This document shows positions 1-62,366 of a DNA stretch of 62,366 bases, in pieces. The notes beneath the pieces were generated by a model. It saw nothing but the letters and a program-made list of their open reading frames with translations. It was not told where the DNA came from and ran no database searches. The stretch lies in contig CAKZQO010000053.1 in the NCBI GenBank assembly GCA_937140905.1, positions 1 through 62,366 on the forward strand, given 5' to 3'. The DNA comes from an uncultured Spirochaeta sp. (GTDB taxonomy: Bacteria > Spirochaetota > Spirochaetia > DTKZ01). A program made the translations under genes and the position numbers. The stretch's first letter is position 1; the number at the start of each line of letters is the position of its first letter.

Positions 1-486
1 GAAAGGCATAGGGATCCTCTATTTTGATTCCCCATCGGAGGAAAGCGATGAATAGCATCAATCCTATTCCGCTATCGAACCGCATAAGGATTCGAGAATG
101 GGACACATCCATCCGGCTGCAACTTATACCGAACACCCAGTGTACCCCTACAGAAAGGATGATAAGACAAAGAGCATACCAATCCAGGACCCCTGTCAAT
201 GGTGGAACACCGAGCAAGCCTACACCTGATGATTCTTTCCAACTCCATTGGAAAATTCCTACGCTCGACACGGTAATACCCACTAGGGAAAGCATGAGGT
301 CGAGGATTCTCCTTCTCCGCACCCGTTGGAGAAGTTTGAATATACCCAGCGAAAGGAACGAAAGGATCAGGAAAAAACCTAAGGGCGGCATTTTATCCGG
401 AATGGGGAGGAACAAGAGAGAGAAGATAGATCGGAGAGCTACCACACTTCCCACAGTGCTTAAGAAAAGCACCCACGGATCCTGCC
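1..486 (-). CDS. Multi-pass membrane protein, 3'-partial at window edge. It is the third gene of the MoxR-DUF58 operon and may be a transglutaminase-type membrane protein.
   Basis: Own translation of the minus strand. GTG at 486-484 lies 15 nt after the DUF58 stop, and the frame stays open to position 1 (VLNRQDPWVLFLSTVGSVVAL...LGFFLILSFLSLGIF...). Several hydrophobic helices. Absent from the ORF track because it has no stop in the window. Start codon uncertain. Confidence 0.45.
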
Positions 487-500
487 GATTAAGCACGGAT

Positions 501-1685
501 CTATCCATCCCTGCCCTCCGGACTATCCTTTACAGAGAGGATCAGAAGACGATCTCTCCGATGAGGGGAAAGAAATTGCCGAGCGTATTCCCCTTCTGCT
601 CGTTCATAGCATGCATAGATATACCCGGTACCCCATCGACCGATCTCATAGGCTGTGCGATAGAATCTATCCGAGGGAGTTCTGGGTCCTTCGCTTGCGG
701 AATACGGATGAGGGAAACGAAGGCGGGCAAGTTTTTCCAAGAATCGACCTAGGTGTTCATACCCGGATCCCATAGGGAGAAAGGGTTCTGCGTCGCCTAT
801 GAGATCTCCATCGGTAACGAATCCCAGGGAAGCTCCTTGCTGGAAGGAAAGGTAGGCCCACGAAGCAACCGTTTCCAGGAGAGTTTCGAAGTCTTGTTCT
901 AAGTCATCCCGGGTAACGCCCTCTATGGATGGATCGGTAGAACCGAGTCGAGAAAGGTGCTGACGGAACCCTTCCACTTTTACAAGAACTAGGATCTTGG
1001 CGTGAGAAGTAGGTTCAAAGATCTTTTCCTGCACTGTTCCGATACGGGCGCTTGCCTTCCAGTGGATGAAGCGAGCGGGACGAGATCCAGTGTAGTCCCT
1101 CGTACCGCCATACCAAGCTGGATCTTCCACAAGCCCCTTCGCAGGATGTAGACCAAAGAACTCCTGGAACCGATCCGTGGAACCTTCCATCGTTTTCAAT
1201 CGAGGATACACGATGATTTCTTCAGGTAACGGCAAGGTTCGTTTCGTACAGGATAACCCGAAGGGATCCCCAAAGGTAAGGGAGCATGTTTTCAGGGGAT
1301 ATACACCCCTCCTGCTAAGGGGGATATTCCAAGAATGATGAATTTGGGAAACCGGAGGAACGATGGTTTGTCCTTTCGTTCGGAAGGGTCCTTCCATAGA
1401 GAGATAGAAAGGAAGAAGTTTTGCATTGTGTATCGAAACTTCCAAATGGACCTCTTCTCCAGGGAACAACCTAGTACGACCCACCTGAACGTGTGTAGAA
1501 ACCCGAAATGGGGCGATTCGGGTCCAGAGACTCGATCCCACCATTAATAGGAGAGTGGTTCCAGCAATAGAGGCCAATCCAAGGGAGTGGTTGAGGAGGG
1601 CCACGAAAAAGAGCCCTCCCAAGATTAGGATACTCAATGGAAAACCAAAGAAACTAGATATCAGGAACTCTTTCTGTTCGTTCAT
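501..1685 (-). CDS. DUF58 family protein (MoxR partner)
   Basis: 394-aa ORF with N-terminal TM helices. Signature TRDYTGSRPARFIHWKASARIGTVQEKIFEP is typical of DUF58. Lies directly downstream of the MoxR ATPase. Confidence 0.85.
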   Translation of the reverse strand: MNEQKEFLISSFFGFPLSILILGGLFFVALLNHSLGLASIAGTTLLLMVGSSLWTRIAPFRVSTHVQVGRTRLFPGEEVHLEVSIHNAKLLPFYLSMEGPFRTKGQTIVPPVSQIHHSWNIPLSRRGVYPLKTCSLTFGDPFGLSCTKRTLPLPEEIIVYPRLKTMEGSTDRFQEFFGLHPAKGLVEDPAWYGGTRDYTGSRPARFIHWKASARIGTVQEKIFEPTSHAKILVLVKVEGFRQHLSRLGSTDPSIEGVTRDDLEQDFETLLETVASWAYLSFQQGASLGFVTDGDLIGDAEPFLPMGSGYEHLGRFLEKLARLRFPHPYSASEGPRTPSDRFYRTAYEIGRWGTGYIYACYERAEGEYARQFLSPHRRDRLLILSVKDSPEGRDG

Positions 1686-1692
1686 GGGGGGA

Positions 1693-2646
1693 TTATTGCA
1701 CGGGTAAGGGAACCGGGATGGAGCGAAGCACTTCGTCCAACACTTCCCGGGGAGTTATACCACGGAGTCGTTCTTCTGGTTTTAAGATCAACCGATGTAG
1801 AAGAACAGGACCGGAAAGTTCCTGCACATCGTCGGGTATTACATAGGACCTGCCCTGGAGTAAAGCCCAGGCTTGGGAGGCCTTCAGCAGATTCAAGGTG
1901 GCTCGAGGGCTTGCCCCATACCTGACCGCTGGATGGAGTCGGGTTGCCTGCACGAGACGACTCAGGTATTCCCGAATGGCATTAGACACATGCACATGAC
2001 TCCGTTCCCGCTGCAGCTCCACAATCCTTTCAGGGGTTGTTAGAGGAGAGAGGGATAGGAGAGGGTCGGTTGTCTGGAACCGTTCTAGAATCAATGTTTC
2101 CTCTGAAATGGAGGGGTAGCCTATGTCGACCCGCATGAGGAATCGATCCAACTGTGCCTCGGGTAGGGGAAAGGTCCCATCCATTTCGATGGGATTCTGG
2201 GTAGCGATTACGAAGAAGGGTCGGGGGAGAGGATACGTAACGTTGTCCACGGTAACCTGAAACTCCCCCATGCTTTCTAAAAGGCTCGATTGCGTACGGG
2301 GAATGGTTCGGTTGATTTCATCCGCCAGCACTACGTTTGCCATGACAGGGCCTGGATGATAGGTGAAGGTTCCCGTCTTCGAGTCGAATACAGAGAAGCC
2401 CGTGATATCGGAAGGGAGAAGGTCTGGGGTAAATTGAATCCGTTTAAAGGTCCCATTGATGCAGTGGGCCAAGGTTTTGCCGATGAGAGTCTTTCCAATC
2501 CCGGGTACATCTTCCAGGAGAACGTGTCCTTCTGCCAATAGGGCAGTGACGAGCAACTCGAGCACCCTATGCTTTCCAACGATTACCTGTTGCATGTGCT
2601 GGATCAATTGCTGGAGTTCCCCGGAGTCTGTCAGTGTAGGATTCAT
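1693..2646 (-). CDS. MoxR-family AAA+ ATPase
   Basis: 317 aa. Walker A LLEDVPGIGKT, Walker B VVLADEINR, and conserved FFVIATQNPIE...LPEAQLDRF. Confidence 0.92.
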   Translation of the reverse strand: MNPTLTDSGELQQLIQHMQQVIVGKHRVLELLVTALLAEGHVLLEDVPGIGKTLIGKTLAHCINGTFKRIQFTPDLLPSDITGFSVFDSKTGTFTYHPGPVMANVVLADEINRTIPRTQSSLLESMGEFQVTVDNVTYPLPRPFFVIATQNPIEMDGTFPLPEAQLDRFLMRVDIGYPSISEETLILERFQTTDPLLSLSPLTTPERIVELQRERSHVHVSNAIREYLSRLVQATRLHPAVRYGASPRATLNLLKASQAWALLQGRSYVIPDDVQELSGPVLLHRLILKPEERLRGITPREVLDEVLRSIPVPLPVQ

Positions 2647-2651
2647 GGCCC

Positions 2652-2957
2652 TTACTTGGATAACGAAGACTTAAGGAGGTTGATTAGATCGGCGAGCCTT
2701 TTGTCCTGATGGGTTTGATGGCGTAAGGGTCGGTTAAGGTTGATGGTATATTCCAAACGCCTTCCCACCTTGTGTTTAGTTATGTAATGCTCCTGTTCCA
2801 AATCCGAAAGAATGCGCCACACCGCACGTTCGGTAATTCCTACCTGGTGGGCAATCTCCCGGGCTGTAAGATTCGGCTCATGAACGATGAGGCTCAAAAC
2901 GACAGCATGGTTTGTAATAAAGGTCCATGGTCTTAGCCTAGTTCTTACTTTTCGCAT
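2652..2957 (-). CDS. Winged-helix transcriptional regulator (ArsR/MarR-like)
   Basis: 101 aa. HTH segment TAREIAHQVGITERAVWRILSDLEQEHYI. First gene of the MoxR operon. Confidence 0.7.
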   Translation of the reverse strand: MRKVRTRLRPWTFITNHAVVLSLIVHEPNLTAREIAHQVGITERAVWRILSDLEQEHYITKHKVGRRLEYTINLNRPLRHQTHQDKRLADLINLLKSSLSK

Positions 2958-3126
2958 CCATCCACCCTATTACCTAAAATATTTTCTTCTGCAGTAATCA
3001 TACTATTCTATCCACGGGAAATCAACAAAAACCTATTGACAAAGTATCATAGATCATGAATCATATAACATGAAAAATATGTCATTAAAAAAATGACAAC
3101 CCTAGATTTTACGTAAGGAGTATGCT

Positions 3127-3348
3127 ATGAGCGAAGAAAAAGATGTTTCCAACAGGAAGAGTCTGACCAAGGCACAAGCCATGTGGGTGATGGGGATCGG
3201 TGGATTTTTATTTCTCCTCTCTATTCTCGTTCCTGCTCAACAAGGAACCACTCTCTATACGATAAAGATCATAGCGGGTATTATAGGTTTCTGCGTCCTC
3301 TGTTTGGGAGCCTACTTGCGACCCGTTCCTAAAGAAAAGCAATCCTAA
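3127..3348 (+). CDS. Small membrane protein, hypothetical
   Basis: 73 aa with two hydrophobic helices. AAGGAG lies 6 nt upstream of the ATG. Confidence 0.5.
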   Translation: MSEEKDVSNRKSLTKAQAMWVMGIGGFLFLLSILVPAQQGTTLYTIKIIAGIIGFCVLCLGAYLRPVPKEKQS

Positions 3349-3434
3349 TCCATTCTTACTAAATAAAAAGAATGCCTTACTCAAAGGGTAATTCCTATTG
3401 AGCAGAGCGTGGATTTTGGGTACATAATAGAGGC

Positions 3435-4475
3435 ATGATCAATACAAACGATCTGCGTATCGTTTCTTCGATTCCCCTCGTTCCCCCGAGTCAGCTCAAA
3501 CGGGAATTCCCAATGACAGAGGATGCAAACCGTACAGTAGTGGATGGACGGGACGTGATAGGGCGGATCATTAAAAAAGAGGATCCGAGAGTGTTAGCCA
3601 TCGTAGGTCCCTGCTCTATTCATGATCCCGTCGCCGCATTAGATTATGCCCGAAGGTTGGTGGAACTTCGGAAAAAGATTCTCGAGAAAGTGTATGTCGT
3701 GATGCGGGTTTACTTCGAAAAACCGCGTACTGTTCTGGGGTGGAGAGGGCTGATCTTTGATCCTGGGTTGGATGGTTCGGCCGATATTCCTAGAGGATTG
3801 CGAGAGGCTCGCCGACTTTTATTAGCTATCAACGAGATGGGTCTCCCCGCGGGCAGTGAAATACTGGATCCCATCGTTCCCCAGTACATAACCGACCTTC
3901 TCTCATGGGCCTCCATCGGGGCTAGAACTACGGAATCTCAGACCCATCGGGAAATGGCTAGTGGATTGTCCATGCCCGTAGGGTTCAAGAACGGAACCGA
4001 TGGAAGTCTGGAATCGGCCATCAATGCCATGACCAGTTCTCTCAATCCCCACAGTTTCATTGGAATCGATCAGGAGGGAATGACATCGATTCTACGGACC
4101 CGGGGAAATGATTCCATCCATCTGATCCTTCGAGGGGGGAAAATGGGACCCAACTACTACGAGGAGAATGTGGAACGAGCAGAAGAGTTGCTTAAACGTT
4201 CTGGACTACCAGAAGCAATCGTGGTGGATTGTAGCCACATGAACTCGGGAAAGAACCATTCCAGACAAGCCCGGGTTTTCCACGCGTTTCTGAACCAGCG
4301 TAGTCGGGGCAGGAAGTCCCTAATCGGTTTTATGCTGGAGAGCAACCTGTTCGAAGGAAACCAGGAGATTCCCAAGGACCTTTCCAACCTTAAGTATGGT
4401 GTTTCCATTACGGATGCGTGCATCGGTTGGGAAGAGACGGAAAAACTGCTTTTAGAAGCGTACAGGGGATTGTGA
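3435..4475 (+). CDS. 3-deoxy-7-phosphoheptulonate (DAHP) synthase, class I
   Basis: 346 aa with IVGPCSIHD, KPRT..GWRG and GFKNGTDG motifs of AroF/G/H-type enzymes. Confidence 0.92.
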   Translation: MINTNDLRIVSSIPLVPPSQLKREFPMTEDANRTVVDGRDVIGRIIKKEDPRVLAIVGPCSIHDPVAALDYARRLVELRKKILEKVYVVMRVYFEKPRTVLGWRGLIFDPGLDGSADIPRGLREARRLLLAINEMGLPAGSEILDPIVPQYITDLLSWASIGARTTESQTHREMASGLSMPVGFKNGTDGSLESAINAMTSSLNPHSFIGIDQEGMTSILRTRGNDSIHLILRGGKMGPNYYEENVERAEELLKRSGLPEAIVVDCSHMNSGKNHSRQARVFHAFLNQRSRGRKSLIGFMLESNLFEGNQEIPKDLSNLKYGVSITDACIGWEETEKLLLEAYRGL

Positions 4476-4480
4476 TCCTT

Positions 4481-4705
4481 CTACACACCTGTAATCTCTC
4501 CGGGCTTTGTTCCCGGTGGTGGTGCAAGGTCCGTCTTTTGGCTTAATGAACCTATGCGAGCAGAATGAAGCAGGACCTCAGCCTGATGTTTCAAGAATTC
4601 CAAGTTTTCCTCTGCCAGTAACGGAGCGATTTGGGATATTTCTTTCAATAAGATTTCCTTACGGGTTTTTGGTGGGGAACACCGTTTCTTTGCCGAGGAT
4701 GCCAT
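4481..4705 (-). CDS. Hypothetical small protein
   Basis: 74-aa ORF convergent with the DAHP synthase gene. No recognisable family. Confidence 0.3.
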   Translation of the reverse strand: MASSAKKRCSPPKTRKEILLKEISQIAPLLAEENLEFLKHQAEVLLHSARIGSLSQKTDLAPPPGTKPGEITGV

Positions 4706-4755
4706 GAAATCAAGTATAGCACCATTTTCAGGAAAAGGATAACAATTTTTCCCTT

Positions 4756-5187
4756 TTACTTTGGAAGAGCCAAGGTAATGGATACAGAGGAGACCAAAGG
4801 AGGGATTTGAGAGGGTTCGTGAGACAAGAAGAATAAGGGAGTAAACTCATGGATTCGCAGTAGGCCGTAGGAAGGAAGGGTCTCCATACTAGGCTCTGAG
4901 AAAGGTTTGAAACAGCTACGAAGTAAGCGGTTGCGGTAGTAGATTCCTACACTATCTATGGAAAAAGTCATCCGCATAGGATGTAACCAGTGGTGCTTCA
5001 TGGGGATGGTAGTGAAGGGGTTCAATGTGAACTGAGCCTGGTATTCTGATTCAAGATGAATCACTCTTGCTGGAGGGGGAGAATTAGGCTCCCTACCTTG
5101 CACAGAAACGTCTATTATGGGTATACTGTGTATGTTGCCCACAGTGAGTATAAAAATACTTAGAAGAAACAATATCCACTTTATCAT
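4756..5187 (-). CDS. Hypothetical secreted protein
   Basis: 143 aa with an N-terminal signal-like helix (MIKWILFLLSIFILTVG). No family recognised. Confidence 0.45.
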   Translation of the reverse strand: MIKWILFLLSIFILTVGNIHSIPIIDVSVQGREPNSPPPARVIHLESEYQAQFTLNPFTTIPMKHHWLHPMRMTFSIDSVGIYYRNRLLRSCFKPFSEPSMETLPSYGLLRIHEFTPLFFLSHEPSQIPPLVSSVSITLALPK

Positions 5188-5289
5188 AAATATTCTATAA
5201 ATATTTTCTCTCCAATGATTCTACTATGATCGTTCCATACCGTCAAGAATAAAAGTTGAGAAAAGTGGAGTGTTAAAAGAGAAAAAGAT

Positions 5290-5400
5290 AGGGGATTCTA
5301 GAGGGCGGGATCGGTTTATTGTCGGCTGTCCTCTGGCAGGAGGTAGGTGCAAGCTGATCAACCGACTGTCTTCAGTTGTCCCGAGTCTCTAGAATCCCCT
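5290..5400 (-). terminator. Long hairpin followed by a T-rich run, downstream of glnK (putative operon terminator)
   Basis: Perfect 14-bp inverted repeat aggggattctagag (5290-5303) / ctctagaatcccct (5387-5400). On the minus strand it is followed by atctttttctctttt. Begins 6 nt after the glnK stop. Confidence 0.45.
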
Positions 5401-5405
5401 TTTGC

Positions 5406-5747
5406 TCATCCAATAGCCGTCGACCCCGTTTCACCGGTCCGTATTCTGATGCATTCTTCTAGAGGAAGGATGAAAATCTTACCGTCCCCAATCTCCCCTG
5501 TCCGAGCACCGGCAATGATCCCCTCGATCGTGGGTTTCACATACCCGTCGTTTACAGCGATTTCCAACCGCACCTTTTTCAAAAGGTTCACCTCTTCGTC
5601 TACTCCACGGTAGGATTCATGGTACCCTTTTTGTTGCCCGCATCCGAGAGCATTGGTAACGGACATCTTGAAGATTTCTCTCTTGTACAACTCTTGTTTC
5701 ACGTCGTTGAGTTTGTACGGCTGTATATACGCAATGATCAGTTTCAT
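5406..5747 (-). CDS. glnK: Nitrogen regulatory protein P-II
   Basis: 113 aa with the P-II fold sequence ([13 protein letters not shown]...[20 protein letters not shown]). Immediately downstream of amt and has an AGGAGG Shine-Dalgarno (SD) site. Confidence 0.9.
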
Positions 5748-5773
5748 AGTTGCCTCCTAGTTTGATTCTTTTC

Positions 5774-7099
5774 CTACATGTTGGTGAATACTTGAAAACC
5801 TGAGTACGCTTCCATGCCATGCTCCCCAATGTCGAGACCCATCAACTCTTCTTCCCGACTCACCCGTATCCCAACGGTCTTTTTCAGCAGATACCAGCTT
5901 AAGAGAGCCACCAGGAACACAAAGGCGCCTACACTCGCTACCCCTAAAAGCTGTACCCCTAGCTGCTGAAAGCCGCCTCCTGAAAATAATCCATTGGACA
6001 ATGCGTCCGCATCGGTACCGATCTTGGCTGCAATTTCCTTGTCAGCGAATAGTCCCACGGCGAGGGTGCCGAAGACCCCATTCACTAAATGCACCGAAAG
6101 GGCTCCCACAGGATCGTCAATCCGTTTCCTATCGAAGAAGAGCACGGAAACGACCACTAGGATCCCCGCTATCAATCCTATGATGATCGAGGCTGGGATG
6201 GACACGAACGCGCAAGGTGCGGTAATAGCGACTAGCCCCGCTAAACACCCATTCAAGATCATGGAAAGATCCGGCTTTCCAAGCAAGAACCAAGCCGTAA
6301 TAGTGGCAGAAATGGAAGCTGCCGCAGCAGCCGCATTGGTGGTGACCGCAATGTGCGCGATAGCATCTGGATTCAACGCCATGGTAGAGCCAGGATTGAA
6401 CCCAAACCAACCGAACCATAGGACAAACACCCCTAGTGTGGCGATGGAAAGGTTATGCCCATAGATAGGCCGAGGGGAACCGTCGGGTTTGTATTTTCCT
6501 ATTCTTGGACCCAACAGCAGAATACCTGCCAGCGCGCTCCATCCGCCTACCGAATGTACCACCGTAGAACCGGCAAAATCGAACATCCCAAGTTCGGCTA
6601 GCCATCCCCCTCCCCAGATCCAATGCCCTCCAATGGGATAGATTACCATCGCGATTAGGACCGTAAAGAAGATGAAAGCCTTGAACTTGATCCGTTCGGC
6701 TACGGCCCCTGATACAATCGTGGCAGCGGTTCCGCAGAACACAAGCTGAAAGAAGAACTTGGCAGCCAAGGGTACCCCTGTCCAGCTCAAGGCGGTATAC
6801 GCACCTTTGTACGCATCTCCCGTAGCGGGACTATTGTCCGCGCCAGTCAGGGCGAACAACCCTTCCAAGCCCCAAAAAGGATTCCCGTTCCCGAACATCA
6901 AACCAAAGCCAATCACGTAGAAGGCAAGGGAAGAAACCCCGAACACGATGAAATTCTTTGCCAGGATATTCACCGTGTTCTTTACCCTGCAAAGCCCGGA
7001 TTCGACCATGGCGAATCCAAGATTCATGAAGAAAACGAGGAATCCGGCCACGAGAACCCATAGGGTATCCAGGGCTATTTTCAACGAACCAGCATCCAT
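5774..7099 (-). CDS. amtB: Ammonium transporter (Amt family)
   Basis: Amt signatures (DFAGSTVVHSVGGW, GFNPGS, HLVNGVFGTLAVGLF). The track ORF starts at 7156. I prefer the ATG at 7099 (MDAGSLKIALDTLWVL) because it is preceded by GGAGGAG, and the 7141-7155 segment looks like the promoter. Confidence 0.88.
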   Translation of the reverse strand: MDAGSLKIALDTLWVLVAGFLVFFMNLGFAMVESGLCRVKNTVNILAKNFIVFGVSSLAFYVIGFGLMFGNGNPFWGLEGLFALTGADNSPATGDAYKGAYTALSWTGVPLAAKFFFQLVFCGTAATIVSGAVAERIKFKAFIFFTVLIAMVIYPIGGHWIWGGGWLAELGMFDFAGSTVVHSVGGWSALAGILLLGPRIGKYKPDGSPRPIYGHNLSIATLGVFVLWFGWFGFNPGSTMALNPDAIAHIAVTTNAAAAAASISATITAWFLLGKPDLSMILNGCLAGLVAITAPCAFVSIPASIIIGLIAGILVVVSVLFFDRKRIDDPVGALSVHLVNGVFGTLAVGLFADKEIAAKIGTDADALSNGLFSGGGFQQLGVQLLGVASVGAFVFLVALLSWYLLKKTVGIRVSREEELMGLDIGEHGMEAYSGFQVFTNM

Positions 7100-7139
7100 A
7101 CTCTCCTCCATTGATGATATAAACTGTTTGTGGTTTAAA

Positions 7140-7155
7140 AGCAAAAGTCGTACCA
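7140..7155 (-). promoter_or_regulatory. Sigma54 (-24/-12) promoter of amt-glnK
   Basis: The minus strand reads TGGTACGACTTTTGCT, against the consensus TGGCACG-N4-TTGCW. GG and GC show the exact 12-nt register. Lies about 40-55 nt upstream of the preferred ATG. Confidence 0.55.
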
Positions 7156-7287
7156 AAATACAGATAAATATGCTTCGATTATTGTATTTTCATTCAACAG
7201 AATACATTATCGATATATATTTCTATTCACTCCTTTGTGTGGGAATCAGAAAAACAGCAACAGAACGGTAGCTTAATCTATTAGAAG

Positions 7288-7330
7288 CTACAATAATGTA
7301 GCTATATAGAATGAGAACTACAATAATGTA
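7288..7330. promoter_or_regulatory. Two 13-bp repeats (ctacaataatgta), each an internal palindrome; candidate enhancer (UAS) sites
   Basis: Copies at 7288-7300 and 7318-7330, spaced 30 bp apart. The first extends to the perfect palindrome GCTACA-ATAA-TGTAGC (7287-7302). They lie about 130-175 bp upstream of the sigma54 promoter. Confidence 0.4.
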
Positions 7331-7363
7331 AGAAATTGCAGAAAGGATCTGAGCCTAGTCGCC

Positions 7364-8278
7364 TTAGAAGATCACCAGATCCAGGGGTCCGCCGGAAATG
7401 CGGGGAAGGAATACCTCATCCGAAGAAAGGTACCTGTTCCAGTTCTTTTCGATCTGGTCTCGGATGTAGTGATAAGCTTCGAGGGTGGTAATCCAGCCAT
7501 CGTGGTTCCTGTCCGCAGAATAAGGGGCTTGGAGTAGATAGTAGGTAAAAAGGCCATGAGCAATAGGAACTCCATTGATTTCATCTTTTTCAAACACAGG
7601 TTCTAGTGCTCCACCGGCCGCAATCACTACCGCTTCTGTGTAGGGGATATCCCCTTCCTCCACGTTGGCAAAGTATTTCACGAAGGCCTTCTGAGCCGCC
7701 TTCAGGTAATCGATCCCGCTCCCCCGATAGTCAGGGGGTATGGCATCCACACCGGGGAAGTCTCTAATAAAGCCCCCCGAGTTACAGGAATCCAACAGTA
7801 CCACTTTTCGTTTCGAAGGTACCTTCTGTAGAAGTCGCATTAGTTCCGAGTCTTCTACTATTCCATTTGAAGGATTTGCATGATCATAAAGAACTATGTA
7901 TTCATGAGTTGATTGATCAATACTGATCCGTTGAGTTCCGTGTCCGGAAAAATAGAAAAGAAATAAAGAATCCGCTTTGGCCTTGGCAGCGATATCTTCG
8001 ATGTCTTTTTGTAGATGATCTTTTGTTGCCTCTGAATCGGTTCGAAGGATCACGTGTTCGGACGGGTAGCCCCGACTCTTTAAAAGGTTTTCCACGGCAA
8101 CTGCATCGTTTACACTAAAGAACAGAGTTGTTATAGGTTCTTTATAATTAGCCACTCCGTACACGATCGCGTACCTCTCGCCCGGATCGGGGTCTATGCT
8201 ACAGGATAGGAAAGGAATAGAAGGGAGTATCGTGGTCAGAATTAAGAGGGTTGAGCGAAGGAAAGGGCGAAAGTTCAT
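7364..8278 (-). CDS. Caspase-like (peptidase C14) lipoprotein with a C-terminal EF-hand loop
   Basis: 304 aa. Lipobox LSC; His site FYFSGHG; Cys site LLDSCNSGG; EF-hand loop DRNHDGWITTLE (7478-7513). Confidence 0.85.
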   Translation of the reverse strand: MNFRPFLRSTLLILTTILPSIPFLSCSIDPDPGERYAIVYGVANYKEPITTLFFSVNDAVAVENLLKSRGYPSEHVILRTDSEATKDHLQKDIEDIAAKAKADSLFLFYFSGHGTQRISIDQSTHEYIVLYDHANPSNGIVEDSELMRLLQKVPSKRKVVLLDSCNSGGFIRDFPGVDAIPPDYRGSGIDYLKAAQKAFVKYFANVEEGDIPYTEAVVIAAGGALEPVFEKDEINGVPIAHGLFTYYLLQAPYSADRNHDGWITTLEAYHYIRDQIEKNWNRYLSSDEVFLPRISGGPLDLVIF

Positions 8279-8964
8279 CTACCCTCCTTGTTCATTGGAT
8301 TCGTCCAGGTGTACACCACCCCGATGGATAGACCAAAGGAAAAGGAGGAATCTAGATCTTTTCGGAAGTACCACTCGAAGGGTACCGAATACCGAATTCT
8401 AATTCTGGGATAGGCTGTTAAATAATCGAGAAAAAGGAAGGTGTAGGCAGAGGGGTAAAAGAACAAAAGATCCGTTTCCCGATACCGAGAAAAGAACCCT
8501 CCTCCCCCTCCACCCCAGCCGGCCCGAAAAATAGAACCAGAAGTTGGTTTTTCTCTGGATGCCTTTTCCTTGACCGAAGTGTCCTTATCATGAGTGCCAG
8601 AACTTGAAAGGTCACCCATAGAAGTGCCCCCGATAGAAAAAGGTATTTCCACCTGAACTCTAGCATGAAACCCCTCATACCCTCGGTATCCCCATCCGCC
8701 ATCCAGATTCGTGGCTTCCGTGCCGTGGATACCGAGGATCCCGGAGATCGCCCATGAAGACCATTCCAGGAGGGTAGCGAGTTCTAGGGAGTTACTCCCC
8801 TGGGTTTTAAAGTCGAACCCTTCCAAGCGGGAGATGACTACCGTGCCTCTGCTAGAGAGGGAATGGGAAATATCGATGGAAAATGCAGGAACTGCCGATA
8901 CTAGGATGGCAAAGAGGGCAAATCTGGATATAATTTTCATAGGCTGAATAGAATTTGTCCTCAA
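8275..8964 (-). CDS. Putative outer-membrane beta-barrel protein, hypothetical
   Basis: 229 aa with a signal peptide, alternating aromatic/polar strands and a Gly-rich loop. Overlaps the caspase-like gene by 4 nt, so they form an operon. Confidence 0.5.
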   Translation of the reverse strand: MRTNSIQPMKIISRFALFAILVSAVPAFSIDISHSLSSRGTVVISRLEGFDFKTQGSNSLELATLLEWSSWAISGILGIHGTEATNLDGGWGYRGYEGFHARVQVEIPFSIGGTSMGDLSSSGTHDKDTSVKEKASREKPTSGSIFRAGWGGGGGGFFSRYRETDLLFFYPSAYTFLFLDYLTAYPRIRIRYSVPFEWYFRKDLDSSFSFGLSIGVVYTWTNPMNKEGR

Positions 8965-8995
8965 ATGGAGAAGAATTCAAGGGAAATCTTATACT

Positions 8996-9382
8996 ATGTG
9001 GAAGAAGATAGGGTTGGTCGTATTGGGGATGACTCTCATCTTTCCCCTTTCTTGTAGTAAAAAGGTTGCTCCTGTGAAGGTGGAACTTCCGCCTACCCCT
9101 GTTCTTACCGTGAAAGCCAACTGGGGAGTAGTGGTTTCCCCCTATCTACGGGTGCGCAAGAAACCCTCTGTTGATGGGGAGGTAGTGGCCCATCTTCGGA
9201 ACGCCTCCATCGCCGAGGTGCTATCTCGAACTGCGTATCCCGAGACGATCGAAGGGAAAGCTGACTACTGGTACGAGATCTCCTCCGAAGGCGTTCGTGG
9301 CTGGGTGTTTGGAAGCTACCTCAAATTCTTCGATACGAAAGCTGAAGCAGAGAAAGCCGCGACTAGCACGCAGAACGGCTAG
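8996..9382 (+). CDS. SH3b-domain lipoprotein
   Basis: 128 aa. Lipobox PLSC. Bacterial SH3 pattern LRVRKKPSVDGEVVAHL...WYEISSEGVRGWVFGSYL. Confidence 0.7.
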   Translation: MWKKIGLVVLGMTLIFPLSCSKKVAPVKVELPPTPVLTVKANWGVVVSPYLRVRKKPSVDGEVVAHLRNASIAEVLSRTAYPETIEGKADYWYEISSEGVRGWVFGSYLKFFDTKAEAEKAATSTQNG

Positions 9383-9392
9383 TCTTTAGACC

Positions 9393-11018
9393 ATGCTGTA
9401 TCCCGAACCCTTGAATATAGTACTCCCCATTCTCTTGGGAGCCCTCATTGGGTATGTGACCAACGCCATAGCCATTCGGATGCTTTTCCGTCCCCTTACC
9501 GAGTACCGGATAGGTCCTTTTAGGGTTCCCTTTACTCCTGGAGTCATTCCTAGACAACGTCACCAGTTGGCACAGAGCATCGCCCGGATGGTATCGAGGG
9601 AACTGTTGACCGAAGGAACCTTTCGGAAACGGCTGGAAGATCCTACGTTCCAGAAGAGGGTATATGAACGATTGGCGGACCTATCCGAAAGGCTCTTTTC
9701 TACTCCTTTGGGAAGTCTGATGGATGCGGTTCCAATGCCGGTACGGGAACTCGGTGTTTCCTTCATCCGCACAGTTTTACGGGAAGCTTTCCATGGGACA
9801 TCCCCATTCTCGTCCTCGAAAGGCTCTCCTCTTTCAAAGACTGTAGGCCCAGAAGCGGCAGTACCAGAACCAGCCGCACGGGATAGGCCCTTCCGAATCC
9901 TATTGGAGGAAACCCTAGAGCAAGTATGGGAGATTCCTCTTCCCGCCAAGGTCCCCGAGGGAATCTTTCGATGGATTCGAGAATCGAAAGGCGGACAGCG
10001 GTTCATTCAGAGAATCCGCCAATTAGCGCAGATGAAAATACAGAAAGGGATCACGCTTGGGGATCTAGTGGGGGAAGATCTTCATGCGGACAGGATTTAC
10101 TTTGTTTTAGAGCCCCTATATCCCAAAGTAGGATCCCTCATCGTACAGTTCCTTCGCACTCCAGAAGTAAAGAGGGCACTAGAAATCGAGGGACGTTTCC
10201 TTCTGCGGGAAATCTTATCCGAACTATCTTTCTTCCAGCGTTTATTGATCACCGCAGGGCAGTACGATCGTACCTTGGAAGAGCGGATGCCCTATATTGT
10301 AGAAGATGTAATTCAGGCCGTTGAACGGGCGAAGGATGAGGGCCCTATCAAGGAGAAAATACTTAAAGCCGTGGCAGAGGAACTAGAGAAGCTCCTCCAT
10401 CAACCCCTACTGATTCTGTATGAAAAGGCAGGTGGGAAAGGGATGGAGAACCTTTGGAAGATATTCGAACAGGGCATGGAACAGGGTCTATTAGAGATTC
10501 TAGGATCGATTCTGGTTTCCAATGAAAAACAAGATACTCCCATTGGGATTTGGGTATCTCATGTTTTCGGTATACCGCGTAGGGAGCTTACTCCCCGAAC
10601 TCTCGAGTTGATTCGGATGTGGCTCGTTCCTGCAGAGGTTCCAGGGGAAAGGGAACGTTCTACCATTGGGGAAGAGCTTCGAGCGATCTTTCGAAAGATG
10701 TGGGCTGTGCCAAGAAAAGTGTTGGGCGATAGAACATTGGGAGATCTGTTCCCTCTTACAAGGGAAGAAAAAAACAGTCTCGACCTCTTCCTAATTCGCA
10801 CCATATTCGATATACTTAGCTCCAAATTACCTAATATTCTTGCTGCATTGGACATAGAAGAACTGGTAACAAAACGGATCGACGAATTGGATATACGAGA
10901 AGTTGAAGAGCTCCTTCTGTCTGTGATTTCCCGGCACCTTCGGTGGATCAATGTATTTGGAGGGATTCTCGGTGCCCTCATTGGAGCTACGCAGGTCTTG
11001 GTACAGTATATAAAGTAG
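9393..11018 (+). CDS. DUF445 family membrane protein
   Basis: 541 aa. The N-terminal GYVTNAIAIRMLFRP...FTPGVIPR and C-terminal INVFGGILGALIG segments are typical of DUF445/YheB-like proteins. Confidence 0.78.
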   Translation: MLYPEPLNIVLPILLGALIGYVTNAIAIRMLFRPLTEYRIGPFRVPFTPGVIPRQRHQLAQSIARMVSRELLTEGTFRKRLEDPTFQKRVYERLADLSERLFSTPLGSLMDAVPMPVRELGVSFIRTVLREAFHGTSPFSSSKGSPLSKTVGPEAAVPEPAARDRPFRILLEETLEQVWEIPLPAKVPEGIFRWIRESKGGQRFIQRIRQLAQMKIQKGITLGDLVGEDLHADRIYFVLEPLYPKVGSLIVQFLRTPEVKRALEIEGRFLLREILSELSFFQRLLITAGQYDRTLEERMPYIVEDVIQAVERAKDEGPIKEKILKAVAEELEKLLHQPLLILYEKAGGKGMENLWKIFEQGMEQGLLEILGSILVSNEKQDTPIGIWVSHVFGIPRRELTPRTLELIRMWLVPAEVPGERERSTIGEELRAIFRKMWAVPRKVLGDRTLGDLFPLTREEKNSLDLFLIRTIFDILSSKLPNILAALDIEELVTKRIDELDIREVEELLLSVISRHLRWINVFGGILGALIGATQVLVQYIK

Positions 11019-12095
11019 GTGAGGAATCGTAATGTGAATATCATACACCTCCTCGTAATAGAAAAAGTAGACACCCTTGGTGATAGATTGCGAAAGGTTC
11101 TATCTTCAGAAGAGTTCCATATCACAACGGTCCATTCTATAAATGAGGCAGAGACGGTCTTGCAGGAACTTCCCCCAGACAAACCTGCAGGTATCCTACT
11201 GCTGCACCTGGAAGACGAGCCCTGGGAAGAGTTCGTTCGAGCTCTAAGGAAACGGTTCTTCTTGACCCCCCTCCAGCTTATAGTGGCAACCGAATCACTG
11301 GAAGGAATCCCATTGGAAGCAGGGGTAGATGATATTCTCCATCTCCCTATTTCGGATGAAGAATTGGCGGTGAGGGTACGAGCTGCTGGATTACGGTATC
11401 GGCGGCAGGTGCAACTGGTAGAAGAGAGGGAGTTTCTACGCAAAGCAGTGAAGCACGAGGAAGAACTAACTGCGAAAATCATGGACCAGAACCGAAAGCT
11501 GAAGCGAGCTTTCGAAGACATTGAACGGGTAAACGAAGAACTGGTGCGAGCAAACCGGGAATTGGAACGAATAGCCCGGCACGATGCTCTTTCTGGACTC
11601 TTGAACCGGATCACCTTATTCAATGCAGTAGATGCCGAAATCGAACGATCTCTCCGCACGGGGAGTCCCCTGAGTGGAATTATGATAGACATCGATCACT
11701 TTAAGAACATCAATGACAACTACGGGCATCAGTGTGGGGATGATGTGATCCGGATGATCGGAAGCTGGCTACTAGGAAACCTTCGAAAGTACGACTTGGC
11801 TGGACGGTATGGGGGGGAGGAGTTTTTCGTGGTTCTTCCCAATACTCGGTTGAATCATGCGGTGAAGATTGCCGAACGGTTCCGCAAGACGGTTCAATCC
11901 TACACGATCCAGTGTGACTCTCATTCGATCCAGATCACCGCTTCCATGGGAGTGGCGGAGTACAGGATGGGTGAGACCCGAGACATGTGGATCAACCGCT
12001 GCGATCGAGCCATGTATGTGGCCAAGCATAGGGGAAGAAATCAGGTAGTGGCGGACACCTTTCCCTTAGGGCATGACAGACATCTCGGGAGATGA
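11019..12095 (+). CDS. Diguanylate cyclase (GGDEF) with a degenerate N-terminal receiver-like domain
   Basis: 358 aa. Contains GGEEF, RHDALSGLLNR, and a coiled-coil linker. The receiver lacks the acidic pocket and phospho-Asp (LLLHLED). Confidence 0.85.
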   Translation: MRNRNVNIIHLLVIEKVDTLGDRLRKVLSSEEFHITTVHSINEAETVLQELPPDKPAGILLLHLEDEPWEEFVRALRKRFFLTPLQLIVATESLEGIPLEAGVDDILHLPISDEELAVRVRAAGLRYRRQVQLVEEREFLRKAVKHEEELTAKIMDQNRKLKRAFEDIERVNEELVRANRELERIARHDALSGLLNRITLFNAVDAEIERSLRTGSPLSGIMIDIDHFKNINDNYGHQCGDDVIRMIGSWLLGNLRKYDLAGRYGGEEFFVVLPNTRLNHAVKIAERFRKTVQSYTIQCDSHSIQITASMGVAEYRMGETRDMWINRCDRAMYVAKHRGRNQVVADTFPLGHDRHLGR

Positions 12096-13475
12096 AGCGT
12101 TTGGAATTCGAAGGATGAAGGTGCTTCCTTCCCCTGGAGTGCTTTCCAGACTTACTGTACCCCCATGAGCCAGAGCGATGTGCTTCACGATGGCCAATCC
12201 TAGTCCGGTTCCTCCTAGGGAACGACTGCGGGTCTTGTCGACCCGGTAGAATCGTTCGAAAATTCTACTCTGTTCCTCTTTGGGTATGCCTGGCCCCGTA
12301 TCCCGTACGGAGAAACAGATCTCTCTATCGATGGAATACGCAGTTACGACCACCTCGCTTCCTGGATTGCTGTATTTGATTGCGTTATCTACCAGGTTAA
12401 CCAAAGCCTGTACGATCAGTAAAGGATTTGCGTACACAGCCTCTTGAGTTCCCGATTGGATATCCAAACGGAGCGCGATTTGTTTTTCTTCCGCTTTGGT
12501 TTCCTCAAGAGTTTGCACCTCCGAAAAGATCTCATGAAGGGAGACCCACTCTTTTCGGATCGTCGTTTCCGCCTGTTCTAGCCGGGAGAGACTCAACAGG
12601 TCTTCGATTAGGGCATGGAGTCGAAGGGTTTGATTTTCAATGATAGAAAGGAACCGAACCGATTGCACGGGGTCTTGTAAGGCTCCTTCTTTCAAGGTTT
12701 CTACGAAACCGAGGATCGAAGTAATAGGAGTGCGGAGTTCGTGAGATACGTTGGCAACAAAATCCTTCCGCATTTCCTCCAGTTGTTTGAGACGAGTAAC
12801 ATCGTTCAAGACCAGCAACAGGTTCGATTCCTCTTCCTTCGATGAGGGTAGAAGGCTTCCATGGACCTGCAAGTATCGATTCTTACCTTCGCTGGGAAAA
12901 ACAAGAGTGTGTTCCTGGGTATCCTCCGATCGTCGGACGGACTGGATGAACCGGTAGAGCGCATCGCTTGGTATCACCTCGGATAGCCTTTTCCCCATGC
13001 ATTCTCTCGCTGGGAGTTTAGCTAGGGTTTCTGCCGCATGGTTCATCTGTTTGATCCGTTCTTCCCCATCCAAGAGAATCACCGCTTCTGACATTCCCTT
13101 GAGGATTCCTTCCAATTCGTTCCGCTGTAAGGCGATGGTATCGATTCGATTTTTCAGTTCCTTCGCCATCCAGGAAAGAGTCTCTCCTAATACCCGAAGC
13201 TCGTACGGGTTCTGGATGTGAAGATGGGGTTCCAAGTCACCCTGGGCGTACCGTTCCGCAACCCGCAGGATCTGAGTTAGGGGTCTTTCCCATTCCCTCA
13301 AGAGGGATACCAATAAGAGGCTATTTAACAGGACAAATAGGGCTCCTTGGAAGATCAGACCCCAAAGTAGTGCAGGACGAATGGAATAAACCAGTAGGCT
13401 TCCCAGAATAGTGAGGGTCAAAAAAAGGATGAAGGTCGTGTAGAGGTATCGAACTAAACTACGATTCACGATCAT
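12066..13475 (-). CDS. Sensor histidine kinase (PhoR-like: TM-HAMP-PAS-HisKA-HATPase)
   Basis: 469 aa. H-box FVANVSHELRTP, N-box NLVDNAIKYS, G-boxes DTGPGI and GGTGLGLAIV. Confidence 0.88.
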   Translation of the reverse strand: MIVNRSLVRYLYTTFILFLTLTILGSLLVYSIRPALLWGLIFQGALFVLLNSLLLVSLLREWERPLTQILRVAERYAQGDLEPHLHIQNPYELRVLGETLSWMAKELKNRIDTIALQRNELEGILKGMSEAVILLDGEERIKQMNHAAETLAKLPARECMGKRLSEVIPSDALYRFIQSVRRSEDTQEHTLVFPSEGKNRYLQVHGSLLPSSKEEESNLLLVLNDVTRLKQLEEMRKDFVANVSHELRTPITSILGFVETLKEGALQDPVQSVRFLSIIENQTLRLHALIEDLLSLSRLEQAETTIRKEWVSLHEIFSEVQTLEETKAEEKQIALRLDIQSGTQEAVYANPLLIVQALVNLVDNAIKYSNPGSEVVVTAYSIDREICFSVRDTGPGIPKEEQSRIFERFYRVDKTRSRSLGGTGLGLAIVKHIALAHGGTVSLESTPGEGSTFILRIPNASSPEMSVMP

Positions 13476-14154
13476 CCGGTTCCAGTTTATACCCTACCCC
13501 ACGAACAGTAACGATGCATCTCCCCCGGTTCATGAGTTTCTTCCTGAGAGACAGGATTTGCACGTCCACCGAGCGTTCAGTTACCGGATAGTCCTTTCCC
13601 TTAATTTCATCGATGATCTGAGCTCGACTATAGACCCAGCCTGGTTTCCGAGCCAACAGTTCTAAAAGGGCGAACTCTGTAGCAGATAACTCTACTTTTT
13701 GTCCGTCGACCTTCACCTGGTGTTGGTCTAGATCTATCTCGATCCCCTGCACCGAAAGGGTCCGGGGAGAAGGGGTTGGATCATTGTAGCGGCGCAAGGC
13801 TGCTCGGACTCGCGCCACCAGTACTTTGGGACTGAAGGGTTTGGTGATGTAGTCATCCGCTCCAATTTCGAGACCAATCACCATGTCGGTTTCTTCTGCT
13901 TTTGCCGTGAGCATGAGAATGGGAATGGAACCAAGACTATCCGATCCTTTGATTCGTTTGCATACCTCTAGTCCATTCAAACCAGGAAGCATCAAATCGA
14001 GGATGATACAATCCGGCGCATGACGATTCACCCAACGGAGAGCCTCCTCCCCATTCTGGACAGTTTTCACTTCGAATCCTTCTTTCTCTAGGTTGAACCG
14101 AACCAGTTCTAGGATATCTGGTTCGTCATCCACCACTAGAATCCGTTTTCTCAC
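13459..14154 (-). CDS. OmpR/PhoB-family response regulator
   Basis: REC domain (ILVVDDEPDI, IILDLMLPG, KPF) plus a winged-helix output domain (LTATEFALLELL...VRGVGYKL). I prefer GTG at 14154, preceded by AAGGAG, over the track start at 14208. Confidence 0.88.
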   Translation of the reverse strand: MRKRILVVDDEPDILELVRFNLEKEGFEVKTVQNGEEALRWVNRHAPDCIILDLMLPGLNGLEVCKRIKGSDSLGSIPILMLTAKAEETDMVIGLEIGADDYITKPFSPKVLVARVRAALRRYNDPTPSPRTLSVQGIEIDLDQHQVKVDGQKVELSATEFALLELLARKPGWVYSRAQIIDEIKGKDYPVTERSVDVQILSLRKKLMNRGRCIVTVRGVGYKLEPDDRES

Positions 14155-14243
14155 GTGGAAACTCCTTATCTGTCTGCATGACAGGAGCACGGCGCTCCGG
14201 TTGCACAATCCATCCAGTCTAGGGCATTATACGAAGGACGAGT

Positions 14244-15401
14244 ATGGAAACACAAGAGATAGGGTCCTTTTTACCCCGATTGGTCTTTACTGGTGGAGGC
14301 ACGGGAGGGCACGTATACCCTGGTTTGGCCGTGCTGGAAGAGCTCCGAAAGCGGGGAAACTATGCAGTGACGTGGATAGGTGCTAAAAAAGGGGTGGAAC
14401 GGACCCTTGTGGAGGAGGCGTCGGTACCATTTGTAGGAATTCCAGCAGGAAAGTTCCGAAGGGAGTTTTCCCTTAAAAACGTGACGGATCTGTTTCGAGT
14501 ACTGGGAGGAATTTTTGCATCGATTTATCATTTGAAACGCCTAAAGCCCCACCTTGTTTTCTCTAAAGGAGGATTCGTGTCAGTCCCTCCTGTACTGGCG
14601 GCTTTTATGTTGAAGATACCTGTAGTAGCCCATGAATCCGATCTGGATCCAGGCCTGGCAACTAGGATTGCTCTGCCCCTAGCGCGGAAGCTGTTGGTTC
14701 CTTTCTCGGAATCGGTAGAACTGTACCCGAACCGGTTTCGGTCCAAAATCGTGATAACAGGGAACCCTGTGAGGGAGGCAATATACCGGGGCAACGCGGA
14801 GGAAGGGAGGAAATTATTAGGATTCGTGAAGGATAAGCCAATTCTTCTCGTGCTGGGAGGTAGTCAGGGAGCAATGGAAATAAATCGGCTAGTTTGGTCC
14901 TCCTTGCAAGAACTGTTGAAGGATTTTCAAGTGGTTCACCAGGTAGGACCCCTCCATACGGATGCACCCGAGCTCAAAGAGAGTCTCCACCTATCCGGGT
15001 ATGTTGCCAAAGGGTATTTCAAGGAAGAACTTCCCCATGTGCTAGCCGCAGCGGATGGGGTGGTTTCTCGAGCGGGAGCAGGCACCCTATGGGAACTGGC
15101 CGCCCTCTGTAAACCGATGCTCCTGATCCCCCTACGAGGCACGGGAACTCGGGGCGATCAAGTGCGAAACGCAAGACTGTTCGAGTTGCACGGATGGGCA
15201 AGAGCACTCTATGATGAACCGATTGCAAGGGAACAATTCCTTGCGGAAGTACGTTCCCTATTCGAGAAAGAAGGGGGGGATACCTTCCGTGCAAGCTTGA
15301 AACAGTTGGATGTTCAAGGAGCAGCAGACAGGATCGTTCGAATTCTACAAGAGGTAATACAGGAGGGGATGGAGCAAAACAGATGGAATGGAATACGTTA
15401 G
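14244..15401 (+). CDS. murG: UDP-N-acetylglucosamine--N-acetylmuramyl-(pentapeptide) pyrophosphoryl-undecaprenol GlcNAc transferase
   Basis: 385 aa with GGGTGGHVYPGLAV, HESD and SRAGAGTLWELA motifs. Confidence 0.92.
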   Translation: METQEIGSFLPRLVFTGGGTGGHVYPGLAVLEELRKRGNYAVTWIGAKKGVERTLVEEASVPFVGIPAGKFRREFSLKNVTDLFRVLGGIFASIYHLKRLKPHLVFSKGGFVSVPPVLAAFMLKIPVVAHESDLDPGLATRIALPLARKLLVPFSESVELYPNRFRSKIVITGNPVREAIYRGNAEEGRKLLGFVKDKPILLVLGGSQGAMEINRLVWSSLQELLKDFQVVHQVGPLHTDAPELKESLHLSGYVAKGYFKEELPHVLAAADGVVSRAGAGTLWELAALCKPMLLIPLRGTGTRGDQVRNARLFELHGWARALYDEPIAREQFLAEVRSLFEKEGGDTFRASLKQLDVQGAADRIVRILQEVIQEGMEQNRWNGIR

Positions 15402-15856
15402 ATGTGATTTTTGGGATCCTTCTTCTCTTTTTCAGTCTGAGAGGAGTGCTACGGGGCTTTGTAGGGGAGGTATTCTCCGTGGGGGCAGTGGCATTGGGAC
15501 TAGGAGCGGGGTATTTTTTTGGCCCCCATTTTGCACAAGTCGCCGCACAAACCTTTCATATACCTGGATGGGGGAGTGTAGTGGCTTTTTTGGGCGTGTT
15601 TCTCCTCGTGTATGTCCTGTTGAAGATCATCGAAAGACTTTTTCGTGGGTTCATCGAGACTCTACATCTTCAGAACCTGGACAAAGCGTTGGGACTATTC
15701 CTGGGAATAGGGGAAGGGTTAATTCTCATCCTTCTCCTCTTATGGGGTTTGCGGGTGCAACCGATCTTCGATGCGAAAGCCTTGTTGGAAGGGAGCTTGA
15801 TCGCCAGGTTCCTTCTTCCCCTGTCGCATTCCCTCTTAAAGAAAATCCCTTCCTAA
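15383..15856 (+). CDS. cvpA: CvpA family membrane protein
   Basis: 157 aa with four TM helices. N-terminal LDVIFGILLLFFSLRGVLRGF is typical of CvpA. Confidence 0.75.
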   Translation: MEWNTLDVIFGILLLFFSLRGVLRGFVGEVFSVGAVALGLGAGYFFGPHFAQVAAQTFHIPGWGSVVAFLGVFLLVYVLLKIIERLFRGFIETLHLQNLDKALGLFLGIGEGLILILLLLWGLRVQPIFDAKALLEGSLIARFLLPLSHSLLKKIPS

Positions 15857-15869
15857 AAGGTTCAGTGGT

Positions 15870-17075
15870 ATGTTTGAGAATATCCTGCACCAGGCAGAAG
15901 TGGTAGGTAGGCTAAAACAGGATCTCGAAGGGAGTACTCTACCTCCTTCCCTTTTATTTTCGGGCCCTTTGTATTCCGGGAAACTATCCACCGCGTTGGA
16001 GTTGGCTAGGGTATTGAGCTGTGAAGAAAGGTTGGGAGAATGGAACTGTTCTTGCAAATCCTGCGAAGCTCATCGATTACTTCTAGCCACGAACCTAGTC
16101 TTCTTGGGAGGGCGATACTTTACCGCTGAAGTAGCGGCTTGTTGTGACACCTTGTCCCGCACAATGAACCTATCGGGTCGGTATCTATTTGCTCGGTCCG
16201 TGCGAAAGCTTACACGCCGGTTCGATAGCTTGCTGTGGGAAGGGGAGGAATCGAGACTTTCTAGAATTGCCTCTTACTTATCAAGATTGGATGAACTAGC
16301 CTACGACTTAGGGCCCAATGGATCTCCATTGCCCCCTCCTCAAGAGTTGAACAAGCGATTGGAAGAGGCGGTTACCCTCGTAAGAAAGGTGGAGGATTCC
16401 ATCTCGGTAGTGTCAGTTCCCGTCGGGATGATACGCAGGGTAGCCGCTTGGGCACATCTAAAGGGAACGGAACCCACGAAGGTGATCGTTTTGGAGAACG
16501 CAGATCGGTTACTGGACGCTGCGCGGAACGCGTTGCTGAAACTCCTGGAAGAACCTCCATCTTCCGTGTACCTTATCCTTACCACTACCCGGAAGAATGC
16601 CATTATACCCACGATTCTCTCTAGAGTTCGGACGTACACGTTTCAACCAAGGGTAGGTACCTCTGCCCTGGAAGTATTGGAGCGGATTTTTAAGGTGTCC
16701 TCTCCGGAATGTCAGGACTTGGAGTCCTTTTTTCTCCTGTTCCAGGGTGTCAAAGCTAGCACCTTGCGAGGACATGCGGTGCAGTTCCTGAAAAGTGCCT
16801 GGGGAGAGGAAAAGGAACTGTCCCCAGAGATAGTTACAGATCTTTTTCAGGATAGGGAGAAATTTCGTCTTTTCCTCCAAGAACTTGTTGCGGTGTTACA
16901 TGAAATCCTTCGAAAAAAAACCTTTCCCGAAGTTTCGTATTTGCCATCGCTATCCCAAATGGAAGATTGGATAGAACTTATTCGAAAATCGGTTGAATCC
17001 TTGGAGGTGTTAAACGTTCATCCCTTGCTTCTTGGGGAACGAATTTTCCTTCGCATGAGGAGGAGTCATGCGTAA
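15870..17075 (+). CDS. holB: DNA polymerase III delta-prime subunit-like protein
   Basis: 401 aa. Degenerate P-loop LLFSGPLYSGKLS, a Zn-module C..C..C, and the sensor region VIVLENADRL...ARNALLKLLEEPP. Confidence 0.72.
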   Translation: MFENILHQAEVVGRLKQDLEGSTLPPSLLFSGPLYSGKLSTALELARVLSCEERLGEWNCSCKSCEAHRLLLATNLVFLGGRYFTAEVAACCDTLSRTMNLSGRYLFARSVRKLTRRFDSLLWEGEESRLSRIASYLSRLDELAYDLGPNGSPLPPPQELNKRLEEAVTLVRKVEDSISVVSVPVGMIRRVAAWAHLKGTEPTKVIVLENADRLLDAARNALLKLLEEPPSSVYLILTTTRKNAIIPTILSRVRTYTFQPRVGTSALEVLERIFKVSSPECQDLESFFLLFQGVKASTLRGHAVQFLKSAWGEEKELSPEIVTDLFQDREKFRLFLQELVAVLHEILRKKTFPEVSYLPSLSQMEDWIELIRKSVESLEVLNVHPLLLGERIFLRMRRSHA

Positions 17076-18255
17076 GTTCATCCAAAAAGCATTGGAAAAG
17101 ATAGAGAAACTCGATAGTCAACAGATCCAAAAGCTGGTTTCTGATCTGGCCCAGGAAAATGAGCGGCTGGAGGTAGTGCTGGAGTCCATGACGGATGGAA
17201 TCATGGTGACGGATACGGAGAATCGATTGGTGTTGTACAATAAATCCGCTGAACGACTCATACCCTTTGTATCCGTACCAGAAGTCTACGAGCGTAAAGT
17301 CTGGGCGGTCATCGCCGATATCGAAATTTCCGATTTCGTTAAGTCTGTACTGGAACACCAGGAAACTGTTCGGGATCGAGAGTTTTCCATCCGAGTTGGA
17401 GGAGAGCCTCGGACCCTTTCCTGCTCTGTTCTCCCTCTGGTGCGGAATGGGAAGATCCAAGGGAACCTGTTCCACATTGAAGACGTAACGGAGAAACGAG
17501 CGAAAGAGATACGTCTTCGTCGGGCGGAGAGTCTCGCTTCCCTCACTACCCTGGCAGCAGGGGTAGCGCATGAAATCAAGAATCCTCTTGGGGCGATCGG
17601 TATTCATATTCAATTGATCAAGAAGTCCCTTCAGGGGAAGGGTAGGGTAGGGAAACGGGCCCTGATGAAGCATCTGGACGTGGTAACCGAGGAGGTAGAG
17701 AGACTTAATAAGATTGTTGTGGACTTTCTCTTTGCGGTTCGGCCCATGGATGCCCATCTTGAACTGAGGGATCTCAATGGGATCCTTCTGGACCTAGTCA
17801 AATTCGTCGAGGTAGAGACCGCGCAAGGGGATGTAAAACTGAATGTGGAGTTAGCGGAAGGCTTGCCAAGACTTCTCCTGGATGAAAAATATATCAAACA
17901 GGCGGTCTTGAATCTTGTGAAGAACTCCCTTTCCGCCATGCCACAGGGAGGGGTGTTGACTATTCGGACCGAGAGAAAAGGAGATTACGTACGGTTACAG
18001 GTTATGGACACGGGAATTGGGATCCCACCGGAATACCTGGACAAAATATTCGAACCCTACTTTACTACAAAGGAGTTTGGGTCAGGATTGGGGCTGACGA
18101 TTGTGTACAAGATCGTCAAAGAGCATAAAGGGGAAATAACGGTCGATTCAGAGCCTGGAAGGGGAACTACCTTCACCATCAAGTTCCCAATCCCACAACC
18201 AGAACGGCAATTGATCGATTACCGACAAGAGGTGCCAGAGGGGGTTGCGACATGA
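17068..18255 (+). CDS. PAS-domain sensor histidine kinase (NtrB/AtoS-like, cytoplasmic)
   Basis: 395 aa. H-box AAGVAHEIKNPL, N-box NLVKNSLSAM, G-boxes DTGIGI and GSGLGL. Confidence 0.88.
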   Translation: MRKFIQKALEKIEKLDSQQIQKLVSDLAQENERLEVVLESMTDGIMVTDTENRLVLYNKSAERLIPFVSVPEVYERKVWAVIADIEISDFVKSVLEHQETVRDREFSIRVGGEPRTLSCSVLPLVRNGKIQGNLFHIEDVTEKRAKEIRLRRAESLASLTTLAAGVAHEIKNPLGAIGIHIQLIKKSLQGKGRVGKRALMKHLDVVTEEVERLNKIVVDFLFAVRPMDAHLELRDLNGILLDLVKFVEVETAQGDVKLNVELAEGLPRLLLDEKYIKQAVLNLVKNSLSAMPQGGVLTIRTERKGDYVRLQVMDTGIGIPPEYLDKIFEPYFTTKEFGSGLGLTIVYKIVKEHKGEITVDSEPGRGTTFTIKFPIPQPERQLIDYRQEVPEGVAT

Positions 18256-19646
18256 AATTCCATATCCTCATCGCAGACGATGAAAAGAACATCCGGGAAG
18301 GCTTGGGCCAAGCCCTTGAATTGGATGGGTATCGTACCTTTCTGGCAGAGGATGGGGAGGCAGCGTGGCGGATCTTTCAGGATGAGGAAATAGATCTGGT
18401 GATCACCGATCTAAAGATGCCCAAGATTTCGGGAGAAGAGCTCCTGCGTCGGATAACAGCCGAGCAGCCTACCGTTCCGGTTATCATCCTAACAGGACAC
18501 GGCACAATAGAATCGGCAGTAAAAGCGATGCGGGATGGGGCATACGACTTTCTCACCAAACCCATCAATCTAGATCGATTGTCTCTACTGGTAAAGCGGG
18601 CCCTCTCCAACCGGGAACTAGTGCTCCAGCATCGGGCTATGCAGGAGGAACTGGAAAAGAAACGGGGGTTTTCTAACATTATTGGCGTTAGCCCTGCCAT
18701 GCGGAAGATTTACGAGATCGTCCGTCAGGTGGCTCCCACCAAGGCCTCTGTGCTCATCACGGGGGAGAGTGGGGTGGGAAAAGAATTGATTGCCGATGCC
18801 ATCCATAATTTATCTAACCGGAAGGACAAACCCTTCATCAAAGTCCACTGTGCCGCCCTCACGGAGACCTTGTTGGAAAGCGAGCTCTTTGGGCATGAGA
18901 AGGGGGCCTTTACGGGGGCGATTTCTAGGAAACGGGGCCGTTTCGAATTGGCTCATACAGGGACGATCTTTCTGGATGAAATCGGAGAGATCAACCAGAG
19001 TGTCCAGATCAAGATTCTTCGGGTTCTACAGGAAAAGAAATTCGAACGGGTTGGAGGAGAGGAAACGATCGAGGTGGATGTCCGGATCATTTCCGCCACG
19101 AACAAGGATCTGAAAGCTGAGATCGCCGCAGGAAGGTTCCGGGAAGACCTGTACTACCGGCTGAATGTAGTGAACATCCACATCCCTCCCCTTCGGGAAC
19201 GAAAGGAAGATATTCCCCTTTTGGTGGCAGCATTTTTAAAAGAGTTCGCCAAGGAAAACGGGAAACAGATAGAGGGAATTGACCCCAAGGCTAGAGCCGC
19301 CCTATACAACTACTCCTGGCCAGGAAACGTTCGGGAACTGCGGAACTGTATCGAAAGTGCGGTGGTTCTTTGCAAGGGACAATTCATCACGCTAGATGAT
19401 CTGCCACCCTTCCTCCGAACGGGAGCGGATGAAAACTACGTGAAGATCTCTCTCGGAACAACCCTATCAGAGGCGGAAAAAGAGATTATCCAGGCTAACT
19501 TAAGTTATTTTCGTGGGAACAAATCGAAGACTGCTGAAGTACTTGGAATAGGCCGGAAAACCCTGCATAGAAAATTGAAAGAGTATGGAATAGAAGATCT
19601 TCAGATGGAAGAACAGGAAGAAGTAGAAAAAGAGGAAGTGGAATGA
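18252..19646 (+). CDS. Sigma54-dependent response regulator (NtrC family)
   Basis: 464 aa. REC domain, then an AAA+ domain (GESGVGKE, GAFTGA, ESELFGHEKGAFTGA), then a Fis-type HTH. Overlaps the kinase gene by 4 nt. Confidence 0.92.
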   Translation: MKFHILIADDEKNIREGLGQALELDGYRTFLAEDGEAAWRIFQDEEIDLVITDLKMPKISGEELLRRITAEQPTVPVIILTGHGTIESAVKAMRDGAYDFLTKPINLDRLSLLVKRALSNRELVLQHRAMQEELEKKRGFSNIIGVSPAMRKIYEIVRQVAPTKASVLITGESGVGKELIADAIHNLSNRKDKPFIKVHCAALTETLLESELFGHEKGAFTGAISRKRGRFELAHTGTIFLDEIGEINQSVQIKILRVLQEKKFERVGGEETIEVDVRIISATNKDLKAEIAAGRFREDLYYRLNVVNIHIPPLRERKEDIPLLVAAFLKEFAKENGKQIEGIDPKARAALYNYSWPGNVRELRNCIESAVVLCKGQFITLDDLPPFLRTGADENYVKISLGTTLSEAEKEIIQANLSYFRGNKSKTAEVLGIGRKTLHRKLKEYGIEDLQMEEQEEVEKEEVE

Positions 19647-20311
19647 CGTGCTACGTTGGGTTAAACCTATTGTCCGTAATTCTTCCTTTCATCTTCTCTT
19701 TCCATCCCCGCATTTATTTTACTAAGCAGTGGAGGTTCGTGTTTCCCGCCATTGGAATTACCGCTTTCGTGTACCTTTCTTGGGACATCCTCGTCACTGC
19801 CCATGGGCACTGGAGCTTCAACCCTACCTATGCAGGCGATGCCGTGTTTTTAGGACTCCCTCTGGGAGAAGTCTTGTTCTTTTTCTGCATCCCCTATGCC
19901 TGTCTCTTCGTCTACCACCTCTTTCGCATGTTTTTTCGGGAAAGGATCCTACCCATACCTCTTTTTGTGTTCTGGGTATTGGCAGGAGCCTTTCTTCTTG
20001 CAGGTTTCCTGAACCTCAATAGGGGATACACACTATTGGCCTTCTTTTCCTGTGCGGCCTTTTTAGTATTTACCCTGAAGTTGAAACCCGCCCTTCTTCA
20101 ATCCTCCCATACCTGGGAGTACTTCCTCTTCTCCTTCGTTGCCTTTCTCATCGTCAACGGTATCTTAACCGGTTTACCGGTGGTTCTCTACAATCCGAAA
20201 GCCATACTGGGGTATCGGGTGATCACCATCCCTGTGGAGGATTTTTTCTATAATTTTTCCTTTCTGGGCTTCAACTTGCTTCTATACCGATTGATCGCAA
20301 AAGACCGTTGA
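19643..20311 (+). CDS. Lycopene-cyclase-domain membrane protein
   Basis: 222 aa with about 7 TM helices. Two PxE(E/D)-type motifs (LPLGEVLFFF, IPVEDFFYNF) as in CrtYc/Yd-type cyclase domains. Overlaps the regulator gene by 4 nt. Confidence 0.6.
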   Translation: MTCYVGLNLLSVILPFIFSFHPRIYFTKQWRFVFPAIGITAFVYLSWDILVTAHGHWSFNPTYAGDAVFLGLPLGEVLFFFCIPYACLFVYHLFRMFFRERILPIPLFVFWVLAGAFLLAGFLNLNRGYTLLAFFSCAAFLVFTLKLKPALLQSSHTWEYFLFSFVAFLIVNGILTGLPVVLYNPKAILGYRVITIPVEDFFYNFSFLGFNLLLYRLIAKDR

Positions 20312-20350
20312 AGCAGGGAGCTCGCGCTTCCCCCCTGCCGTATCCCCACT

Positions 20351-21196
20351 CTATTTCTCCGTTTCCGTCATTCCCGCAATGAACTGTTTCTGCATCAATA
20401 CCACGACGATTACGGGAGGAATTAAGGCCAACAGAGTGGTGGCCATTACGATCTGCCATTCGATATTTACATCTGCTCCCGTCATCATTCGGTTGATTCC
20501 TATAAGTAGGGTGAAGTATTCCTGTTTCGTAGTAATCAAGAGAGGCCAAAGGTACTGGTTCCATCCATAAATGAACTGGATGACAAACAGGGCCGCAATG
20601 GGGGTTCGGCTCATGGGCACTAGTATCCTACCAAAGAACTGCATGGGAGAGGATCCGTCGATTTGGGATGCTTCCACGATTTCCCGAGGTACAGTAAGAA
20701 AGAACTGCCGGAACAGGAACACAGCTGTGGCGGAAACGATCATGGGCATGATGAGGCCCGAGTAGGTATTCAGCATTCCAAGGTCAGAAATCACTTTATA
20801 GGTAGGCATGATCCGAACTTCCACAGGCAACATCAAAGTGATAAAGATACTCCAGAAACAGAACTTCCGTAGGGGAAAATCGAAGAATACGATGGCGAAG
20901 GCTGCCAAGAGGGAGATAATGATTTTTCCGATCGAGATTCCCATGGCCATGATGAAGGAGTTCTTGATCATGATGAATACCGGAGTGCCTAGGTTCTTCG
21001 TTCCTTCGAATAACGCCCTCTTATAGTTTTCCAATAGATAGGGTCCGATGTTGAGAGGCATCGGAGCTGAAAGAATTTCAGCGCTAGTGTGGGAGGACGC
21101 CGAGAAGATGAAGTAGATGGGAAAGATGATAATGGCAATTCCGATCCATAGATAGAAATGTGTTATCAGCCTACGGACTTTAGAAAACTCTCTCAT
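20351..21196 (-). CDS. ugpE: sn-glycerol-3-phosphate ABC transporter permease
   Basis: 281 aa. MalG/UgpE-type permease with an EAA-like loop (EASQIDGSSPMQFFGRILVP). Confidence 0.85.
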   Translation of the reverse strand: MREFSKVRRLITHFYLWIGIAIIIFPIYFIFSASSHTSAEILSAPMPLNIGPYLLENYKRALFEGTKNLGTPVFIMIKNSFIMAMGISIGKIIISLLAAFAIVFFDFPLRKFCFWSIFITLMLPVEVRIMPTYKVISDLGMLNTYSGLIMPMIVSATAVFLFRQFFLTVPREIVEASQIDGSSPMQFFGRILVPMSRTPIAALFVIQFIYGWNQYLWPLLITTKQEYFTLLIGINRMMTGADVNIEWQIVMATTLLALIPPVIVVVLMQKQFIAGMTETEK

Positions 21197-21206
21197 GGGG
21201 TGCCTC

Positions 21207-22097
21207 CTAGTAGGTTATCCGCCGCTCGATGAAGCGGAACTGAAGAACAGTCAGTCCAATCACAAGGATCATGAGAATTACCGATTGGGCTGAAGATCCC
21301 CCTAGATCGAGATTCACAACCCCATCTCGCCAAACCTTATAGACAAGTATGGAAGTGGATTTCCCCGGACCTCCCGCAGTGATCCCATGCACGATGGGGA
21401 AGGTTTCGAAGAAACCAAACACCAGGTTCATTACCAAGAGGTAGAAGGTAGTAGGGGCTAGTAGGCCAAAGATGATCTGCCAGAAGCGTCTAATGGGACT
21501 CGCCCCATCGATAATAGCAGCCTCTACCAGGGTTTCGGGAACACTTTGGAGTCCTGCCATAAAGAAGACGAAATTATACGCTAACTGTTTCCAGGAAGCC
21601 GCTAGAGTAAGGAGAATGAAGGCATGTTGAAAGTTCAATAGGTAGTCCCAAGGAATACCGAAATTATGTTTGAGGATCCAAGCGATCACCCCTACGTTCG
21701 GGTTAAACATGAAAAGCCAGATGACTCCCGCTACCAGGGTAGCTACCGCGTATGGCCAGGTGAGCATCGTTTTATAGAAGGTGGTGAAGTGTATTTTCTT
21801 ATGGGCCTGCACCGCAAGAAAGAGGGACACGGTCATAGAGAGAAGGGTAATGCTTAGAGCGAAGACGATTGAGATAATAAAAGAATATAGGTAATCACTA
21901 TCTGGGTTGGTAAAGAGAGCGATATAGTTGGATAGTCCTACGAAGATCGTCTTTCCGCCGAAGGGATCCTGAAGATAGAAGGATTGCAGGATCGCTTGGG
22001 CAGAAGGCCAGAAAAAGAAGATAAACACGATGATCATCTGCGGGAGAACGAGAAAGTAGGGTAACCATTTAGCCTTGATTTCATACTGTTTTGCCAT
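21207..22097 (-). CDS. ugpA: sn-glycerol-3-phosphate ABC transporter permease
   Basis: 296 aa. MalF/UgpA-type permease (EAAIIDGASPIRRFWQI). Confidence 0.85.
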   Translation of the reverse strand: MAKQYEIKAKWLPYFLVLPQMIIVFIFFFWPSAQAILQSFYLQDPFGGKTIFVGLSNYIALFTNPDSDYLYSFIISIVFALSITLLSMTVSLFLAVQAHKKIHFTTFYKTMLTWPYAVATLVAGVIWLFMFNPNVGVIAWILKHNFGIPWDYLLNFQHAFILLTLAASWKQLAYNFVFFMAGLQSVPETLVEAAIIDGASPIRRFWQIIFGLLAPTTFYLLVMNLVFGFFETFPIVHGITAGGPGKSTSILVYKVWRDGVVNLDLGGSSAQSVILMILVIGLTVLQFRFIERRITY

Positions 22098-22171
22098 ACT
22101 ATGCCTCGAAATACAGGGGATGTAAAAACGGTAGAAGGGGGTATGACCCCCCTTCTAGAACTAGTGGACGT

Positions 22172-23473
22172 TTATTTATACAATCGCTCGAACTCCCGGA
22201 GCTTGGCGTTTCCTTCCCGGACCATTCGATCCAATCCATCTTTCACGGATATCTTGTCTGCCAGAATATCTTCCCAAACCTGATCTTCGATTTCACGAAT
22301 AATGTTGAAATTTCCAAATCGGATTCCCATCGAGTTCTTCGTTGGCGGTTTGTTGAGAAGTTGCCCGATAGCAACTTCCAGTCCCGGATTGTCTTTATAG
22401 TACCCCTGCTTCTTGGTAAGTTCATAAGCAGCATTCGTGATAGGCAGGTAACCGGTATTCTGGTGCCAGTAGGCTTGGATTTCTGGCTGCGAGATGTAAG
22501 TAAAGAAGGCCGTTACAGCCTTGTATTCTGCCGGGCTTTTCCCATTGAATACCCAGAGACTAGCTCCACCAATGATCGAGTTTTGAGGAGCACCAGGGAC
22601 ATCGGGGTAGTATGGAAGACGAGCAACGCCGAAGTTGAACTTACAGTTTGCTTTCATGCTTCCATACCCACCGATGGATTCGAAGTGAAGGCCTACCCGT
22701 TGGGAGATGAAGAGGGGGTTCGCCTTGTTTTCCCGGCCACCGTAGATGAACACCCCCTCCTTTGCTAGTTTGTAGAGGTTCTCGAAGTGGCGAACGTGGA
22801 GAGGGCTGTTGAAGACGAGTTCTGTATCCAACCCATCGAATCCATTGCTCTTGGTTCCGAAAGGAACATTGTGCCAGGCCGAAAAGTTTTCCAGCTGGAT
22901 CCAACTTATCCAGTTTGTGGTGAATCCCCCTTCCATCCCCGAAGCTTTCAGTTTGCGGGCGGCATCAAAGAACTCAGGCCAAGTTACAGGCGGTTTGTCC
23001 GGATTCAACCCTGCTTTGTGGAAAGCGTCTTTGTTGTAATACATAACCGCAGTGGAGCTATTGAAGGGCATGGAAAGCATCTTTCCGTCGGAGGTCGAGT
23101 AATAGGATGTGATGGTAGGAATGTACACCTTTGGATCGAACTTTGCGTTGTTCTCGGCCATCAATTGATACACGGGTTTAATGGCTCCCTTGGCAGCCAT
23201 CATCGTGGCGGTTCCTACTTCGTACACCTGAATAATAGCGGGAGCTTGCTTTGCGCGGAAGGCTGCGATACCCGCGTTCATTGTGTCGCTGTAGGACCCC
23301 TTGTATACGGGAACTACTTTATAGTCCTTCTGGCTAGCGTTGAACTTATCGCAGACGGATTGAACCATCTCGCCATTCTTTCCTGTCATGGCGTGCCAGA
23401 ACTCCACTGATACCTGAGCGTAGACCCCTATGGTCATTGCCAGGATCAGCACCAGTAAAAGTAGCTTCTTCAT
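22172..23473 (-). CDS. ugpB: sn-glycerol-3-phosphate ABC transporter substrate-binding protein
   Basis: 433 aa with a signal peptide. Long stretches match what I remember of E. coli UgpB (IAAFRAKQAPAIIQVYEVGTATMMA, PFNSSTAVMYYNKDAF). No ugpC ATPase gene lies in the operon. Confidence 0.88.
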   Translation of the reverse strand: MKKLLLLVLILAMTIGVYAQVSVEFWHAMTGKNGEMVQSVCDKFNASQKDYKVVPVYKGSYSDTMNAGIAAFRAKQAPAIIQVYEVGTATMMAAKGAIKPVYQLMAENNAKFDPKVYIPTITSYYSTSDGKMLSMPFNSSTAVMYYNKDAFHKAGLNPDKPPVTWPEFFDAARKLKASGMEGGFTTNWISWIQLENFSAWHNVPFGTKSNGFDGLDTELVFNSPLHVRHFENLYKLAKEGVFIYGGRENKANPLFISQRVGLHFESIGGYGSMKANCKFNFGVARLPYYPDVPGAPQNSIIGGASLWVFNGKSPAEYKAVTAFFTYISQPEIQAYWHQNTGYLPITNAAYELTKKQGYYKDNPGLEVAIGQLLNKPPTKNSMGIRFGNFNIIREIEDQVWEDILADKISVKDGLDRMVREGNAKLREFERLYK

Positions 23474-23702
23474 GCGGATCCTCCTCCTAAACGTTTACAT
23501 TCAATACTGAATGTTTTTGTTTGTTTTTGAACCTATTCTAACCCCATTGTTAGAATCTTGCAAGTTTTTCTTGCTTCCCTATAGTATGAACCTCTTTGTC
23601 GTTTCTTGCAACATACCTCCATAAAAGTATTACTCTCTCATGAGAATCTTGTTAAAAACTCGTTATTGACAGATACGGTTCCCTCCCCTATGCTACCTCT
23701 GC

Positions 23703-25577
23703 ATGAATCCAACGATACGAACCAAATTTCTCGGTTGGGATCTTTCTTCCCCGCTGGTGCTTCCCGCAGGTGTTCTCGGGATGAGCGCAGGCTCCCTCCA
23801 ATATGCGTTACAGTGCGGGTATGGTTTGGTGACTTCCAAGAGCCTTTCCTTGGAACCTCGCATGGGGCACGAGGGGCCGGTAGTGGTCGAGTACAACGGA
23901 GGGATCCTGAACAGTATGGGGCTCTGCAATCCAGGAATCGAGGAAGGTTTAAAAGAAGTGAACCGATTCGTGGAGCAAACAGGTGCGCCTATCCTGGTTA
24001 GTCTTTTTGCCACGAATAGGGAGGATTTTGTAGAATTGGCACGCCGGGCCAACGATAGCGTGGCAACCTTCATTGAATTGAACCTTTCCTGTCCCAATGT
24101 GATGGATGAGTTTGGGATTCCTTTAGCTTCTTCTAAAGAAATGGTAGCAACGATTGTGGAATCGGTAAAGAAAGTGTCTCGGGTTCCCGTATTGGCTAAA
24201 TTGTCTCCCAATGCGGTGGATGTGCCTTCCATTGCAGTAGCAGCAGAACAGTCGGGTGCGGATGGGTTAACTTTGATAAATACTCTAGGGCCAGGACTTT
24301 TGATCGATCCATACGCCAGAAAACCGATCCTCTATCCTACCTATGGAGGAGTTTCAGGTCCTGCCATTAAACCCATCGCGCTGAAGATCGTGTTCGATTG
24401 CGCTCGACGAGTAAAGATACCCATTGTAGGGATGGGAGGGATTTCCACGGGTATAGATGCTATCGAGATGTTGATGGCGGGAGCAAGCCTCGTCGGCGTG
24501 GGGACGGCAATCTGGCAAAAGGGTATTCGAGTGATCGAAGAGATAAATCAGGGCATCCTACACTTCCTGCGAACTGAAGGATATCCTTCGGTGGATGATC
24601 TCCCGCGAATAGGAAAAGCACAAAAGGTCGCCTCGGAGAAAAAGGACATTCAATGTACAATCGTAGAAGCAAGGAAAGAGGTGGAAGGGCCCTTACCGTC
24701 TAATTTTCCCTCTTCCCCTTCCCCGGTACTCTTGTTTTCGGGAAGAATCACAGTACCTATCCGACAGGTCAAAGAAGAGGGGCTTTCGGCAAAGACCTTG
24801 CGGGTGGAACTGGATAGAGGAAAACAATACGCTTTGCCGATGCCTGGGCAGTTTTTCATGTTGACGGATTATCAGGGAGGAGAGAAGCCAATCTCCGTGT
24901 CCGAGGTAGAAGAGATAGATAATGGGAAAGTTAGAGTTGGGTTTACCATCAAGGCGGCTGGTCCGTTTACTAGACGGTTCCAGGACAAGGGTATAGGAGA
25001 TCTCATTTCTCTACGAGGCCCCTATGGCAATCCTTTTTCCATACGAAAGGGTCGCCTTCTTTTGGTAGGGGGAGGTTGCGGTATTGCTCCCTTGCATTAC
25101 CTTGCTAAAACTCTCGTCAAGAATGGAGCCGAGGTAACTGTGGTAAACGGAGCGCGAACGGCTTCTGAACTACTTTTCTCTGATCGGTTTGCTTCCCTTC
25201 CTGTTCGATCCCTCGAGGTGTTGGAAGATCGGGATGGGGGTAAGACTGCCGTAGATGCGGCGCGGGAACTCTTGAGCAAAGAGAATTTCGATTTCGTCTA
25301 TGCTGCAGGTCCAGAGATGATGATGGCGAACTTAGGTCCTCTAATAAAAGGGGTGGAGTACGAATTTCTCATGGAACGGTATATGAAGTGCGGAGTCGGT
25401 ATCTGTGGGAGCTGTACCTGTGATCCTATAGGTATTCGTCTCTGTGTGGAAGGGCCCGTACTTTCAAAAAAGGTAGTGGAGCAGCTGACAGACTTCGGTG
25501 TCTACAAAAGGGATGCTTCTGGGAAGAGAATTCCCTTTCGATCAGGATTCAGCTCCTGTGTTCATGATACTCCTTGA
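23703..25577 (+). CDS. pyrD: Fused dihydroorotate dehydrogenase 1B: catalytic PyrD domain plus PyrK-like electron-transfer domain
   Basis: 624 aa. The N-terminal ~300 aa form the PyrD TIM barrel (NLSCPN, GGVSGPAIKPIAL, GMGGI). After a ~40-aa linker comes the C-terminal ~270 aa with LVGGGCGIAPL and the 2Fe-2S motif CGVGICGSCTC. Confidence 0.85.
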   Translation: MNPTIRTKFLGWDLSSPLVLPAGVLGMSAGSLQYALQCGYGLVTSKSLSLEPRMGHEGPVVVEYNGGILNSMGLCNPGIEEGLKEVNRFVEQTGAPILVSLFATNREDFVELARRANDSVATFIELNLSCPNVMDEFGIPLASSKEMVATIVESVKKVSRVPVLAKLSPNAVDVPSIAVAAEQSGADGLTLINTLGPGLLIDPYARKPILYPTYGGVSGPAIKPIALKIVFDCARRVKIPIVGMGGISTGIDAIEMLMAGASLVGVGTAIWQKGIRVIEEINQGILHFLRTEGYPSVDDLPRIGKAQKVASEKKDIQCTIVEARKEVEGPLPSNFPSSPSPVLLFSGRITVPIRQVKEEGLSAKTLRVELDRGKQYALPMPGQFFMLTDYQGGEKPISVSEVEEIDNGKVRVGFTIKAAGPFTRRFQDKGIGDLISLRGPYGNPFSIRKGRLLLVGGGCGIAPLHYLAKTLVKNGAEVTVVNGARTASELLFSDRFASLPVRSLEVLEDRDGGKTAVDAARELLSKENFDFVYAAGPEMMMANLGPLIKGVEYEFLMERYMKCGVGICGSCTCDPIGIRLCVEGPVLSKKVVEQLTDFGVYKRDASGKRIPFRSGFSSCVHDTP

Positions 25578-26010
25578 TCCGGTGGAAGGATTCGTTCAAC
25601 TTTTTTGTCACTTCCGTTGCATGCCGGTACTTTTCTGGATCTTGAGCAAAACGATCAGGATGGTACTTTCGGAGTAGGGTCTTGTACTGTTTTTTTACGG
25701 TCTCCAAATCGCTTTTAAAGGGTACTTCTAGGTTCGCGTAATCCTGTCGAAGATGTTCCTGAGGATCCGGTCTTGGAGGTTCGTCCCTCCAAGACCGAGT
25801 ATGGAATCCGTATGTCCGATCGGAAGTATCTTGGTAATGGTACCCTCGAAGGGGTTCTGCCCGAGGTTTTTGGAAGGAGGGTTCTTCTGAATGGCGGAGG
25901 AACTGATTCAGTTCCTCCCACGCTTCTTCGAAATCCCGACCGTATAAAAGATCTTCCTCCCAGTGAAAGTACGACCGAAGAATATCCCCTATCCGGCCGA
26001 ACATACCCAT
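25549..26010 (-). CDS. J-domain protein (J domain at the C-terminus)
   Basis: 153 aa. The C-terminal KKQYKTLLRKYHPDRF contains the HPD motif. Confidence 0.7.
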   Translation of the reverse strand: MGMFGRIGDILRSYFHWEEDLLYGRDFEEAWEELNQFLRHSEEPSFQKPRAEPLRGYHYQDTSDRTYGFHTRSWRDEPPRPDPQEHLRQDYANLEVPFKSDLETVKKQYKTLLRKYHPDRFAQDPEKYRHATEVTKKLNESFHRIKEYHEHRS

Positions 26011-26023
26011 CTTACTGCCTTAA

Positions 26024-26728
26024 TTAGTCCCTATTTCGCCCGAACAAGCGGAGGAAAAAGAGAAACAGGTTGATGAAATCAAGGTACAACTTCAGTGCGC
26101 CAATGATGGAAATCCGTATAAAGATGGATTCGTCCGCAGTGTAGGCTGCCTGTTGGTTCCAACCCTTTATGATTTGCGTGTCATAGGCAGTGAGACCGAC
26201 AAACAACAGTACCCCCACTACCGAAATCATCCATTCCATTCCGGAGCTGCGAAGAAAGATGTTTACAAGGGAAGCGATGACGAGCCCTAATAACCCCATC
26301 ATAAGATAGTTCCCGATCCCAGAGAGGTCCCGTTTTGTGGTAACCGCATAGAGGCTCATGGCTCCAAAGGTTCCCGCAGTGATGAAAAAGGCGGATGCGA
26401 TACTCGTGCCCGTATAGGCCAGAAACACCAGAGAAAGGGAAACCCCATTAAGAGCAGCGTAGGTAGCGAAAGCAATGGTAGCCGCGCCTGCGCTCATTGC
26501 ATGGATCCGGGCAGAAAGATACATCACTAAACCAACTTCTGCCAAAATAACCCCAAAGAAAAGTAGGGGATTCGACGCTAACCCGATCACAAGCCGCGGG
26601 TTCGATGCGATCCCTAACGCAACTACACCTGTTAAGGCTAATCCAAGGCTCATCCACAGGTACACGTTTCGCAAGACACTTCGTTCCCGTGCAATGGCAG
26701 ATTCTAAGGCATAGTTTTTTTCGAACAT
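26024..26728 (-). CDS. BAX inhibitor-1/YccA family membrane protein
   Basis: 234 aa with 7 TM helices and the typical C-terminal YLDFINLFLFFLR. Confidence 0.88.
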   Translation of the reverse strand: MFEKNYALESAIARERSVLRNVYLWMSLGLALTGVVALGIASNPRLVIGLASNPLLFFGVILAEVGLVMYLSARIHAMSAGAATIAFATYAALNGVSLSLVFLAYTGTSIASAFFITAGTFGAMSLYAVTTKRDLSGIGNYLMMGLLGLVIASLVNIFLRSSGMEWMISVVGVLLFVGLTAYDTQIIKGWNQQAAYTADESIFIRISIIGALKLYLDFINLFLFFLRLFGRNRD

Positions 26729-26933
26729 CTATTTCCTCCCAGTACATCTAGTAAGTTTTAAAGGGATGGGGAATATCCCATCTTCCCGATTAAATATACA
26801 AAAAAATGGTCTTTTCACCAAGTATTCCTGTTACTTTATGGAGAATCTATTGTTTTACATATAGAAACATTGAAGGACATGGGGTGGCTCCTAGAGGTTT
26901 CCTCCTCCTTTACTCTAGGAGAACTTTTTGGTG

Positions 26934-26984
26934 GAGGTTCTTGCACGACGGTACAGGTGCAAGAACCTCTTTTTTTTTTTTTTT
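26934..26984 (+). terminator. Strong intrinsic terminator on the plus strand with no plus-strand CDS upstream
   Basis: Perfect 13-bp stem gaggttcttgcac (26934-26946) / gtgcaagaacctc (26957-26969), a 10-nt loop, then 15 consecutive T (26970-26984). Confidence 0.7.
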
Positions 26985-27023
26985 GAAGAATCGGCTTCGA
27001 TGTTTTACACTATTCAATAGGAG

Positions 27024-27374
27024 GTGCGTATGGAGGAAGATTACGGTCTTGCCATCATCTCTACTCCTACGGAAGCAGCAGAAACCTTGGCTCGTGCGTT
27101 GGTGGAGAACCACGCGGCTGCATGCGTGCAAATCCTAAAGGATGCCAGCACCCTCTACTGGTGGAAAGGGCAGGTACACTTCGATACGGAAAGTATTCTA
27201 CTGGTGAAGACCCTTGAATCTAGAATGGAAAAGATCAAACACCTCATAAAGGAAATCCATCCTTATGAAGTCCCCGAATTGATCTTTCTGAGAATCACGG
27301 GCGGTTCGGAACGGTACTTAGAATGGTTGCGAAACACCGTTCACCATGGAGACGACTTGGTTCCTACCCTATGA
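27024..27374 (+). CDS. cutA: Divalent-cation tolerance protein CutA
   Basis: 116 aa. Contains AACVQI...YWWKG and HPYEVPE motifs. AGGAGG SD site. Confidence 0.85.
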   Translation: MRMEEDYGLAIISTPTEAAETLARALVENHAAACVQILKDASTLYWWKGQVHFDTESILLVKTLESRMEKIKHLIKEIHPYEVPELIFLRITGGSERYLEWLRNTVHHGDDLVPTL

Positions 27375-28013
27375 TCTACGGTTGTTGATTCGAATGAACT
27401 CTTCGCTAAGCACGATATGATCCTTTGTTTTTGTGCTAGTAGGCGCATAGGAAATCGTTTCGTCCTTTAAAAGGCGAAAGATCACCGAGTCGATATCGTT
27501 CATAGCGATGCCAAGACGGGTATTGAGCCACTCTTTCACTCCCTGGATAGGAATCTTCAATCCTCCTGTATAGATTTTTTCTCCGAACTTAAGAGCATAG
27601 TCTGTCATGCCTCGTTGAACCCGTTCTCGCAAACCAAGTTCTACTAGTTCCGATATCTGCATGTTGGAGTTGCGAATCCGTTGGGACAAGACTTGGATGA
27701 TCTTCCACGCAAACTTTCCGTTGGTCAGTACGATCTTCTCGAATTGAGCTTCGTCTACCACGATTAGTTTGGTAGGTTTTATAGCGATGGCCGTAGCGGA
27801 ACGGGGGCTGCCATCCACAAGGGCCATCTCGCCAAAGAAATCATGGGGAGTATCTACGCACTTAAGTAGTTTTTCTCCTTTTTCTACTTTGATTCTAAGT
27901 TCAACGGCCCCTGAGACCAGGATATACATGACATTTCCGGGGTCGCCTTGTCGGAAGATCACATCCCCTTCGTTGAAGAAGGCAACGGTGAGTCCACGTG
28001 TATCGATTCCCAT
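27369..28013 (-). CDS. Cyclic-nucleotide-binding domain protein
   Basis: 214 aa. cNMP-binding fold (FRQGDPGNVMYILVSGAVEL...FFGEMALVDGSPRSATA). No obvious HTH domain. Confidence 0.78.
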   Translation of the reverse strand: MGIDTRGLTVAFFNEGDVIFRQGDPGNVMYILVSGAVELRIKVEKGEKLLKCVDTPHDFFGEMALVDGSPRSATAIAIKPTKLIVVDEAQFEKIVLTNGKFAWKIIQVLSQRIRNSNMQISELVELGLRERVQRGMTDYALKFGEKIYTGGLKIPIQGVKEWLNTRLGIAMNDIDSVIFRLLKDETISYAPTSTKTKDHIVLSEEFIRINNRRS

Positions 28014-28036
28014 CCTTTACCTCCAAAAGGGGGGAC

Positions 28037-29320
28037 TCAGAATCCCAACAGTTTCGGGAAAAATAAACTGAGCTCGGGTACATACGCTACGATGAAAAGA
28101 ACGATTACCTCCACAATGATGAAAGGGAAGATCGCTTTACTGAGTTCGGACAGTTTCAGACCCGATATACTACAAGCTACGAACAGACAAGCCCCCACGG
28201 GCGGAGTCATCAACGCGATATTGAGAGACAGAACCATGATGATTCCGAAATGAATGGGAGCGTATCCAAGACTTACCGCAATGGGATGCAGAATCGGCCC
28301 TAGGATGATGAGGGCTGCGGCAATATCCATGAACAATCCTACGATTAACATGAGGATCAGGATCATGAGGAGAACCAGTTTAGGTTCATGGGTGATGGAA
28401 AGCATAATCTGAGCAATCTTTTGAGGGACCTGGGCAAAGGAAAGAATCCAACTCAGGATGGAAGCTGTGCCGATGATGAGGAACACTACACCTGTAATAC
28501 GGGCTGTTTTGATGAGCATTTCGGGAATATCCCGGATGGAAAGACTTTTCAATACGAAGAACCCAATAATCACCGCGTATCCGACAGCCACGGCTGCAGC
28601 TTCCGTAGGGGTAAAAATCCCGGAAAGGATCCCCCCTAGAATGATCACAGGCATGAGAAGAGGAATAAGAGCGTCCTTGAATCCATAGAGGATCTCTTTC
28701 AACGTGCTGCGCCGGGATTTGGGATACCCTCGCTTGGCCGAAATGATCCCGGAAAGAACCATGAGAAAGGCCGCAAGAAGGAGTCCCGGTACGAATCCTG
28801 CGGCAAAGAGCCCTGCAATGGAAACGTTCATGAGGGATCCGTAGATCACCATCATGTTGGAAGGGGGAATGGTAGGACCGATGATGGAGGAAGCCGCAGT
28901 GACTGCAGCGGAGAAGTCTAGATCGTACCCATCCTTTTCCATGGCTGGAATCAGCATCGTACCAATGGCCGCTGTGTCCGATACGGCGGCTCCCGTCATT
29001 CCCGCGAAGAACACACTGGCAAGAATGTTCGCATGCGCCAATCCTCCCCTCAAGTGACCCACAAGAACATTGGCAAACCGAACCAACCGTTCGGTGATTC
29101 CCGTACGGTTCATGATTTCCCCTGCCAGAATGAAAAAAGGCATCGCTAGAAGAGTGAACATGTCCAGGCCGGAAAAGTATTGCAGCGGAGCCATCGATAG
29201 GAGAGAGGTGTTGAGGGAACTGAGGTACAAACCCACGATCCCTGCAATTCCAAGGGTAAACCCAATGGGCACGCCTAACACGAGGAGGGTGAAAAATACT
29301 ATGGTAACGGCAATGATCAT
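28037..29320 (-). CDS. dctM: TRAP transporter large permease
   Basis: 427 aa. DctM-family polytopic protein. Confidence 0.9.
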   Translation of the reverse strand: MIIAVTIVFFTLLVLGVPIGFTLGIAGIVGLYLSSLNTSLLSMAPLQYFSGLDMFTLLAMPFFILAGEIMNRTGITERLVRFANVLVGHLRGGLAHANILASVFFAGMTGAAVSDTAAIGTMLIPAMEKDGYDLDFSAAVTAASSIIGPTIPPSNMMVIYGSLMNVSIAGLFAAGFVPGLLLAAFLMVLSGIISAKRGYPKSRRSTLKEILYGFKDALIPLLMPVIILGGILSGIFTPTEAAAVAVGYAVIIGFFVLKSLSIRDIPEMLIKTARITGVVFLIIGTASILSWILSFAQVPQKIAQIMLSITHEPKLVLLMILILMLIVGLFMDIAAALIILGPILHPIAVSLGYAPIHFGIIMVLSLNIALMTPPVGACLFVACSISGLKLSELSKAIFPFIIVEVIVLFIVAYVPELSLFFPKLLGF

Positions 29321-29329
29321 GGGAAACCC

Positions 29330-29845
29330 CTATATATCCACATGGGTTTTTTCTTCAAGCCCGATACCTTTTCCTGACAATGAAAGAAAGATTTTGATGG
29401 AAAGTTGGACCAAAGCCAGGAACATGGAAACTGGAATCGAAAGAGTGGGCAGGACCATCGTAACCGGTAAAGATTGGGCAATCTGCATTTTCCCCTGTTG
29501 TACCATGGGAATCGAAAAGTATAAAAGTACGAAGAGGAATCCGAATACAAGAAGGTCTATACCGAAAGCAAGAATGAAGGCAGCTACTTTTCCCTGGATA
29601 CGATCAGGAACGAAAGTCAGACCAATATGTTCCCCTCGATAGATCCCCACGGATATAGCTAACGAAGCTGTCCAGATCATCAGATATCGTGAGAGTTCCT
29701 CTGTCCATCCGAGGGGGCTCAAAAACACATACCGGAAGATGACCCCAACGAGAACCGTCAGGGTCATGATTCCTAAGAGGATTCCACAGGCATACTCGAT
29801 GCTGCGATTCAATACTGCGGCAAAACGGTGTAAACCCCTTGGTTG
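29330..29845 (-). CDS. dctQ: TRAP transporter small permease
   Basis: DctQ-like with 4 TM helices. Start moved to the ATG at 29845 (MQPRGLHRFAAVLNRS) to avoid overlapping dctP. Confidence 0.78.
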   Translation of the reverse strand, partial: QPRGLHRFAAVLNRSIEYACGILLGIMTLTVLVGVIFRYVFLSPLGWTEELSRYLMIWTASLAISVGIYRGEHIGLTFVPDRIQGKVAAFILAFGIDLLVFGFLFVLLYFSIPMVQQGKMQIAQSLPVTMVLPTLSIPVSMFLALVQLSIKIFLSLSGKGIGLEEKTHVDI

Positions 29846-29861
29846 CATAAAAAACCTGTTT

Positions 29862-30890
29862 TTATTCCCGTTCCGCTTTCTCGATGGCCGCAAGGAACCG
29901 TTCTACCCACTGGGCACCTTCTTTGCCATACTGCTTTTCGATGAAGGCTTTGGCAGCAGGGATCGTCTTGTCCCGGAAGGCTTTCATCTCTGCCGGCGTG
30001 GGAGTATACACCTGCATCTTGGAAAGAAGCACGGGTAGCCCTTTCTCGGTAGAATCGATGATTCGGCTTAGTCCTCTACCTGCCAGGATTGCTTCTTGGG
30101 CGGCGTTGGACACTACCTTCTGTAGATCTGCAGGCAGACTCTGGTAGAATGTGTCACTCATCACCCAAACGTAGGGGGCATACAGGTGGTTCGTTAGGGT
30201 GGCGTACTTCTGTACTTCGTAGAACTTCGCCATATTGATGATAGAGATCGGATTCATCTGTCCATCTACGACCCCCGTTTGTAAGGATGTGTACACTTCA
30301 GCCCAGGCAATAGCGGTGGGTGATCCTCCGAGGGATTTGATGATTTCCTGATGCAGGGGCACGGTCATGGTTCGGATCTTGAGGCCTTTCATGTCATCCG
30401 GATTCTTTATAGGACGTTTCGAATTGGTAAAGATGAAGAACCCCCCCGATTCCCCAAAACCAAGAACCCGCAATTTGGTCTTCTGACGGATGTCTTCCGC
30501 CATGGCTTTTCCGAACTCACCATCGTATACCTTGTACCCTACAGTATAGCTAGAAAAGGCAAAGGGAAGGTTCGTCACATCGATCAAAGGATAGAATGTA
30601 GACATTCCACCGGTGGAGGCAATGTAACTCTGGACGATGTTTTGCTGCACCTGTAGCATCGTTTCCCGCTCTTTCCCTAAAACGCCGCTGTCATAGATCT
30701 GGACCTCGATCCGGCCATTGGAATTGGCTTCTACTGCGGACTTGAAGACCGCCGCAATCGCCGCAGAGGGAATTTCGAAGGGCTGTTGTGCGTTCAGATG
30801 GGCTATTTTCAGAGTAATTTTACTCTGGGCAAAGAGACTCATGGAAAGGCCTACGAGAAGTACCAGGGCGATAAGGCCTAACTTTTTCAT
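29862..30890 (-). CDS. dctP: TRAP transporter substrate-binding protein
   Basis: 342 aa with a signal peptide. DctP family. Confidence 0.9.
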   Translation of the reverse strand: MKKLGLIALVLLVGLSMSLFAQSKITLKIAHLNAQQPFEIPSAAIAAVFKSAVEANSNGRIEVQIYDSGVLGKERETMLQVQQNIVQSYIASTGGMSTFYPLIDVTNLPFAFSSYTVGYKVYDGEFGKAMAEDIRQKTKLRVLGFGESGGFFIFTNSKRPIKNPDDMKGLKIRTMTVPLHQEIIKSLGGSPTAIAWAEVYTSLQTGVVDGQMNPISIINMAKFYEVQKYATLTNHLYAPYVWVMSDTFYQSLPADLQKVVSNAAQEAILAGRGLSRIIDSTEKGLPVLLSKMQVYTPTPAEMKAFRDKTIPAAKAFIEKQYGKEGAQWVERFLAAIEKAERE

Positions 30891-30998
30891 GACTTACTCC
30901 TTTTTCCATAATGCGAATTCGTGCTTCGTTTCCATGCACCGCATGGTGCTTCTATTATGCGAACAGATTCACAGTTTTGTCCATGCCTTTTTTCATGC

Positions 30999-32294
30999 TT
31001 ACCGTACGGCTTTGCTTAAACCTTCGTCTAGGGCTTCTAGAATATCATCCGGGTGTTCCAGTCCGATGGAAAGACGGACAAGATCCGGGCTTAAACCCCC
31101 GGCGATCTGTTGATCGGGAGAAAGCTGGCTGTGGCTCGTGGAAGCCGGATGAAGGATGAGGCTTTTCGCATCCCCCACATTGGCTAAATGCGAGAAGAGG
31201 GGGATTGAGTCGATCAATCGCACTGCTGTATCATAGCCACCCTTTGGTCCGAATACCATCATTCCTCCAAATCCGTTCTTCAGGTATCGTTGGGCAATCT
31301 CATGGGCAGGATCTTTGCTTAAACCCGGGTATCGCACCCAGGCAACTCGCTTATCCTTTTCTAGGAATTCTGCCACTTTCAGTGCGTTGGAACAGTGTCT
31401 TTCCATTCTAAGGGGTAGAGTTTCAATACCTTGAAGGAAGATCCAAGCATTGTCCGGTGAGATGCAGGCGCCCAGGTTTCGAAGGGGAACGGTTCGCATC
31501 CTCAGAATGTAGGCAAGTTTCCCTTGGTCTCCCAGATCCTTGGCCCAGCGTAGTCCATGGTAGTTGGGATCGGGTTCGTTGAACAAGTCGAACTTCGGAT
31601 GAGACCAATCGAAGGAAGCTCCATCTACCACCAACCCTCCAATGGCTGCCCCATGTCCTCCCAGCCACTTGGTGAGGGAGTGTACCACCACATCTGCCCC
31701 ATGCTCGATCGGTCTTAAAAGATAGGGGGTCGTGAAGGTTGAGTCCACTATCAAAGGGAGATCATTCTCATGAGCTATCTCGGCATAGGTTTTTACGTCC
31801 GCCACATCCAATACAGGATTCCCTATAGTCTCGATATAGATAGCTCGGGTTCGTTTATTGATTGCCTGTTTTAGGGATTTGAAATCATTGTTGGGGACGA
31901 ACCGTACTGTAATACCGAATTGGGGAAGGATCGCGTCGAACATCGTGTAGGTACCACCGTAGAGGTTGTTGGCCGAAACGATTTCGTCCCCTGCCTTCGC
32001 AAGGGTTATGATGGAATAGAAAACAGCTGAGGTTCCAGAAGCGAGCGCCAATCCCGCTGCCCCACCTTCTAGGGCGGCTACCCGTTGCTCTAGCACATCC
32101 TGGGTAGGGTTCATGATACGGGTATAAATGTTCCCTGCCTCCTTTAAAGCGAAGAGATTGGCAGCGTGTTCAGTACTCTTGAACACATACGAGCTGGTGC
32201 GGTACACCGGAACGCCCCTGCTTAAGGTCGCCGGATCCGGCGTTTGACCCGCATGAAGGGCCAACGTTTCGAAGCGATACTTCCTCTGATTCAT
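30999..32294 (-). CDS. metY: O-acetylhomoserine (thiol)-lyase / sulfhydrylase
   Basis: PLP enzyme with FETLALHAGQ and HSLTKWLGGHG (Lys-PLP). The ATG at 32294 is preceded by GGGAGGAA; the track start at 32309 is a TTG. Confidence 0.9.
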   Translation of the reverse strand: MNQRKYRFETLALHAGQTPDPATLSRGVPVYRTSSYVFKSTEHAANLFALKEAGNIYTRIMNPTQDVLEQRVAALEGGAAGLALASGTSAVFYSIITLAKAGDEIVSANNLYGGTYTMFDAILPQFGITVRFVPNNDFKSLKQAINKRTRAIYIETIGNPVLDVADVKTYAEIAHENDLPLIVDSTFTTPYLLRPIEHGADVVVHSLTKWLGGHGAAIGGLVVDGASFDWSHPKFDLFNEPDPNYHGLRWAKDLGDQGKLAYILRMRTVPLRNLGACISPDNAWIFLQGIETLPLRMERHCSNALKVAEFLEKDKRVAWVRYPGLSKDPAHEIAQRYLKNGFGGMMVFGPKGGYDTAVRLIDSIPLFSHLANVGDAKSLILHPASTSHSQLSPDQQIAGGLSPDLVRLSIGLEHPDDILEALDEGLSKAVR

Positions 32295-32399
32295 GTAAGT
32301 TCCTCCCAAATTAAAATACTACTAATATGATAGCATTACTATTCTATCAGGCATCCCTTCCTTCTGTCTATCCCATGAGTATTATACTATACTCTAATC

Positions 32400-32786
32400 A
32401 TGAAAACGATTCTGACAGAAGAAGCGCCCATACCAAAGGGGCACTATGCGCAGGGGATTCTATCGGGAGGATTCTTGTTCATCTCTGGACAGCTGCCCAT
32501 TGATCCTAAAACAGGGAACCTCGTCTCAGGAGGAATGGAAGAGCAGGCTCTACGGGTTTTCAGGAATCTGGAAGCGGTAATTAAAGCCGCAGGAGGTTCC
32601 AAAGAAGACGTGGTAAAAGTGACGGTGTATATCCCCGACATCGGTCAGTGGAACACGGTGAATCGTATCTACGGAGAGTTCTTCGGAAACCACAAACCTG
32701 CCCGTTCGGTTGTTCCGACCCGGGAGTTGCATTACGGGGCCCTATTGGAGGTGGAAGCTATCGCATGGATAGCACCTCGAGGCTAA
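32400..32786 (+). CDS. ridA: RidA/YjgF family reactive-intermediate deaminase
   Basis: 128 aa with GHYAQG, SGQLPIDP, ARS...LP.GALLEVEAIA motifs. Confidence 0.88.
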   Translation: MKTILTEEAPIPKGHYAQGILSGGFLFISGQLPIDPKTGNLVSGGMEEQALRVFRNLEAVIKAAGGSKEDVVKVTVYIPDIGQWNTVNRIYGEFFGNHKPARSVVPTRELHYGALLEVEAIAWIAPRG

Positions 32787-32857
32787 TAGAGGCTTGAAAG
32801 GGGAGAAAAGGGTCACCCTCGGCAGGTTTCTGAAGGCCTTCCCTTTGGTATGTTTCC

Positions 32858-33973
32858 TCAAACCTTCAATCCGTGGATCTGGGCGATTTTTTCCGATTCT
32901 TTCAGTCCGTGTCCTGTGAGGAAGATGATGGAGTTTTCCCGTTCTTCTACGGGCATTTGCAACCACCCAGCCAGAGCCGTAGCCGAGGTAGGTTCTGTAT
33001 AGAAGCCGTGCCGAAGGAGGAGAGCATGGGCGGTCCGTATGGAATCTTCCGAAACCGACAGGATAGTGCCTCCGCTCCGCCGGACCGCCTCTAGTACTGC
33101 CGATGCTCGAGGAGGACGGGATACGGCGATTCCTTCTGCTAGGGTAGGTTTAGTTTCTACCGGAGCTCCTACATCAAGGCCCAAGAAGTAGGCCTCATAG
33201 AGAGGTCTACAGTTATGGGCTTGCACTCCGATGAGGCGGGGAATGGTTCTCACCAAACCCGAAAGTTGAAGGGTTCGGAAACCCCGGTAGATACCTTCCA
33301 GGTATCCTCCACTTCCAAGGGGAACCATGATGGAATGGGGCAGCTCCCCTCGGAGCTGCTCCCACAGTTCGAAAGCGGCACTCATGTGGCCCTGGACAAA
33401 GAAGGGATTCCAGAGATGGCTCCCATAGTAGATAGTCGTTGCAGCTTTCAGCACCGCATCGTTAGTATCTTGTCGGGTTCCAGGGACTTTTACTACCTCC
33501 GCCCCATAGAGTCGAGTCTGGATCAATTTCCCTTCGGGCGTATAGGCGGGAGCAAAGATCCGGCACTTGATCCCTGCTACCGCACAGTAGGCTGCCATGC
33601 TAGCTCCCGCGTTTCCCGAACTGTCTTCAACCAATTCTTCAATCCCCAGCACCTTGCAGAGGGATACCAGTACGCTAGCTCCTCGATCCTTGAAGGAGCC
33701 AGAGGGCATCAGATAGTCTAGCTTGAACCGGACTTCCGTTCCCTCGATCCGTTCCGTTACAATTGGTGTCCATCCTTCTCCCAAGGAAATGGAAGGGGCA
33801 TGAGGTGGCAGTTGGTAACTTTCCCGGTACCGCCAAATACTGTAGCCCCGATTGGCAAAAGTTTCCCTAGAAAAGGTGGTTTCTTCCAGTAGAGTAAGGA
33901 ACCCACCGCAATCACACCTCCATCGGAGCTCTAAGATGGAATAGGTCTTTCCGCAGGAATAGCAGGAATACAT
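32858..33973 (-). CDS. Threonine-synthase-family PLP enzyme
   Basis: 371 aa. N-terminal Zn-ribbon (CYSCGKTY...WRCDCGG), PLP lysine motif PSGSFKDRGA, and SSGNAG. Confidence 0.78.
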   Translation of the reverse strand: MYSCYSCGKTYSILELRWRCDCGGFLTLLEETTFSRETFANRGYSIWRYRESYQLPPHAPSISLGEGWTPIVTERIEGTEVRFKLDYLMPSGSFKDRGASVLVSLCKVLGIEELVEDSSGNAGASMAAYCAVAGIKCRIFAPAYTPEGKLIQTRLYGAEVVKVPGTRQDTNDAVLKAATTIYYGSHLWNPFFVQGHMSAAFELWEQLRGELPHSIMVPLGSGGYLEGIYRGFRTLQLSGLVRTIPRLIGVQAHNCRPLYEAYFLGLDVGAPVETKPTLAEGIAVSRPPRASAVLEAVRRSGGTILSVSEDSIRTAHALLLRHGFYTEPTSATALAGWLQMPVEERENSIIFLTGHGLKESEKIAQIHGLKV

Positions 33974-33986
33974 GGCGAAGTTGGGA

Positions 33987-34703
33987 CTATTTCTTTACCG
34001 CGTTCAGACCACCACTGATCTTCAGAATATTCCGGTCGAAGGAGACTTGTAGGCTCCCTTGCCACTGGAACATGGCATCCTCTACTCCGTTATCGTCCGT
34101 AATGGTTCCTGTCTTGGTGGCAACACCTGCTTTAATTTCCTTTCCTCCCGGAATAGAAGCATTCCACACCTTCTTCCAGTCTACTTTGGCAGCTGTTCCG
34201 TCGGAAGAGAAGTCCGTGGAAATTACTTGGGGATTTTCACCCTGGATGAACCCTATGGTTCTCCGCACATAGTTACCTTTGGGGAAGGTGAATCGTCCCT
34301 GTGGATCCGTTTCCAGTTTGTATGCGGTTCCTCGATGGACGTACTGTACGGTAATAACCCCATTCGGTGCCTTGGAAACGGTAAGGTTATCCAGAACGCG
34401 CTGGTTTTTCGGAGCTACGGCGAAGAGAAAAAGCCCTCGCAGTCCAGTTGGAAATACCTGCTTTCCTTTTACATCGTAGAGATAGGGCATGAACATCTCG
34501 GTAGAGTTCTTCTTTGATGCACCCGTAGCCGCGTCGAATGTGTCTTTCTCTGCCATCATGTAGCGGATGGGGCCCTTGAAGGTGAAATAGTTGGCAGGAT
34601 CATCCGCAGCTACGTTTACCTGATAATCGATGGTGAGATCCTGGGCAAACGCCGCGATGGCTCCTCCCATGAGCAGTACAAGTACCAGCCATTTTCCTTT
34701 CAT
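33987..34703 (-). CDS. Secreted hypothetical protein
   Basis: 238 aa with a signal peptide (LLMGGAIAAFAQ). Beta-rich. No family recognised. Confidence 0.55.
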   Translation of the reverse strand: MKGKWLVLVLLMGGAIAAFAQDLTIDYQVNVAADDPANYFTFKGPIRYMMAEKDTFDAATGASKKNSTEMFMPYLYDVKGKQVFPTGLRGLFLFAVAPKNQRVLDNLTVSKAPNGVITVQYVHRGTAYKLETDPQGRFTFPKGNYVRRTIGFIQGENPQVISTDFSSDGTAAKVDWKKVWNASIPGGKEIKAGVATKTGTITDDNGVEDAMFQWQGSLQVSFDRNILKISGGLNAVKK

Positions 34704-34816
34704 GTGTGTTTTCCTCCTGTGTATGGATTATTAGAACTTTAGAAAAACACTAACATAATAGATGCCTTTTTATCAATAGGAATTTTTACATTCTCATCGA
34801 GAGGAGGGAATTCACC

Positions 34817-36532
34817 ATGATTGGCAAGACATGGTACAGTGCTAGTATGGCGCAACAGGAATCGAACAAGATTATCTTTTCCATGGTCAGAGTGGGAAAG
34901 GTTTACAACCAAAAGACAGTGTTAAAGGATATTTCCCTCTCCTACTTCTATGGGGCCAAGATTGGTGTGATAGGGTTGAACGGATCGGGAAAAAGCACTC
35001 TTCTGCGGATTATGGCAGGGGTAGAGAAGGACTTTTTAGGAAAGACGATCCTTGCCCCTGGGTATACCATCGGATACTTGGAGCAGGAACCCGTGTTGGA
35101 TCCGGCGAAGACGGTTCGGCAGGTAGTGGAGGAAGGGGTACAACCGGTAGTGGATCTACTGAAAGAGTTCGACCGAATTAACGAGCAGTTTGCCACCCCT
35201 CTTTCGGATGAGGAAATGAATAAGCTCTTGGAACGTCAGGGAAAAATCCAGGAAGATCTGGATCGTCTAGGGGGATGGGATCTTGATTCGAGACTGGAAA
35301 TGGCAATGGATGCCTTACGATGTCCTCCTGCCGATACCAAGATTGGGGTGCTTTCCGGTGGAGAACGAAGACGGGTAGCCCTCTGCAGGCTCCTTTTGAA
35401 GAAGCCGGATATTCTTCTTTTGGATGAACCGACGAACCATCTGGATGCAGAAACGGTAGCCTGGCTAGAGCACCATTTGAAAGAGTATCCGGGTACCGTT
35501 ATTGCCGTTACTCATGATCGATATTTCTTGGACAATGTAGCGGAATGGATTCTGGAACTTGATCGGGGGGAAGGAATTCCTTGGAAGGGGAACTATTCCT
35601 CCTGGTTGGAACAAAAACAACTACGGTTACAGCAGGAGGAAAAACGGGTCACTGAGCGGCAGAAAACGCTGGAACGGGAACTGGAATGGATTCGGATGAG
35701 TCCACGGGGACGGCAGGCAAAGTCAAAGGCCCGGATCAACGCCTACGAAAAACTCCTTTCAGAGGATGGTGGGAAACAGGAGAAAGAATTGGAGATCTAT
35801 ATTCCCCCGGGGCCCCGGCTAGGAGATCTAGTGATCGAAGCGAAGGATGTTAGGAAACAGTATGGAGACCTGATTCTGTTCGAGGGGATGAGTTTCCAAA
35901 TTCCTCCGGGCGCCATCGTTGGCATTATTGGACCGAATGGGGCAGGGAAGACGACTCTGTTTAAATTGATTACCGGTCAAGAAAAGCCGGATGGGGGAAC
36001 CATTCGGATCGGTGAAACCGTAAAGATGACGTATGTGGATCAATTGCGGGAGAAGCTGGATCCCCATAAGACGATCTGGGAACTGATTTCCGGTGGGCAA
36101 GATACGTTACGATTAGGGAAGCGGGAGGTTAATTCTCGAGCCTACGTAGCCCAGTTCAATTTCTCTGGACAGGACCAGGGAAAAAAGGTGGGGCAGCTAT
36201 CTGGTGGAGAACGAAACCGGGTGCATTTGGCCCTCATGTTCAAGGAGGGAGCTAACGTCCTTCTCCTGGACGAACCAACCAACGATCTAGATGTGAATAC
36301 CATGCGAGCTTTGGAGGAAGGACTGTTGAACTTTGCGGGATGCGTGCTGGTAATCAGTCATGACCGTTGGTTTTTGGACAGAATCGTGACCCATATTCTC
36401 TCCTTCGAAGGGGATAGTCGGGTGTATTGGTTCGAAGGAAACTTTACCGAGTACGAGGAAGACAAACGAAAACGTCTGGGAGTTGCCGCGGTAGAACCTC
36501 ACCGGATCAAGTATCGGCGCCTCACCCGGTAG
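34817..36532 (+). CDS. ettA: ABC-F translation factor (energy-dependent translational throttle EttA)
   Basis: Two ABC cassettes (GLNGSGKST, LSGGERRRVAL; GPNGAGKTT, LSGGERNRV). The conserved EttA N-terminus begins at MAQQ (34847). The ATG at 34817 has the better SD site (GAGGAGGG). Confidence 0.92.
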   Translation: MIGKTWYSASMAQQESNKIIFSMVRVGKVYNQKTVLKDISLSYFYGAKIGVIGLNGSGKSTLLRIMAGVEKDFLGKTILAPGYTIGYLEQEPVLDPAKTVRQVVEEGVQPVVDLLKEFDRINEQFATPLSDEEMNKLLERQGKIQEDLDRLGGWDLDSRLEMAMDALRCPPADTKIGVLSGGERRRVALCRLLLKKPDILLLDEPTNHLDAETVAWLEHHLKEYPGTVIAVTHDRYFLDNVAEWILELDRGEGIPWKGNYSSWLEQKQLRLQQEEKRVTERQKTLERELEWIRMSPRGRQAKSKARINAYEKLLSEDGGKQEKELEIYIPPGPRLGDLVIEAKDVRKQYGDLILFEGMSFQIPPGAIVGIIGPNGAGKTTLFKLITGQEKPDGGTIRIGETVKMTYVDQLREKLDPHKTIWELISGGQDTLRLGKREVNSRAYVAQFNFSGQDQGKKVGQLSGGERNRVHLALMFKEGANVLLLDEPTNDLDVNTMRALEEGLLNFAGCVLVISHDRWFLDRIVTHILSFEGDSRVYWFEGNFTEYEEDKRKRLGVAAVEPHRIKYRRLTR

Positions 36533-36645
36533 AAGGATGGGATTTCTGGGAGGGAAGCGACGCTCTCCTAGCGGTTTCAGAAAGGCAGGAAAAAAAGCAC
36601 CTCGAAGATCCAGCGGAAGACCTGGAAGAGGTGTATACTATAGAT

Positions 36646-37581
36646 ATGGGTTTTTTAGGGATCTGGATTCTTGCCCTTCTTTCTTCCTGCCGGACGCTTT
36701 TCCCAATGCCCATAGAGGAAAAAACACTCTCTTCTGTTCAGAGCTGGGCGTATCAGTTGCAGGATATCGATCTTTCAGCTATCGAAAGAAGTCCCTACGA
36801 TCTTGTTGTGATGGATTATTCGAGGGATGGGTCCGATGGGGGCATGTGGTCTGCTGCTGAAATCCGGCGGGTAAGGGAATCGGGGTCGGGAAAGATCCTC
36901 CTATCGTACCTTTCCGTAGGAGAAGCGGAATCTCATCGCTCGTACTGGAAAAGTTCCTGGATGCCGGGGAATCCTTCCTGGTTGGGCAAGGCAATCGCTT
37001 TAACAGATGGCCGACCGACCCGATTCAACGTGCAATACTGGTCCTCCGAGTGGCGATCAATCCTCAAGAACTCATTGGATAGGATGATCTCTCAAGGGTT
37101 TAGCGGAGTTCTCCTCGATGGGTGTGATGCGTATACCTACTGGTCCGATGATCGAACTGGGGAATCCACAGTTCTGAATAGGCAAATAGCTGCAGATTGG
37201 ATGGTAGAGCTGATTGCTGAGCTATCCGAGTATGCCCACAGTCGAGCACCGGAGTTCATTGTTTGCGTACAGGAACGCACGAGACTACTATCCGCTGTTT
37301 CGAACATCTCGAAAGGAGAACAATACCTTAAAGCGATTCAAGGCCTGATCGCTCCCAGTATTTTTTTCCCGGGAGAAGCATTGGAAGACAATCCCTTTGC
37401 GCCGGAAACCGATCTCATAGAATATTTTCAGGACCTTCGTTCCAGAGGGAAGGTGATTTTTTCTCTTGAATACCTTGCGCAGACAAACAATGCTCTTGAT
37501 CGATACTTTCGAGAGGTGAAACTGTATGGGTTTCTTCCTTACGCAGCCAACCGTGCTCTCAATACCCTTCGTACCCGCTAA
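36646..37581 (+). CDS. Putative glycoside-hydrolase-like lipoprotein (GH114 / TM1410-type TIM barrel)
   Basis: Start moved to MGFLGIWILALLSSC (lipobox) because the track ORF overlaps the end of ettA. Contains WAYQLQ..., DLVVMDYSRDG, YLSVGEAE and GVLLDG motifs. Confidence 0.55.
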   Translation: MGFLGIWILALLSSCRTLFPMPIEEKTLSSVQSWAYQLQDIDLSAIERSPYDLVVMDYSRDGSDGGMWSAAEIRRVRESGSGKILLSYLSVGEAESHRSYWKSSWMPGNPSWLGKAIALTDGRPTRFNVQYWSSEWRSILKNSLDRMISQGFSGVLLDGCDAYTYWSDDRTGESTVLNRQIAADWMVELIAELSEYAHSRAPEFIVCVQERTRLLSAVSNISKGEQYLKAIQGLIAPSIFFPGEALEDNPFAPETDLIEYFQDLRSRGKVIFSLEYLAQTNNALDRYFREVKLYGFLPYAANRALNTLRTR

Positions 37582-37754
37582 ACATCATCTTGCAATTCGA
37601 GGCTTGCCAATCTTGGGTAAAATGTAGTAATTTATTGTGTAGAAGGTAACTACAAAATGGAACAAGCGTTCGACTCTCATAAGAGTTGTTGCAACTAGGC
37701 CCAGGAGGGTCGCCGTACTCCTGGGCCGTAACCATTACGGAACAGGAGGCGGTT

Positions 37755-38405
37755 ATGAAAGCGCTTGGTCATTTCAAGGACCCCCTCTTGCTTGGGGGAT
37801 TCGTCTCTAACATTTTTAACGGATTCCTCAATCCACTCTATATTTCAGCTATTTTGGGGAAAATAGAACCTCAATTCCTATCGATAGGATCCTTCATGGC
37901 TTCTGCCTTCCCCGCCCTACTGGGTATCCTCATGGAGAACTCCCGGTTATTCGAAACATTGTTCCGATTTCTACCCTTTTTAATGGCAGGAGAGGTACTT
38001 CTGACGGCACTGGTGATCTACACTTCTAAGGGAGATGCAGTTGTGATTTACTTGGCCGGGATGTTCATCTTTGGGGTATTCAGTACCTCTATCCTATACC
38101 TTCTCCAGCGGGTGAAGGAAGTTCTCTATGAGGGTGATCGAGCTAGATGGGACAGGCGTATCGCATCTGCCGATGCGTTGGGATACCTCGTGGGATCTGC
38201 TCTCGTGGCCCTGGGAAAAGTGGAAGGTCAGGATCCGACCCTCATCGCAGTGGCGGGATTGCTCCAAACGGTCCTTGTGTATACTTTCTTCCTTGTTTCT
38301 TACCTAGCGGTGCGCAGAAAACTCATTCAACAAGTAGAAGAAGAGGTGCCCCCCCAATGGGGCTGGAACACCTTCAATAGACTCTGTTTCTGCGTTGCCC
38401 GATAA
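37755..38405 (+). CDS. Membrane protein, hypothetical
   Basis: About 216 aa with several TM helices. The ATG at 37755 is preceded by AGGAGG. Confidence 0.55.
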   Translation: MKALGHFKDPLLLGGFVSNIFNGFLNPLYISAILGKIEPQFLSIGSFMASAFPALLGILMENSRLFETLFRFLPFLMAGEVLLTALVIYTSKGDAVVIYLAGMFIFGVFSTSILYLLQRVKEVLYEGDRARWDRRIASADALGYLVGSALVALGKVEGQDPTLIAVAGLLQTVLVYTFFLVSYLAVRRKLIQQVEEEVPPQWGWNTFNRLCFCVAR

Positions 38406-38423
38406 CCGATTGCAACAATGTAA

Positions 38424-39368
38424 TTGGGACGATACAGTACGAGTAGGATGAGGATGTACTCGCTAGAGAATCGAGCCTCTCTTTCTTTCTTGAAGGGGGG
38501 GCTCCTTTCTCATGGGGCATCCCTTTTACCAACCCTGATCCTTTTGATGATTTTTCTGGCTGGAAGAAGTCCCCTGTATGGAATTCCTCCCCGAATCGGA
38601 GTAGTGATAGGAGAAAGTGCTCTCCAAACCTCCGAAGCGTGGAGCGAACTTGTTACCTTTATAGAGGAACGATTTGGGATTGTTCTGCAGTACGAAGTGT
38701 TCGATGGACATCGTTCCTTGCTGAAAGCCTTGAAGGAACGATGGATCGACCTATGCTTTATTGATCCCGCTTGGTATGTCAGGGAACAGGATTGGATCCG
38801 GCCATTGCTACGAACGGTTGTAGGGGGGCAATTAGAGTATCGGGTTTTCCTCATCGTACACAGAAACTCTATCTTTTACCGGACTTCCGAACTACAAGAA
38901 TTCGAACTCTACCTCAAACACCCACACGAAGAGATGGCTGGCTTCTATGCGCCATTGGCCTTCCTCGGTTCCTATTCGCCTGTACCTAGAAGCTCTATCC
39001 GTTTCCTTGACTCCCACGAAAGCATCCTCAAAGGAGTTGCGTTCGGAAAGGGGAAGGAGGTGGGAGCGATCCCAGAGTATCTGTGGAACCTGAACCGTGG
39101 AAGCCGCGTACTGGAGAATTTGCGAATTCTGGCATCACTTCCCGAGATACCGACTCCTCTACTAGTGATGCGTGCTTCCGATGAAGAGGCGAGATTCCAC
39201 GATGTGGTTAGGGCTCTTTCCGCCCTATCCACAATGGAGGAAGGGAAACAGATCTTGGAGAGGACTTCCTTTTCGGGCTTTTCGGCCAATAGAATACCAA
39301 ACGAAGCTCTTATGGCGCTTTCAGAGCAGATCCGTAAGGTAGACGCTTACTATGGCCCTCCAAAGTAA
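38424..39368 (+). CDS. PhnD-like periplasmic substrate-binding domain protein (sensor partner)
   Basis: 314 aa with an N-terminal TM/signal segment. Type-2 periplasmic-binding fold resembling phosphonate-binding PhnD (IGVVIGES...DLCFIDPAWYV). Overlaps the downstream kinase gene. Confidence 0.6.
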   Translation: MGRYSTSRMRMYSLENRASLSFLKGGLLSHGASLLPTLILLMIFLAGRSPLYGIPPRIGVVIGESALQTSEAWSELVTFIEERFGIVLQYEVFDGHRSLLKALKERWIDLCFIDPAWYVREQDWIRPLLRTVVGGQLEYRVFLIVHRNSIFYRTSELQEFELYLKHPHEEMAGFYAPLAFLGSYSPVPRSSIRFLDSHESILKGVAFGKGKEVGAIPEYLWNLNRGSRVLENLRILASLPEIPTPLLVMRASDEEARFHDVVRALSALSTMEEGKQILERTSFSGFSANRIPNEALMALSEQIRKVDAYYGPPK

Positions 39369-40746
39369 ACTAATCCTTGTTTTTTCCATTCTTCTGGCTC
39401 TCTTTGTCCTACAGTGGTTTCTATTCGTAGACCGGGAACAGAAGCTTCTGACGGAAGAAATGGAGGAAAGAGGAAAGGTTTTAGTGCGAACGCTAGCGGA
39501 TCTCACAAAGGAACCGCTTCTTGCCTTGCAACTCGGTCGGATCGACCAACAGCTACAGTCCATTCGCAGGGAGCGAGACGTAGTATGGGCAAGGGTGGCA
39601 GACAGGAATTTTCGAATCCTTTCAGATACGAGAAAAGAAGAGGAAGGATGGATTCTCTCTGGAGCGCTTCCGAAGGATCTTTCAACGGAGTTCCAGGGAT
39701 CTATCTTGATCGTTCGATCTCCCATTCTGATTGCGGGATCCCTAGCGGGCATGGCGGAAATCGCCTTCACTCTGGAAACCCTAAAAACCAAAATTGCCAG
39801 GAACCGAAGGATCTTTCTTGGAATTTTTGGGTTTCAATTAGGGGTGGGAATCACAATGTTTTTCCTCCTCCATCTGCAGGTGTTTCGTCCCTTGGGAATC
39901 GTTCTGCGGAGGATCGTGGAGCTTCCTCCAGAAGCGGAAAGTTTGCGAATCGAAGTACCTCAACACGCGTCCCCAGAAATAGTGGCCATGGTGAAAGCGG
40001 TTCAGGACATGCGGGAGCGACTCGTGAGGTTTCAGCGGGAGGTTCTAGCCGAAGCTCGGTTCGCCGTCATGGGAAAACTCGCTACCCATATGGCCCATGA
40101 GATTCGGAATCCCTTGGAGGCCATCTCGGGAGCGGTAGAACTGATCGACCCAGAAGTGACGAACCCCTCTGCTCGGGAATACTTGGGAGTGATTCGGGAA
40201 GAAATCGGGATCTTGAATAACTATTTGAAAGAGGTTCTCGAGGTGGCTAAGCCGGAACTCTCTCAGACAGCTCTTACCGATCTTTCCGTGCTGGTGCAGG
40301 AAACGCTTCTCCTCCTCACTCCTATGGCCCGCAAACGGGGAGTGAACCTTACGATACAAGCTCCCCCAGAGCATCTTTCTCTTTGTTGGGTAGATCGTTC
40401 GCAGTTGAAACGAGTGTTCCTCAATATTATCCTCAATGCGATCGAAGCTTCCAGTGTTGGAAAGGAAGTGCAGGTGATCCTTGATCAACAGGATGACCAA
40501 GTAGGGATTTTGATAAGGGACTTTGGGTGTGGTATTCCAGAGGCGATCCTTCCCAAAGTGTTTGAGCCCTACTTCACGACAAAGGAAGAAGGAACGGGAT
40601 TAGGATTGTCCCTCAGTAAACGGATCGTGGAGCACCATGGGGGCACGATAGAGATTTCATCAAAGGCAGGTTGGGGTACCGAAGTGTGGGTATGGTTGCC
40701 TGCATCAAATAGGAGGGAAGGTGGCACGGATCCTATTGGTGGATGA
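39352..40746 (+). CDS. Sensor histidine kinase (TM-HAMP-HisKA-HATPase)
   Basis: 464 aa. H-box LATHMAHEIRNPL, N-box ILNAIEAS, G-boxes DFGCGI and GTGLGLS. Confidence 0.88.
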   Translation: MALQSKLILVFSILLALFVLQWFLFVDREQKLLTEEMEERGKVLVRTLADLTKEPLLALQLGRIDQQLQSIRRERDVVWARVADRNFRILSDTRKEEEGWILSGALPKDLSTEFQGSILIVRSPILIAGSLAGMAEIAFTLETLKTKIARNRRIFLGIFGFQLGVGITMFFLLHLQVFRPLGIVLRRIVELPPEAESLRIEVPQHASPEIVAMVKAVQDMRERLVRFQREVLAEARFAVMGKLATHMAHEIRNPLEAISGAVELIDPEVTNPSAREYLGVIREEIGILNNYLKEVLEVAKPELSQTALTDLSVLVQETLLLLTPMARKRGVNLTIQAPPEHLSLCWVDRSQLKRVFLNIILNAIEASSVGKEVQVILDQQDDQVGILIRDFGCGIPEAILPKVFEPYFTTKEEGTGLGLSLSKRIVEHHGGTIEISSKAGWGTEVWVWLPASNRREGGTDPIGG

Positions 40747-42037
40747 TAAACCCAACATCCTCAAGGTGATGGGAGCGGTGCTCCGGCGTGATGGGTACTC
40801 GGTAGAGGTAGCATCCGATGCTCCATCCGCTTTACGGATGGCCCTAGAGAAGAAACCCGATATCATCATCACGGATGTTCAGATGCCGGGAATGAATGGA
40901 GTGGAACTGTTCCATTCCTTGCGAACCCGTGGGTTGGACATCCCCTTGATCTTCATTACCGCCTACGCGTCCATCCCAGAAGCTGTTACGGTGATTCGGG
41001 AAGGGGCGGTGGACTACTTGACGAAACCGGTGGATTACAAGGCGCTGAAGGCGTTGATTCGACGTTTGCTTTCCGCTTCGGCGGAACGGAAGCGATTCGA
41101 GTTGTCAGAGGAACGGTACCTGATCGGTTCCACTCCGGTAATGCAGACTCTCTACGAGAGGATCGATGCGGTAGCTCCCACCGCGGCCACCGTGCTGATT
41201 CGAGGAGAGAATGGCACGGGGAAAGAACTGGTAGCCCGGGCTATTCACCGGAAGAGTCGATTTCGGGAAGGACCCTTCATCCCTGTGAACTGTGCGGCTT
41301 TTAACGTGAATCTATTGGAATCCGAACTGTTCGGCTACGAAGCAGGGGCATTCACCGGCGCTCATCGCCGAAAAATAGGATTCTTCGAGACTGCCCAGGG
41401 AGGTACTTTGTTTCTGGATGAGGTCTCTGAACTGTCGGTAGATCTTCAGGTAAAACTTCTACGAGTTCTCCAGGAACGAGCGTTTACCCGGGTAGGGGGT
41501 ACGGATCTCGTGAAAGCGGAGTTCCGTTTGATTGCCGCTACGAATCGGGATTTGGAACAGGAAGTAAGAGTGGGTCGATTCCGAGAGGATCTTTTCTATA
41601 GGTTAGCGGTAGTACCCCTCTGGGTACCTCCTCTACGGGACAGGCTTCCGGATTTAAGCCTTCTGGTCTCCCATTTTATCGAACGGATCTGCCAAAGGGA
41701 AGGGTTAGAAAGACCAGACATTACCCAACCTTTTTTAGACGCTCTCATGAACCATACCTGGCCTGGAAATGTGCGGGAGTTGGAGAACATGATCGAGCGA
41801 ATCTTGGTCCTATATCGGCCCAAGATCTTAGGTAGGGAACTCCTTGCAAAAGAACTCCCTCAAGTGTTCGGGAAGGAAGAGGAAGAGAAAGAGGACGAGC
41901 GGGAAACTATTCTAAAGACCTTGAAGCTCTGCCGGGGAAATAAAACAGAAGTCTCCCGGATTCTCCATATGCCTCGTCGAACCCTCTACTACAAACTCAA
42001 ACGGTACGGGATTTCGGAAACTGAGTATCTGCCCTGA
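40721..42037 (+). CDS. Sigma54-dependent response regulator (NtrC family)
   Basis: 438 aa. REC domain, AAA+ domain (GENGTGKE, ESELFGYEAGAFTGA), and a Fis-type HTH. Confidence 0.92.
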   Translation: MARILLVDDKPNILKVMGAVLRRDGYSVEVASDAPSALRMALEKKPDIIITDVQMPGMNGVELFHSLRTRGLDIPLIFITAYASIPEAVTVIREGAVDYLTKPVDYKALKALIRRLLSASAERKRFELSEERYLIGSTPVMQTLYERIDAVAPTAATVLIRGENGTGKELVARAIHRKSRFREGPFIPVNCAAFNVNLLESELFGYEAGAFTGAHRRKIGFFETAQGGTLFLDEVSELSVDLQVKLLRVLQERAFTRVGGTDLVKAEFRLIAATNRDLEQEVRVGRFREDLFYRLAVVPLWVPPLRDRLPDLSLLVSHFIERICQREGLERPDITQPFLDALMNHTWPGNVRELENMIERILVLYRPKILGRELLAKELPQVFGKEEEEKEDERETILKTLKLCRGNKTEVSRILHMPRRTLYYKLKRYGISETEYLP

Positions 42038-42074
42038 AATGAGTTGCCTTGATTCCCCCACGAGATGCCCCATC

Positions 42075-42142
42075 GTGCACTGTGGGCAAGTATGCACACT
42101 TTGCACAAAAATGCGCAAAGATTAGTCATCCAAGATTGCACA
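42075..42142. promoter_or_regulatory. Array of TGCRCA half-sites (candidate enhancer for the adjacent NtrC-type regulator)
   Basis: GTGCAC at 42075-80; TGCACA at 42093-98 and 42102-07; TGCGCA at 42112-17; TGCACA at 42137-42. They lie 35-100 bp upstream of the sigma54 promoter. Confidence 0.45.
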
Positions 42143-42173
42143 GATCAAGTGAATTTCGCCTTAAAATTTTAGT

Positions 42174-42189
42174 TGGAATGAAAATTGCA
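42174..42189 (+). promoter_or_regulatory. Sigma54 (-24/-12) promoter
   Basis: TGGAATGAAAATTGCA has GG and GC in the canonical 12-nt register. Lies 41 nt upstream of the ATG at 42230. Confidence 0.6.
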
Positions 42190-42229
42190 AATTTAGAAAC
42201 ATCTCAATCTCAATCTCAGGAGGTTTCCA

Positions 42230-42577
42230 ATGAAACGATGGATTTTAATGAGCCTATTGGTGTTCCTCTCCGTTTCCCTTGTCTTCGCTTCTGGGGCAAA
42301 GGAAAAGCAAGAGCAGAAAGTGGTAGTGTATTCCAGTGTGGATGAAGCGAACGCCAAGAAGATCCTCGATGCCTTCACAGCTGATACAGGGATAAAAGTA
42401 GCCTTTGTGCACCTTTCCTCTGGCCCTGCCATAGCGCGGATCAAGGCAGAGATTAACAATCCCCAAGCAGACGTATGGATGGGAGCGCCCAGTGAAAACC
42501 ATATCGTGGCAAAGGAAGAGGGGCTTACCATTCCCTATAAGGGAGGTGCTTTTGATTCTTTGGCTCCCCAGTTGTAA
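42230..42577 (+). pseudogene. 5' fragment of an Fe(III)/phosphonate-type ABC substrate-binding protein gene, truncated by the prophage
   Basis: 115 aa with a signal peptide and VVVYSSVDE...GIKV...ADVWMGAP, typical of FbpA/AfuA/PhnS-type binding proteins. Those proteins are normally about 330 aa. The ORF stops 10-15 nt before the phage-end-like sequence. Confidence 0.7.
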
Positions 42578-42586
42578 CGAAACGCA

Positions 42587-42630
42587 TGATTTGAGAAAAA
42601 TTTACACTTGAAATGAGAAAAAACCGTGTT
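42587..42630. repeat. Putative transposable-phage terminal sequence
   Basis: tgatttGAGAAAAAtttaCACTTGAAatGAGAAAAAACCGtg. It starts with TG, has a duplicated TGAGAAAAA (42592-600, 42614-622), and carries CACTTGAA..GAAAAAACCG. That last motif resembles the phage Mu L1 end as I remember it (CACTTGAAGTACGAAAAAAACCG). The exact terminus is not resolved. Confidence 0.4.
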
Positions 42631-42640
42631 TTTAAGGGTC

Positions 42641-43750
42641 TTAATGGGCAATTTCGTGCCTTTTTATCATTGCTTGGAGGCAGTGTAGCATCAATTTTTC
42701 CACTATTTTATGGCTTGCTGTATCGGCACAATGTCCAATCCACGAGCCAAAAGATTTAAGCAATTTCTCATCACTAATAGATCCATTTCTCCAACACTTA
42801 ACGCGTTTCTGCATTTTTCTTATATGTTGTTTTTTAATTAGTTTTTTACCTCCCCATACCCTATACCCAACGAACTCAATGCCATTTTTAACGGAGTCAA
42901 TTCTAGTTTTAGGATTAAGCCTAAGGGATAGTTTAGTAGTTAAAAACGTGTTTATATCACGCAACAGTCTTTTCAGTATCGTTTTGCTTGCATGTAGCAC
43001 AATAAAATCATCCATATACCTAAGATAGTATTTAACCCCTCTTACGTGTTTCATCCAATGGTCAAACTCGTGAAGATAAATGTTCGCAAACAGCTGACTC
43101 ATAAGGTTCCCGATAGGCAGGCCGGTTTCTGGCGTACTATTCAAAATCTCGTCTAGAAGCCACAGAATCCCATCGTCTTTTATATGGTTAGACAGTATAG
43201 ATCTAAGAATCACGCGATTTATCGAAGCAAAGTATTTAGAAATATCTGCTTTAATATAATAATGTACCCCTGGCTTTGAAAGAAAGAACGACAACCTCCT
43301 TGCAGCTTTATGAGTGCCTTTGCCTTTTCTACAAGCATAACTATCATAGATCACCCGTTTATCAAATAAAGGCTCAATCACATTGTTAAGAGCGTGTTGT
43401 ACCACTCTATCCCGGAAAGGAAGAGCCACTATTTGGCGCTTTTTCGGTTCATAGACAATGAAAGGACGGTAATTTCCCACTTTGTACGTTCTCCAAATCA
43501 ATTCGTTCTGGAGCTCAATAAGGTTTTCTTCTAGTGCGTATGAAAACGATAACACTTCTTTTCGATAACGTTTTTGTTTTCTTGCTTTTAGATAGGCGTC
43601 ATAGAGGTTTTGATAATCGTACACTTTTTCGAACACTCTAAACCTCGTTATCCAATAAAAATACGCCCCACCCGCAGGTAGGGCGCTAGCATAGTTTTGC
43701 CTTCCAGTCCTTTTGACTGGATCGGCAGGGAGCGTGATCTGACAATCCAT
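42641..43750 (-). CDS. DGR reverse transcriptase
   Basis: 369-aa ORF. RT motifs PKKRQIVALPFRDRVVQHAL, IGNLMSQLFANIYL (SQ signature) and RYMDDFIV. No En/maturase extension. The true start may be the GTG at ~43636 (RVFEKVYDYQNLYDAYLKARK), leaving a ~165-nt spacer after TR. Confidence 0.93.
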   Translation of the reverse strand: MDCQITLPADPVKRTGRQNYASALPAGGAYFYWITRFRVFEKVYDYQNLYDAYLKARKQKRYRKEVLSFSYALEENLIELQNELIWRTYKVGNYRPFIVYEPKKRQIVALPFRDRVVQHALNNVIEPLFDKRVIYDSYACRKGKGTHKAARRLSFFLSKPGVHYYIKADISKYFASINRVILRSILSNHIKDDGILWLLDEILNSTPETGLPIGNLMSQLFANIYLHEFDHWMKHVRGVKYYLRYMDDFIVLHASKTILKRLLRDINTFLTTKLSLRLNPKTRIDSVKNGIEFVGYRVWGGKKLIKKQHIRKMQKRVKCWRNGSISDEKLLKSFGSWIGHCADTASHKIVEKLMLHCLQAMIKRHEIAH

Positions 43751-43801
43751 CTGTCACTGCGATCGGCGCCGTGACGCCGAATCGTCGAGTCATGTTGATT
43801 C

Positions 43802-43910
43802 TCACAGGCAAGACGCACACCAATGTTCGTGCTCACATTCCACGGCCAGTTGTTCACGTTCACAGCCCGAGGCCCCGCAAACACGCCGTTGTCCCAGTTC
43901 GCGCCTACTA
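43802..43910 (-). repeat. DGR template repeat (TR), non-coding
   Basis: 109 nt, 95/109 identical to VR at a 473-nt offset. Begins 4 nt after the avd stop. Rich in AAC codons when read in the VR frame (track ORF 43648-43917 is the resulting spurious translation). Confidence 0.92.
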
Positions 43911-43913
43911 ACA

Positions 43914-44243
43914 TCACGCCCCCTTAAGGAGACCGCCTACAATGCGGCCTATCTCAGCCACCATCTTACTAGCTGTCTCATAGCTATGGTGACTGAGGTA
44001 TTTCCTACGATGGCTATGTCGTATCAACCACCGAAGGATATCGAGCTGGTTGTCGATCTCATACAGTCCTGATAGTTTCTGTTTGGATTTGTTTGTCCGG
44101 ATAGTCTTAAGCAGGATATCATAGCAAGTGTTTTTAATCTGGCTACACAGGGCAAACTTTTCATGTTTTGGGAATCTGTCCACGATAGGGAAAAACCATT
44201 CCACAAAATCTTCAAGTTTCTGCCACAAAATAAACCCTTCCAA
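43914..44243 (-). CDS. avd: DGR accessory variability determinant (Avd, four-helix-bundle protein)
   Basis: 109 aa with a TTG start. Basic helical protein of the family annotated as 23S rRNA intervening-sequence protein (FPKHEKFALCSQI...). Positioned between the target gene and TR. Confidence 0.85.
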   Translation of the reverse strand: MEGFILWQKLEDFVEWFFPIVDRFPKHEKFALCSQIKNTCYDILLKTIRTNKSKQKLSGLYEIDNQLDILRWLIRHSHRRKYLSHHSYETASKMVAEIGRIVGGLLKGA

Positions 44244-44264
44244 TCCAGACCCCCAGATACCAGA

Positions 44265-45458
44265 TTACAGACTGTCACAGGCAAGACGCACACCAACGTA
44301 CGCGCCCACATCCCACGGCCAGCTGCCCACGCTCACAGCCCGAGGCCCCGCAAACACGCCGTCGCCCCAGCCCGCGCCCACTAGATACGCTACGAGGCCT
44401 GTGTTATTTGGCAGATACGCCTGCCCCTTACCGGAACCCAGCACGTTTTGCCACGCCCACGACGTGGAATCATGCCGGTTGGACAGTTCATCTAACCATT
44501 CCCAGAGATTCCCTACTGCATCCACAATGTTATATGCGCTAATGGCCGCCGGCTTTACGCCCGTACTAGGATCATATGCGCCTGTGGAGGGATTTACTCG
44601 GCATCCAGTACGGGTGCGGCCCGTGTTGCTTGTTTTTGTCCACCCGTAGGTGTCTGCATTATCAAGCCCCTGAGGATTCCCATAGGCGGCCCTGATCCAC
44701 TCCCCATACGTTAGGAGTCGCTTCCCTATACGACTGGCCAATTCATTGAAGGTATACCAGTTCAGCCCCTCGGTGCCTGACACCGGGATTTGGCCATATC
44801 GTGACTGTAGGCGCCCAGAAGCGATATGGAGGCCGTTCGTGCCGCTCTCGAATGTGATGGTCTCTGCGGCACTGGAAAGATAGATATCTACCCAGATATG
44901 GCCGATTTTTACCATACCTTCAGGTGAGCATATAGGGCGGTTTTTCAAGTCCCAGACGCTGTTGGGAACAATCCCTACAGTTACATTATCTCTCCAGTTA
45001 GGGGTGCCGTTGCCGAATTTTACACCGCTGCCATCTATAGGCACCCAGAGGCCATCACTGGAAACAATCCTGATATGCCCGTAGTGGAACCCGCCGATTT
45101 TGCGGGAGGATGTTTCCGTATACCCAGCAGGGTAAGTAGAGTTAAGGCTGATCTTAAACACTCCATCTCCGCCGTTATCACAGAGATAGACGTAATAATC
45201 TTTTCCTACCTCAAACGAAGAACCCTGATCCAGATCTAGGGCAGATAATTCAATGTCGTTCCGTACGGTGTAGATCTTCCATGTTTGGTTTAGTAGGGAT
45301 ATAACCGTATCTTTTTTTACGATTATTTTGTTCTCCGTATAGGAGAAGGGGTTCTTTTTCTCCAGGTAGGCTGGTCCGGGGGATTTTACATCATGGAACA
45401 ATGCAAGCCATTCTACAGATGCGTCGTCCACATAGTCTTTCACTCGGTATAAAGACAT
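44265..45458 (-). CDS. DGR target: phage tail-fibre / receptor-binding protein with a C-terminal FGE-sulfatase / C-type-lectin-fold domain
   Basis: 397 aa. Last structural gene of the tail module. The C-terminal YGEWIRAAYG...VGNLWEWL...VR pattern resembles Mtd/TvpA-like DGR targets. Confidence 0.88.
   Translation of the reverse strand: MSLYRVKDYVDDASVEWLALFHDVKSPGPAYLEKKNPFSYTENKIIVKKDTVISLLNQTWKIYTVRNDIELSALDLDQGSSFEVGKDYYVYLCDNGGDGVFKISLNSTYPAGYTETSSRKIGGFHYGHIRIVSSDGLWVPIDGSGVKFGNGTPNWRDNVTVGIVPNSVWDLKNRPICSPEGMVKIGHIWVDIYLSSAAETITFESGTNGLHIASGRLQSRYGQIPVSGTEGLNWYTFNELASRIGKRLLTYGEWIRAAYGNPQGLDNADTYGWTKTSNTGRTRTGCRVNPSTGAYDPSTGVKPAAISAYNIVDAVGNLWEWLDELSNRHDSTSWAWQNVLGSGKGQAYLPNNTGLVAYLVGAGWGDGVFAGPRAVSVGSWPWDVGAYVGVRLACDSL
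44275..44383 (-). repeat. DGR variable repeat (VR), within the 3' end of the target gene
   Basis: Encodes LVGAGWGDGVFAGPRAVSVGSWPWDVGAYVGVRLAC. It has 14 substitutions relative to TR, all at template A. Confidence 0.92.
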
Positions 45459-45471
45459 ACGTCCCTCCTTT

Positions 45472-45744
45472 TTACAGTTTGTCTATCATCGATTGAATCT
45501 CGGCCTCGCTGAGACCGGACAGAGCGAACGGAGAGCTGGGGTCGAGCTGGTCTTCAAAGTCTTCGGGAAGAAGATCCTCAGGCGATTTTTGCACCCCGCC
45601 TCTAAGTACTTTGACGGTCCTGCTTTGGAGTAATGCCCGAAGGCGTTCTTTTAGAACAGGACTTTCTGTAGGATGTCTTTTTGTGTACTCGAACGCATTA
45701 AGCCAATCCTGTCGGGTCTGTAGGTACATGGGCAATCCTTTCAT
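45472..45744 (-). CDS. Phage hypothetical protein
   Basis: 90-aa ORF, in the same orientation and tightly packed between the fibre gene and upstream phage genes. Confidence 0.55.
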   Translation of the reverse strand: MKGLPMYLQTRQDWLNAFEYTKRHPTESPVLKERLRALLQSRTVKVLRGGVQKSPEDLLPEDFEDQLDPSSPFALSGLSEAEIQSMIDKL

Positions 45745-46148
45745 ATGTCCTCCTTAAAGCTTTTTAAGTATGTACGGATCTCACTGATCCTTTTCCTAGC
45801 CCTTTCTCGCTGGATGATCACCTCATTTGGAGGCTCCTTTCCATTGTCTAATTTGCGGATAATGTACCAGTCCGTCTGATTTAAATAATCCTGGTACAGC
45901 GACAGTTCTTTCTTCATCTGGATTTCAGGTGGGATAGGGGCAGGGTCGTATTGCAACGTTCCATCTTCTTTTATTACCCACAGCAACTCTCCGTCTTCTC
46001 CGACAAGATTAACTGGCAGAGGGCCTGACAACTCATTCTTAGATATCTGTACAACAGTAGTATCTTCAACTTCACGGGATAGAGTATAACCAGCTAGGTA
46101 CTGTCTACCGCAGATTTTTTTGATCTGGACAGAATAGATCGGCTTCAT
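45741..46148 (-). CDS. Phage hypothetical protein (possibly fibre-associated or a chaperone)
   Basis: 135 aa. Overlaps both neighbours by 4 nt. Confidence 0.55.
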   Translation of the reverse strand: MKPIYSVQIKKICGRQYLAGYTLSREVEDTTVVQISKNELSGPLPVNLVGEDGELLWVIKEDGTLQYDPAPIPPEIQMKKELSLYQDYLNQTDWYIIRKLDNGKEPPNEVIIQRERARKRISEIRTYLKSFKEDI

Positions 46149-46666
46149 GGTTTTCCTATATATAGCCTTCCAAAGGAGATAAACCTAGGATCATTCATTG
46201 AGTAGCTACGCTCAGATACGCCGTTGATTCCTTCTTCAGACTTGAGCGTAGAATCTATAAATACAATTCTATCCGCTTCCGTTTTTACAAATAAGGCCAC
46301 ATGAGATATACGGTTATCTTCTCCCATAAAAAGCAGATCTCCTGGGCCCAGCTCAGACAAGGAAAGTTCTTTTGTATATCTTTTTAGTCCATAAGAAGTC
46401 TCATCTTTAAATAGGAGAAAATATCCATAATCCCTTGTAGCATATTCATAACAGCGGATAACCAATCCCGAACAATCAACTACGATTTTCGGTAACGGAT
46501 CCTGCCCTCCCCATTGATAGCCTGCTCCCGCTTCAATGTATTTCCGAGCGTACTCAATTGCTTTTTGGCGTACTTCCTCAGGAGCAATAATCACATCATA
46601 GCTGTCCCTTATGGAACAGGACGATGTAGCCAATATGATAGAGACGACTAATAACACACCCTTCAT
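46145..46666 (-). CDS. NlpC/P60-family cell-wall hydrolase lipoprotein (phage-encoded)
   Basis: Start moved to the ATG at 46666 (MKGVLLVVSIILATSSC lipobox), directly after the upstream stop. Catalytic Cys context VVDCSGLV and His context ISHVALFV. Confidence 0.78.
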   Translation of the reverse strand: MKGVLLVVSIILATSSCSIRDSYDVIIAPEEVRQKAIEYARKYIEAGAGYQWGGQDPLPKIVVDCSGLVIRCYEYATRDYGYFLLFKDETSYGLKRYTKELSLSELGPGDLLFMGEDNRISHVALFVKTEADRIVFIDSTLKSEEGINGVSERSYSMNDPRFISFGRLYIGKP

Positions 46667-49233
46667 ATCAATATCCCCCGTTGACCGATAAATAACAGCT
46701 CCAACTCCTGTCCAGGCCAGTACTGGAATGATAGCTCTGATCCATTCGGCCCAACAGGAATAATTAACATCATAGAAGATCTTAAATAATCTACATAACT
46801 TCCCGTTAGATTCATCGATACGTAAGGAGTAAAGCAGTCCACAGGTCCTAGGTTGGAACCAAACGGCCGAAATGCTACTCGTGTGTTTCCCCACGCGACA
46901 TTTTGGGCTGGATTGTATGAGCAGTAAACGTCTAGAATTACACCTTTAATGTTAGTGTAGGATCGTCTGGCAATATTAACTGTGTACCATACTTGAGAAG
47001 TGGTGATGGGAGTGTTAACAAGGGTAACGCCTGGATCATTCCACCAAATCATGTGGCCCATATAATATTCACCATTCGCGATAGCTTGGTCCGGTATATC
47101 ATGGATTATCTTGTTTTGTGCGTCTAGCGCTTTTAATCCATCGATTGTAGAGATTCTGATTCTTCGGTTTATAGCATCCTTAATGTCGATCAGACCATCT
47201 GCAATCTTGAGCTGACCATTTGATCCTTGCCAGAAACCGGGGACTGCTTGTCCAGTATCCGTTCCATCCTCTGTGTAGCGGTTTCCACCTCTGATCGATC
47301 CTCCAGGTTGTAGTTTGATGTATTTAGAGAATAGCTTTTCTATGAAGGTATAATTAGATAAGTTTTCAATAAAAGTTTGATTTGCGGGTAGAGATTGAGA
47401 GAGCGGATCCGATCCGACAGGTGCGATCTTAGATACGTAGAATCGTTTGGATAATTGCATCGCTTTTGCAAACCGGAAGGAGCCAAGGGTACGATCTCCC
47501 CACTTTGCGTATAACGGTGAAAAGAGGCTCATGTTCTTGTGCGTTGCCAGAATATCCACATATCCTGCATCAATGTCCAATCGAGATACGTAGTAGGTTT
47601 GCTGGATCAGATAGCCTCGTACTCCGGAGGATTCTGCTACGCTCAAGTGCCAGTTTGAGGTATCTAGTTTATCCGCCAAGCGTACTTCTATCTGCGTTTT
47701 CGCATCCGATAGAGACACGTTTCCATTCCAGTCTGCATTCAGCGAACAGGATTCAGGGGTCAACTCTAAACGCGCAGCCCCCAACAGCGTCAACTCGTCT
47801 GCAGATCCCTCAGGTCCTTTGATAGTTTTTGCGAGGGAACGGGGTTGGGCAAGGGTGGGGGCAGCCAGGCCCACGCATCGGTAGTCGTAGACCTGGGTCT
47901 CTGCGTCAAACGACCGCTCCGTTAGTAGCGCCAGGGCATCGATGCCTGCGTAAGGGTCGATCAACCGGAGAATTGATCCGAGGGGTAGGGAGTAGTCTAG
48001 CTTGAAGCGGTACCGCCAGCAAGCGGAACGGATTCGCTCGGCACGGAAGGCACATAGCCTTCGTGCGGTGTCGCCGTCATGAATATAGAGGGCGTCGTAC
48101 CGGTCTACGGATGCGGGGTTAGGTTTTAGATCGTATCGCAGTACCACCTCTGCGGATCGATACACGACGTCGCCTCGAATGTTGCAATAGTAGATGTGGC
48201 GAGGGGAGATGTCGGTATTGCGGTAAGCAATCCTGGCGCGTCGATTTTCGAAGATGGCAACTTCCCGGTGAATGCCGAACTCGTACTTTTCCTCGATTGT
48301 GTGATTCTTCGTAAGCACAAGGGAGGAGAAATCTTTATTCACTTCCACCTCTCCTCGTTCATTAACACGGTGTGCCAGGGCCTTGTCATCGTACTCGAAC
48401 CAGGTTTCCTGGACGTTTGCTTCCTCGGGCCATAGGAATCCTGGTTGGATAGGCCATCCTGAACGCAAGCCATTGTCTCCGAAGGGCAAGTCTGCCATGT
48501 ACAGCAGGGTGTTCGTCCTGGACTTTAAGGGGTAGTAGGATAGTTCTACTGCATCTGCCTCTTTGGGCAGTTTCTCGATCTCCAGCGGGGCTTGAATGTC
48601 GGTCTCCGTGAGGAGGATGGATGGACTAGGTGTGTCGTACAGATATTGGAAAAGGACCAGTTTCCCATACGAATCGAACCGGTAAGTGAACCCATACTCA
48701 TAGAGGAGGGTGTCTAATGCGTCTTTAATCGTGCCCTCATCTACGGAAAATCCCTGCAGGACCCTGTCGATAGTTGTCGATAGATCGAACTCTACACCTG
48801 CTAGGCTGAGTAACCGATGAACGGCGCTTTGGGCTGGGTACAACGGATGGCAGACATAGGCATTTTCGATGACTAACCCGTCTGAGGGGGTAATGTTTCG
48901 TTCTAGCCTGTAAGTAAAGTCCTCTAGCTCTACCTCAATGTCTGCGACATCGGGCTGCCCCGATACCGAGGCGCCGTGGGATTGGATACGCAACGAGGAG
49001 GGAGCTATCCGACCAGTGAACTCTCGCACCCCCTCCAAATCCACGGTAGCTAGGACACCTTCCGCGGCAAGCAAGGTGAGTAGATCCGATGAGTAGCGGA
49101 ATACGACTACTCGAGTGCTCACCGCATGGCGAAACTCTTCGTTGCAAGCATAGTCTGTGGATCGGTAGGCTCGAACGAGCGCAGATACATCGTGTTCCTG
49201 GGTACCCACAATCAGTTTACAGGTGATCGTCAT
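46663..49233 (-). CDS. Phage tail-tip / distal tail protein (large)
   Basis: 856 aa, immediately downstream of the tape measure gene. Call is by position in the gene order. Confidence 0.65.
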   Translation of the reverse strand: MTITCKLIVGTQEHDVSALVRAYRSTDYACNEEFRHAVSTRVVVFRYSSDLLTLLAAEGVLATVDLEGVREFTGRIAPSSLRIQSHGASVSGQPDVADIEVELEDFTYRLERNITPSDGLVIENAYVCHPLYPAQSAVHRLLSLAGVEFDLSTTIDRVLQGFSVDEGTIKDALDTLLYEYGFTYRFDSYGKLVLFQYLYDTPSPSILLTETDIQAPLEIEKLPKEADAVELSYYPLKSRTNTLLYMADLPFGDNGLRSGWPIQPGFLWPEEANVQETWFEYDDKALAHRVNERGEVEVNKDFSSLVLTKNHTIEEKYEFGIHREVAIFENRRARIAYRNTDISPRHIYYCNIRGDVVYRSAEVVLRYDLKPNPASVDRYDALYIHDGDTARRLCAFRAERIRSACWRYRFKLDYSLPLGSILRLIDPYAGIDALALLTERSFDAETQVYDYRCVGLAAPTLAQPRSLAKTIKGPEGSADELTLLGAARLELTPESCSLNADWNGNVSLSDAKTQIEVRLADKLDTSNWHLSVAESSGVRGYLIQQTYYVSRLDIDAGYVDILATHKNMSLFSPLYAKWGDRTLGSFRFAKAMQLSKRFYVSKIAPVGSDPLSQSLPANQTFIENLSNYTFIEKLFSKYIKLQPGGSIRGGNRYTEDGTDTGQAVPGFWQGSNGQLKIADGLIDIKDAINRRIRISTIDGLKALDAQNKIIHDIPDQAIANGEYYMGHMIWWNDPGVTLVNTPITTSQVWYTVNIARRSYTNIKGVILDVYCSYNPAQNVAWGNTRVAFRPFGSNLGPVDCFTPYVSMNLTGSYVDYLRSSMMLIIPVGPNGSELSFQYWPGQELELLFIGQRGILI

Positions 49234-52200
49234 GCATACGCTCCTATTGCTCCAACGGGAAGCGTATTCCTTCGCTTCTTCTTTGCCATCGCAAGCAGGA
49301 TTGAGTCAGCTAGCTCATCCTGGGTGACCACAGATCCAGAGACGTACAATGTGATGTTCACCACCTCGGGGGTGGATGTAGAAGGGTTTTTAAGCACTAA
49401 TTCCCCCCTTCGGATCCCTTCGGCAAAGGTACGGGGCACGATCATCTCTCCTTCATGGACCTGCCCGAACATATCCTGAGGAATTCTCCACGCTCCCACA
49501 TCCCAGGAAAACAGCTTCTTGACTGTCTTGCCTGCTTTACGGGTAGCGTCTCCTACGAAATCGGCCGCTTTCTTTATATATCCTCCTGCCTGTGCTCCCA
49601 GGGCGGCTCCTGCGACAGTTCCTACGGGACCTAGAAAGCTCCCTAGCCCAGCGCCTAAGGCAGCCCCGACTAGGTTGTAGGGATTAAACCCACTGCTCAG
49701 CGCAGTTTGGGCACGAGTGGGCTGGGAGCCTCCGCTTGACAACTGATCTACTGTTCCCACGATTTTTACGTTTATCCCCTGGCTTAGTTGGTTGTAAATA
49801 GACTGGAGTGTCGCTAGCTGCGCCGCTTCCGCGGCAGCAAGCTGAGCAAGCCCTGCCTCCTTCTGTGCGTTGGCGGCCGCTACCCGTGCTTCGTATTCCG
49901 CCTCCCCAAGCGCACCTACCTCCAAGAGCTTGCGTAGGCTCGCGATGTTTTTCTGGTATGCGTCTTCGATCTCCCTGCGTCGCTGCGAGAAAGACTCCCG
50001 CACCCGATCCATCTCTTCGGATATCCTCTCCATTTTTTTGCGGATTTCTTCTTGCTCCTGGACGATCTGATCAGTTGTTTTCAATTTTTCCAGGTAGGGG
50101 ATGGAAACTCCCACCCAGCCCAATACCCAATTGATAGTCCGGATCACCCCGTTGACAATGTTTATAACCGCGTTACCGAAGGGAACGATCACCTGGTTAT
50201 TCAGCCATTCGAAAGCTCGCCCGATGAGACGGGCAGGAACAAGGGCGATCTGCAGGGCAGAGGACAGGATCCGAAGGAATAGCGCCGTTTGGCTGAGAAA
50301 GGGAGCGAGGGTCTGGGCCAGAGAGCGTCCGATTTGAAGAAGAACATCCACAATGGGTTGTAGGGCGTTGTTTAGCAGGGGTTCTAATAGCTTTCTAGCC
50401 CCTTCTAGAATAGTCTTAAAGGGGTTGAGAACCTTCTGTACGTTCTCGACAGAGAGGGCGAACTCTACGATCGCCTCAATGGCCATGGTGATTGGGTCTA
50501 TCGCGAAAGTGCCTGCAAAGCCAGCCATCTTACCTACTTCGCTTGATGCGGCCTGTGTTTGGAAGGTCTTGGCAGCGTAGGCTCCCCACTGTCCCTGCCG
50601 TGCAGCCAGGCGCCGGCTTTCCTCAAAAGCCCGTTTTGCCTCTTCTATCCGGGTTTCTGCAGCCTTCTTAGCTTCCTCTTCTTCGGTTTTGCGGATCTGT
50701 TCGGCATACCAAGCGGCAAGGCGTGCTTTCTGTTCTTCGGTTCCTTCGAACAGGGCAAGCTCCCGGTTCATCTGGACTCGTAGATCGTCCACCCTGGTTT
50801 CCGTGAGCCTGGCTTCGAACTCGGTAACCTTTAGTTCTTGCTCGATTCGCTCCCGAGCGGCTTTTCGTTCCTCTTCGATCCGCGTGGAGGCAATCAGCTC
50901 GGTGTAGTAAGCCGCTATCCGTGCCCGGGATTCTTCAGATCCTCTAAAGGAGGCAAGGGCACGGTCCCGTTCTACCTCCAAGTCGTCAATACGGGTTTGA
51001 GTAAGGCGAGCCAACTGTTCGCGCTCCGTAAGTGCAAGGGACTCTATCACCTGTTTTCGCCTGGCGTTGTAGTAGGCGTTGATTTCATCAATAGTCTTTT
51101 GATTTAGTGTTCCAATGTAGGCTGCAGCCGCTTCTTCGAGTTTCTTTTTCCTCTCGTACTCGATCTCTGCCTCGGGCCCTTTAGCCTGCGCCTGGAATCG
51201 CTCATAGGTTTCCGCCCACTGCTCTTTCCATTTGCCGGCGATCTCGTCTTTTTTCTCCTGAATCAACCGCTCTACAATGGCAATCTGCGCCTGGGTCTGC
51301 GACAGGAGTGCCCTGGTTGCCGCATCCTTAACCTTTTCCGCATGGAGGGCCGCAAGGTTAGAGCGCAGTGTGACGAGGGTAGCGTTCAACTCAGCCATGC
51401 TTTTGTCTTTCAGGCTTGCCTTGTAGGCCTCTAATGCAGCTCGTGCCTGGTCAATTGCCTGGGAGGTGTCACGGAAAGAGGAAGAACTGCTACGAGAAGC
51501 CTCGCCTGTTTGCGCCATCGCTTGAGCAGCCTTAGACTGGGAGTTTGCGTAAGCCACTACAGCCGCGGTTCCTGCCGCTACGGCCGCGATACCGGCTAGT
51601 AAAAGGGGGTTTAACATGGCCAGAGCTTTATTTACTGCCATAACTGCCGCAAACTTTGTCCAGTGCGCTGCGGCAGAGAGGGCTGTTTTTGCGGCTAGCA
51701 CCGTGAGAGCAGCCGACACTGCCGCGATGGAAAAGGCAAGGACTCCTTTCAGTACTGGCCCTGCTTGGGCAGCAGCCGAGGCCACCGTACCGATCGCATT
51801 AGCCGCCATAGTCAATAGCGGGGCCAAACCTTCCCCCATGGCCTCCATTAGATCGCCCACCGATTCCTGCATCCGCTTGAAGGCAACCGCGCTCGTCCCG
51901 CTCATGGATTGGGCCGCCCCTGCATAGAGACTGCCTACTAACTCAATGGCTTTGCCCGCCTTTAGCTCCTCTTCTGTGAGATCCTTTAACTGCGGGATCA
52001 GGCGGCCAATACGGCCCACCATGCCGCTGAGGGTTGCGGTGAGTTCCTGTACGCTGCCGGCCAGCTCTTCTCCCGTGACGGCCGAGAGGTCTGCGGCGAC
52101 GGTGAGGATTTGCCGTATCTGCGCCTCGCTTTTACCCTGCATGGCAAGCTCAGCGGCGAGCTGCTTTACATAATCGTCGCTTGCACCGGTAAGAGCCTGT

Positions 52201-52760
52201 AGCTGGGACGCGAACTCTGCCAGCCGATGCGCGCCCGCGGTATCTCCTCGCATCGCAAAGGCCATCTCGAGGCGTTTTACCGATTGCTCGGCCTGGGCAA
52301 AGGCAGTAACTGCCTCTATAGCGAAGCCAGAGATCTGCCGAGCCATAGCCGCAAACGCCCCACTCTGGGCAAGGGCACCGATCTTCGTCTCCAGCGTATT
52401 CGCCCCCTCACCCAGCTGTTCCAGCTTCTGGGCCGTTTCCTCATATTGGCGTTTTAAATCTTGTAGCTGCTCCCCCTGGGGATCCAGACCCTGATCAATC
52501 AGCTGCCGCATGGCCGCCTCCAGAGCCTGCTGCTTCTCCCGTAAGCCCTGGACCTCGGATCCCATGAGGCGAGCAAACTGGGTGGCGGATTGGATCTCTT
52601 TATTTAAGTTGGCTAAAACGGCCTTTGTCTGTTCAGAGGAGGGGCCAAGTGTTTTCACGTCTTGGCCGAGCTTTTTTAGGTCCTGCGATACGGTCTTCAG
52701 GCTGGAGAGGGCTTTCTGCACTTCTATCTGGATTTCCAGTCTAAGCTTTTCTTCGGTCAT
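49230..52760 (-). CDS. Tail tape measure protein
   Basis: 1176 aa. Ala/Gln/Glu-rich coiled coil with central hydrophobic segments. Lies downstream of the chaperone pair. Confidence 0.9.
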   Translation of the reverse strand: MTEEKLRLEIQIEVQKALSSLKTVSQDLKKLGQDVKTLGPSSEQTKAVLANLNKEIQSATQFARLMGSEVQGLREKQQALEAAMRQLIDQGLDPQGEQLQDLKRQYEETAQKLEQLGEGANTLETKIGALAQSGAFAAMARQISGFAIEAVTAFAQAEQSVKRLEMAFAMRGDTAGAHRLAEFASQLQALTGASDDYVKQLAAELAMQGKSEAQIRQILTVAADLSAVTGEELAGSVQELTATLSGMVGRIGRLIPQLKDLTEEELKAGKAIELVGSLYAGAAQSMSGTSAVAFKRMQESVGDLMEAMGEGLAPLLTMAANAIGTVASAAAQAGPVLKGVLAFSIAAVSAALTVLAAKTALSAAAHWTKFAAVMAVNKALAMLNPLLLAGIAAVAAGTAAVVAYANSQSKAAQAMAQTGEASRSSSSSFRDTSQAIDQARAALEAYKASLKDKSMAELNATLVTLRSNLAALHAEKVKDAATRALLSQTQAQIAIVERLIQEKKDEIAGKWKEQWAETYERFQAQAKGPEAEIEYERKKKLEEAAAAYIGTLNQKTIDEINAYYNARRKQVIESLALTEREQLARLTQTRIDDLEVERDRALASFRGSEESRARIAAYYTELIASTRIEEERKAARERIEQELKVTEFEARLTETRVDDLRVQMNRELALFEGTEEQKARLAAWYAEQIRKTEEEEAKKAAETRIEEAKRAFEESRRLAARQGQWGAYAAKTFQTQAASSEVGKMAGFAGTFAIDPITMAIEAIVEFALSVENVQKVLNPFKTILEGARKLLEPLLNNALQPIVDVLLQIGRSLAQTLAPFLSQTALFLRILSSALQIALVPARLIGRAFEWLNNQVIVPFGNAVINIVNGVIRTINWVLGWVGVSIPYLEKLKTTDQIVQEQEEIRKKMERISEEMDRVRESFSQRRREIEDAYQKNIASLRKLLEVGALGEAEYEARVAAANAQKEAGLAQLAAAEAAQLATLQSIYNQLSQGINVKIVGTVDQLSSGGSQPTRAQTALSSGFNPYNLVGAALGAGLGSFLGPVGTVAGAALGAQAGGYIKKAADFVGDATRKAGKTVKKLFSWDVGAWRIPQDMFGQVHEGEMIVPRTFAEGIRRGELVLKNPSTSTPEVVNITLYVSGSVVTQDELADSILLAMAKKKRRNTLPVGAIGAYA

Positions 52761-53067
52761 TGATTTCTAGCTGCTCCTGCTCCATCCGATTCTGTTCAAG
52801 GTTGAAAGCTCGCAGAACCACTACGGCCACCTCTGGCCAGTCCATCCACCCCCCTGGGTACGGTGGATAGGGTGCGAGGAGTTTTGTCTGCACGTACCAG
52901 CTATAGGCCTGATAGAACTGTTCATTCACATACAGAGGGATTTGTCGGTAGCTGATAAAGATCGGCTTACCCTCTTCATCCAGCACTCCGGTAGGGACAA
53001 GACTGTCCCGTTTCTCGGGCCGGATTTTTGCCTGGTGCTTACCGTCCAGGAATAGCCGGTAAGCCAC
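52741..53067 (-). CDS. Tail assembly chaperone, frameshift-extension (T-like) part
   Basis: 108-aa ORF in the -1 frame relative to the upstream chaperone. It is open from the slippery site onward. Confidence 0.6.
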   Translation of the reverse strand: MAYRLFLDGKHQAKIRPEKRDSLVPTGVLDEEGKPIFISYRQIPLYVNEQFYQAYSWYVQTKLLAPYPPYPGGWMDWPEVAVVVLRAFNLEQNRMEQEQLEINDRRKA

Positions 53068-53069
53068 CC

Positions 53070-53462
53070 TCAGTTTTTTTCGTCCACCTTGGAGTCGAGT
53101 TCTGAGCGGAAAAACTCTGCCAGTTCATCGATGAGCTCGTCCAATGCAGCGGGGGCCTCCCACAGCCCTTTGGCGTCGGTGATTATCTTCCTCTCCCCAT
53201 CAATGGTGCACACCAGCCCCTCAATCCGCACCAGCATGCCGTCAATAAGGGTCTTGCGGTCCTGCACCACTACCGTCTCCCCGCCCTGCACGTTGCCCTG
53301 GGCATCGTAACGGAACCGCAGCTCAGGCCGCGGAAGAAGTCTCGCTTTCATTGCTACCGTGGGGTTACGATACGTGACCACGATCCGGTCCGATTCCGCT
53401 GCCTCCCGATTCCCGCGAAACTTCGGGACATAGGTTAATTTGGTGGAAAACTGTAGCTCCAT
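53070..53462 (-). CDS. Tail assembly chaperone (G-like)
   Basis: 130 aa, located between the major tail and tape measure genes. Confidence 0.7.
   Translation of the reverse strand: MELQFSTKLTYVPKFRGNREAAESDRIVVTYRNPTVAMKARLLPRPELRFRYDAQGNVQGGETVVVQDRKTLIDGMLVRIEGLVCTIDGERKIITDAKGLWEAPAALDELIDELAEFFRSELDSKVDEKN
53073..53080 (-). other. Programmed -1 ribosomal frameshift slippery site A_AAA_AAC
   Basis: The minus strand reads GAC GAA AAA AAC TGA. The -1 frame then reads AAA AAA CTG AGG GTG GCT TAC, which equals the start of ORF 52741-53067. Confidence 0.6.
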
Positions 53463-53474
53463 CCTTGTCCTCCG

Positions 53475-54146
53475 TTACAACACCCGTTCATAGTACACGG
53501 GATCTGCCACGAAGCGGAACTTGCTGGTGAACTCCTGCTTGTTCCCGCTTTCGGCTCCTAGATTCACCCCGTATAGCTCGATCCTCGCAAATAGGAAGGC
53601 GTAGGTTTCTCCTGTTTTGTTGGTGTCTCGGATTACTCCCCGGATGTATAGGGGGCTAGAGTTAATCTCGCTCACGGTAACGGTGGAGCCTGATCTTTTC
53701 ACGATCTTCACAAATTGATTCAGGAGCCCTCCCGCTTCCCCAGTAACCCCCAGGGTGAAGATTCCCTTCACTTGCCCCTCCGCATCCGCTTTTCCCTTAC
53801 GGTAGGTTAGTACCTTGTTCACCAGTCGCGTTGTTTCTATTTCTTTCGCGCTGAAGGAAGCACTCCATGAGGTAGCATCCAGGAAGGGCGTGGCAATCGC
53901 CTTCTTTGCCTTGTCCCCGACGACCATTATTTCCGTACCATCGGCAGGGAATAGGTCTCCCACGTTCAAGGCGCCGAATATGCTTCCGGTGGATGCTTTT
54001 GCGGTAATCAGCCATTCGCCTTTTCCTTTGCCGGTGCCTCCCGCATGGGTGTCAAAGGTTTTAGTTCCGTCCCCGACCTTCTCTTCGTCAAACTCCACCC
54101 GTTCGATCGTCGCATCGTCTCCGATAAGAGTTAAATACTCTGGCAT
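53475..54146 (-). CDS. Major tail (tube) protein
   Basis: 223 aa. Call is by gene order, directly upstream of the chaperones. Confidence 0.68.
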   Translation of the reverse strand: MPEYLTLIGDDATIERVEFDEEKVGDGTKTFDTHAGGTGKGKGEWLITAKASTGSIFGALNVGDLFPADGTEIMVVGDKAKKAIATPFLDATSWSASFSAKEIETTRLVNKVLTYRKGKADAEGQVKGIFTLGVTGEAGGLLNQFVKIVKRSGSTVTVSEINSSPLYIRGVIRDTNKTGETYAFLFARIELYGVNLGAESGNKQEFTSKFRFVADPVYYERVL

Positions 54147-54149
54147 ACC

Positions 54150-54356
54150 TTATTCCTCCCTCTGTTTTTTTCTCGGGCTAAAGCCCATATCAATACCTTC
54201 CGGCTTGCCGCTAGGGTGTTCCTTCAGTTCCACCCGCTCCTCCGCTTCCGCTCCCAATAGGGCGCTGCGGTAGCGGAGGGCCGTCAGTCGCCCCTGCTCA
54301 TACACGTGCGTCACCACACAATCCGCCGCGCCCTTGATACGTTCTAGATCATCCAT
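54150..54356 (-). CDS. Phage hypothetical small protein
   Basis: Start moved to the ATG at 54356 (MDDLERIKG...), preceded by GGGGGAGGAAG. The track ORF extends into the upstream gene. Confidence 0.5.
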   Translation of the reverse strand: MDDLERIKGAADCVVTHVYEQGRLTALRYRSALLGAEAEERVELKEHPSGKPEGIDMGFSPRKKQREE

Positions 54357-54367
54357 ACTTCCTCCCC

Positions 54368-54811
54368 CTATGTAAAAAAGATCGTTGCTTTCCACTCTTC
54401 TCGCGCCCACACAACGGTGTCCTCCGCTGGATCCTCGAATACTGCATCCTCCGGACTGGTGGTCCAAACAATCCGAGTGTTCGGGATCGTGTTCCCTTGC
54501 GTGTCTTCTAGCCTTCTGACATCCTGGCTCTGATCGATTAAGAACTCACTGGCAGATAGAAAGCGCCGCAGAGCTGTATCGCTATCAATTCGTGCAGCAA
54601 GCAGAAGGGCTACCACAAGGGCTCGGCTATCTTCCGTGCGTGCAGCCTGCGTGCGCGGAGGGGGGAGCACCTTTCGGGGCAGTAGCCGTAAGGATATGCC
54701 GGGCTCCCGTACCGCCAGGGGAGCACAGAGCACTTTCAGCTTAATTCCCTCCGCCTCTGTCCTGCGTTTTAACTGCGCTTCGAATAACTGCAACACCTCG
54801 GATGCCTGCAC
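54368..54811 (-). CDS. Head-tail joining / tail completion protein (hypothetical)
   Basis: 147 aa. Call is by position only. Confidence 0.5.
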   Translation of the reverse strand: MQASEVLQLFEAQLKRRTEAEGIKLKVLCAPLAVREPGISLRLLPRKVLPPPRTQAARTEDSRALVVALLLAARIDSDTALRRFLSASEFLIDQSQDVRRLEDTQGNTIPNTRIVWTTSPEDAVFEDPAEDTVVWAREEWKATIFFT

Positions 54812-54815
54812 CGCC

Positions 54816-55379
54816 TTACCCCTCTACCACCGACCGTTTTAGGTAATCCGTAAGCATTCGTACCGACTCGGGCGGAAGCTTCATGAATGGTCGGGCTGGA
54901 ATGGTTACCGAGGTTCTCAAGACGAACAGCGGCATCGGCTCCTTGCCTCCCTTCTTCCGTCCCATTACTACGTTTCCCTGCCTCCAGATCGACCAGCCCG
55001 AACCCTTCAGTTGATCCAGCATCACCCGAGGCTGTAGATCAGTACCCCGCATCAGGGTCCGTACCCAGGGACCCGCGGGGATTGCAAGAGCCTTGCTCTT
55101 CACCGGCCGCACGACGCCCCCGTTGTGCAGAAGTTCTGCGGCCGGGTGGTTTGTTCCGACCTCTACGTTGTTTCCCTTTACCCGGTAGGTAATAGAGGAA
55201 AGGAGTTGCCCCCGGTCCCGTAGGGGTTTGGATCCCTGTTTCACCGATACGGTGAGTGCGGCGTTCGGAACCCAGGAACCCTGTTCAATGTTCTTCTGCA
55301 CCAGGCTCACTGCCACTCCCCCCAGACCTTCCAGTAAGGCGGGATTTCGAAGTTTCTGTTCCAATACCTCCAGAATCAT
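54816..55379 (-). CDS. Phage virion morphogenesis protein (Mu gpG-like)
   Basis: 187 aa. N-terminal pattern ...KNIEQGSWVPNAALTV...KPLRDRGQLLSSITY resembles the virion morphogenesis family. Confidence 0.65.
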   Translation of the reverse strand: MILEVLEQKLRNPALLEGLGGVAVSLVQKNIEQGSWVPNAALTVSVKQGSKPLRDRGQLLSSITYRVKGNNVEVGTNHPAAELLHNGGVVRPVKSKALAIPAGPWVRTLMRGTDLQPRVMLDQLKGSGWSIWRQGNVVMGRKKGGKEPMPLFVLRTSVTIPARPFMKLPPESVRMLTDYLKRSVVEG

Positions 55380-55831
55380 GGCCAGTCCTTTCGTTTAGGC
55401 ACCGTAAGAGCGCCCAGCGCCGGCTTTTCCTCTAAGGGCTTTTCCGCCTCTGGATAATTCCCGTAGGTGGCAACAATAAGATCCTTCGCATGGATGCGAT
55501 ACTCTCGGCCTGCCTCTGCATTCCCTAAACTTAGGTGTAACTCGTAGATCGTGAGCAGGATCGCCACCTCCCGGTCAATCGATACATCCAGATTCAGGAC
55601 TCGGCCCAGGCGTGCATAGACAGCCGATGCTCGTACTACGGCCCGCTGCATCGCTATCGTCACCCTATCCTCGGATCCATCGGCGAGCTGCTCGTACAGC
55701 CGGGTGGATAGCCGGTCCTTAATTTCAGCTGCCGTTACGGGGGTGCCCACTACGGCGGGAACCTGCTCATAACCTCGGACCCCTGCCGATCCCTCTTGCC
55801 CTAGTAGATCGTCGAAATCTGTCAGCCTCAC
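55376..55831 (-). CDS. Head-tail connector protein (Mu gp36/DUF1320-like)
   Basis: GTG start at 55831 overlaps the upstream TGA (GTGA). The track ORF start at 55900 overlaps the M15 gene. Confidence 0.5.
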   Translation of the reverse strand: MRLTDFDDLLGQEGSAGVRGYEQVPAVVGTPVTAAEIKDRLSTRLYEQLADGSEDRVTIAMQRAVVRASAVYARLGRVLNLDVSIDREVAILLTIYELHLSLGNAEAGREYRIHAKDLIVATYGNYPEAEKPLEEKPALGALTVPKRKDWP

Positions 55832-56289
55832 GCCACCTCCCAGTGCGGGCAATCCCACCCCAACGTGGCCGCCGGATGACTCTTCCAGTCCCCTCCCCAC
55901 ACAAACCCATGTTTACGCGCAATCTTACCTAGCGATAGCCACACGCCCTCTGGCGCATTCCACAACAACCGCCCCGTTTCAGCCTCAAACGGTACAAGGT
56001 CCAGCGCAAGCCCGTCCTGGTGCTTGCTACGCTTTAGGATCCCGTCCGCATGGGTTATTACACTCCCCGCTTCCTGCAGGGCCGGCAGCCCCGCCGCCGA
56101 CCGCACCTGGTTTACCTCTTCTAAGCCACAGCGGCCCTGGGCAAAGTAGGCAAGCTGCCGCAGGATGGGTCGACGGGTTTCGGTAATGAACACATCAAAG
56201 CTTAACTGGACGAGATCCGCCTCTGCTTCAAGGAATCTCCGTCTTGCTTCAGGGGCTAAGCCATCGATCTTAGATCTACCGTACACCAT
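55828..56289 (-). CDS. Peptidase M15 (VanY / L-alanyl-D-glutamate endopeptidase-type) cell-wall hydrolase
   Basis: 153 aa. Zn-ligand pattern SKHQDGLALD ... DCPHWE. Confidence 0.78.
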   Translation of the reverse strand: MVYGRSKIDGLAPEARRRFLEAEADLVQLSFDVFITETRRPILRQLAYFAQGRCGLEEVNQVRSAAGLPALQEAGSVITHADGILKRSKHQDGLALDLVPFEAETGRLLWNAPEGVWLSLGKIARKHGFVWGGDWKSHPAATLGWDCPHWEVA

Positions 56290-56377
56290 CTCCTCTCATC
56301 CCCCTTAGAGCTAGTGAGGCTGCCCGGGATTTCTATAATCAATCTTGTCTTGGCTCCCGGACAGCCCAATGGGTGGC

Positions 56378-57349
56378 CTAGGTCAATACAACCGACTTTA
56401 CTAGGCCTTTCACGTTGGGTACCGGAAGGGGTTTCGATTCCCCAATGATCTTCACCCCGCTGGGATCCTGGGTGTTCACCGGTTGCGCATAGAAGGGCAG
56501 AGCCACCAACCCCGCATCCAAATTGTCCAGCGCGGCATAGATCAGCTTGAACCCGCTAGACCGATCCACTGCCAAAACAGTTTTAGCTGGAATTGCCGAA
56601 ACCGCCTGCCCCGTGTTTAGGTCAATGTAGGTAGCTGGCAGTAACTGGATCTTTGCCACCCCTCCGATACTGATGAAATCCGCTCCCACCTGAGCAATGG
56701 CGCTGTTGGGCAGTGCACCGATCTTCTCCACTAGCGCCGCATACACATCAAACCCACAGAGAAATACCACATCCATGGCCGGAGCGCTCTTTTTGAGCGT
56801 ATCCATCATTTTTCCAAGGGTCTTGATGATGTCGCTCACCTTTGTGTTCGCTTCGTCCCATTTCTTGCTCTCCGTAACCGATGCGGGGGTGCCGTACGCG
56901 ATATCGTAGGTGAGAAGCGCTCCTCCTTCGCCCCGTAGGGGATAACTGATGGTGCCCGTTAAGGACTGGGCCGCCAGGGCCTCGGCGGTCGAGCGGCACG
57001 CACGGCGCAGAGTATCGATCTGATTGTCGATGTACTGCTGCTGACCCTGTGGATCCAGTAGCTTCAGGTTGTTCAAATCCGCAGCCGATAGGAACACCGA
57101 AGGATTCACCGGCTGCACTTCAATCATCGTCACTGATCCGTCTGCTGGAACAAGAGGATAGGATTGGCTACCCCTCCGCACCACGGGGATATTCCCCGAT
57201 GGAAGCCCCAGATCTCTGTATCCTACTACGGGAAACGGATGGTTTACCCGATTCGGATAGATCAGATCCATTACTGGAGTCCGCAGTTCCGGAAGCCTTT
57301 GTAACGTGTCTACAATCGCTTCCCGCGTGAAGAACTTCTTTAAGTCCAT
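56378..57349 (-). CDS. Major capsid protein (lambda gpE-like family)
   Basis: 323 aa. Follows the decoration and scaffold genes. The N-terminal region resembles the capsid E family. Confidence 0.8.
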   Translation of the reverse strand: MDLKKFFTREAIVDTLQRLPELRTPVMDLIYPNRVNHPFPVVGYRDLGLPSGNIPVVRRGSQSYPLVPADGSVTMIEVQPVNPSVFLSAADLNNLKLLDPQGQQQYIDNQIDTLRRACRSTAEALAAQSLTGTISYPLRGEGGALLTYDIAYGTPASVTESKKWDEANTKVSDIIKTLGKMMDTLKKSAPAMDVVFLCGFDVYAALVEKIGALPNSAIAQVGADFISIGGVAKIQLLPATYIDLNTGQAVSAIPAKTVLAVDRSSGFKLIYAALDNLDAGLVALPFYAQPVNTQDPSGVKIIGESKPLPVPNVKGLVKSVVLT

Positions 57350-57364
57350 CTCTTCCTCCTCCTG

Positions 57365-57715
57365 TTACACCGCAAAGATTCCCAAGCTCTCGAGCACCGC
57401 AAGATCTGCCGCATTGGGCGCACTCGACCCTACCCGAAGCTTCTCTCGAACCACCGTCCCGTGCCGCAGCACAACCGCCGCATTGTCCCGGCTAGTATCC
57501 ACCTCTTGGGCCAACACCCCTACACACACATTCAGGGGGGCTGCCCCCTGTGGATCATACGCCACTACGTCCCCGTTACTATCTTTCGCTACCAAAAGCC
57601 CCGCGGCCAACACCCCATTGTTCGCCTTCGCTTTCAGAGTCTTCAGTACCGGAGGGTGAATAAGGCTCACTATAGATGAGGCCCCATACTCTAACGTTCC
57701 CAATACCGCATTCAT
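57365..57715 (-). CDS. Head decoration protein (gpD-like/DUF2190)
   Basis: 116 aa. Size, position and the Gly/Ala/Val-rich beta pattern fit. Confidence 0.65.
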   Translation of the reverse strand: MNAVLGTLEYGASSIVSLIHPPVLKTLKAKANNGVLAAGLLVAKDSNGDVVAYDPQGAAPLNVCVGVLAQEVDTSRDNAAVVLRHGTVVREKLRVGSSAPNAADLAVLESLGIFAV

Positions 57716-57732
57716 TTACTCCTTCCTCCTTA

Positions 57733-58713
57733 TCACACATGCTTTAGTAACCGCCCCAATTCCAGGGGTTTCTCATTCTGTGCAGGATCCGAGAGCTGCA
57801 TCCGGCCCTCCTGTACAGGCCGGGGTATCGATTCAATTAGCTCCCGCAACAGATCCAGCCATCCCACGCTCCGTTTCGCCTCGCCCTCCGACAGCTCTAT
57901 GCTTCCACCTAGCGGCAGCCGATCCGCCAGCGCTAGCAGGAGCCCTTCCTTCGCTTTGGGCACTCGGCCCTCCGCCGCTCTCTGCAGCTCTACCTTCTTT
58001 ACGGCCCGTAGCTGTGCTGCCAGCGCCGACTGATTCTTCTCAGAATCTGTTAGCTCGATCACTTCCGGATACATCCGACTCACCACACCCAGCCGTTCTT
58101 GTAACTGATTCACTTCCCGACTGAGGCTCTCGCTCTTCTTCTGTTCCGCCTCCAGCTTCTCGAGCGCCTGCTCCAGTGTCATGTCCGCTCTCCCCTTTTC
58201 TTGAGATGCCCCCGCTCCTGCAGGGGTGTCCGACAACGCGAGATTCGCAGCTGATACGGACGGCAGTTGGATCACGCCTTCGGAGTCGGTTGCTGCCAAC
58301 GCCGCCGGTTGGGTAAGGGTTGTCTGAATATTGTTCACTAAGTCTTTTATGGCAGGTGGCTCTTCCCCGAGGTAGGCCACGTGGTGCAAATACATCTTCC
58401 CGTCTACAGCCCGCCGCTTCGCCCCAATGGACACATCCGGAAAGTACCCCTTGTCCACTGCCTCGGCTAGCTCCTCCTGCTCCTCGATGGTGCCAATCAA
58501 GGTTTTCGTTGTCTCGTCGTAGGTGACGGCCACCACGTTCCCCAACCGGGGACGGGAAGGATCCAGCCAGTGCCCATTCAGGCTCACCGGAGCCTTCCTC
58601 ACCTCCGGAAAGGTTTCAGCTATCTCCCGCAGATCCCTTTCCGTCACCACCTGCGGATTGTCTACCGAGCCGAAAATCCCCACCTTCGCCAGCTCACGGA
58701 TGCGTTGTCTCAT
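57733..58713 (-). CDS. Head maturation protease / scaffolding protein (Mu gpI-like position)
   Basis: 326 aa. N-terminal globular part followed by a C-terminal coiled coil (LEKLEAEQKKSESLSREVNQLQERL). Confidence 0.6.
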   Translation of the reverse strand: MRQRIRELAKVGIFGSVDNPQVVTERDLREIAETFPEVRKAPVSLNGHWLDPSRPRLGNVVAVTYDETTKTLIGTIEEQEELAEAVDKGYFPDVSIGAKRRAVDGKMYLHHVAYLGEEPPAIKDLVNNIQTTLTQPAALAATDSEGVIQLPSVSAANLALSDTPAGAGASQEKGRADMTLEQALEKLEAEQKKSESLSREVNQLQERLGVVSRMYPEVIELTDSEKNQSALAAQLRAVKKVELQRAAEGRVPKAKEGLLLALADRLPLGGSIELSEGEAKRSVGWLDLLRELIESIPRPVQEGRMQLSDPAQNEKPLELGRLLKHV

Positions 58714-58992
58714 GCCACAAACGTAGCAGATCCCGGCCAGGTTTGCTGGAATTGGGGATAGGCAGGGGGTCGCAAAAAACGGCCCAAAAAAGGGGGTATT
58801 TTCCGGGGGGGGGTGATTTATACTACCCCGCCCCTTCGGATCGATTGTAGCGTTAGATTGCTGTTAGAAAATCGATTTTTAGAATGGGTCTGTGATCTAC
58901 GATTGGGGGTTTCTGCTGTGGGGGTTGACAATGGGACGGCATATAATGATACTTTATATTGGAAGGTGCGTCCAGCGGCACCCACCACGCCT

Positions 58993-59025
58993 GGGGCATG
59001 TTCTGACATGCCCCTTGTATTTTTT
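58993..59025 (+). terminator. Hairpin plus T-tract on the plus strand, abutting the portal-MuF stop
   Basis: ggggcatg-ttctga-catgcccc (58993-59014) followed by ttgtatttttt. The T-run is present only in the plus-strand reading. Confidence 0.45.
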
Positions 59026-59028
59026 AAG

Positions 59029-61668
59029 TTATTTTCTGATCATTTCCTGTTTTAACGGTGTAATGATCCATATAAGGCTTGCCTTTCCTCGGTTCACTCT
59101 ATCATGCGATAGCGTCTTAGCATCATCAAAGAGAGCGTCAGGAAGGTATAGTATTATGTTGTCTGATTGCTTTGTTCTCAACGCTTGGACTATGCTATTT
59201 TTTGTTCCTGCTGTAGGTGTTTTCACCTCCCACACCTCCCCATCAACCATAAGATCCGGACTCTTCAGCAAATCACTCCTAGGAAGCAGCTTCACCATTC
59301 TTCCTTCTCCTGCCAAGCGTTGCGCAATGGGTTCCTCCGGCAGTTTCTTGCCTTTATAGCTTTCATGTTTATACAGCTTACCACCAGATGGATATTCCTG
59401 CACTAGCTCAAACCCTTCTAGAGATTCAGGGTTGTACAGCCTGACACTTCTAAACCCGGCTTTATCGGCAAAGTCTTTGAGATCCTTCATAATACCGTAT
59501 CGAAGGGCCCGTTTTGCCATTTCGTCCGTTAGTTCATAGAACGATCCACTTTTTATCGGATTCCCCCCAAACCCTTCCTGCGGCTTAAAGGTTTTCCGTA
59601 GTTTCGCCATGGATAGATTCTGCACAGGGACCTGAGCGATCTCCTCCTCATAAATCCCCCGCACCGTGGTGCGGCAGTTGAAATGGAAGGGCGGCCAATG
59701 GTCCTCCCAGAATGGGTGATCGGCTGGAAGCACCAGGCCCACCAGGGGGCGGCAGATGGAGCTGGTCCGCTCATCCTCCAGCACCATGAGGGCATAAGCC
59801 CGGGGTTTGGCTCGATCGAACTGCATCCGGCGGCCCGCATTGTAGGCGGTCTGGATATTGGTTCGGTACACTGTTTCCCAGTACCCGGGCTTGAGGGTTG
59901 CACCTTCCGACTCCGCAATCGCCTTCACATCCGCCCAGGCCCGCTCAAAGCCTTCGCCCTTCTCGAGCGTGTGTATCAACCGTCCCCGGACCGCTTCGAT
60001 ATAGTCGCATGAGGTAAGCTTTGCCAGGGTAAAGGCCCGAAAGGCCAGCTTCGGTTCCAGGGCCTGCCATTCTGCTTTGGTCAGGCTTACCCGGGCTTTC
60101 AGAAAGTGAATCGCCTCTTCGAAGGGGAGGGGATGGTATTCGGTCTCATCAGCGAGCGTAAGGCGCTGGCCCCGGCCCGCGTGATCCATCCCCTCGAGAA
60201 GCGCCGCGGCCAGTACCTGCTCGGTTCGCCGTATGAGCTCTGGCTCCGTGTCCGGAAACGGAGCCCCGCGAAGCACTTCTACCCCCGGGGCCGTCCCTGC
60301 GGATGAAAGGGAGGCGATCCACCGCGCCACCGCCTTGCCGATCAGCGGTAGGACAAGCGCCCGGGCCCGCTCTGCCAACCGGTCCAGCTCCGCCAGTTTC
60401 GTACGCTCATCCGCCTCCAGCTCTAAAAGAGGGGCTTGCGGACTTTTTTTTTTACTCTCTGTGTCTGCCATTGCAAGAGAGAGCAAATCCTGGGGCTGCC
60501 CCCCCGGCTTCAGGAACACATCCTCTTCACCTGCGGGCTGTGGCAACCCATACCGGCTATACAACTCAGCCCGGGACACAGGTATCCCCCGATCAATCGC
60601 CTGCACCAACTCATCCCACGTGGCGTGCTCATCCAGATCAAATCGCACCTGTGGCTGCCACTCCCCCGGCCCGTAGTTCAGCTCCACTACATAGGACACA
60701 AGCCGCTGGAGCGCTTCCGACAACTCCCGGCAGATTCCTTTGGCAAGGGTTTTAAGCACATCCCTATGCACCGAGGCCTGGGAGCGACTCCCATACTCCG
60801 CCTCCTGGGTGGCCAGGCTCTGGCCGGTGATGCCGTAACTGATTTGCTGGTCACACCACTCCATCAGAGAGCGGAATTCGCTCACCTTCTCGGGACTTGT
60901 AAGAAGCTTCACCTCTTTTATGTTCGCCAGAGCCGCCCCCGAACCCGACTGTACCGTGGACAGAAGCTCCGACAGCCGCAACGCCCGCTCCCGCACCCGA
61001 TCCTCCGGCTCGCTCGTGTCAAACAAGGCAAGAATTGAGGGAACCGAAAACTTCTCGGCAGCCAGAATCCAAAACTGGCTGCCCGCTTTCTTGAATTTCC
61101 AGGCCCAGTAGCAGGACTTTAGCGCGCTGGTGCCGTAGGGGTTCTCCGCATCTTTGTCGTAACGATACACTAGCCATTTGTACGGCTGGTCATAGAGATC
61201 AATTAGCTCACCTGTGAGCGTATCCTTGTATTTCAACCGACCTTCCACATCGAAAACGAACCGCTCAGGCTTGCGCAGCACCACATCCTCGACGACCCAC
61301 CAGCCATCCTGGTTTTCCCACACCAGTTCCACGACGCTATACCCATATTCGACCGCTGATAGAAGACGCTTCTCAAGCCCATAGAGCAGGGTTGGATGCA
61401 GATTCTTCTGTACGGTTTCCAGTACGGCCGGCCGCGCCTCTGCCTGCTCGATCCGGGGGACGAACTCCAGGACGGAACTCTTCAGGAGCGCCAGCAGGCT
61501 CTTAATCCGGGGGTCGGTACGCATCTCCCGGTACACGGTGATCCGTTCCCCCGAGTCCCGCAGGACTTCATCGGGATTGGGCATATAGCCTACAAAGGAG
61601 GAAAACAGATCCATAGCAGGAATCACTCGCATCGACAGCCGTTCATCAGCTCGATCGTTTTTCTTCAT
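59029..61668 (-). CDS. Fusion protein: Mu-like portal (DUF935) + MuF/SPP1-gp7 head morphogenesis domain + C-terminal PD-(D/E)xK nuclease-like domain
   Basis: 879 aa. The N-terminus has a DUF935 pattern (YREMRTDPRIKSLL). The MuF core is YRTNIQTAYNAGR...DERTSSICRPL...PPFHFNCRTTV. The C-terminal ~130 aa carry SPDLMVDGEVWEVK (59221-59259). Confidence 0.85.
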   Translation of the reverse strand: MKKNDRADERLSMRVIPAMDLFSSFVGYMPNPDEVLRDSGERITVYREMRTDPRIKSLLALLKSSVLEFVPRIEQAEARPAVLETVQKNLHPTLLYGLEKRLLSAVEYGYSVVELVWENQDGWWVVEDVVLRKPERFVFDVEGRLKYKDTLTGELIDLYDQPYKWLVYRYDKDAENPYGTSALKSCYWAWKFKKAGSQFWILAAEKFSVPSILALFDTSEPEDRVRERALRLSELLSTVQSGSGAALANIKEVKLLTSPEKVSEFRSLMEWCDQQISYGITGQSLATQEAEYGSRSQASVHRDVLKTLAKGICRELSEALQRLVSYVVELNYGPGEWQPQVRFDLDEHATWDELVQAIDRGIPVSRAELYSRYGLPQPAGEEDVFLKPGGQPQDLLSLAMADTESKKKSPQAPLLELEADERTKLAELDRLAERARALVLPLIGKAVARWIASLSSAGTAPGVEVLRGAPFPDTEPELIRRTEQVLAAALLEGMDHAGRGQRLTLADETEYHPLPFEEAIHFLKARVSLTKAEWQALEPKLAFRAFTLAKLTSCDYIEAVRGRLIHTLEKGEGFERAWADVKAIAESEGATLKPGYWETVYRTNIQTAYNAGRRMQFDRAKPRAYALMVLEDERTSSICRPLVGLVLPADHPFWEDHWPPFHFNCRTTVRGIYEEEIAQVPVQNLSMAKLRKTFKPQEGFGGNPIKSGSFYELTDEMAKRALRYGIMKDLKDFADKAGFRSVRLYNPESLEGFELVQEYPSGGKLYKHESYKGKKLPEEPIAQRLAGEGRMVKLLPRSDLLKSPDLMVDGEVWEVKTPTAGTKNSIVQALRTKQSDNIILYLPDALFDDAKTLSHDRVNRGKASLIWIITPLKQEMIRK

Positions 61669-62366
61669 CGTCGGTACCCTCGTAAGGTTTGCTGGGCCAG
61701 GCTAGGGGCGATGCGCCGGATGGGTGCCACCTGGGGAAGTTCGGTCGCTTTGGTGATTGCCCCCATTGCATATGCCAGCGCATCCGGTAGGTCATCAAAC
61801 CGACCTTTAGGAAAACTGGTAAGCTCCTCGATTAGCTCTTTATTGCCACGATCCCGGAAGCGGATTATGCCGTTTTCGATTAAAGGCGACAGAGAGCGCA
61901 CCCGCAGGACTTTGCTTTCGGTTCCCGCTTTTACGGTTTTGATAGGCAGGTACACGTTCTCAGCTGCGGCCATTCGCATGACGTACCGTGCATAGATATT
62001 CGTGAAGGACACTTCTTCCCAAGCAATGAGGATAAACTTGAACCGCCGGTGCTTGGTAATGAGTTGAGTCACCGTCTCGTCCTCGGAACAGGTGGCTGCC
62101 CAGGCGTCCACCTCCCAGATCGTTCCCACTCGGTCCACCCCCACTGTAACAATCGCGGTGTGGTCGTGCTTGCCTGCCGCCCAGCCGACATCGGATGCTG
62201 CAAGGCTGTCGTAGTAGGTCGCCTTCGAGGTCTCGACGATGCGTTCGAGGCTGACATACCGCCCGACATCATGCCCCAGGCGGTGTAGCAGCAGGTTGGT
62301 CAGCAGCCGCGCCATCCGGCCATTGCCGTCTGGGAAGGGGTGGATGCAGAGGAAGTCGTGGACGTA
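61665..62366 (-). pseudogene. Chimeric ORF: Fic-domain core fused in frame to a terminase large-subunit nuclease domain (5'-partial)
   Basis: The minus-strand frame is open to the window edge. It reads YVHDFLCIHPFPDGNGRMARLL (Fic motif, 62307-62342) ...YYDSLAASDVGWAAGKHD | HTAIVTVGVD...IAWEE...FDDLPDALAYA (TerL RNaseH-like nuclease). No TerL ATPase domain is present. Confidence 0.7.

Follow-up and report, generated by a model that had tools for sequence, protein, structure and literature searches.

The right-hand end of a prophage in an uncultured Spirochaeta sp. raises the question of whether a reverse transcriptase gene, a small basic protein gene and a pair of repeats found there make up an intact diversity-generating retroelement (DGR) that rewrites a phage receptor-binding protein. 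The window, that is, the whole stretch of DNA analysed (62,366 nt, GCA_937140905.1 CAKZQO010000053.1:1-62366), had been described in an earlier note as holding four adjacent minus-strand elements in the canonical target-avd-TR-RT layout, and all of these have been recovered where they had been placed or very close to it. The cassette is very probably an intact DGR of the BPP-1 type, borne by a spirochaete siphophage that is temperate, transposable and Mu-like, and working as proposed below. Along the minus strand, an Mtd-like target is followed by avd, the template repeat (TR), a structured spacer and the reverse transcriptase (RT), as listed here:

44265-45458, minus strand: target, Mtd-like protein of 397 aa with a C-terminal C-type-lectin/FGE fold, predicted receptor-binding (tail-fibre) protein
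44270-44383, minus strand: variable repeat (VR), the last 38 target codons, with substituted positions spanning 44297-44379
44270-44296, minus strand: IMH-like VR 3' end, 22 nt identical to the TR, then CAGTC (VR) against GAATC (TR, IMH* equivalent)
43914-44243, minus strand: avd, accessory variability determinant, 109 aa, TTG start, pI 9.5
43797-43910, minus strand: TR, 114 nt, direct repeat with 44270-44383
43637-43796, minus strand: spacer (Sp), 160 nt, non-coding and highly structured, between the TR and the RT start
42641-43636, minus strand: DGR RT, 331 aa, GTG start, motifs IGNLMSQ and YMDD, no maturase or endonuclease domain
42573-42640, no strand assigned: prophage right terminus, 5'-TG on the plus strand, with two 22-nt-spaced repeats (containing TGAGAAAAA)

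The three proteins

Open reading frames had been reported on the minus strand at 44265-45458 (397 aa), 43914-44243 (109 aa, TTG start) and 42641-43750 (369 aa), and each of them exists. The third has nonetheless been given a new start, most likely the GTG at 43636 (331 aa) instead of the ATG at 43750. The longer frame was dropped because a GAGG Shine-Dalgarno sequence lies 6 nt upstream of GTG 43636, the RT protein in the public record of this contig (P0121) has 331 aa, RT homologues are mostly ~329-340 aa long (a few listed proteins being longer) and the alignment with the BPP-1 enzyme, bRT, takes in the long frame only from residue 39 onward. With GTG 43636 as the most likely RT start, the gap between TR and RT is a spacer of 160 nt and not one of 46 nt.

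Both RT motifs named in the earlier note, IGNLMSQ and RYMDDF, are present in the translation, the former aligned with IGSLTSQ of bRT. The best match among solved structures is the BPP-1 DGR RT (8ub7_A, E = 7.7e-55, 190 bits, chain residues 8-314 of 328), whereas group II and "retron-type" RTs reached ~1e-19 to 1e-20 in the structure-sequence search; the NCBIfam scores for group II (139.6 bits, cut-off 300) and retron RTs (56.7 bits, cut-off 235) both lie far below threshold. Matches to phrog_1423 (3.3e-126) and Pfam RVT_1 have also been detected. Group II intron and retron RTs have the RVT_1 palm and fingers in common with this protein and match it weakly, but the present locus is without a maturase/X or endonuclease domain and without an intron RNA or msr/msd. 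A compact enzyme with an [I/L]GxxxSQ motif and no extra domains, the RT is assigned by its sequence to the DGR clade, and the grouping with retron or group II enzymes that the earlier note had named as a refuting outcome did not emerge from these sequence comparisons.

The avd product scores 115.5 bits against the NCBIfam equivalog DivGenRetAVD (cut-off 80), with further matches to Pfam bAvd (1.8e-31), the PHROG "Avd protein of DGR" (5.4e-26) and PDB entry 4dwl (2.8e-5). Its structure is predicted as four helices (pLDDT 84), the closest structures being the Avd chains of 8ub7 and 4dwl (TM 0.84), and the model superposes on bAvd with an rmsd of 1.5-1.9 A. The helical bundle expected of this ORF is thus predicted.

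With regard to the target, which had been described as a 397-aa ORF ending in the VR, similarity to Mtd was found at the level of domains, sequence and predicted fold. Pfam matches comprise mtd_2nd (1.1e-25) and FGE-sulfatase (5e-7), the PHROG match is a tail protein (2.2e-65), and the PDB entry for Mtd, 1yu4, aligns across residues 82-397 (E = 6e-18). Five Mtd variants head the Foldseek list (E ~5e-19, TM 0.6) for the AlphaFold model, which has a pLDDT of 77.5. The VR-bearing C-terminus belongs to a protein with a C-type-lectin/FGE fold, one of the folds (with the Ig fold) of DGR targets, and Mtd is the best match by both sequence and fold. By analogy with BPP-1, this protein is probably the receptor-binding protein of the phage.

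RT, Avd and target are all, on sequence comparison, homologous to bRT, bAvd and Mtd of the prototype mtd-avd-TR-brt cassette of BPP-1, and for Avd and the target the likeness extends to the predicted fold. The target-avd-TR-spacer-RT order is common to both systems, as are a C-type-lectin fold with the VR at its C-terminal end and TR adenines placed in AAC codons. BPP-1 is a podophage from the Pseudomonadota, unlike the carrier described here, a Mu-like transposable siphophage from the Spirochaetota.

Template and variable repeats

The TR and VR form a 114-nt direct repeat with 86% identity. A TR of 109 nt (43802-43910) had been proposed; the repeat is the same, with the last 5 nt left off. 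Its beginning 4 nt past the avd stop was placed correctly, the stop codon occupying 43916-43914 and the TR starting at 43910, the fourth base after it. The description of the TR as non-coding needs to be qualified, as the repeat sits in a mechanical 89-aa ORF (43648-43917), which owes its open frame solely to the TR being a copy of coding sequence. Public gene callers annotate this ORF where avd should be, and the present analysis corrects that annotation, in which avd was missed and the TR called as a gene.

Of the 114 positions, 16 differ between the two repeats, and TR adenines account for 15 of these (14 A>G and one A>T; P = 3.5e-12, hypergeometric, with 23 adenines per 114-nt TR), and within the part predicted to be copied every mismatch (14/14) is at an adenine. 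Substitutions in the VR affect the first and second positions of AAC codons. The differences are therefore adenine-specific, which was the bias that the earlier note had asked a computed alignment to show. The spectrum is one-sided, yet within the range of relatives: 108 unique related TR/VR pairs comprise 715 A>G, 380 A>T and 291 A>C changes, and since several relatives are just as G-rich, the skew is not special and its reading as a sign of a process other than a DGR was rejected.

The predicted copied part of the TR (43910-43805) contains 20 adenines, distributed over seven AAC/AAT codons, four single-A codons and two silent positions. When these adenines are randomised computationally, ~4.4e10 protein variants are obtained and never a stop codon, the placement of the adenines in AAC/AAT codons making a stop impossible. 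At the other end of the repeat, the 22-nt identical stretch of the VR 3' end is nearly free of adenines and homology stops after CAGTC/GAATC. Two mismatches, the sole one away from an adenine (G>C, TR 43801) and an A>G (TR 43799), lie 3' of the predicted cDNA start, and this VR 3' end may, as in BPP-1, act as the homing signal (IMH). A hairpin flanks the VR in BPP-1, a feature not universal among DGRs, whereas here the sequence immediately downstream of the VR is predicted to form neither hairpin nor cruciform (fold of 44215-44300, -2.1 kcal/mol, z = +1.24). An adenine-masked scan of both strands found no second VR within the window, the true VR agreeing with the TR at 88/88 non-A positions and the next best candidate at 39/88.

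Evidence of diversification has been obtained from relatives as well. In related target clusters, a comparison of 15 sequences gave 6-9 residue states at positions matching AAC codons and no more than 3 at nearly all others; variation is mainly at AAC-codon positions and the hypervariability does not extend beyond the VR, which indicates that the family has diversified in nature. Among 152 scanned sequences, made up of the window's own excerpt and 151 loci retrieved by way of RT or target relatives, 125 contain an adenine-biased TR/VR pair, and in 120 of those the order is the same.

RNA elements of the spacer and proposed mechanism

The spacer folds far better than expected (z = -4.76; 0/200 shuffles fold as well), and a comparative model built on 11 relatives has 92% of its cells paired, with 23 pairs changed on both sides, a value reached by 0/500 shuffles; when the partners are slid, at most 49% are paired. 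In the single-sequence MFE fold the 5' part pairs differently, and the comparative model has been preferred because it is supported by covariation. An Rfam search of the entire window returned zero matches. The elements around the TR are as follows:

43913-43924, minus strand: stop duplex, upstream strand, AGGGGGCGUGAU, formed by the avd 3' end including its stop codon
43760-43784, minus strand: SL1, stem of 10 bp carrying a single bulged U and capped by a CACG tetraloop, 12 nt past the TR
43740-43756, minus strand: P2 hairpin (UGACA/UGUCA), with 3' arm GAUUGUCA (43747-43740)
43727-43738, minus strand: stop duplex, spacer strand, AUCACGCUCCCU, beginning one nt (G 43739) past the predicted priming adenosine
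43697-43728, minus strand: SL3, a stem-loop lengthened here by an inserted hairpin, then the A-rich AAAACUA
43654-43686, minus strand: terminal hairpin, 10 bp, GC-rich, UGCG loop, then AUUUUUAUU, ending 8 nt before the GAGG of the RT

Covariation backs both the stop duplex and the stem-loops, and the primer duplex is compatible but nearly invariant. Changes on both sides occur across relatives in 8/10 pairs of SL1, 3/5 pairs of SL3 and 7/10 pairs of the terminal hairpin. The avd 3' end is complementary to the spacer over 12 pairs, one of them G-U, which covary in relatives, and the stop duplex is put at 10-12 bp. Among 95 unique relatives, a contiguous helix between the region upstream of the TR and the spacer has a median length of 12 bp and a conserved position, with p<=0.05 against shuffles in 63. 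This result comes from a contiguous-helix search with column-wise covariation, as RNAduplex with shuffles over-extended the helices and gave uninformative z-scores.

The counterpart of the avd:spacer duplex in BPP-1 is the cPRT Stop duplex, and SL3 resembles the "stem-loop plus adenosines" part of cPRT Stop (bioRxiv 10.1101/2023.10.23.563531). An Avd-binding stem-loop has been reported for BPP-1 and 207 other DGRs (bioRxiv 10.1101/2023.10.23.563531); SL1 is proposed to be its equivalent, given that its place and shape match those reported there. The 3' arm of P2, GAUUGUCA, is able to pair instead with the TR 3' end, UGAGAAUC (43804-43797). Within the alignments of relatives UCAGAU is invariant, and pairing reaches 96% in P2 and 84% in the TR:Sp duplex, with little variation in either; covariation cannot tell the primer duplex from the competing P2, the TR:spacer duplex being nearly invariant. 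The priming adenosine is predicted to be 43740 and the first template base G 43805, and the order of an A, a G and then the stop duplex mirrors Sp A56/G57 of BPP-1.

The same series of RNA elements is thus found in both systems (Avd-binding stem-loop, primer strand with A then G, avd:Sp duplex, stem-loop with adenosines, terminal hairpin), and the RNA architecture of BPP-1 carries over to a distant phylum. The spacers are also alike in length (160 nt here, 140 nt in BPP-1). The length of TR lying 3' of the predicted start is 8 nt here against 17. The terminal hairpin stands in place of the bRT-binding stem-loop, which in BPP-1 is a 45-nt interrupted stem, whereas here the GC stem is short and perfect and is followed by a U-run, similar to an intrinsic terminator.

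On this basis, a transcript of the avd 3' end, TR and spacer would fold around an RT-Avd complex, with SL1 bound by the Avd pentamer, the terminal hairpin bound by the RT and the avd:spacer duplex and SL3 serving as the stop element. The spacer strand GAUUGUCA would pair with the TR 3' end, so that adenosine 43740 primes cDNA synthesis from G 43805; the RT would then copy the TR toward its 5' end, misincorporate opposite its 20 adenines and halt at the avd:spacer duplex. Guided by the IMH-like 3' end, the cDNA would replace the VR. Eleven codons at the tip of the Mtd-like protein would be rewritten in this manner, with ~4e10 variants and never a stop codon, and such rewriting of a receptor-binding tip would allow the phage to change or keep its receptors. 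The reading as a protein-hypermutation system is supported, and all the refutation tests that the earlier note had set out were run, none of them overturning it.

The terminal hairpin may be a terminator, an RT-binding element or both. It stands first in the region's table of terminator-like structures, and the terminator reading draws on the perfect GC stem, the UNCG-type loop and the U-run, which ends 8 nt before the Shine-Dalgarno sequence of the RT. A fuller version for this spirochaete-phage family, in which the hairpin, besides binding the RT, acts as a genuine intrinsic terminator or attenuator and the conserved P2 switches the system on or off by sequestering the primer strand in competition with the TR:spacer duplex, is speculative and rather doubtful. 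If true, the 3' end of the template RNA would be set there and the RT expressed only by read-through, a regulatory layer not described for BPP-1.

Carrier phage, relatives and competing readings

The cassette had been placed at the tail-fibre end of a prophage, and tape-measure, tail and NlpC/P60 genes do lie just upstream, while the RT, the last gene, ends 68 bp from the prophage terminus at 42573. Mu-type morphogenesis genes are present (Portal_Mu 6e-71, Phage_Mu_F 2.7e-13, Phage_tail_S 1.1e-7, corresponding to portal gp29, MuF and a G-like protein), and the inner terminal repeat resembles the Mu L1 end, CACTTGAA..GAAAAAACCG. Identity between the window and a second assembly, L015, ends at 42573 with unrelated flanks beyond, two further contigs (L016 and L017) terminate exactly at that position, and a related RT (P0138) has three different flanks. 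The same element with a TG end on the plus strand is therefore found at unrelated insertion sites, as for Mu. In the window the prophage is inserted in a solute-binding-protein gene and extends over 19.8 kb, its left half lying beyond the contig. Both the exact phage terminus and the insertion site can now be given.

Relatives of the phage are named in Gracilinema and Treponema. Prophage DGRs of Gracilinema caldarium and of Treponema/Spirochaetia MAGs have targets 78-84% and RTs 66-71% identical to those of the window, and have in common with it the tail module, TR/VR layout, spacer elements and a right terminus ending in ..GTTACA, whereas their VR alleles and insertion sites differ.

That the cassette is active at present is proposed by analogy with BPP-1. 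The cassette could instead be a structurally intact but silent DGR, whose VR dates from earlier rewriting and has since become fixed in the phage lineage: the VR is identical in four independent assemblies, namely the window's and three others (L015, L016 and L017), the 90% protein cluster holds no VR variants, and one sibling copy in Gracilinema has a precise deletion of avd-TR-RT, from which it follows that loss occurs in this prophage family. All ORFs are intact, however, with the YMDD and SQ motifs, conserved RNA elements and an IMH-like end, and consensus assemblies hide minority VR alleles, while the four assemblies may derive from related samples; silence is accordingly judged unlikely. 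Still less credible, and quite improbable, is a DGR that mainly serves the bacterial host by varying a protein of the cell surface from within a prophage that has become domesticated and defective, instead of altering phage tropism. Only 19.8 kb of prophage lies in the window and the insertion, which disrupts a host gene, could be old, but recent mobility is indicated by the 100% identity of the element at two or more different insertion sites and by two other contigs that stop precisely at its end, and the target is an Mtd homologue that comes after the tape-measure and tail genes. An ordinary partial duplication of the target 3' end with strand-biased A>G divergence beside an unrelated RT of retron or group II type, to which the 14 A>G transitions among 15 adenine changes might point, is effectively refuted by the strict TR-A to VR-N direction with one A>T, the restriction to codon positions 1 and 2 of AAC codons, the mixed spectrum of the 108 related pairs, the homology of the RT to bRT with group II and retron models below cut-off, and the bona fide Avd between the repeats.

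As an intact BPP-1-type DGR, the cassette would mark which protein of this temperate, transposable spirochaete phage binds the receptor, and retargeting of the tail fibre among ~4e10 possible tips is predicted for the phage. The element type is very common and well described, with more than 30,000 catalogued members of the class (count cited in bioRxiv 10.1101/2023.10.23.563531). Over 598 relatives of the RT occur in viral contigs, the majority with the same layout, and the cassette, being one among hundreds of close relatives, is an ordinary one: it adds one more example to a large known class and opens no new question. A search for close phage or genome relatives gave only four weak RT matches in the phage database and a best GTDB-representative RT of 50% identity, and a metagenome scan contributed few further close ones.

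Transposable phages with DGRs were already known. The hankyphage of Bacteroides and the Bacillus phage BalMu-1 are transposable/Mu-like temperate phages in which a DGR mutagenises a tail fibre (PMC6199706, PMC12135933), and the phage described here is like them in bearing its DGR on a tail-fibre gene. In BalMu-1 the cassette likewise lies near the right end, with a SUMF1/FGE-type target, Avd and RT, and is followed by holin and endolysin genes, whereas the RT is the last gene here. BalMu-1 provides the only DNA match to this RT in the phage database, but the two are distantly related, with 71% identity over ~160 nt.

The cassette and its repeat pair

The diversity-generating retroelement (DGR) of the window is real, and its interpretation in the earlier note, as a system hypermutating a phage receptor-binding protein, is supported; the present analysis corrects the start of the reverse transcriptase (RT), describes RNA elements in the spacer, locates the phage terminus exactly and identifies the carrier as Mu-like. 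The element is a new member of a well-known class with many relatives, and transposable phages bearing tail-fibre DGRs are already known.

Components of the cassette
42573-45458, minus strand: cassette and terminus stretch, with three ORFs and a 114-nt repeat
44265-45458, minus strand: target ORF of 397 aa from the ORF list, homologue of Mtd (target protein of Bordetella phage BPP-1, the DGR prototype)
44270-44383, minus strand: variable repeat (VR)
43914-44243, minus strand: avd (accessory variability determinant) ORF of 109 aa from the ORF list, TTG start
43797-43910, minus strand: template repeat (TR)
43637-43796, minus strand: spacer RNA (Sp) of 160 nt, between TR and RT start
42641-43636, minus strand: most likely extent of the RT, 331 aa, GTG start

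The repeat search returned 43797-43910 and 44270-44383 as one direct repeat of 114 nt with 86% identity. The upstream copy supplies the final 38 codons of the 397-aa ORF and is thus the VR; the downstream copy, beginning at the fourth base past the stop of the 109-aa ORF, is thus the TR. On the coding strand 16 mismatches separate them, 15 of which fall at TR adenines (14 A>G, one A>T), a strong bias considering that adenines constitute 23 of the 114 TR bases (hypergeometric P = 3.5e-12). The repeat pair, this adenine bias and the placement of the ORFs therefore confirm the DGR observed in the earlier note, which had named unbiased mismatches as evidence against it. The TR adenines occupy seven AAC/AAT codons, four single-A codons and two silent third positions, and their randomisation was computed to yield about 4.4e10 protein variants, a stop codon being impossible. 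An adenine-masked scan of both strands detected no further VR in the window, with 88/88 non-A positions matched between TR and VR and 39/88 at the next best site.

The target matches the Pfam 'Mtd second domain' (1.1e-25) as well as FGE-sulfatase, and its alignment with Mtd runs to the C-terminal ...RLACDSL (E = 6e-18). Foldseek searches with its AlphaFold model (pLDDT 77.5, pTM 0.79) placed five Mtd variants at the top (E ~5e-19), followed by FGE enzymes and a Thermus DGR variable protein, so that the proposed target with a C-terminal variable repeat stands. The Avd protein (pI 9.5) scores 115.5 bits against the NCBIfam equivalog model of DGR Avd (cut-off 80), with further matches to Pfam bAvd (1.8e-31) and to the PHROG family 'Avd protein of DGR'. 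As had been anticipated, AlphaFold, run on the single sequence, gives a four-helix bundle (pLDDT 84), which among solved structures best matches the Avd chains in the BPP-1 RNP (8ub7) and free bAvd, the BPP-1 Avd (4dwl), with a TM of 0.84 and an rmsd of 1.5-1.9 A. The public gene calls omit avd, with its TTG start, and place at 43648-43917 (minus strand) an 88-aa 'gene' which is the TR in the VR's frame; the same call occurs in three other contigs carrying the element (L015, L016 and L017), constituting a systematic mis-annotation of this DGR.

Reverse transcriptase start and spacer RNA

The long minus-strand ORF ending at 42641 has the BPP-1 enzyme (bRT) as its best solved relative (E = 7.7e-55, 190 bits, residues 8-314 of 328 covered). 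Group II and 'retron-type' RTs, an affiliation that would have spoken against a DGR, rank next at about 1e-19 to 1e-20, and scores against the NCBIfam models for group II and retron RTs stay far under the cut-offs. The motifs IGNLMSQLFAN and RYMDDF lie opposite IGSLTSQLFAN and RYMDDI of bRT. The DGR-type RT of the earlier note thus holds, its extent of 42641-43750 being altered at the start; none of the three refuting outcomes named in that note was obtained. The RT most likely spans 42641-43636, because the bRT alignment covers the long ORF only from residue 39 onwards, GTG 43636 has a GAGG upstream at 6-nt spacing, the contig's own public record gives 331 aa (P0121), and thirty RT homologues share the N-terminus xxYExVYDxxNLY. 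The 160 nt thereby left as spacer are similar in length to the Sp of BPP-1 (140 nt). Folded alone, this spacer performs far better than shuffles (z = -4.76). The comparison drew on related loci in genomes, viral contigs and metagenomes, with the cryo-EM account published for the BPP-1 RNP as a guide (bioRxiv 10.1101/2023.10.23.563531).

Elements of the spacer, all minus strand, listed 5' to 3'
43784-43760: SL1, 10-bp stem with a bulged U and CACG/UACG tetraloop, 12 nt past the TR; by comparison with the published RNP, analogue of the BPP-1 Avd-binding stem-loop
43756-43740: P2 hairpin, 3' arm GAUUGUCA; next in order, the invariant UCA|G
43738-43727: stop-duplex strand AUCACGCUCCCU, pairing with the final 12 nt of avd, stop codon included (43924-43913); counterpart of the BPP-1 cPRT Stop duplex
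Between this strand and the terminal hairpin: SL3, then AAAACUA
43686-43654: terminal hairpin, perfect 10-bp GC stem with UGCG loop, then AUUUUUAUU; first entry in the region's terminator-like table, in the place of the BPP-1 bRT-binding stem-loop

In an alignment of 11 sequences, 92% of cells are paired under this model, with both sides changed in 23 of 40 pairs; none of 500 shuffles was as good, and sliding the partners left at most 49% of cells paired. When the 40 nt preceding the TR were paired with the spacer in 95 unique relatives, the longest uninterrupted helix had a median length of 12 bp; its distance into the spacer is conserved (~50-65 nt), and its sequence is quite different between loci. 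The P2 3' arm can alternatively pair with the TR 3' end UGAGAAUC (43804-43797). This TR:spacer primer duplex is nearly invariant and so inseparable from P2 by covariation, making the data compatible with, rather than proof of, its presence in the DGR RNA. Priming is predicted from A 43740, with G 43805 as first template base, on the model of Sp A56/G57 and TR G117 in BPP-1. All 14 mismatches in the predicted copied part of the TR are at adenines, while the sole non-adenine mismatch (43801) and one more (43799) lie 3' of that base, a position in the would-be IMH/IMH* region (homing-type signals) that is in line with the predicted cDNA start.

The transposable prophage carrier

Features at the prophage end
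42573-42640: prophage right terminus, 5'-TG on the plus strand, ..TGAGAAAAA.. present twice, exactly 22 nt apart
42230-42577, plus strand: PhnS-like ABC-transporter solute-binding-protein gene, broken after ~114 codons by the prophage insertion

The host flank retains only the first third of the PhnS-like gene (profile positions 8-108 of 334), its stop codon (TAA, 42575-42577) being supplied by the phage end. The DGR is 100% identical, VR included, in L015, L016 and L017; identity with L015 stops at window position 42573, beyond which L015 continues into a different host gene (GAF domain), and the other two contigs end exactly at this position. The inner terminus repeat CACTTGAAATGAGAAAAAACCG resembles the phage Mu L1 end CACTTGAAGTACGAAAAAAACCG, and these repeats may be transposase-binding sites. 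A related RT (P0138) occurs at three loci (L067, L068, L069) with the same protein and upstream layout, and with unrelated host flanks ~20-110 nt past the RT stop (PhoU/response regulator; IS21/DDE; GH16/ROK), a pattern consistent with insertion by transposition throughout this phage family. The target is preceded by two small unknown ORFs, then by an NlpC/P60 tail-associated hydrolase, a large tail protein and a tape-measure protein of 1176 aa. Head genes come beyond these, among them a fusion of a Mu-type portal with MuF, and the contig closes with a fragment of a terminase. The varied host flanks, the end at 42573, the 5'-TG terminus, the Mu-L1-like repeat and the Mu-type head genes establish the carrier as a Mu-like transposable prophage. 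Its final gene is the RT, which stops 68 bp short of the right end; this position, together with the upstream tail genes, bears out the suggested placement at the tail-fibre end; the transposase end is outside the contig.

The portal-MuF fusion (59029-61668, minus strand, 879 aa; Portal_Mu 6e-71, MuF 2.7e-13) carries a C-terminal CdiA_C-like toxin domain (1.2e-8), resembling a polymorphic toxin of the MuF type that is packaged together with the head. The mechanical ORFs of the NlpC/P60 hydrolase (46145-46894) and the 856-aa tail protein (46663-49233), both on the minus strand, overlap by 232 nt, the public calls using downstream starts (173 and 803 aa). Phage sequence from the right terminus extends over nearly equal lengths in the window (19.8 kb) and in L015 (~19.6 kb), and the break of both flank-bearing contigs in or near the terminase gene suggests a repeat or strain-variable region there. 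The host part has a GC content of 49.1%, compared with 53.0% for the prophage and 45.9% for the DGR cassette. No Rfam family attained its gathering score in the whole 62 kb, hence no tRNA or known riboswitch was found.

Relatives and natural diversification

Homologue searches scored 948 target and more than 7000 RT homologues, and more than 598 RT relatives are present in IMG/VR; named relatives occur in Gracilinema caldarium (Spirochaetota, Breznakiellaceae) and Treponema/Spirochaetia metagenome-assembled genomes. An A-biased TR/VR pair was detected in 125 of 152 sequences scanned (151 fetched loci and the window's own excerpt), 120 of these having the VR-then-TR order of the window. A transposable phage with a tail-fibre DGR, hankyphage, has already been described (PMC6199706, PMC12135933), and Bacillus phage BalMu-1, another of this kind, carries the same cassette near its right end. 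Within related 90% target clusters, members differ mainly at C-terminal columns matching AAC codons, where 6-9 residue states occur among 15 sequences, with at most three almost everywhere else, and the family has therefore been diversified in nature. The window element has one VR allele only on record; judged from its sequence, present activity is plausible, since every part is intact. In Gracilinema caldarium, a sibling prophage (L037, JAJUHW010000007.1; region 4575-4818) of an intact copy in the same genome (L036) has avd-TR-RT precisely deleted, so that the target gene, which retains a VR and an IMH-like end, directly adjoins the phage terminus. Since this VR and the TR of L036 share 83% identity, the target could be an orphan diversified in trans.

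Follow-up and report, generated by a model that had tools for sequence, protein, structure and literature searches.

The DGR of Bordetella phage BPP-1, arranged as mtd-avd-TR-brt, is the prototype of such elements, and in BPP-1 a GC-rich hairpin after the variable repeat (VR) boosts homing. Other Mtd-type DGRs occur in spirochaete prophages and in IMG/VR, for example in a Gracilinema caldarium MAG (L002), in IMGVR_UViG_3300033998_000459 (L091) and in a Logan contig of SRR26929795 (L162). The chromosomal TvpA DGR of Treponema denticola also has a spirochaete host and diversifies a C-type-lectin or FGE-type protein at a C-terminal VR (PMC5758913), but its target is a cellular surface lipoprotein, and no phage Mtd homologue. 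Among deposited phage genomes, the closest reverse transcriptases (RTs) to the one studied here are those of Bacillus phage BalMu-1 and Vibrio phage VP585, with 44-45% identity and other hosts; in BalMu-1 the RT likewise lies near the right end of the genome. No isolated phage gave an RT match at 60% identity or above.

The locus analysed here lies in a 62,366-nt stretch of DNA from an uncultured spirochaete, called the window below, and we hold with high confidence that it is a real DGR of the canonical mtd-avd-TR-brt type at the end of a prophage. Its components follow the order target-avd-TR-RT on one strand, as in BPP-1, and its three proteins are homologous to those of BPP-1 although only distantly similar to them. 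The template repeat (TR) has 109-114 nt with 21 A, compared with 134 nt and 23 A in BPP-1. In contrast to BPP-1, a short-tailed Rauchvirus integrated at a tRNA, the phage here has a spirochaete host and a long tape-measure tail. When compared with the spirochaete and IMG/VR elements, the locus agrees in the target proteins (78-84% identical), the TR-VR spacing (473-482 nt), the IMH/IMH* pair (TGACAGTC / TGAGAATC), the spacer RNA and a TCTG array. On the other hand, several TR codons are not the same (one example is AGC here and AAC in relatives), and at A sites the VRs bear no relation to each other. The SRR26929795 contig is the closest relative, its cassette DNA being about 70% identical.

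Prophage setting and encoded proteins

The probable prophage end (TGTAACGAAACG..., 42573-42640) covers the 68 nt beyond the RT stop and abuts a truncated substrate-binding-protein gene (42230-42577). The GC content shifts at this end, and metagenome contig L001, which is identical to the window, stops exactly at 42573. Phage head and tail genes extend from 45.5 kb to the end of the window; the neighbours of the target encode a tape measure, a tail completion protein, a major head protein, a portal and a terminase. The phage may be Mu-like, with a long tape-measure tail.

The target gene (44265-45458, minus strand) encodes a predicted Mtd-like receptor-binding tail protein of 397 aa, and the VR occupies its last ~37 codons. 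It has 947 homologues, and its Pfam matches are mtd_2nd (E=1e-25) and FGE-sulfatase, a C-type lectin fold class (E=5e-7). Among PDB sequences it matches BPP-1 Mtd best (1yu4, E=6e-18), and the alignment reaches the C-terminus (...CDSL / ...CDHL). In both systems the Mtd-type C-type-lectin protein ends in C-D-x-L and carries the VR at its C-terminus. The C-type-lectin fold of the target is predicted from this homology; an AlphaFold2 model built on a 22-sequence alignment had a mean pLDDT of 46.7, with the C-terminal domain below 50, and was too poor to confirm the fold.

The gene of the accessory variability determinant, avd (43914-44243, minus strand; 109 aa), starts with TTG. Its product scored 115.5 bits against NCBIfam NF033474 DivGenRetAVD, for which the equivalog cut-off is 80, and E=2e-31 against Pfam bAvd; its PDB matches are BPP-1 Avd (4dwl, 8ub7_B). 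An exact look-up of the Avd protein sequence returned no record. In the JGI gene call on the matching contig the TTG-start avd was missed and an ORF across the TR was called instead. We conclude that avd is a real gene with a TTG start, and that this 89-aa ORF (43648-43917) is spurious.

The RT (42641-43636, minus strand; 331 aa) has a GTG start, and the JGI call gives the same start. It matches Pfam RVT_1, and its best PDB relative is bRT (8ub7_A, E=9e-55), the next class being at 6e-20. The motifs LPIGNLMSQ ([I/V/L]GxxxSQ) and YMDD are present, as are the equivalents of bRT R74 and I181, residues whose role is described in PMC7826257. The NCBIfam models of group II intron, retron and Drt RTs were all far under their cut-offs on this protein.

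Template and variable repeats

The TR (43802-43910) and the VR (44275-44383), both read on the minus strand, are 109 nt each, and the TR contains 21 A and seven AAY codons. The original prediction had stated that all their differences fall at template adenines, and proposed a pairwise alignment as a check. The ungapped alignment at an offset of 473 reproduced every number given there: 95 of the 109 positions are identical and 14 are mismatched, each mismatch on the coding strand lies at a TR adenine (13 A>G and one A>T), and the changes thus affect 14 of the 21 adenines and none of the 88 non-A positions. The probability that 14 randomly placed mismatches would all fall on 21 A's among 109 positions is 7.3e-13. 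An independent repeat search recovered the pair as 43797-43910 / 44270-44383 (114 nt, 86% identity), with no third copy within the window. The assignment of which copy is TR and which is VR is borne out by the surrounding protein and RNA machinery, which is complete.

The proposed AAY-codon design of the template and the listed amino-acid changes also agree with the codon table. In the VR the seven AAY codons read G, D, S, G, S, D and Y. Four further codons are altered (D>G, S>G, T>A, I>V), and one more change, GTA>GTG, is silent. In total, 11 residues of the predicted C-type-lectin ligand-binding surface are recoded, among them every one of the seven Asn codons. Of the 21 TR adenines, 19 are in codon positions 1 or 2. 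The codons containing A are all of the NNY, GTA or NCG types, no substitution of a TR adenine can reach a stop codon, and the TR can encode about 4e10 protein variants. In its AAY-rich template, too, the element resembles BPP-1.

In 110 related TR/VR pairs there are 1344 differences at A sites and 45 at non-A sites. The share of substitutions to G in the present copy (13/14) exceeds the family average, which is 60% of these 1344 substitutions (P=0.009). We considered this bias as a possible mark of another mechanism and rejected it, because of the spectrum of the family, in which A>C and A>T make up about 40% of the changed sites and two other loci are 100% A>G; because a survey of 155 DGRs found G to be the commonest substitution with a wide scatter among VRs (PMC3521204); and because natural VRs are filtered by selection, in contrast to the in vitro spectrum of BPP-1, which is T > G > C on the sense strand (PMC7826257).

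The comparison of VRs in related elements, another check named in the original prediction, gave identical TRs with different VRs that differ at A sites only. L082 and L085, two loci that share one and the same TR sequence, have VRs with differences at 16 of 112 positions; each of these is an A site, and their avd intervals differ at 1 of 370 positions. In protein clusters of at least 90% identity, the variation is concentrated in the last ~35 residues. Because relatives with identical TRs carry VRs differing only at A sites, these comparisons indicate that the DGR family is active in nature.

RNA elements, primer pairing and the TCTG array

The RNA around the TR was compared across 24 relatives. 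It was found that 84% of the cells were paired, compared with 37-46% in slid controls, and that 29 of the 39 pairs showed compensatory change; the observed values were reached by none of 500 shuffles. All the helices are formed in the RNA fold of the present copy. Rfam and tRNA scans of the window found nothing. The features described below are on the minus strand.

Helix 1 is a duplex between the end of avd and the spacer, seen in the MFE fold and by covariation in the 24 relatives. Its 5' strand (GGGGGCGUGAU, 43913-43923) includes the avd stop codon, and its 3' strand is AUCACGCUCCC (43728-43738). It is the equivalent of the BPP-1 'cPRT Stop' duplex, which ends cDNA synthesis (bioRxiv 10.1101/2023.10.23.563531). 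Helix 2 is a stem-loop of 10 bp with a bulged U and a CACG tetraloop (43760-43784), located 13 nt after the TR, with compensatory change in 8 of its 10 pairs. The tetraloop is UACG in most relatives, and the BPP-1 counterpart reads GCCAACGC-UACG-GCUUGGC. By this analogy, we infer that the stem-loop is the equivalent of the Avd-binding stem-loop of BPP-1 and binds Avd.

Further into the spacer, helix 3 forms a small hairpin, GACA...UGUC, followed by UCAG (43739-43755). The UCAG (T199 C200 A201 G202) is invariant in the 24 sequences and is also found in BPP-1, where the priming region reads GGUCAGCC. By BPP-1 homology, GGAUUGUCA (43748-43740) is the candidate primer segment of the spacer, and A 43740 is the candidate priming adenosine, the probable counterpart of Sp A56 (then G57), at which priming occurs in BPP-1 (PMC6182149 and PMC5703328). 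The UACG/CACG stem-loop right after the TR, the UCAG motif and the avd:spacer duplex are thus features that BPP-1 has as well (bioRxiv 10.1101/2023.10.23.563531).

Helix 4 is a stem-loop, UGCC...GGCA, followed by AAAC (43687-43727). All four of its pairs show compensatory change, and the relatives have UGCC-GUAA-GGCA and then AAA. A small stem-loop followed by adenosines is likewise found in the BPP-1 spacer, and we consider the present one the equivalent of the stop-element stem-loop with its unpaired adenosines, which are candidates for A-minor motifs. A GC-rich 10-bp hairpin with a U-rich run, detected in a terminator scan, lies directly before the RT ribosome-binding site (43653-43686), and all 10 pairs of helices 5 and 6 show compensatory change. 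It is either terminator-like or an RT-binding stem-loop of the spacer; a terminator-like hairpin and U-run before the RT gene distinguish this locus from BPP-1.

The last 22 nt of the repeats (TTGGTGTGCGTCTTGCCTGTGA; 44275-44296 in the VR) are common to both copies and contain a single A. The original prediction took this nearly A-free block as the candidate site for initiation of mutagenic homing (IMH), with the copies diverging just beyond it. The identity of the block is confirmed, and it fits the GC-rich first part of the IMH as defined in PMC5758913. However, the part that tells VR from TR sits in the stretch described there as divergent, and we place the IMH region at 44269-44296 (minus strand). 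The copies do differ beyond the block, but the similarity runs on for 5 nt (coding strand, TR GAATC and VR CAGTC), with a further A>G and a single non-A difference, G in the TR (43801) and C in the VR (44274). The latter is kept in close relatives and is a fixed distinction between TR and VR, i.e. between IMH* and IMH, rather than a product of mutagenesis. The discriminating 3' part is TGACAGTCT in the VR (44277-44269) and TGAGAATCA in the TR (43804-43796). By analogy to BPP-1 TR G117/U118 (PMC6182149), cDNA synthesis should start at the G of CCTG|TGA (43805), inside the 22-nt block, so that within 43796-43805 (minus strand) G 43805 would be the first templated nucleotide, followed by IMH* (UGAGAAUCA). 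The start context, ..CUG|UG, is shared with BPP-1.

The computed pairing of the VR TGACAGTCT with the spacer primer segment is 9 of 9, including two G:U, whereas that of the TR IMH* is broken by an internal G-G mismatch. The contiguous pairing is 9 nt for the IMH and only 3 nt for the IMH*, compared with 9 and 2 in BPP-1, so that in both systems the primer RNA is more complementary to the IMH than to the IMH*. These figures match the primer-IMH pairing model for BPP-1 (PMC5703328). Since complementarity between spacer and IMH is already discussed there for BPP-1, we do not present it as a new observation.

Directly after the IMH, four TCTG motifs spaced 7, 7 and 8 nt apart (44246-44271, minus strand) span the target stop codon and end 2 nt before the avd start. 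The pattern TCTGN{3,4}TCTGN{3,4}TCTG has one match in the window, this array, with 0.03 expected by chance. In 42 of the 164 fetched loci it occurs at the same place and nowhere else in those loci, and TCTG is 8-fold enriched after 106 VRs. In the relatives, the array is always on the coding strand, directly after the IMH and before avd, with 3-5 copies in spirochaete, Nitrospirota and other members. A limited search of the DGR literature found no description of it. The ~75 nt that follow the VR contain no hairpin of 5 bp or more, and the DNA fold there is no better than that of shuffles (z=+1.2); BPP-1 has a GC-rich GAAA hairpin at this site in place of an array. More distant relatives do have a hairpin downstream of the VR. 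Such GC-rich hairpins are found in 34% of DGRs (PMC5758913) and are not strictly required (PMC12875486). We tentatively suggest, as a rather doubtful possibility, that the array might act in cis in DGR homing or regulation, as an element not described before, and fill the role of the BPP-1 hairpin. It might be an ssDNA or RNA docking site for pentameric Avd or the RT-RNA-cDNA particle, or alternatively a signal for replication or priming on the lagging-strand template.

Proposed mechanism, alternatives and significance

The following sequence of events would account for the locus. The avd-TR-spacer(-RT) region would be transcribed, the 3' end of avd would pair with the spacer, and the stem-loop would form after the TR; these two structures are shown by covariation, and the stem-loop would bind the Avd pentamer as in BPP-1. 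By homology to Sp A56 and TR G117 of BPP-1, GGAUUGUCA would then pair with the 3' end of the TR, and the last A of this segment (43740) would prime reverse transcription from G 43805. The RT would copy the TR faithfully except for misincorporation at adenines, and would halt at the avd:spacer duplex. In line with the published BPP-1 model, the RNA-linked cDNA would finally take the place of the VR in the 3' end of the gene for the Mtd-like tail protein, guided by base pairs between the primer RNA and the IMH version that is specific to the VR.

The original prediction spoke of past and possibly ongoing mutagenic retrohoming. Past homing is well founded on the A-only pattern and the full machinery, while ongoing activity is presumed for this copy, which has the same VR in three assemblies. 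Alternatively, the DGR could be a fossil that homed in the past and is now inactive, with the VR fixed as one allele in a prophage that is domesticated or defective; we consider this unlikely. The VR is indeed the same in the three assemblies, from at least two samples, and no VR-flanking hairpin is present. The other two assemblies come from two JGI samples and match the window at 100% identity across 9-11 kb, including the VR; with flanks of this length invariant too, however, the three assemblies sample essentially one clone and carry little information on rates. Scanned public collections gave no VR variants of this element either, in viral contigs with a pattern of the TR with every A replaced by N, or in metagenome contigs with a 72-nt pattern and 27-nt A-free core, but both collections are evidently without the element. 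Decay does occur in the family, because avd-TR-RT has been lost from a related Gracilinema locus (L003) in which the Mtd gene and the TCTG array persist. In the present copy, by contrast, the RT has its full length and keeps the residues for catalysis and fidelity, Avd is intact and the RNA helices are all formed. In addition, the lack of any difference at the 88 non-A positions means no drift since the last homing event.

Two other accounts dispense with a working DGR, and we give each of them next to no credence. In one, the 3' end of the tail-fibre gene would simply have been duplicated locally and would then have diverged by a strand-biased A>G process, for example adenine deamination, or by chance, without reverse transcription. 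In its favour, 13 of the 14 changes are A>G, the kind of transition that deamination of adenine would produce. Nevertheless, the changes are confined to the adenines of one strand in one copy only (P=7e-13 for the positions), and the unchanged copy sits in a non-coding context between avd and the RT. One A>T is found here, and A>C or A>T account for about 40% of the changed sites in relatives; the whole cassette and its RNA are conserved. This account is already effectively refuted. The window does come from a metagenome-derived contig, and two alleles that were collapsed or chimerically joined in assembly or binning could mimic a TR/VR pair. However, the 9-11 kb with both repeats 473 nt apart are 100% identical in two other contigs from the two JGI samples, and the same architecture is found in more than 100 related loci. 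The pair is not an assembly artefact, because the sequence is identical in three independent assemblies.

With the reading of the locus as a DGR, the 397-aa 'SUMF1/FGE-like' protein is re-annotated as a predicted hypervariable phage receptor-binding protein, and the likely role of the recoding in the VR is to switch or broaden the receptor specificity of the phage. The core finding is one more Mtd-type DGR in uncultured spirochaete prophages and changes nothing already known. Its by-products, the support for primer-IMH pairing and the conserved TCTG array, may be of interest to DGR specialists. The comparative data from 24 diverse relatives support the published proposal of pairing between the IMH and the RNA primer that is joined to the cDNA, which, if true, would explain the direction of homing from TR to VR. 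The TCTG array beside the IMH is a concrete, testable candidate for a part in cDNA integration.

The repeat pair and its cassette

The template repeat (TR; 43802-43910, minus strand) and the variable repeat (VR; 44275-44383, minus strand) were compared ungapped at an offset of 473, with the minus strand as coding. Over the 109 aligned positions there are 14 mismatches, all at minus-strand TR adenines; 14 of the 21 adenines are changed (13 A>G and one A>T) and none of the 88 non-A positions is. If mismatches were placed at random, the chance of all 14 falling on the 21 adenines is 7e-13. Where the TR has its seven AAY codons, the VR encodes G, D, S, G, S, D and Y; D>G, S>G, T>A and I>V replacements and one silent substitution account for the rest. 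Of the 21 TR adenines, 19 are in codon position 1 or 2. The alignment therefore reproduces every number of the original prediction, including its substitution types and the confinement of mismatches to template A, and its account of the seven AAY codons and the other residue changes agrees with the computed codon table. An independent repeat search recovered the same pair as a 114-nt repeat of 86% identity, and no further copies were found elsewhere in the window.

A>G makes up 13 of the 14 changes here, against 60% on average in the family (P=0.009). We do not treat this bias as a meaningful oddity, since other related loci show full A>G (11/11 and 6/6) and G is the commonest substitution in surveys of diversity-generating retroelements (DGRs), with large scatter (PMC3521204).

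The gene order is target-avd-TR-RT, with all parts on the minus strand. In the target (44265-45458, minus strand; 397 aa) Pfam recognises the 'Mtd second domain' (1e-25) together with a domain of the FGE-sulfatase / C-type-lectin class. Among solved structures it is related only to the Mtd proteins of Bordetella phage BPP-1 (6e-18), in an alignment reaching the C-terminus. Avd (43914-44243, minus strand; 109 aa) scores 115 bits against the NCBIfam equivalog model, whose cut-off is 80. The RT (42641-43636, minus strand; GTG start) is nearest to the BPP-1 bRT at 9e-55, compared with 6e-20 for the next RT class. The YMDD box and the LPIGNLMSQ signature of DGRs are both present, and bRT R74 and I181, residues that promote adenine mutagenesis (PMC7826257), have their equivalents here. 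In public gene calls on identical contigs, an ORF of 88-89 aa (43648-43917, minus strand) represents the TR in the VR frame plus the spacer, the RNA segment 3' of the TR; one public call missed the real avd, which has a TTG start. The element is thus a true, very clean DGR belonging to the BPP-1 class. With tens of thousands of DGRs catalogued and Mtd-type targets an established category among them (PMC5758913), such an element will not surprise a specialist.

RNA structure and primer pairing

BPP-1 requires RNA on both sides of the TR: Avd binds one stem-loop, an adenosine within UCAG (Sp A56) serves for priming, and the RT is stopped by a duplex of avd and spacer together with adenosines and a small stem-loop (PMC6182149; bioRxiv 10.1101/2023.10.23.563531). 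Our alignment covered the final 30 nt of avd, the TR and 165 nt of spacer from the window and 23 relatives, and pairs were counted against the structure predicted for the window. In these 24 sequences 84% of the pairing cells can pair, compared with 37-46% when the partners are slid, compensatory changes occur in 29 of the 39 pairs, and no shuffle reached the observed values. UCAG is invariant throughout. The predicted helices correspond one-to-one with the BPP-1 elements, and BPP-1's own sequence has the identical UACG-capped stem-loop type and the identical GGUCAG. By analogy with BPP-1, priming would be from A 43740 and templated synthesis would start at G 43805.

The primer segment of the spacer, GGAUUGUCA, pairs with 9 contiguous nt at the VR end TGACAGTCT but with only 3 at the TR end TGAGAATCA, because of a G-G mismatch; the BPP-1 values are 9 and 2, respectively. 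Contiguous pairing is longer for VR than for TR in 20 of the 24 aligned sequences, equal in three and reversed only in the relative L096. That a cDNA-attached RNA primer chooses VR over TR is a known idea of Naorem et al. (PMC5703328), and the pairing data add comparative support to it. The original prediction had placed the initiation site (IMH) in an identical 22 nt. This is the GC-rich first part of the IMH, whereas the stretch beyond it, taken there as divergence, is the discriminating part.

A terminator-like hairpin (43653-43686, minus strand) of 10 bp, 7 of them GC, followed by AUUUUUAUU, separates the TR spacer from the RT ribosome-binding site. Its stem covaries and the U-run is retained in most relatives. 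It may be an RT-binding stem-loop, a terminator, or both; as a terminator it could mark the 3' limit of the DGR RNA and restrict RT expression.

The TCTG array after the IMH

Directly after the IMH there are four TCTG motifs spaced by 7-8 nt (44246-44271, minus strand). They cover the target stop codon and end shortly before avd begins. A search with the three-motif pattern gave no other match in the 62-kb window, where 0.03 would be expected by chance. Of 164 fetched loci, 42 have this pattern, at exactly this site and at no other, and no 4-mer is more enriched than TCTG after 106 VRs (8-fold; spacings 7 or 8 nt). Arrays of 3-5 motifs with this spacing, after the VR/IMH and before avd, occur in L002 (a Gracilinema caldarium MAG), L162 (a Logan contig), the relatives L005, L006, L030 and L082-L096, and others; the array is conserved in spirochaete, Nitrospirota and other Mtd-type DGRs. 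Where a GAAA-loop hairpin is present, as in BPP-1 and the Lachnospiraceae prophages, there are 0-2 copies, below the 3-5 of a full array. We found no mention of the array in the DGR literature searched, and it is the sole lead with some novelty at this locus.

No hairpin follows the VR here, and such a hairpin is lacking in most DGRs (PMC5758913). Ten more distant relatives (L008, L014, L016, L018, L021, L023, L024, L089, L092 and L094) have a GC-rich hairpin of 5-8 bp just after CCTGTGAC, whose loop (GTA, GTAA, TTTA or TCTA) includes the target stop codon. In the window's own clade this hairpin was lost or never present.

Prophage setting and activity

Further along the minus strand are phage genes for an NlpC/P60 protein, tape measure, tail-completion protein, major head protein, protease, portal and terminase. 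The adjoining chromosomal genes come from an uncultured spirochaete; the neighbouring sigma-54 regulator is 90% identical to that of a 'Spirochaetes bacterium' MAG. The probable end of the prophage is at about 42573 (TGTAACGAAACGCATGATTTGAGAAAAA...; region 42230-42640), 68 nt past the RT stop and within a substrate-binding-protein gene shortened to 115 codons; the metagenome contig L001, identical to the phage, terminates exactly there. A Mu-like transposable phage, only one end of which is in the window, is suggested by this prophage end and contig stop, by a portal carrying a fused minor-head domain and by an RT that matches phage BalMu-1 best.

A different Mtd-type phage with a 65% identical target (L110, IMGVR_UViG_3300010288_000017) is present in the metagenome sample of L001. 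L003, a different contig of the same G. caldarium MAG as L002, has a second Mtd-like gene (5001-6260) that retains a VR-like end and the TCTG array, with unrelated genes coming straight after it and without avd, TR or RT. The VR-like end has the look of drift rather than of recent templating, and this copy is apparently decayed or truncated.

Two further assemblies of the element, JGI 3300010288 (L001) and JGI 3300025104 (L164), are 100% identical to the window over 9-11 kb, VR included. No VR turnover was seen among the three assemblies and the flanks are likewise invariant; therefore, the case for activity of this copy rests on its intact parts, the absence of drift at the 88 non-A positions and the 14/21 substituted adenines, a fraction within the family range of 21-74%. 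The past retrohoming of the original prediction is supported; its possibly ongoing part is shown for related elements, and for this copy it is inferred.

From genomes and viral contigs 160 related loci were retrieved, and the relatives include 947 Mtd-like proteins. The template itself evolves: at sites where close relatives carry AAC and other codons, the TR here reads AGC and TTT-GCG-GGG, and thus the set of diversifiable positions varies by lineage. In 110 distinct TR/VR pairs of relatives, 1344 differences are at A and 45 elsewhere. Three relatives (L082, L084 and L085) have the same TR; their VRs differ at 10-16 of 112 positions, every one an A site, and their avd interval differs at 1-5 of 370. 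In protein clusters of at least 90% identity the variation is mainly in the last ~35 residues. From the A-site differences, these three VRs and the C-terminal protein variation, we conclude that the family diversifies in nature.

Follow-up and report, generated by a model that had tools for sequence, protein, structure and literature searches.

An in-frame Fic–terminase open reading frame at the tip of a spirochaete contig is very probably a technical chimera

Introduction

The right-hand end of a contig from an uncultured Spirochaeta sp. carries an open frame in which the active-site motif of a Fic protein is followed, with no intervening stop, by the nuclease part of a phage terminase (TerL). 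Is this a gene for a protein of new architecture, the scar of a deletion, or a join made outside the cell? The original prediction, made from the letters of the sequence, regarded a deletion scar or a contig join as the simplest reading, while allowing that the frame could be expressed. The window analysed here is the whole of contig C53 (62,366 nt), which belongs to a metagenome-assembled genome (MAG; G000) of 324 contigs and 3.57 Mb, with an N50 of 16 kb, a completeness of 98% and a contamination of 3.6%. The features discussed below are collected in Table 1.

Table 1. Position of the Fic and terminase segments, and of the prophage to which the latter belongs, in the window
Feature	Position	Strand	Basis or remark
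Portion of the Mu-like prophage on C53, DGR to tail/head genes to TerL-C	42578..62181	(-)	continues on C74 and C80; phage end TG... at ~42578, by CCAGT
Portal-MuF-toxin gene downstream of TerL	59029..61668	(-)	Portal_Mu 6e-71, Phage_Mu_F 2.7e-13, CdiA_C 1.2e-8
C-terminal part of the prophage TerL, residues 344-514 of 514 plus stop, without GVDP	61665..62181	(-)	89% protein / 80% DNA identity to the intact TerL of C111; phrog_38 profile ~547-714
Shared 22-nt stretch GGCGGCAGGCAAGCACGACCAC, coding (W)AAGKHDH; crossover zone of the Fic and TerL parents	62160..62181	(-)	three-way nucleotide alignment
Foreign Fic-gene fragment, 185 nt, equivalent to residues ~191-252 of a 350-aa Fic	62182..62366	(-)	99% protein / 93% DNA identity to P0001/L001
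Fic active-site motif HPFPDGNGRMAR	62307..62342	(-)	read from the sequence; Pfam PF02661, E 1.8e-8

Results

Two partial domains in one open frame

A single frame is open on the minus strand from position 62366 to a stop at 61665; as the original prediction had it, there is no internal stop. The frame encodes 233 residues, and both protein families are matched by profile. The Pfam Fic profile (PF02661) aligns to ORF residues 1–27 with its positions 67–93 of 93 (E 1.8e-8), and the phage Fic-like family phrog_5978 to residues 3–60; for residues 52–215 the matches are to phrog_38, a TerL family (E 3e-24), and to Pfam Terminase_6C. The Fic motif lies exactly where it had been placed, and its HPFPDGNGR segment (62316–62342) agrees with the Fic/DOC active-site motif HPFx[D/E]GN[G/K]R. 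The predicted post-motif helix is present too (...YYDSLAASDVGW), with a 99% match to 350-aa Fic relatives across the 62 Fic-specific residues.

Neither domain is whole. The contig stops eight residues ahead of the Fic motif; the 62 Fic-specific residues are all that precede its end, and the complete Fic core fold is absent, only profile positions 67–93 of the 93 being represented. The Fic C-terminal domain is also absent, GKHDH being followed by TerL sequence in the ORF, as opposed to ...LPFTEYLLG... in the intact relatives. On the terminase side, the N-terminal ATPase domain is missing from the 233-residue ORF, and the nuclease domain, which had been described as complete, has lost its first conserved motif. 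All ten intact TerL relatives examined (that of contig C111 in the same MAG, seven IMG/VR loci and two database proteins; ORFs of 517–555 aa from stop to stop, 514–523 aa as called proteins) read F-x-G-[VI]-D-P-A-x-G-K-H-D-x-T-A, with GVDP or GIDP in 10/10, whereas the chimera reads S-D-V-G-W-A-A-G-K-H-D, the Fic residues DVGW replacing G-[VI]-D-P and the conserved Asp being lost. In the chimera, Pfam Terminase_6C (PF17289) is matched only from profile position 9 onwards, and the score of 22.5 bits falls short of the cut-off of 22.6; the intact copy is matched from position 2, with 33.5 bits.

The fusion is not seen elsewhere in the data searched. A phmmer search with the 233-aa protein against 1.84 billion (1.84e9) representative proteins gave 3235 matches; none of the best 150 of these spans both parts, each covering the Fic or the TerL part alone, and the four alignments that extend beyond residue 67 are to ordinary or frameshifted Fic fragments. 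The exact 233-aa protein is absent from a collection of 15 billion (15e9) proteins, and the same junction, sought in 60 related genomes, was found in none (0/60). The suggestion of an expressed new Fic–nuclease architecture thus finds no second example in the public data searched, in addition to the missing Asp motif.

The terminase gene is divided between two contigs

The missing half of the terminase was found in the same MAG. Contig C111 carries an intact TerL of 514 aa (...RYFAGVDPAAGKHDHTAIVTVGVD...) in a second copy of the packaging region that is ~80% identical to the one on C53. TerL residues 1–340 form the end of contig C74 (5155 nt) and are 86% identical to the C111 protein; the terminase part of C53 covers residues 344–514 and is 89% identical to it, a comparable divergence. 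The last sequence of C74 is ...TTTGCGGGG (FFAG), the TerL homology of C53 opens at GGCGGCAGG, and the gap between the two is only ~8 nt (VDP). The arithmetic is consistent, 340 + 3 (VDP) + 171 residues giving 514, the length of the C111 TerL, and the coverage of the phrog_38 profile is complementary: 259–541 on C74 (E 5.6e-57) and ~547–714 on C53, against 257–715 for intact C111. There is no foreign sequence on the C74 end.

When the joined TerL sequence was used as a query, the relatives found were at most 89% identical and all ~514 aa long, with Treponema-named ones among them, and the seven best database matches are also of 514 aa. The protein search contained no identical intact copy, and a 42-mer from the TerL side, taken to find the same phage variant elsewhere, has no exact match in metagenome_contigs or viral_contigs.

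Downstream of TerL, the start codon of the portal-MuF gene overlaps the TerL stop (ATGA), and this arrangement indicates that the packaging module around the C-terminal part of TerL is, as judged from its gene content, normal. The portal gene itself combines Portal_Mu and Mu F with a C-terminal CdiA_C domain (PF18451, E 1.2e-8), an architecture of the MuF polymorphic-toxin type; the C111 copy of this gene has a different C-terminal extension.

A Mu-like prophage spread over four contigs

Positions 42578–62181 of C53, followed by the reverse complement of C74, C80 and the reverse complement of C64, make up a complete Mu-like prophage of ~31.5 kb. Assembly-graph neighbours share exact overlaps of 77 nt: at its start C80 overlaps both C74 (start) and C111 (end), and at its end it overlaps C44 and the reverse complement of C64. 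C74 encodes the N-terminal part of TerL, TerS (phrog_426), small ORFs and the C-terminal end of a repressor, whose HTH part is on C80 together with a 672-aa ORF in the position of the transposase, a MuB-like AAA ATPase and Mu Gam. An additional ORF of 591 aa lies on C74 (reverse-complement coordinates 3017–4792, minus strand), between the small ORFs that follow TerS and the repressor, in a region of low GC content (~0.41).

The host junctions read ...CTCC CCAGT/TGTAACG... on C53 and ...AATAACA/CCAGT TTAAGG... on the reverse complement of C64, the prophage ends being TG..CA and the target duplication the 5-bp CCAGT. Joining the two flanks restores a host ORF for an ABC binding protein, to which a paralog on C44 is colinear; the remaining two-thirds of this interrupted gene lie at 117–755 of the reverse complement of C64. 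A second, diverged copy of the prophage is inserted elsewhere (C44), and C111 is part of it, with ~80% identity in the late region. C80, a 6.8-kb early region, appears to be common to both prophage copies as a collapsed repeat. These junctions and gene contents show an ordinary, complete Mu-like prophage that happens to be split over four contigs.

The Fic segment is of foreign composition

The nearest public Fic protein (P0001, 350 aa) is 99% identical over all 67 residues compared and continues, after the shared peptide, with its own C-terminal sequence (...YYDSLAASDVGWAEGKHDH/LPFTEYLLG...). The codons of the segment on C53 are those of another kind of genome: the Fic tip has a GC content of 0.627 and a GC3 of 0.82, compared with 0.56 and 0.63 for the C-terminal TerL part and a genome GC of 0.496, and equally GC-rich 185-nt windows make up 0.6% of genome windows. 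The tip is, therefore, compositionally foreign to the genome in which it was found. The contigs that carry the Fic relatives L001, L086 and L087 are all of 64–67% GC, and the last two, the closest relatives whose gene neighbourhoods were examined, sit in type I restriction-modification operons of the order hsdM-hsdS-fic-hsdR. In these operons the 350-aa Fic gene lies between hsdS and hsdR (6221–7273 in L086, 2092–3144 in L087), with a 4-nt overlap between the hsdS stop and its own start.

A tblastn search of the MAG with the full Fic and its neighbours revealed neither the rest of the Fic gene nor an hsd operon, an unrelated 26% HsdM match aside, and the Fic gene is absent from all 60 related genomes (60/60). 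Genomic islands with a deviating GC content can be real and nevertheless fail to bin, so that the absence of the remainder from the MAG does not by itself prove that the segment is foreign. The exact parent of the segment was also sought, and a 40-mer of the Fic tip has no exact match in genome_contigs or metagenome_contigs.

The join falls on a stretch that both genes encode

Only 185 nt separate the join from the end of C53. The original prediction placed it at GKHD/HTAIV; nucleotide homology between C53 and the intact TerL of C111 reaches 62181, which makes AAGKHDH common to TerL and Fic and moves the breakpoint by a few codons, to W/AAGKHDH. The alignment therefore places the crossover inside 62160–62181. 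The microhomology that had been suspected at a shared Asp/His is real, and larger than first thought, comprising 22 nt that code for AAGKHDH.

In the three-way nucleotide alignment, C53 and the nearest public Fic gene are identical at 21/22 nt of this stretch, 16 nt of them in an exact run. C53 has TGG GCG GCA GGC AAG CAC GAC CAC followed by ACC; in the Fic relative the sequence is TGG GCG GAA GGC AAG CAC GAC CAC, followed by TTG. In protein terms, the Fic parent is of the form ...GWAEGKHDH/LPF and the TerL parent ...DPAAGKHDH/TAIV, both coding for A-x-GKHDH at the join, and one Fic relative (P0006) itself carries AAGKHDH. The motif is GW.[EGS][GKQR]H[DN] in the Fic relatives, and PA[AT]GKHD[HRQ] in all TerL relatives. 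The frame stays open across the join, since the common bases are translated into one and the same peptide in Fic and in TerL. The exact Fic parent would be identical to C53 over at least 21, and probably all 22, of the shared nucleotides, the nearest relative differing at 1/22.

Other contig tips in the same assembly

Contig tips were screened for open frames of foreign GC3, and the right tip of contig C48 (33169–33467) was flagged. It contains a second in-frame chimera, of a DctM TRAP permease with the C-terminus of SecY. DctM is matched at residues 24–196 of this ORF (profile 1–176 of 413) and SecY at residues 190–257 (profile 242–306 of 306), the two matches overlapping on GGYIPGI, for which the 21 nt GGCGGCTACATCCCCGGCATC code. 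This join has 278 nt between it and the contig end, and the GC3 is ~0.9; the ~27 DctM paralogs in the MAG instead continue after ...PG[ILV] with a membrane helix in low-GC codons. The rise in GC3 begins ~36 codons ahead of the join, and there may be more than one join at this tip. Two further tips, the left of C279 and the right of C179, have open frames in which GC3 drops abruptly from 0.85–0.95 to 0.5 at ~60 codons from the tip, the tip part of C179 being a YheO-like PAS_6 domain; these may be further chimeras.

Adapter sequence is also present. The start of C217 (1 to ~75) consists of adapter with the index GATCAG and poly-A fused to genomic sequence, which we take to be complete Illumina TruSeq indexed-adapter read-through, and the last 15 nt of C2 are adapter. 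The reads were thus incompletely adapter-trimmed before assembly.

Exact overlaps of at least 15 nt between contig ends are far commoner than chance. Their lengths form a continuum of 12–21 nt (29 pairs), after which come one overlap of 32 nt and the seven 77-nt overlaps of the assembly graph. This pattern points to low coverage as the cause of most breaks in the assembly, and to the joining of anything with more than ~21 nt in common; it suggests that the smallest k of the assembler was ~21. The two chimeric overlaps, 22 nt in C53 and 21 nt in C48, are both at this threshold. The 29 overlapping pairs are probably true neighbours across low-coverage gaps, and as such usable for scaffolding; neither the TerL end of C53 nor that of C74 overlaps any other contig in the MAG. 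Between tips and interiors, the difference in simple GC enrichment is weak (2–3 fold), the screen by GC3 and open frames being the more informative; overall, high-GC or high-GC3 tips are modestly enriched over interior sequence (2–4 fold), in small numbers.

Discussion

Origin of the Fic–terminase frame

Taken together, these observations make it very probable that the Fic–terminase frame is a technical chimera at the tip of the contig and not a gene, and that it was assembly or library preparation, in silico or in vitro, that produced the join, as opposed to an event in a cell. The join is close to the contig tip, the two TerL halves are complementary, the prophage to which they belong is complete, the Fic segment is of foreign composition, the join falls on a stretch shared by both parents, and other tips of the assembly are artefactual. 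Of the two simple readings offered originally, the contig join is favoured by the position at the tip of C53, the presence of the N-terminal half of TerL on C74, the composition of the Fic part and the 22-nt shared stretch. The deletion scar was rejected, since C74 and C80 carry the ATPase half of TerL and the early genes that it supposes lost, and these complete the prophage. A repeat-induced break between the two phage variants was also considered and rejected, these being only ~80% identical and having no common 77-mers at the site.

The proposed course of events is as follows. The real genome would contain a Mu-like prophage with an ordinary 514-aa TerL, in which the assembly broke at a low-coverage gap, C74 ending at residue 340 and the genuine C53 sequence beginning at residue 344. 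The free end of C53 would then have started with GGCGGCAGGCAAGCACGACCAC, coding for AAGKHDH, and the same or nearly the same 22 nt would have been present in the Fic gene of an unrelated high-GC organism in the same sample; the coincidence presumably arises from two conserved peptide motifs, GW-A-x-GKHDH in Fic and DP-A-A-GKHDH in TerL, written in similar codons. From here two routes may be envisaged. A multi-k de Bruijn assembler, with a smallest k of ~21, could have extended C53 by ~185 nt into Fic; alternatively, a template-switch or ligation chimera in a library molecule could have added the ~185 nt of Fic. Points against a technical origin are that a foreign extension of 185 nt exceeds a single 150-nt read, so that at least two such reads or longer ones would be required, and that the enrichment of high-GC or high-GC3 tips in this assembly is modest.

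The alternative that survives best, though we regard it as unlikely, is a real recombinant formed in vivo, in which a horizontally acquired Fic gene and the phage TerL recombined in some of the cells, illegitimately or by short homology, at the 22 nt coding for AAGKHDH. The product would be a Fic-N::TerL-C pseudogene in a prophage variant that is defective. Short homologies are where mosaic joints and deletions of phages form, and the join indeed sits at a genuine one; the lack of any overlap between the TerL ends of C53 and C74 and other contigs of the MAG, and a Fic arm longer than a single 150-nt read, would also fit an event of this kind. Against it, both the donor gene and its hsd operon are missing from a 98% complete MAG and from the 60 relatives, and the tip is of foreign composition. 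The N-terminal half of TerL and the rest of the prophage are present, the element being complete, and the Fic arm ends after 185 nt, although the N-terminal part of Fic should be fully covered whether the molecules sequenced were recombinant or parental. The unrelated DctM::SecY chimera and the adapter at other tips of the same assembly likewise speak for a technical origin. If the recombinant were nonetheless real, it would be a caught-in-the-act case of illegitimate recombination, driven by a coincidence of motifs and inactivating a prophage, with a high-GC donor whose Fic is associated with type I restriction-modification.

A real insertion, in which a foreign segment or mobile element with a truncated Fic gene lies between TerL residues 340 and 344 and both contigs break inside it, is much less probable still. 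It would explain why C74 and C53 do not overlap and why ~8 nt of TerL are unaccounted for; it is opposed by the end of C74, which is free of foreign sequence, and by the position of the join, exactly on a stretch coded by natural Fic and TerL genes, as expected for a homology-guided join but not for the boundary of an element. No features of an insertion element were seen, and the MAG has no further Fic or hsd sequence. Finally, a functional, selected Fic–nuclease fusion protein is scarcely credible, since the open frame of 233 aa and intact Fic motif that would speak for it are set against the lack of a second example in the relatives or the best 150 of the 3235 matches (1.84e9 representatives), the loss of the Fic C-terminal domain, a nuclease without its GVDP Asp motif and with a Pfam score under the cut-off, and only 62 Fic-specific residues before the contig end.

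Consequences for screens of assembled genomes

On the preferred reading, that of a technical chimera, the true gene is an ordinary terminase in a prophage, the Fic–terminase frame has no biological significance, and its value lies in quality control. Screens of MAGs for novel fusions or domain architectures would take up a clean, in-frame Fic–nuclease protein, and screens for prophage completeness would wrongly call the element truncated. More generally, where two conserved peptide motifs of unrelated proteins happen to use similar codons, they can provide the ~21 nt of identity at which short-read assemblies or libraries stitch foreign sequence to contig ends, with a product that looks like a precise fusion. 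In this assembly the last few hundred bases of contigs are not trustworthy.

Comparison with known systems

The terminase part closely resembles the TerL of other spirochaete Mu-like prophages (phrog_38; 512–514 aa): over residues 344–514 it is 89% identical to its paralog, and the portal-MuF gene follows it on C53 with the same ATGA overlap. It differs in that the C53 copy is without the ATPase domain and GVDP, both of which are supplied by C74 and the 8-nt gap. The Fic part resembles the 350-aa Fic proteins of type I restriction-modification operons, with a 99% match over 62 Fic-specific residues, HPFPDGNGR included. Unlike these, it comprises only ~185 nt, without the N-terminal two-thirds, the C-terminal domain or the hsd neighbours, and its GC3 is that of an organism of 64–67% GC, not of this genome. 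The join is in frame and at a short common sequence, in which it is like the mosaic joints and deletions of phages; it is unlike them in that there is no sign that donor and recipient shared a cell, and in that the supposedly deleted material is in the assembly.

The frame also resembles the contig-end chimeras of short-read de Bruijn-graph (SPAdes-type) metagenome assemblies, with a join within ~200–300 nt of the end, two organisms and a short exact common stretch; another chimera and adapter read-through mark further tips of this assembly. The chimeras reported from metagenomes assembled with SPAdes lie at contig ends, and in that study they formed between highly similar genomes (PMC8172020). 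The present case differs from those in that the common sequence is of ~22 nt and comes from two unrelated conserved peptide motifs, with the result that the chimera looks like a clean in-frame fusion.
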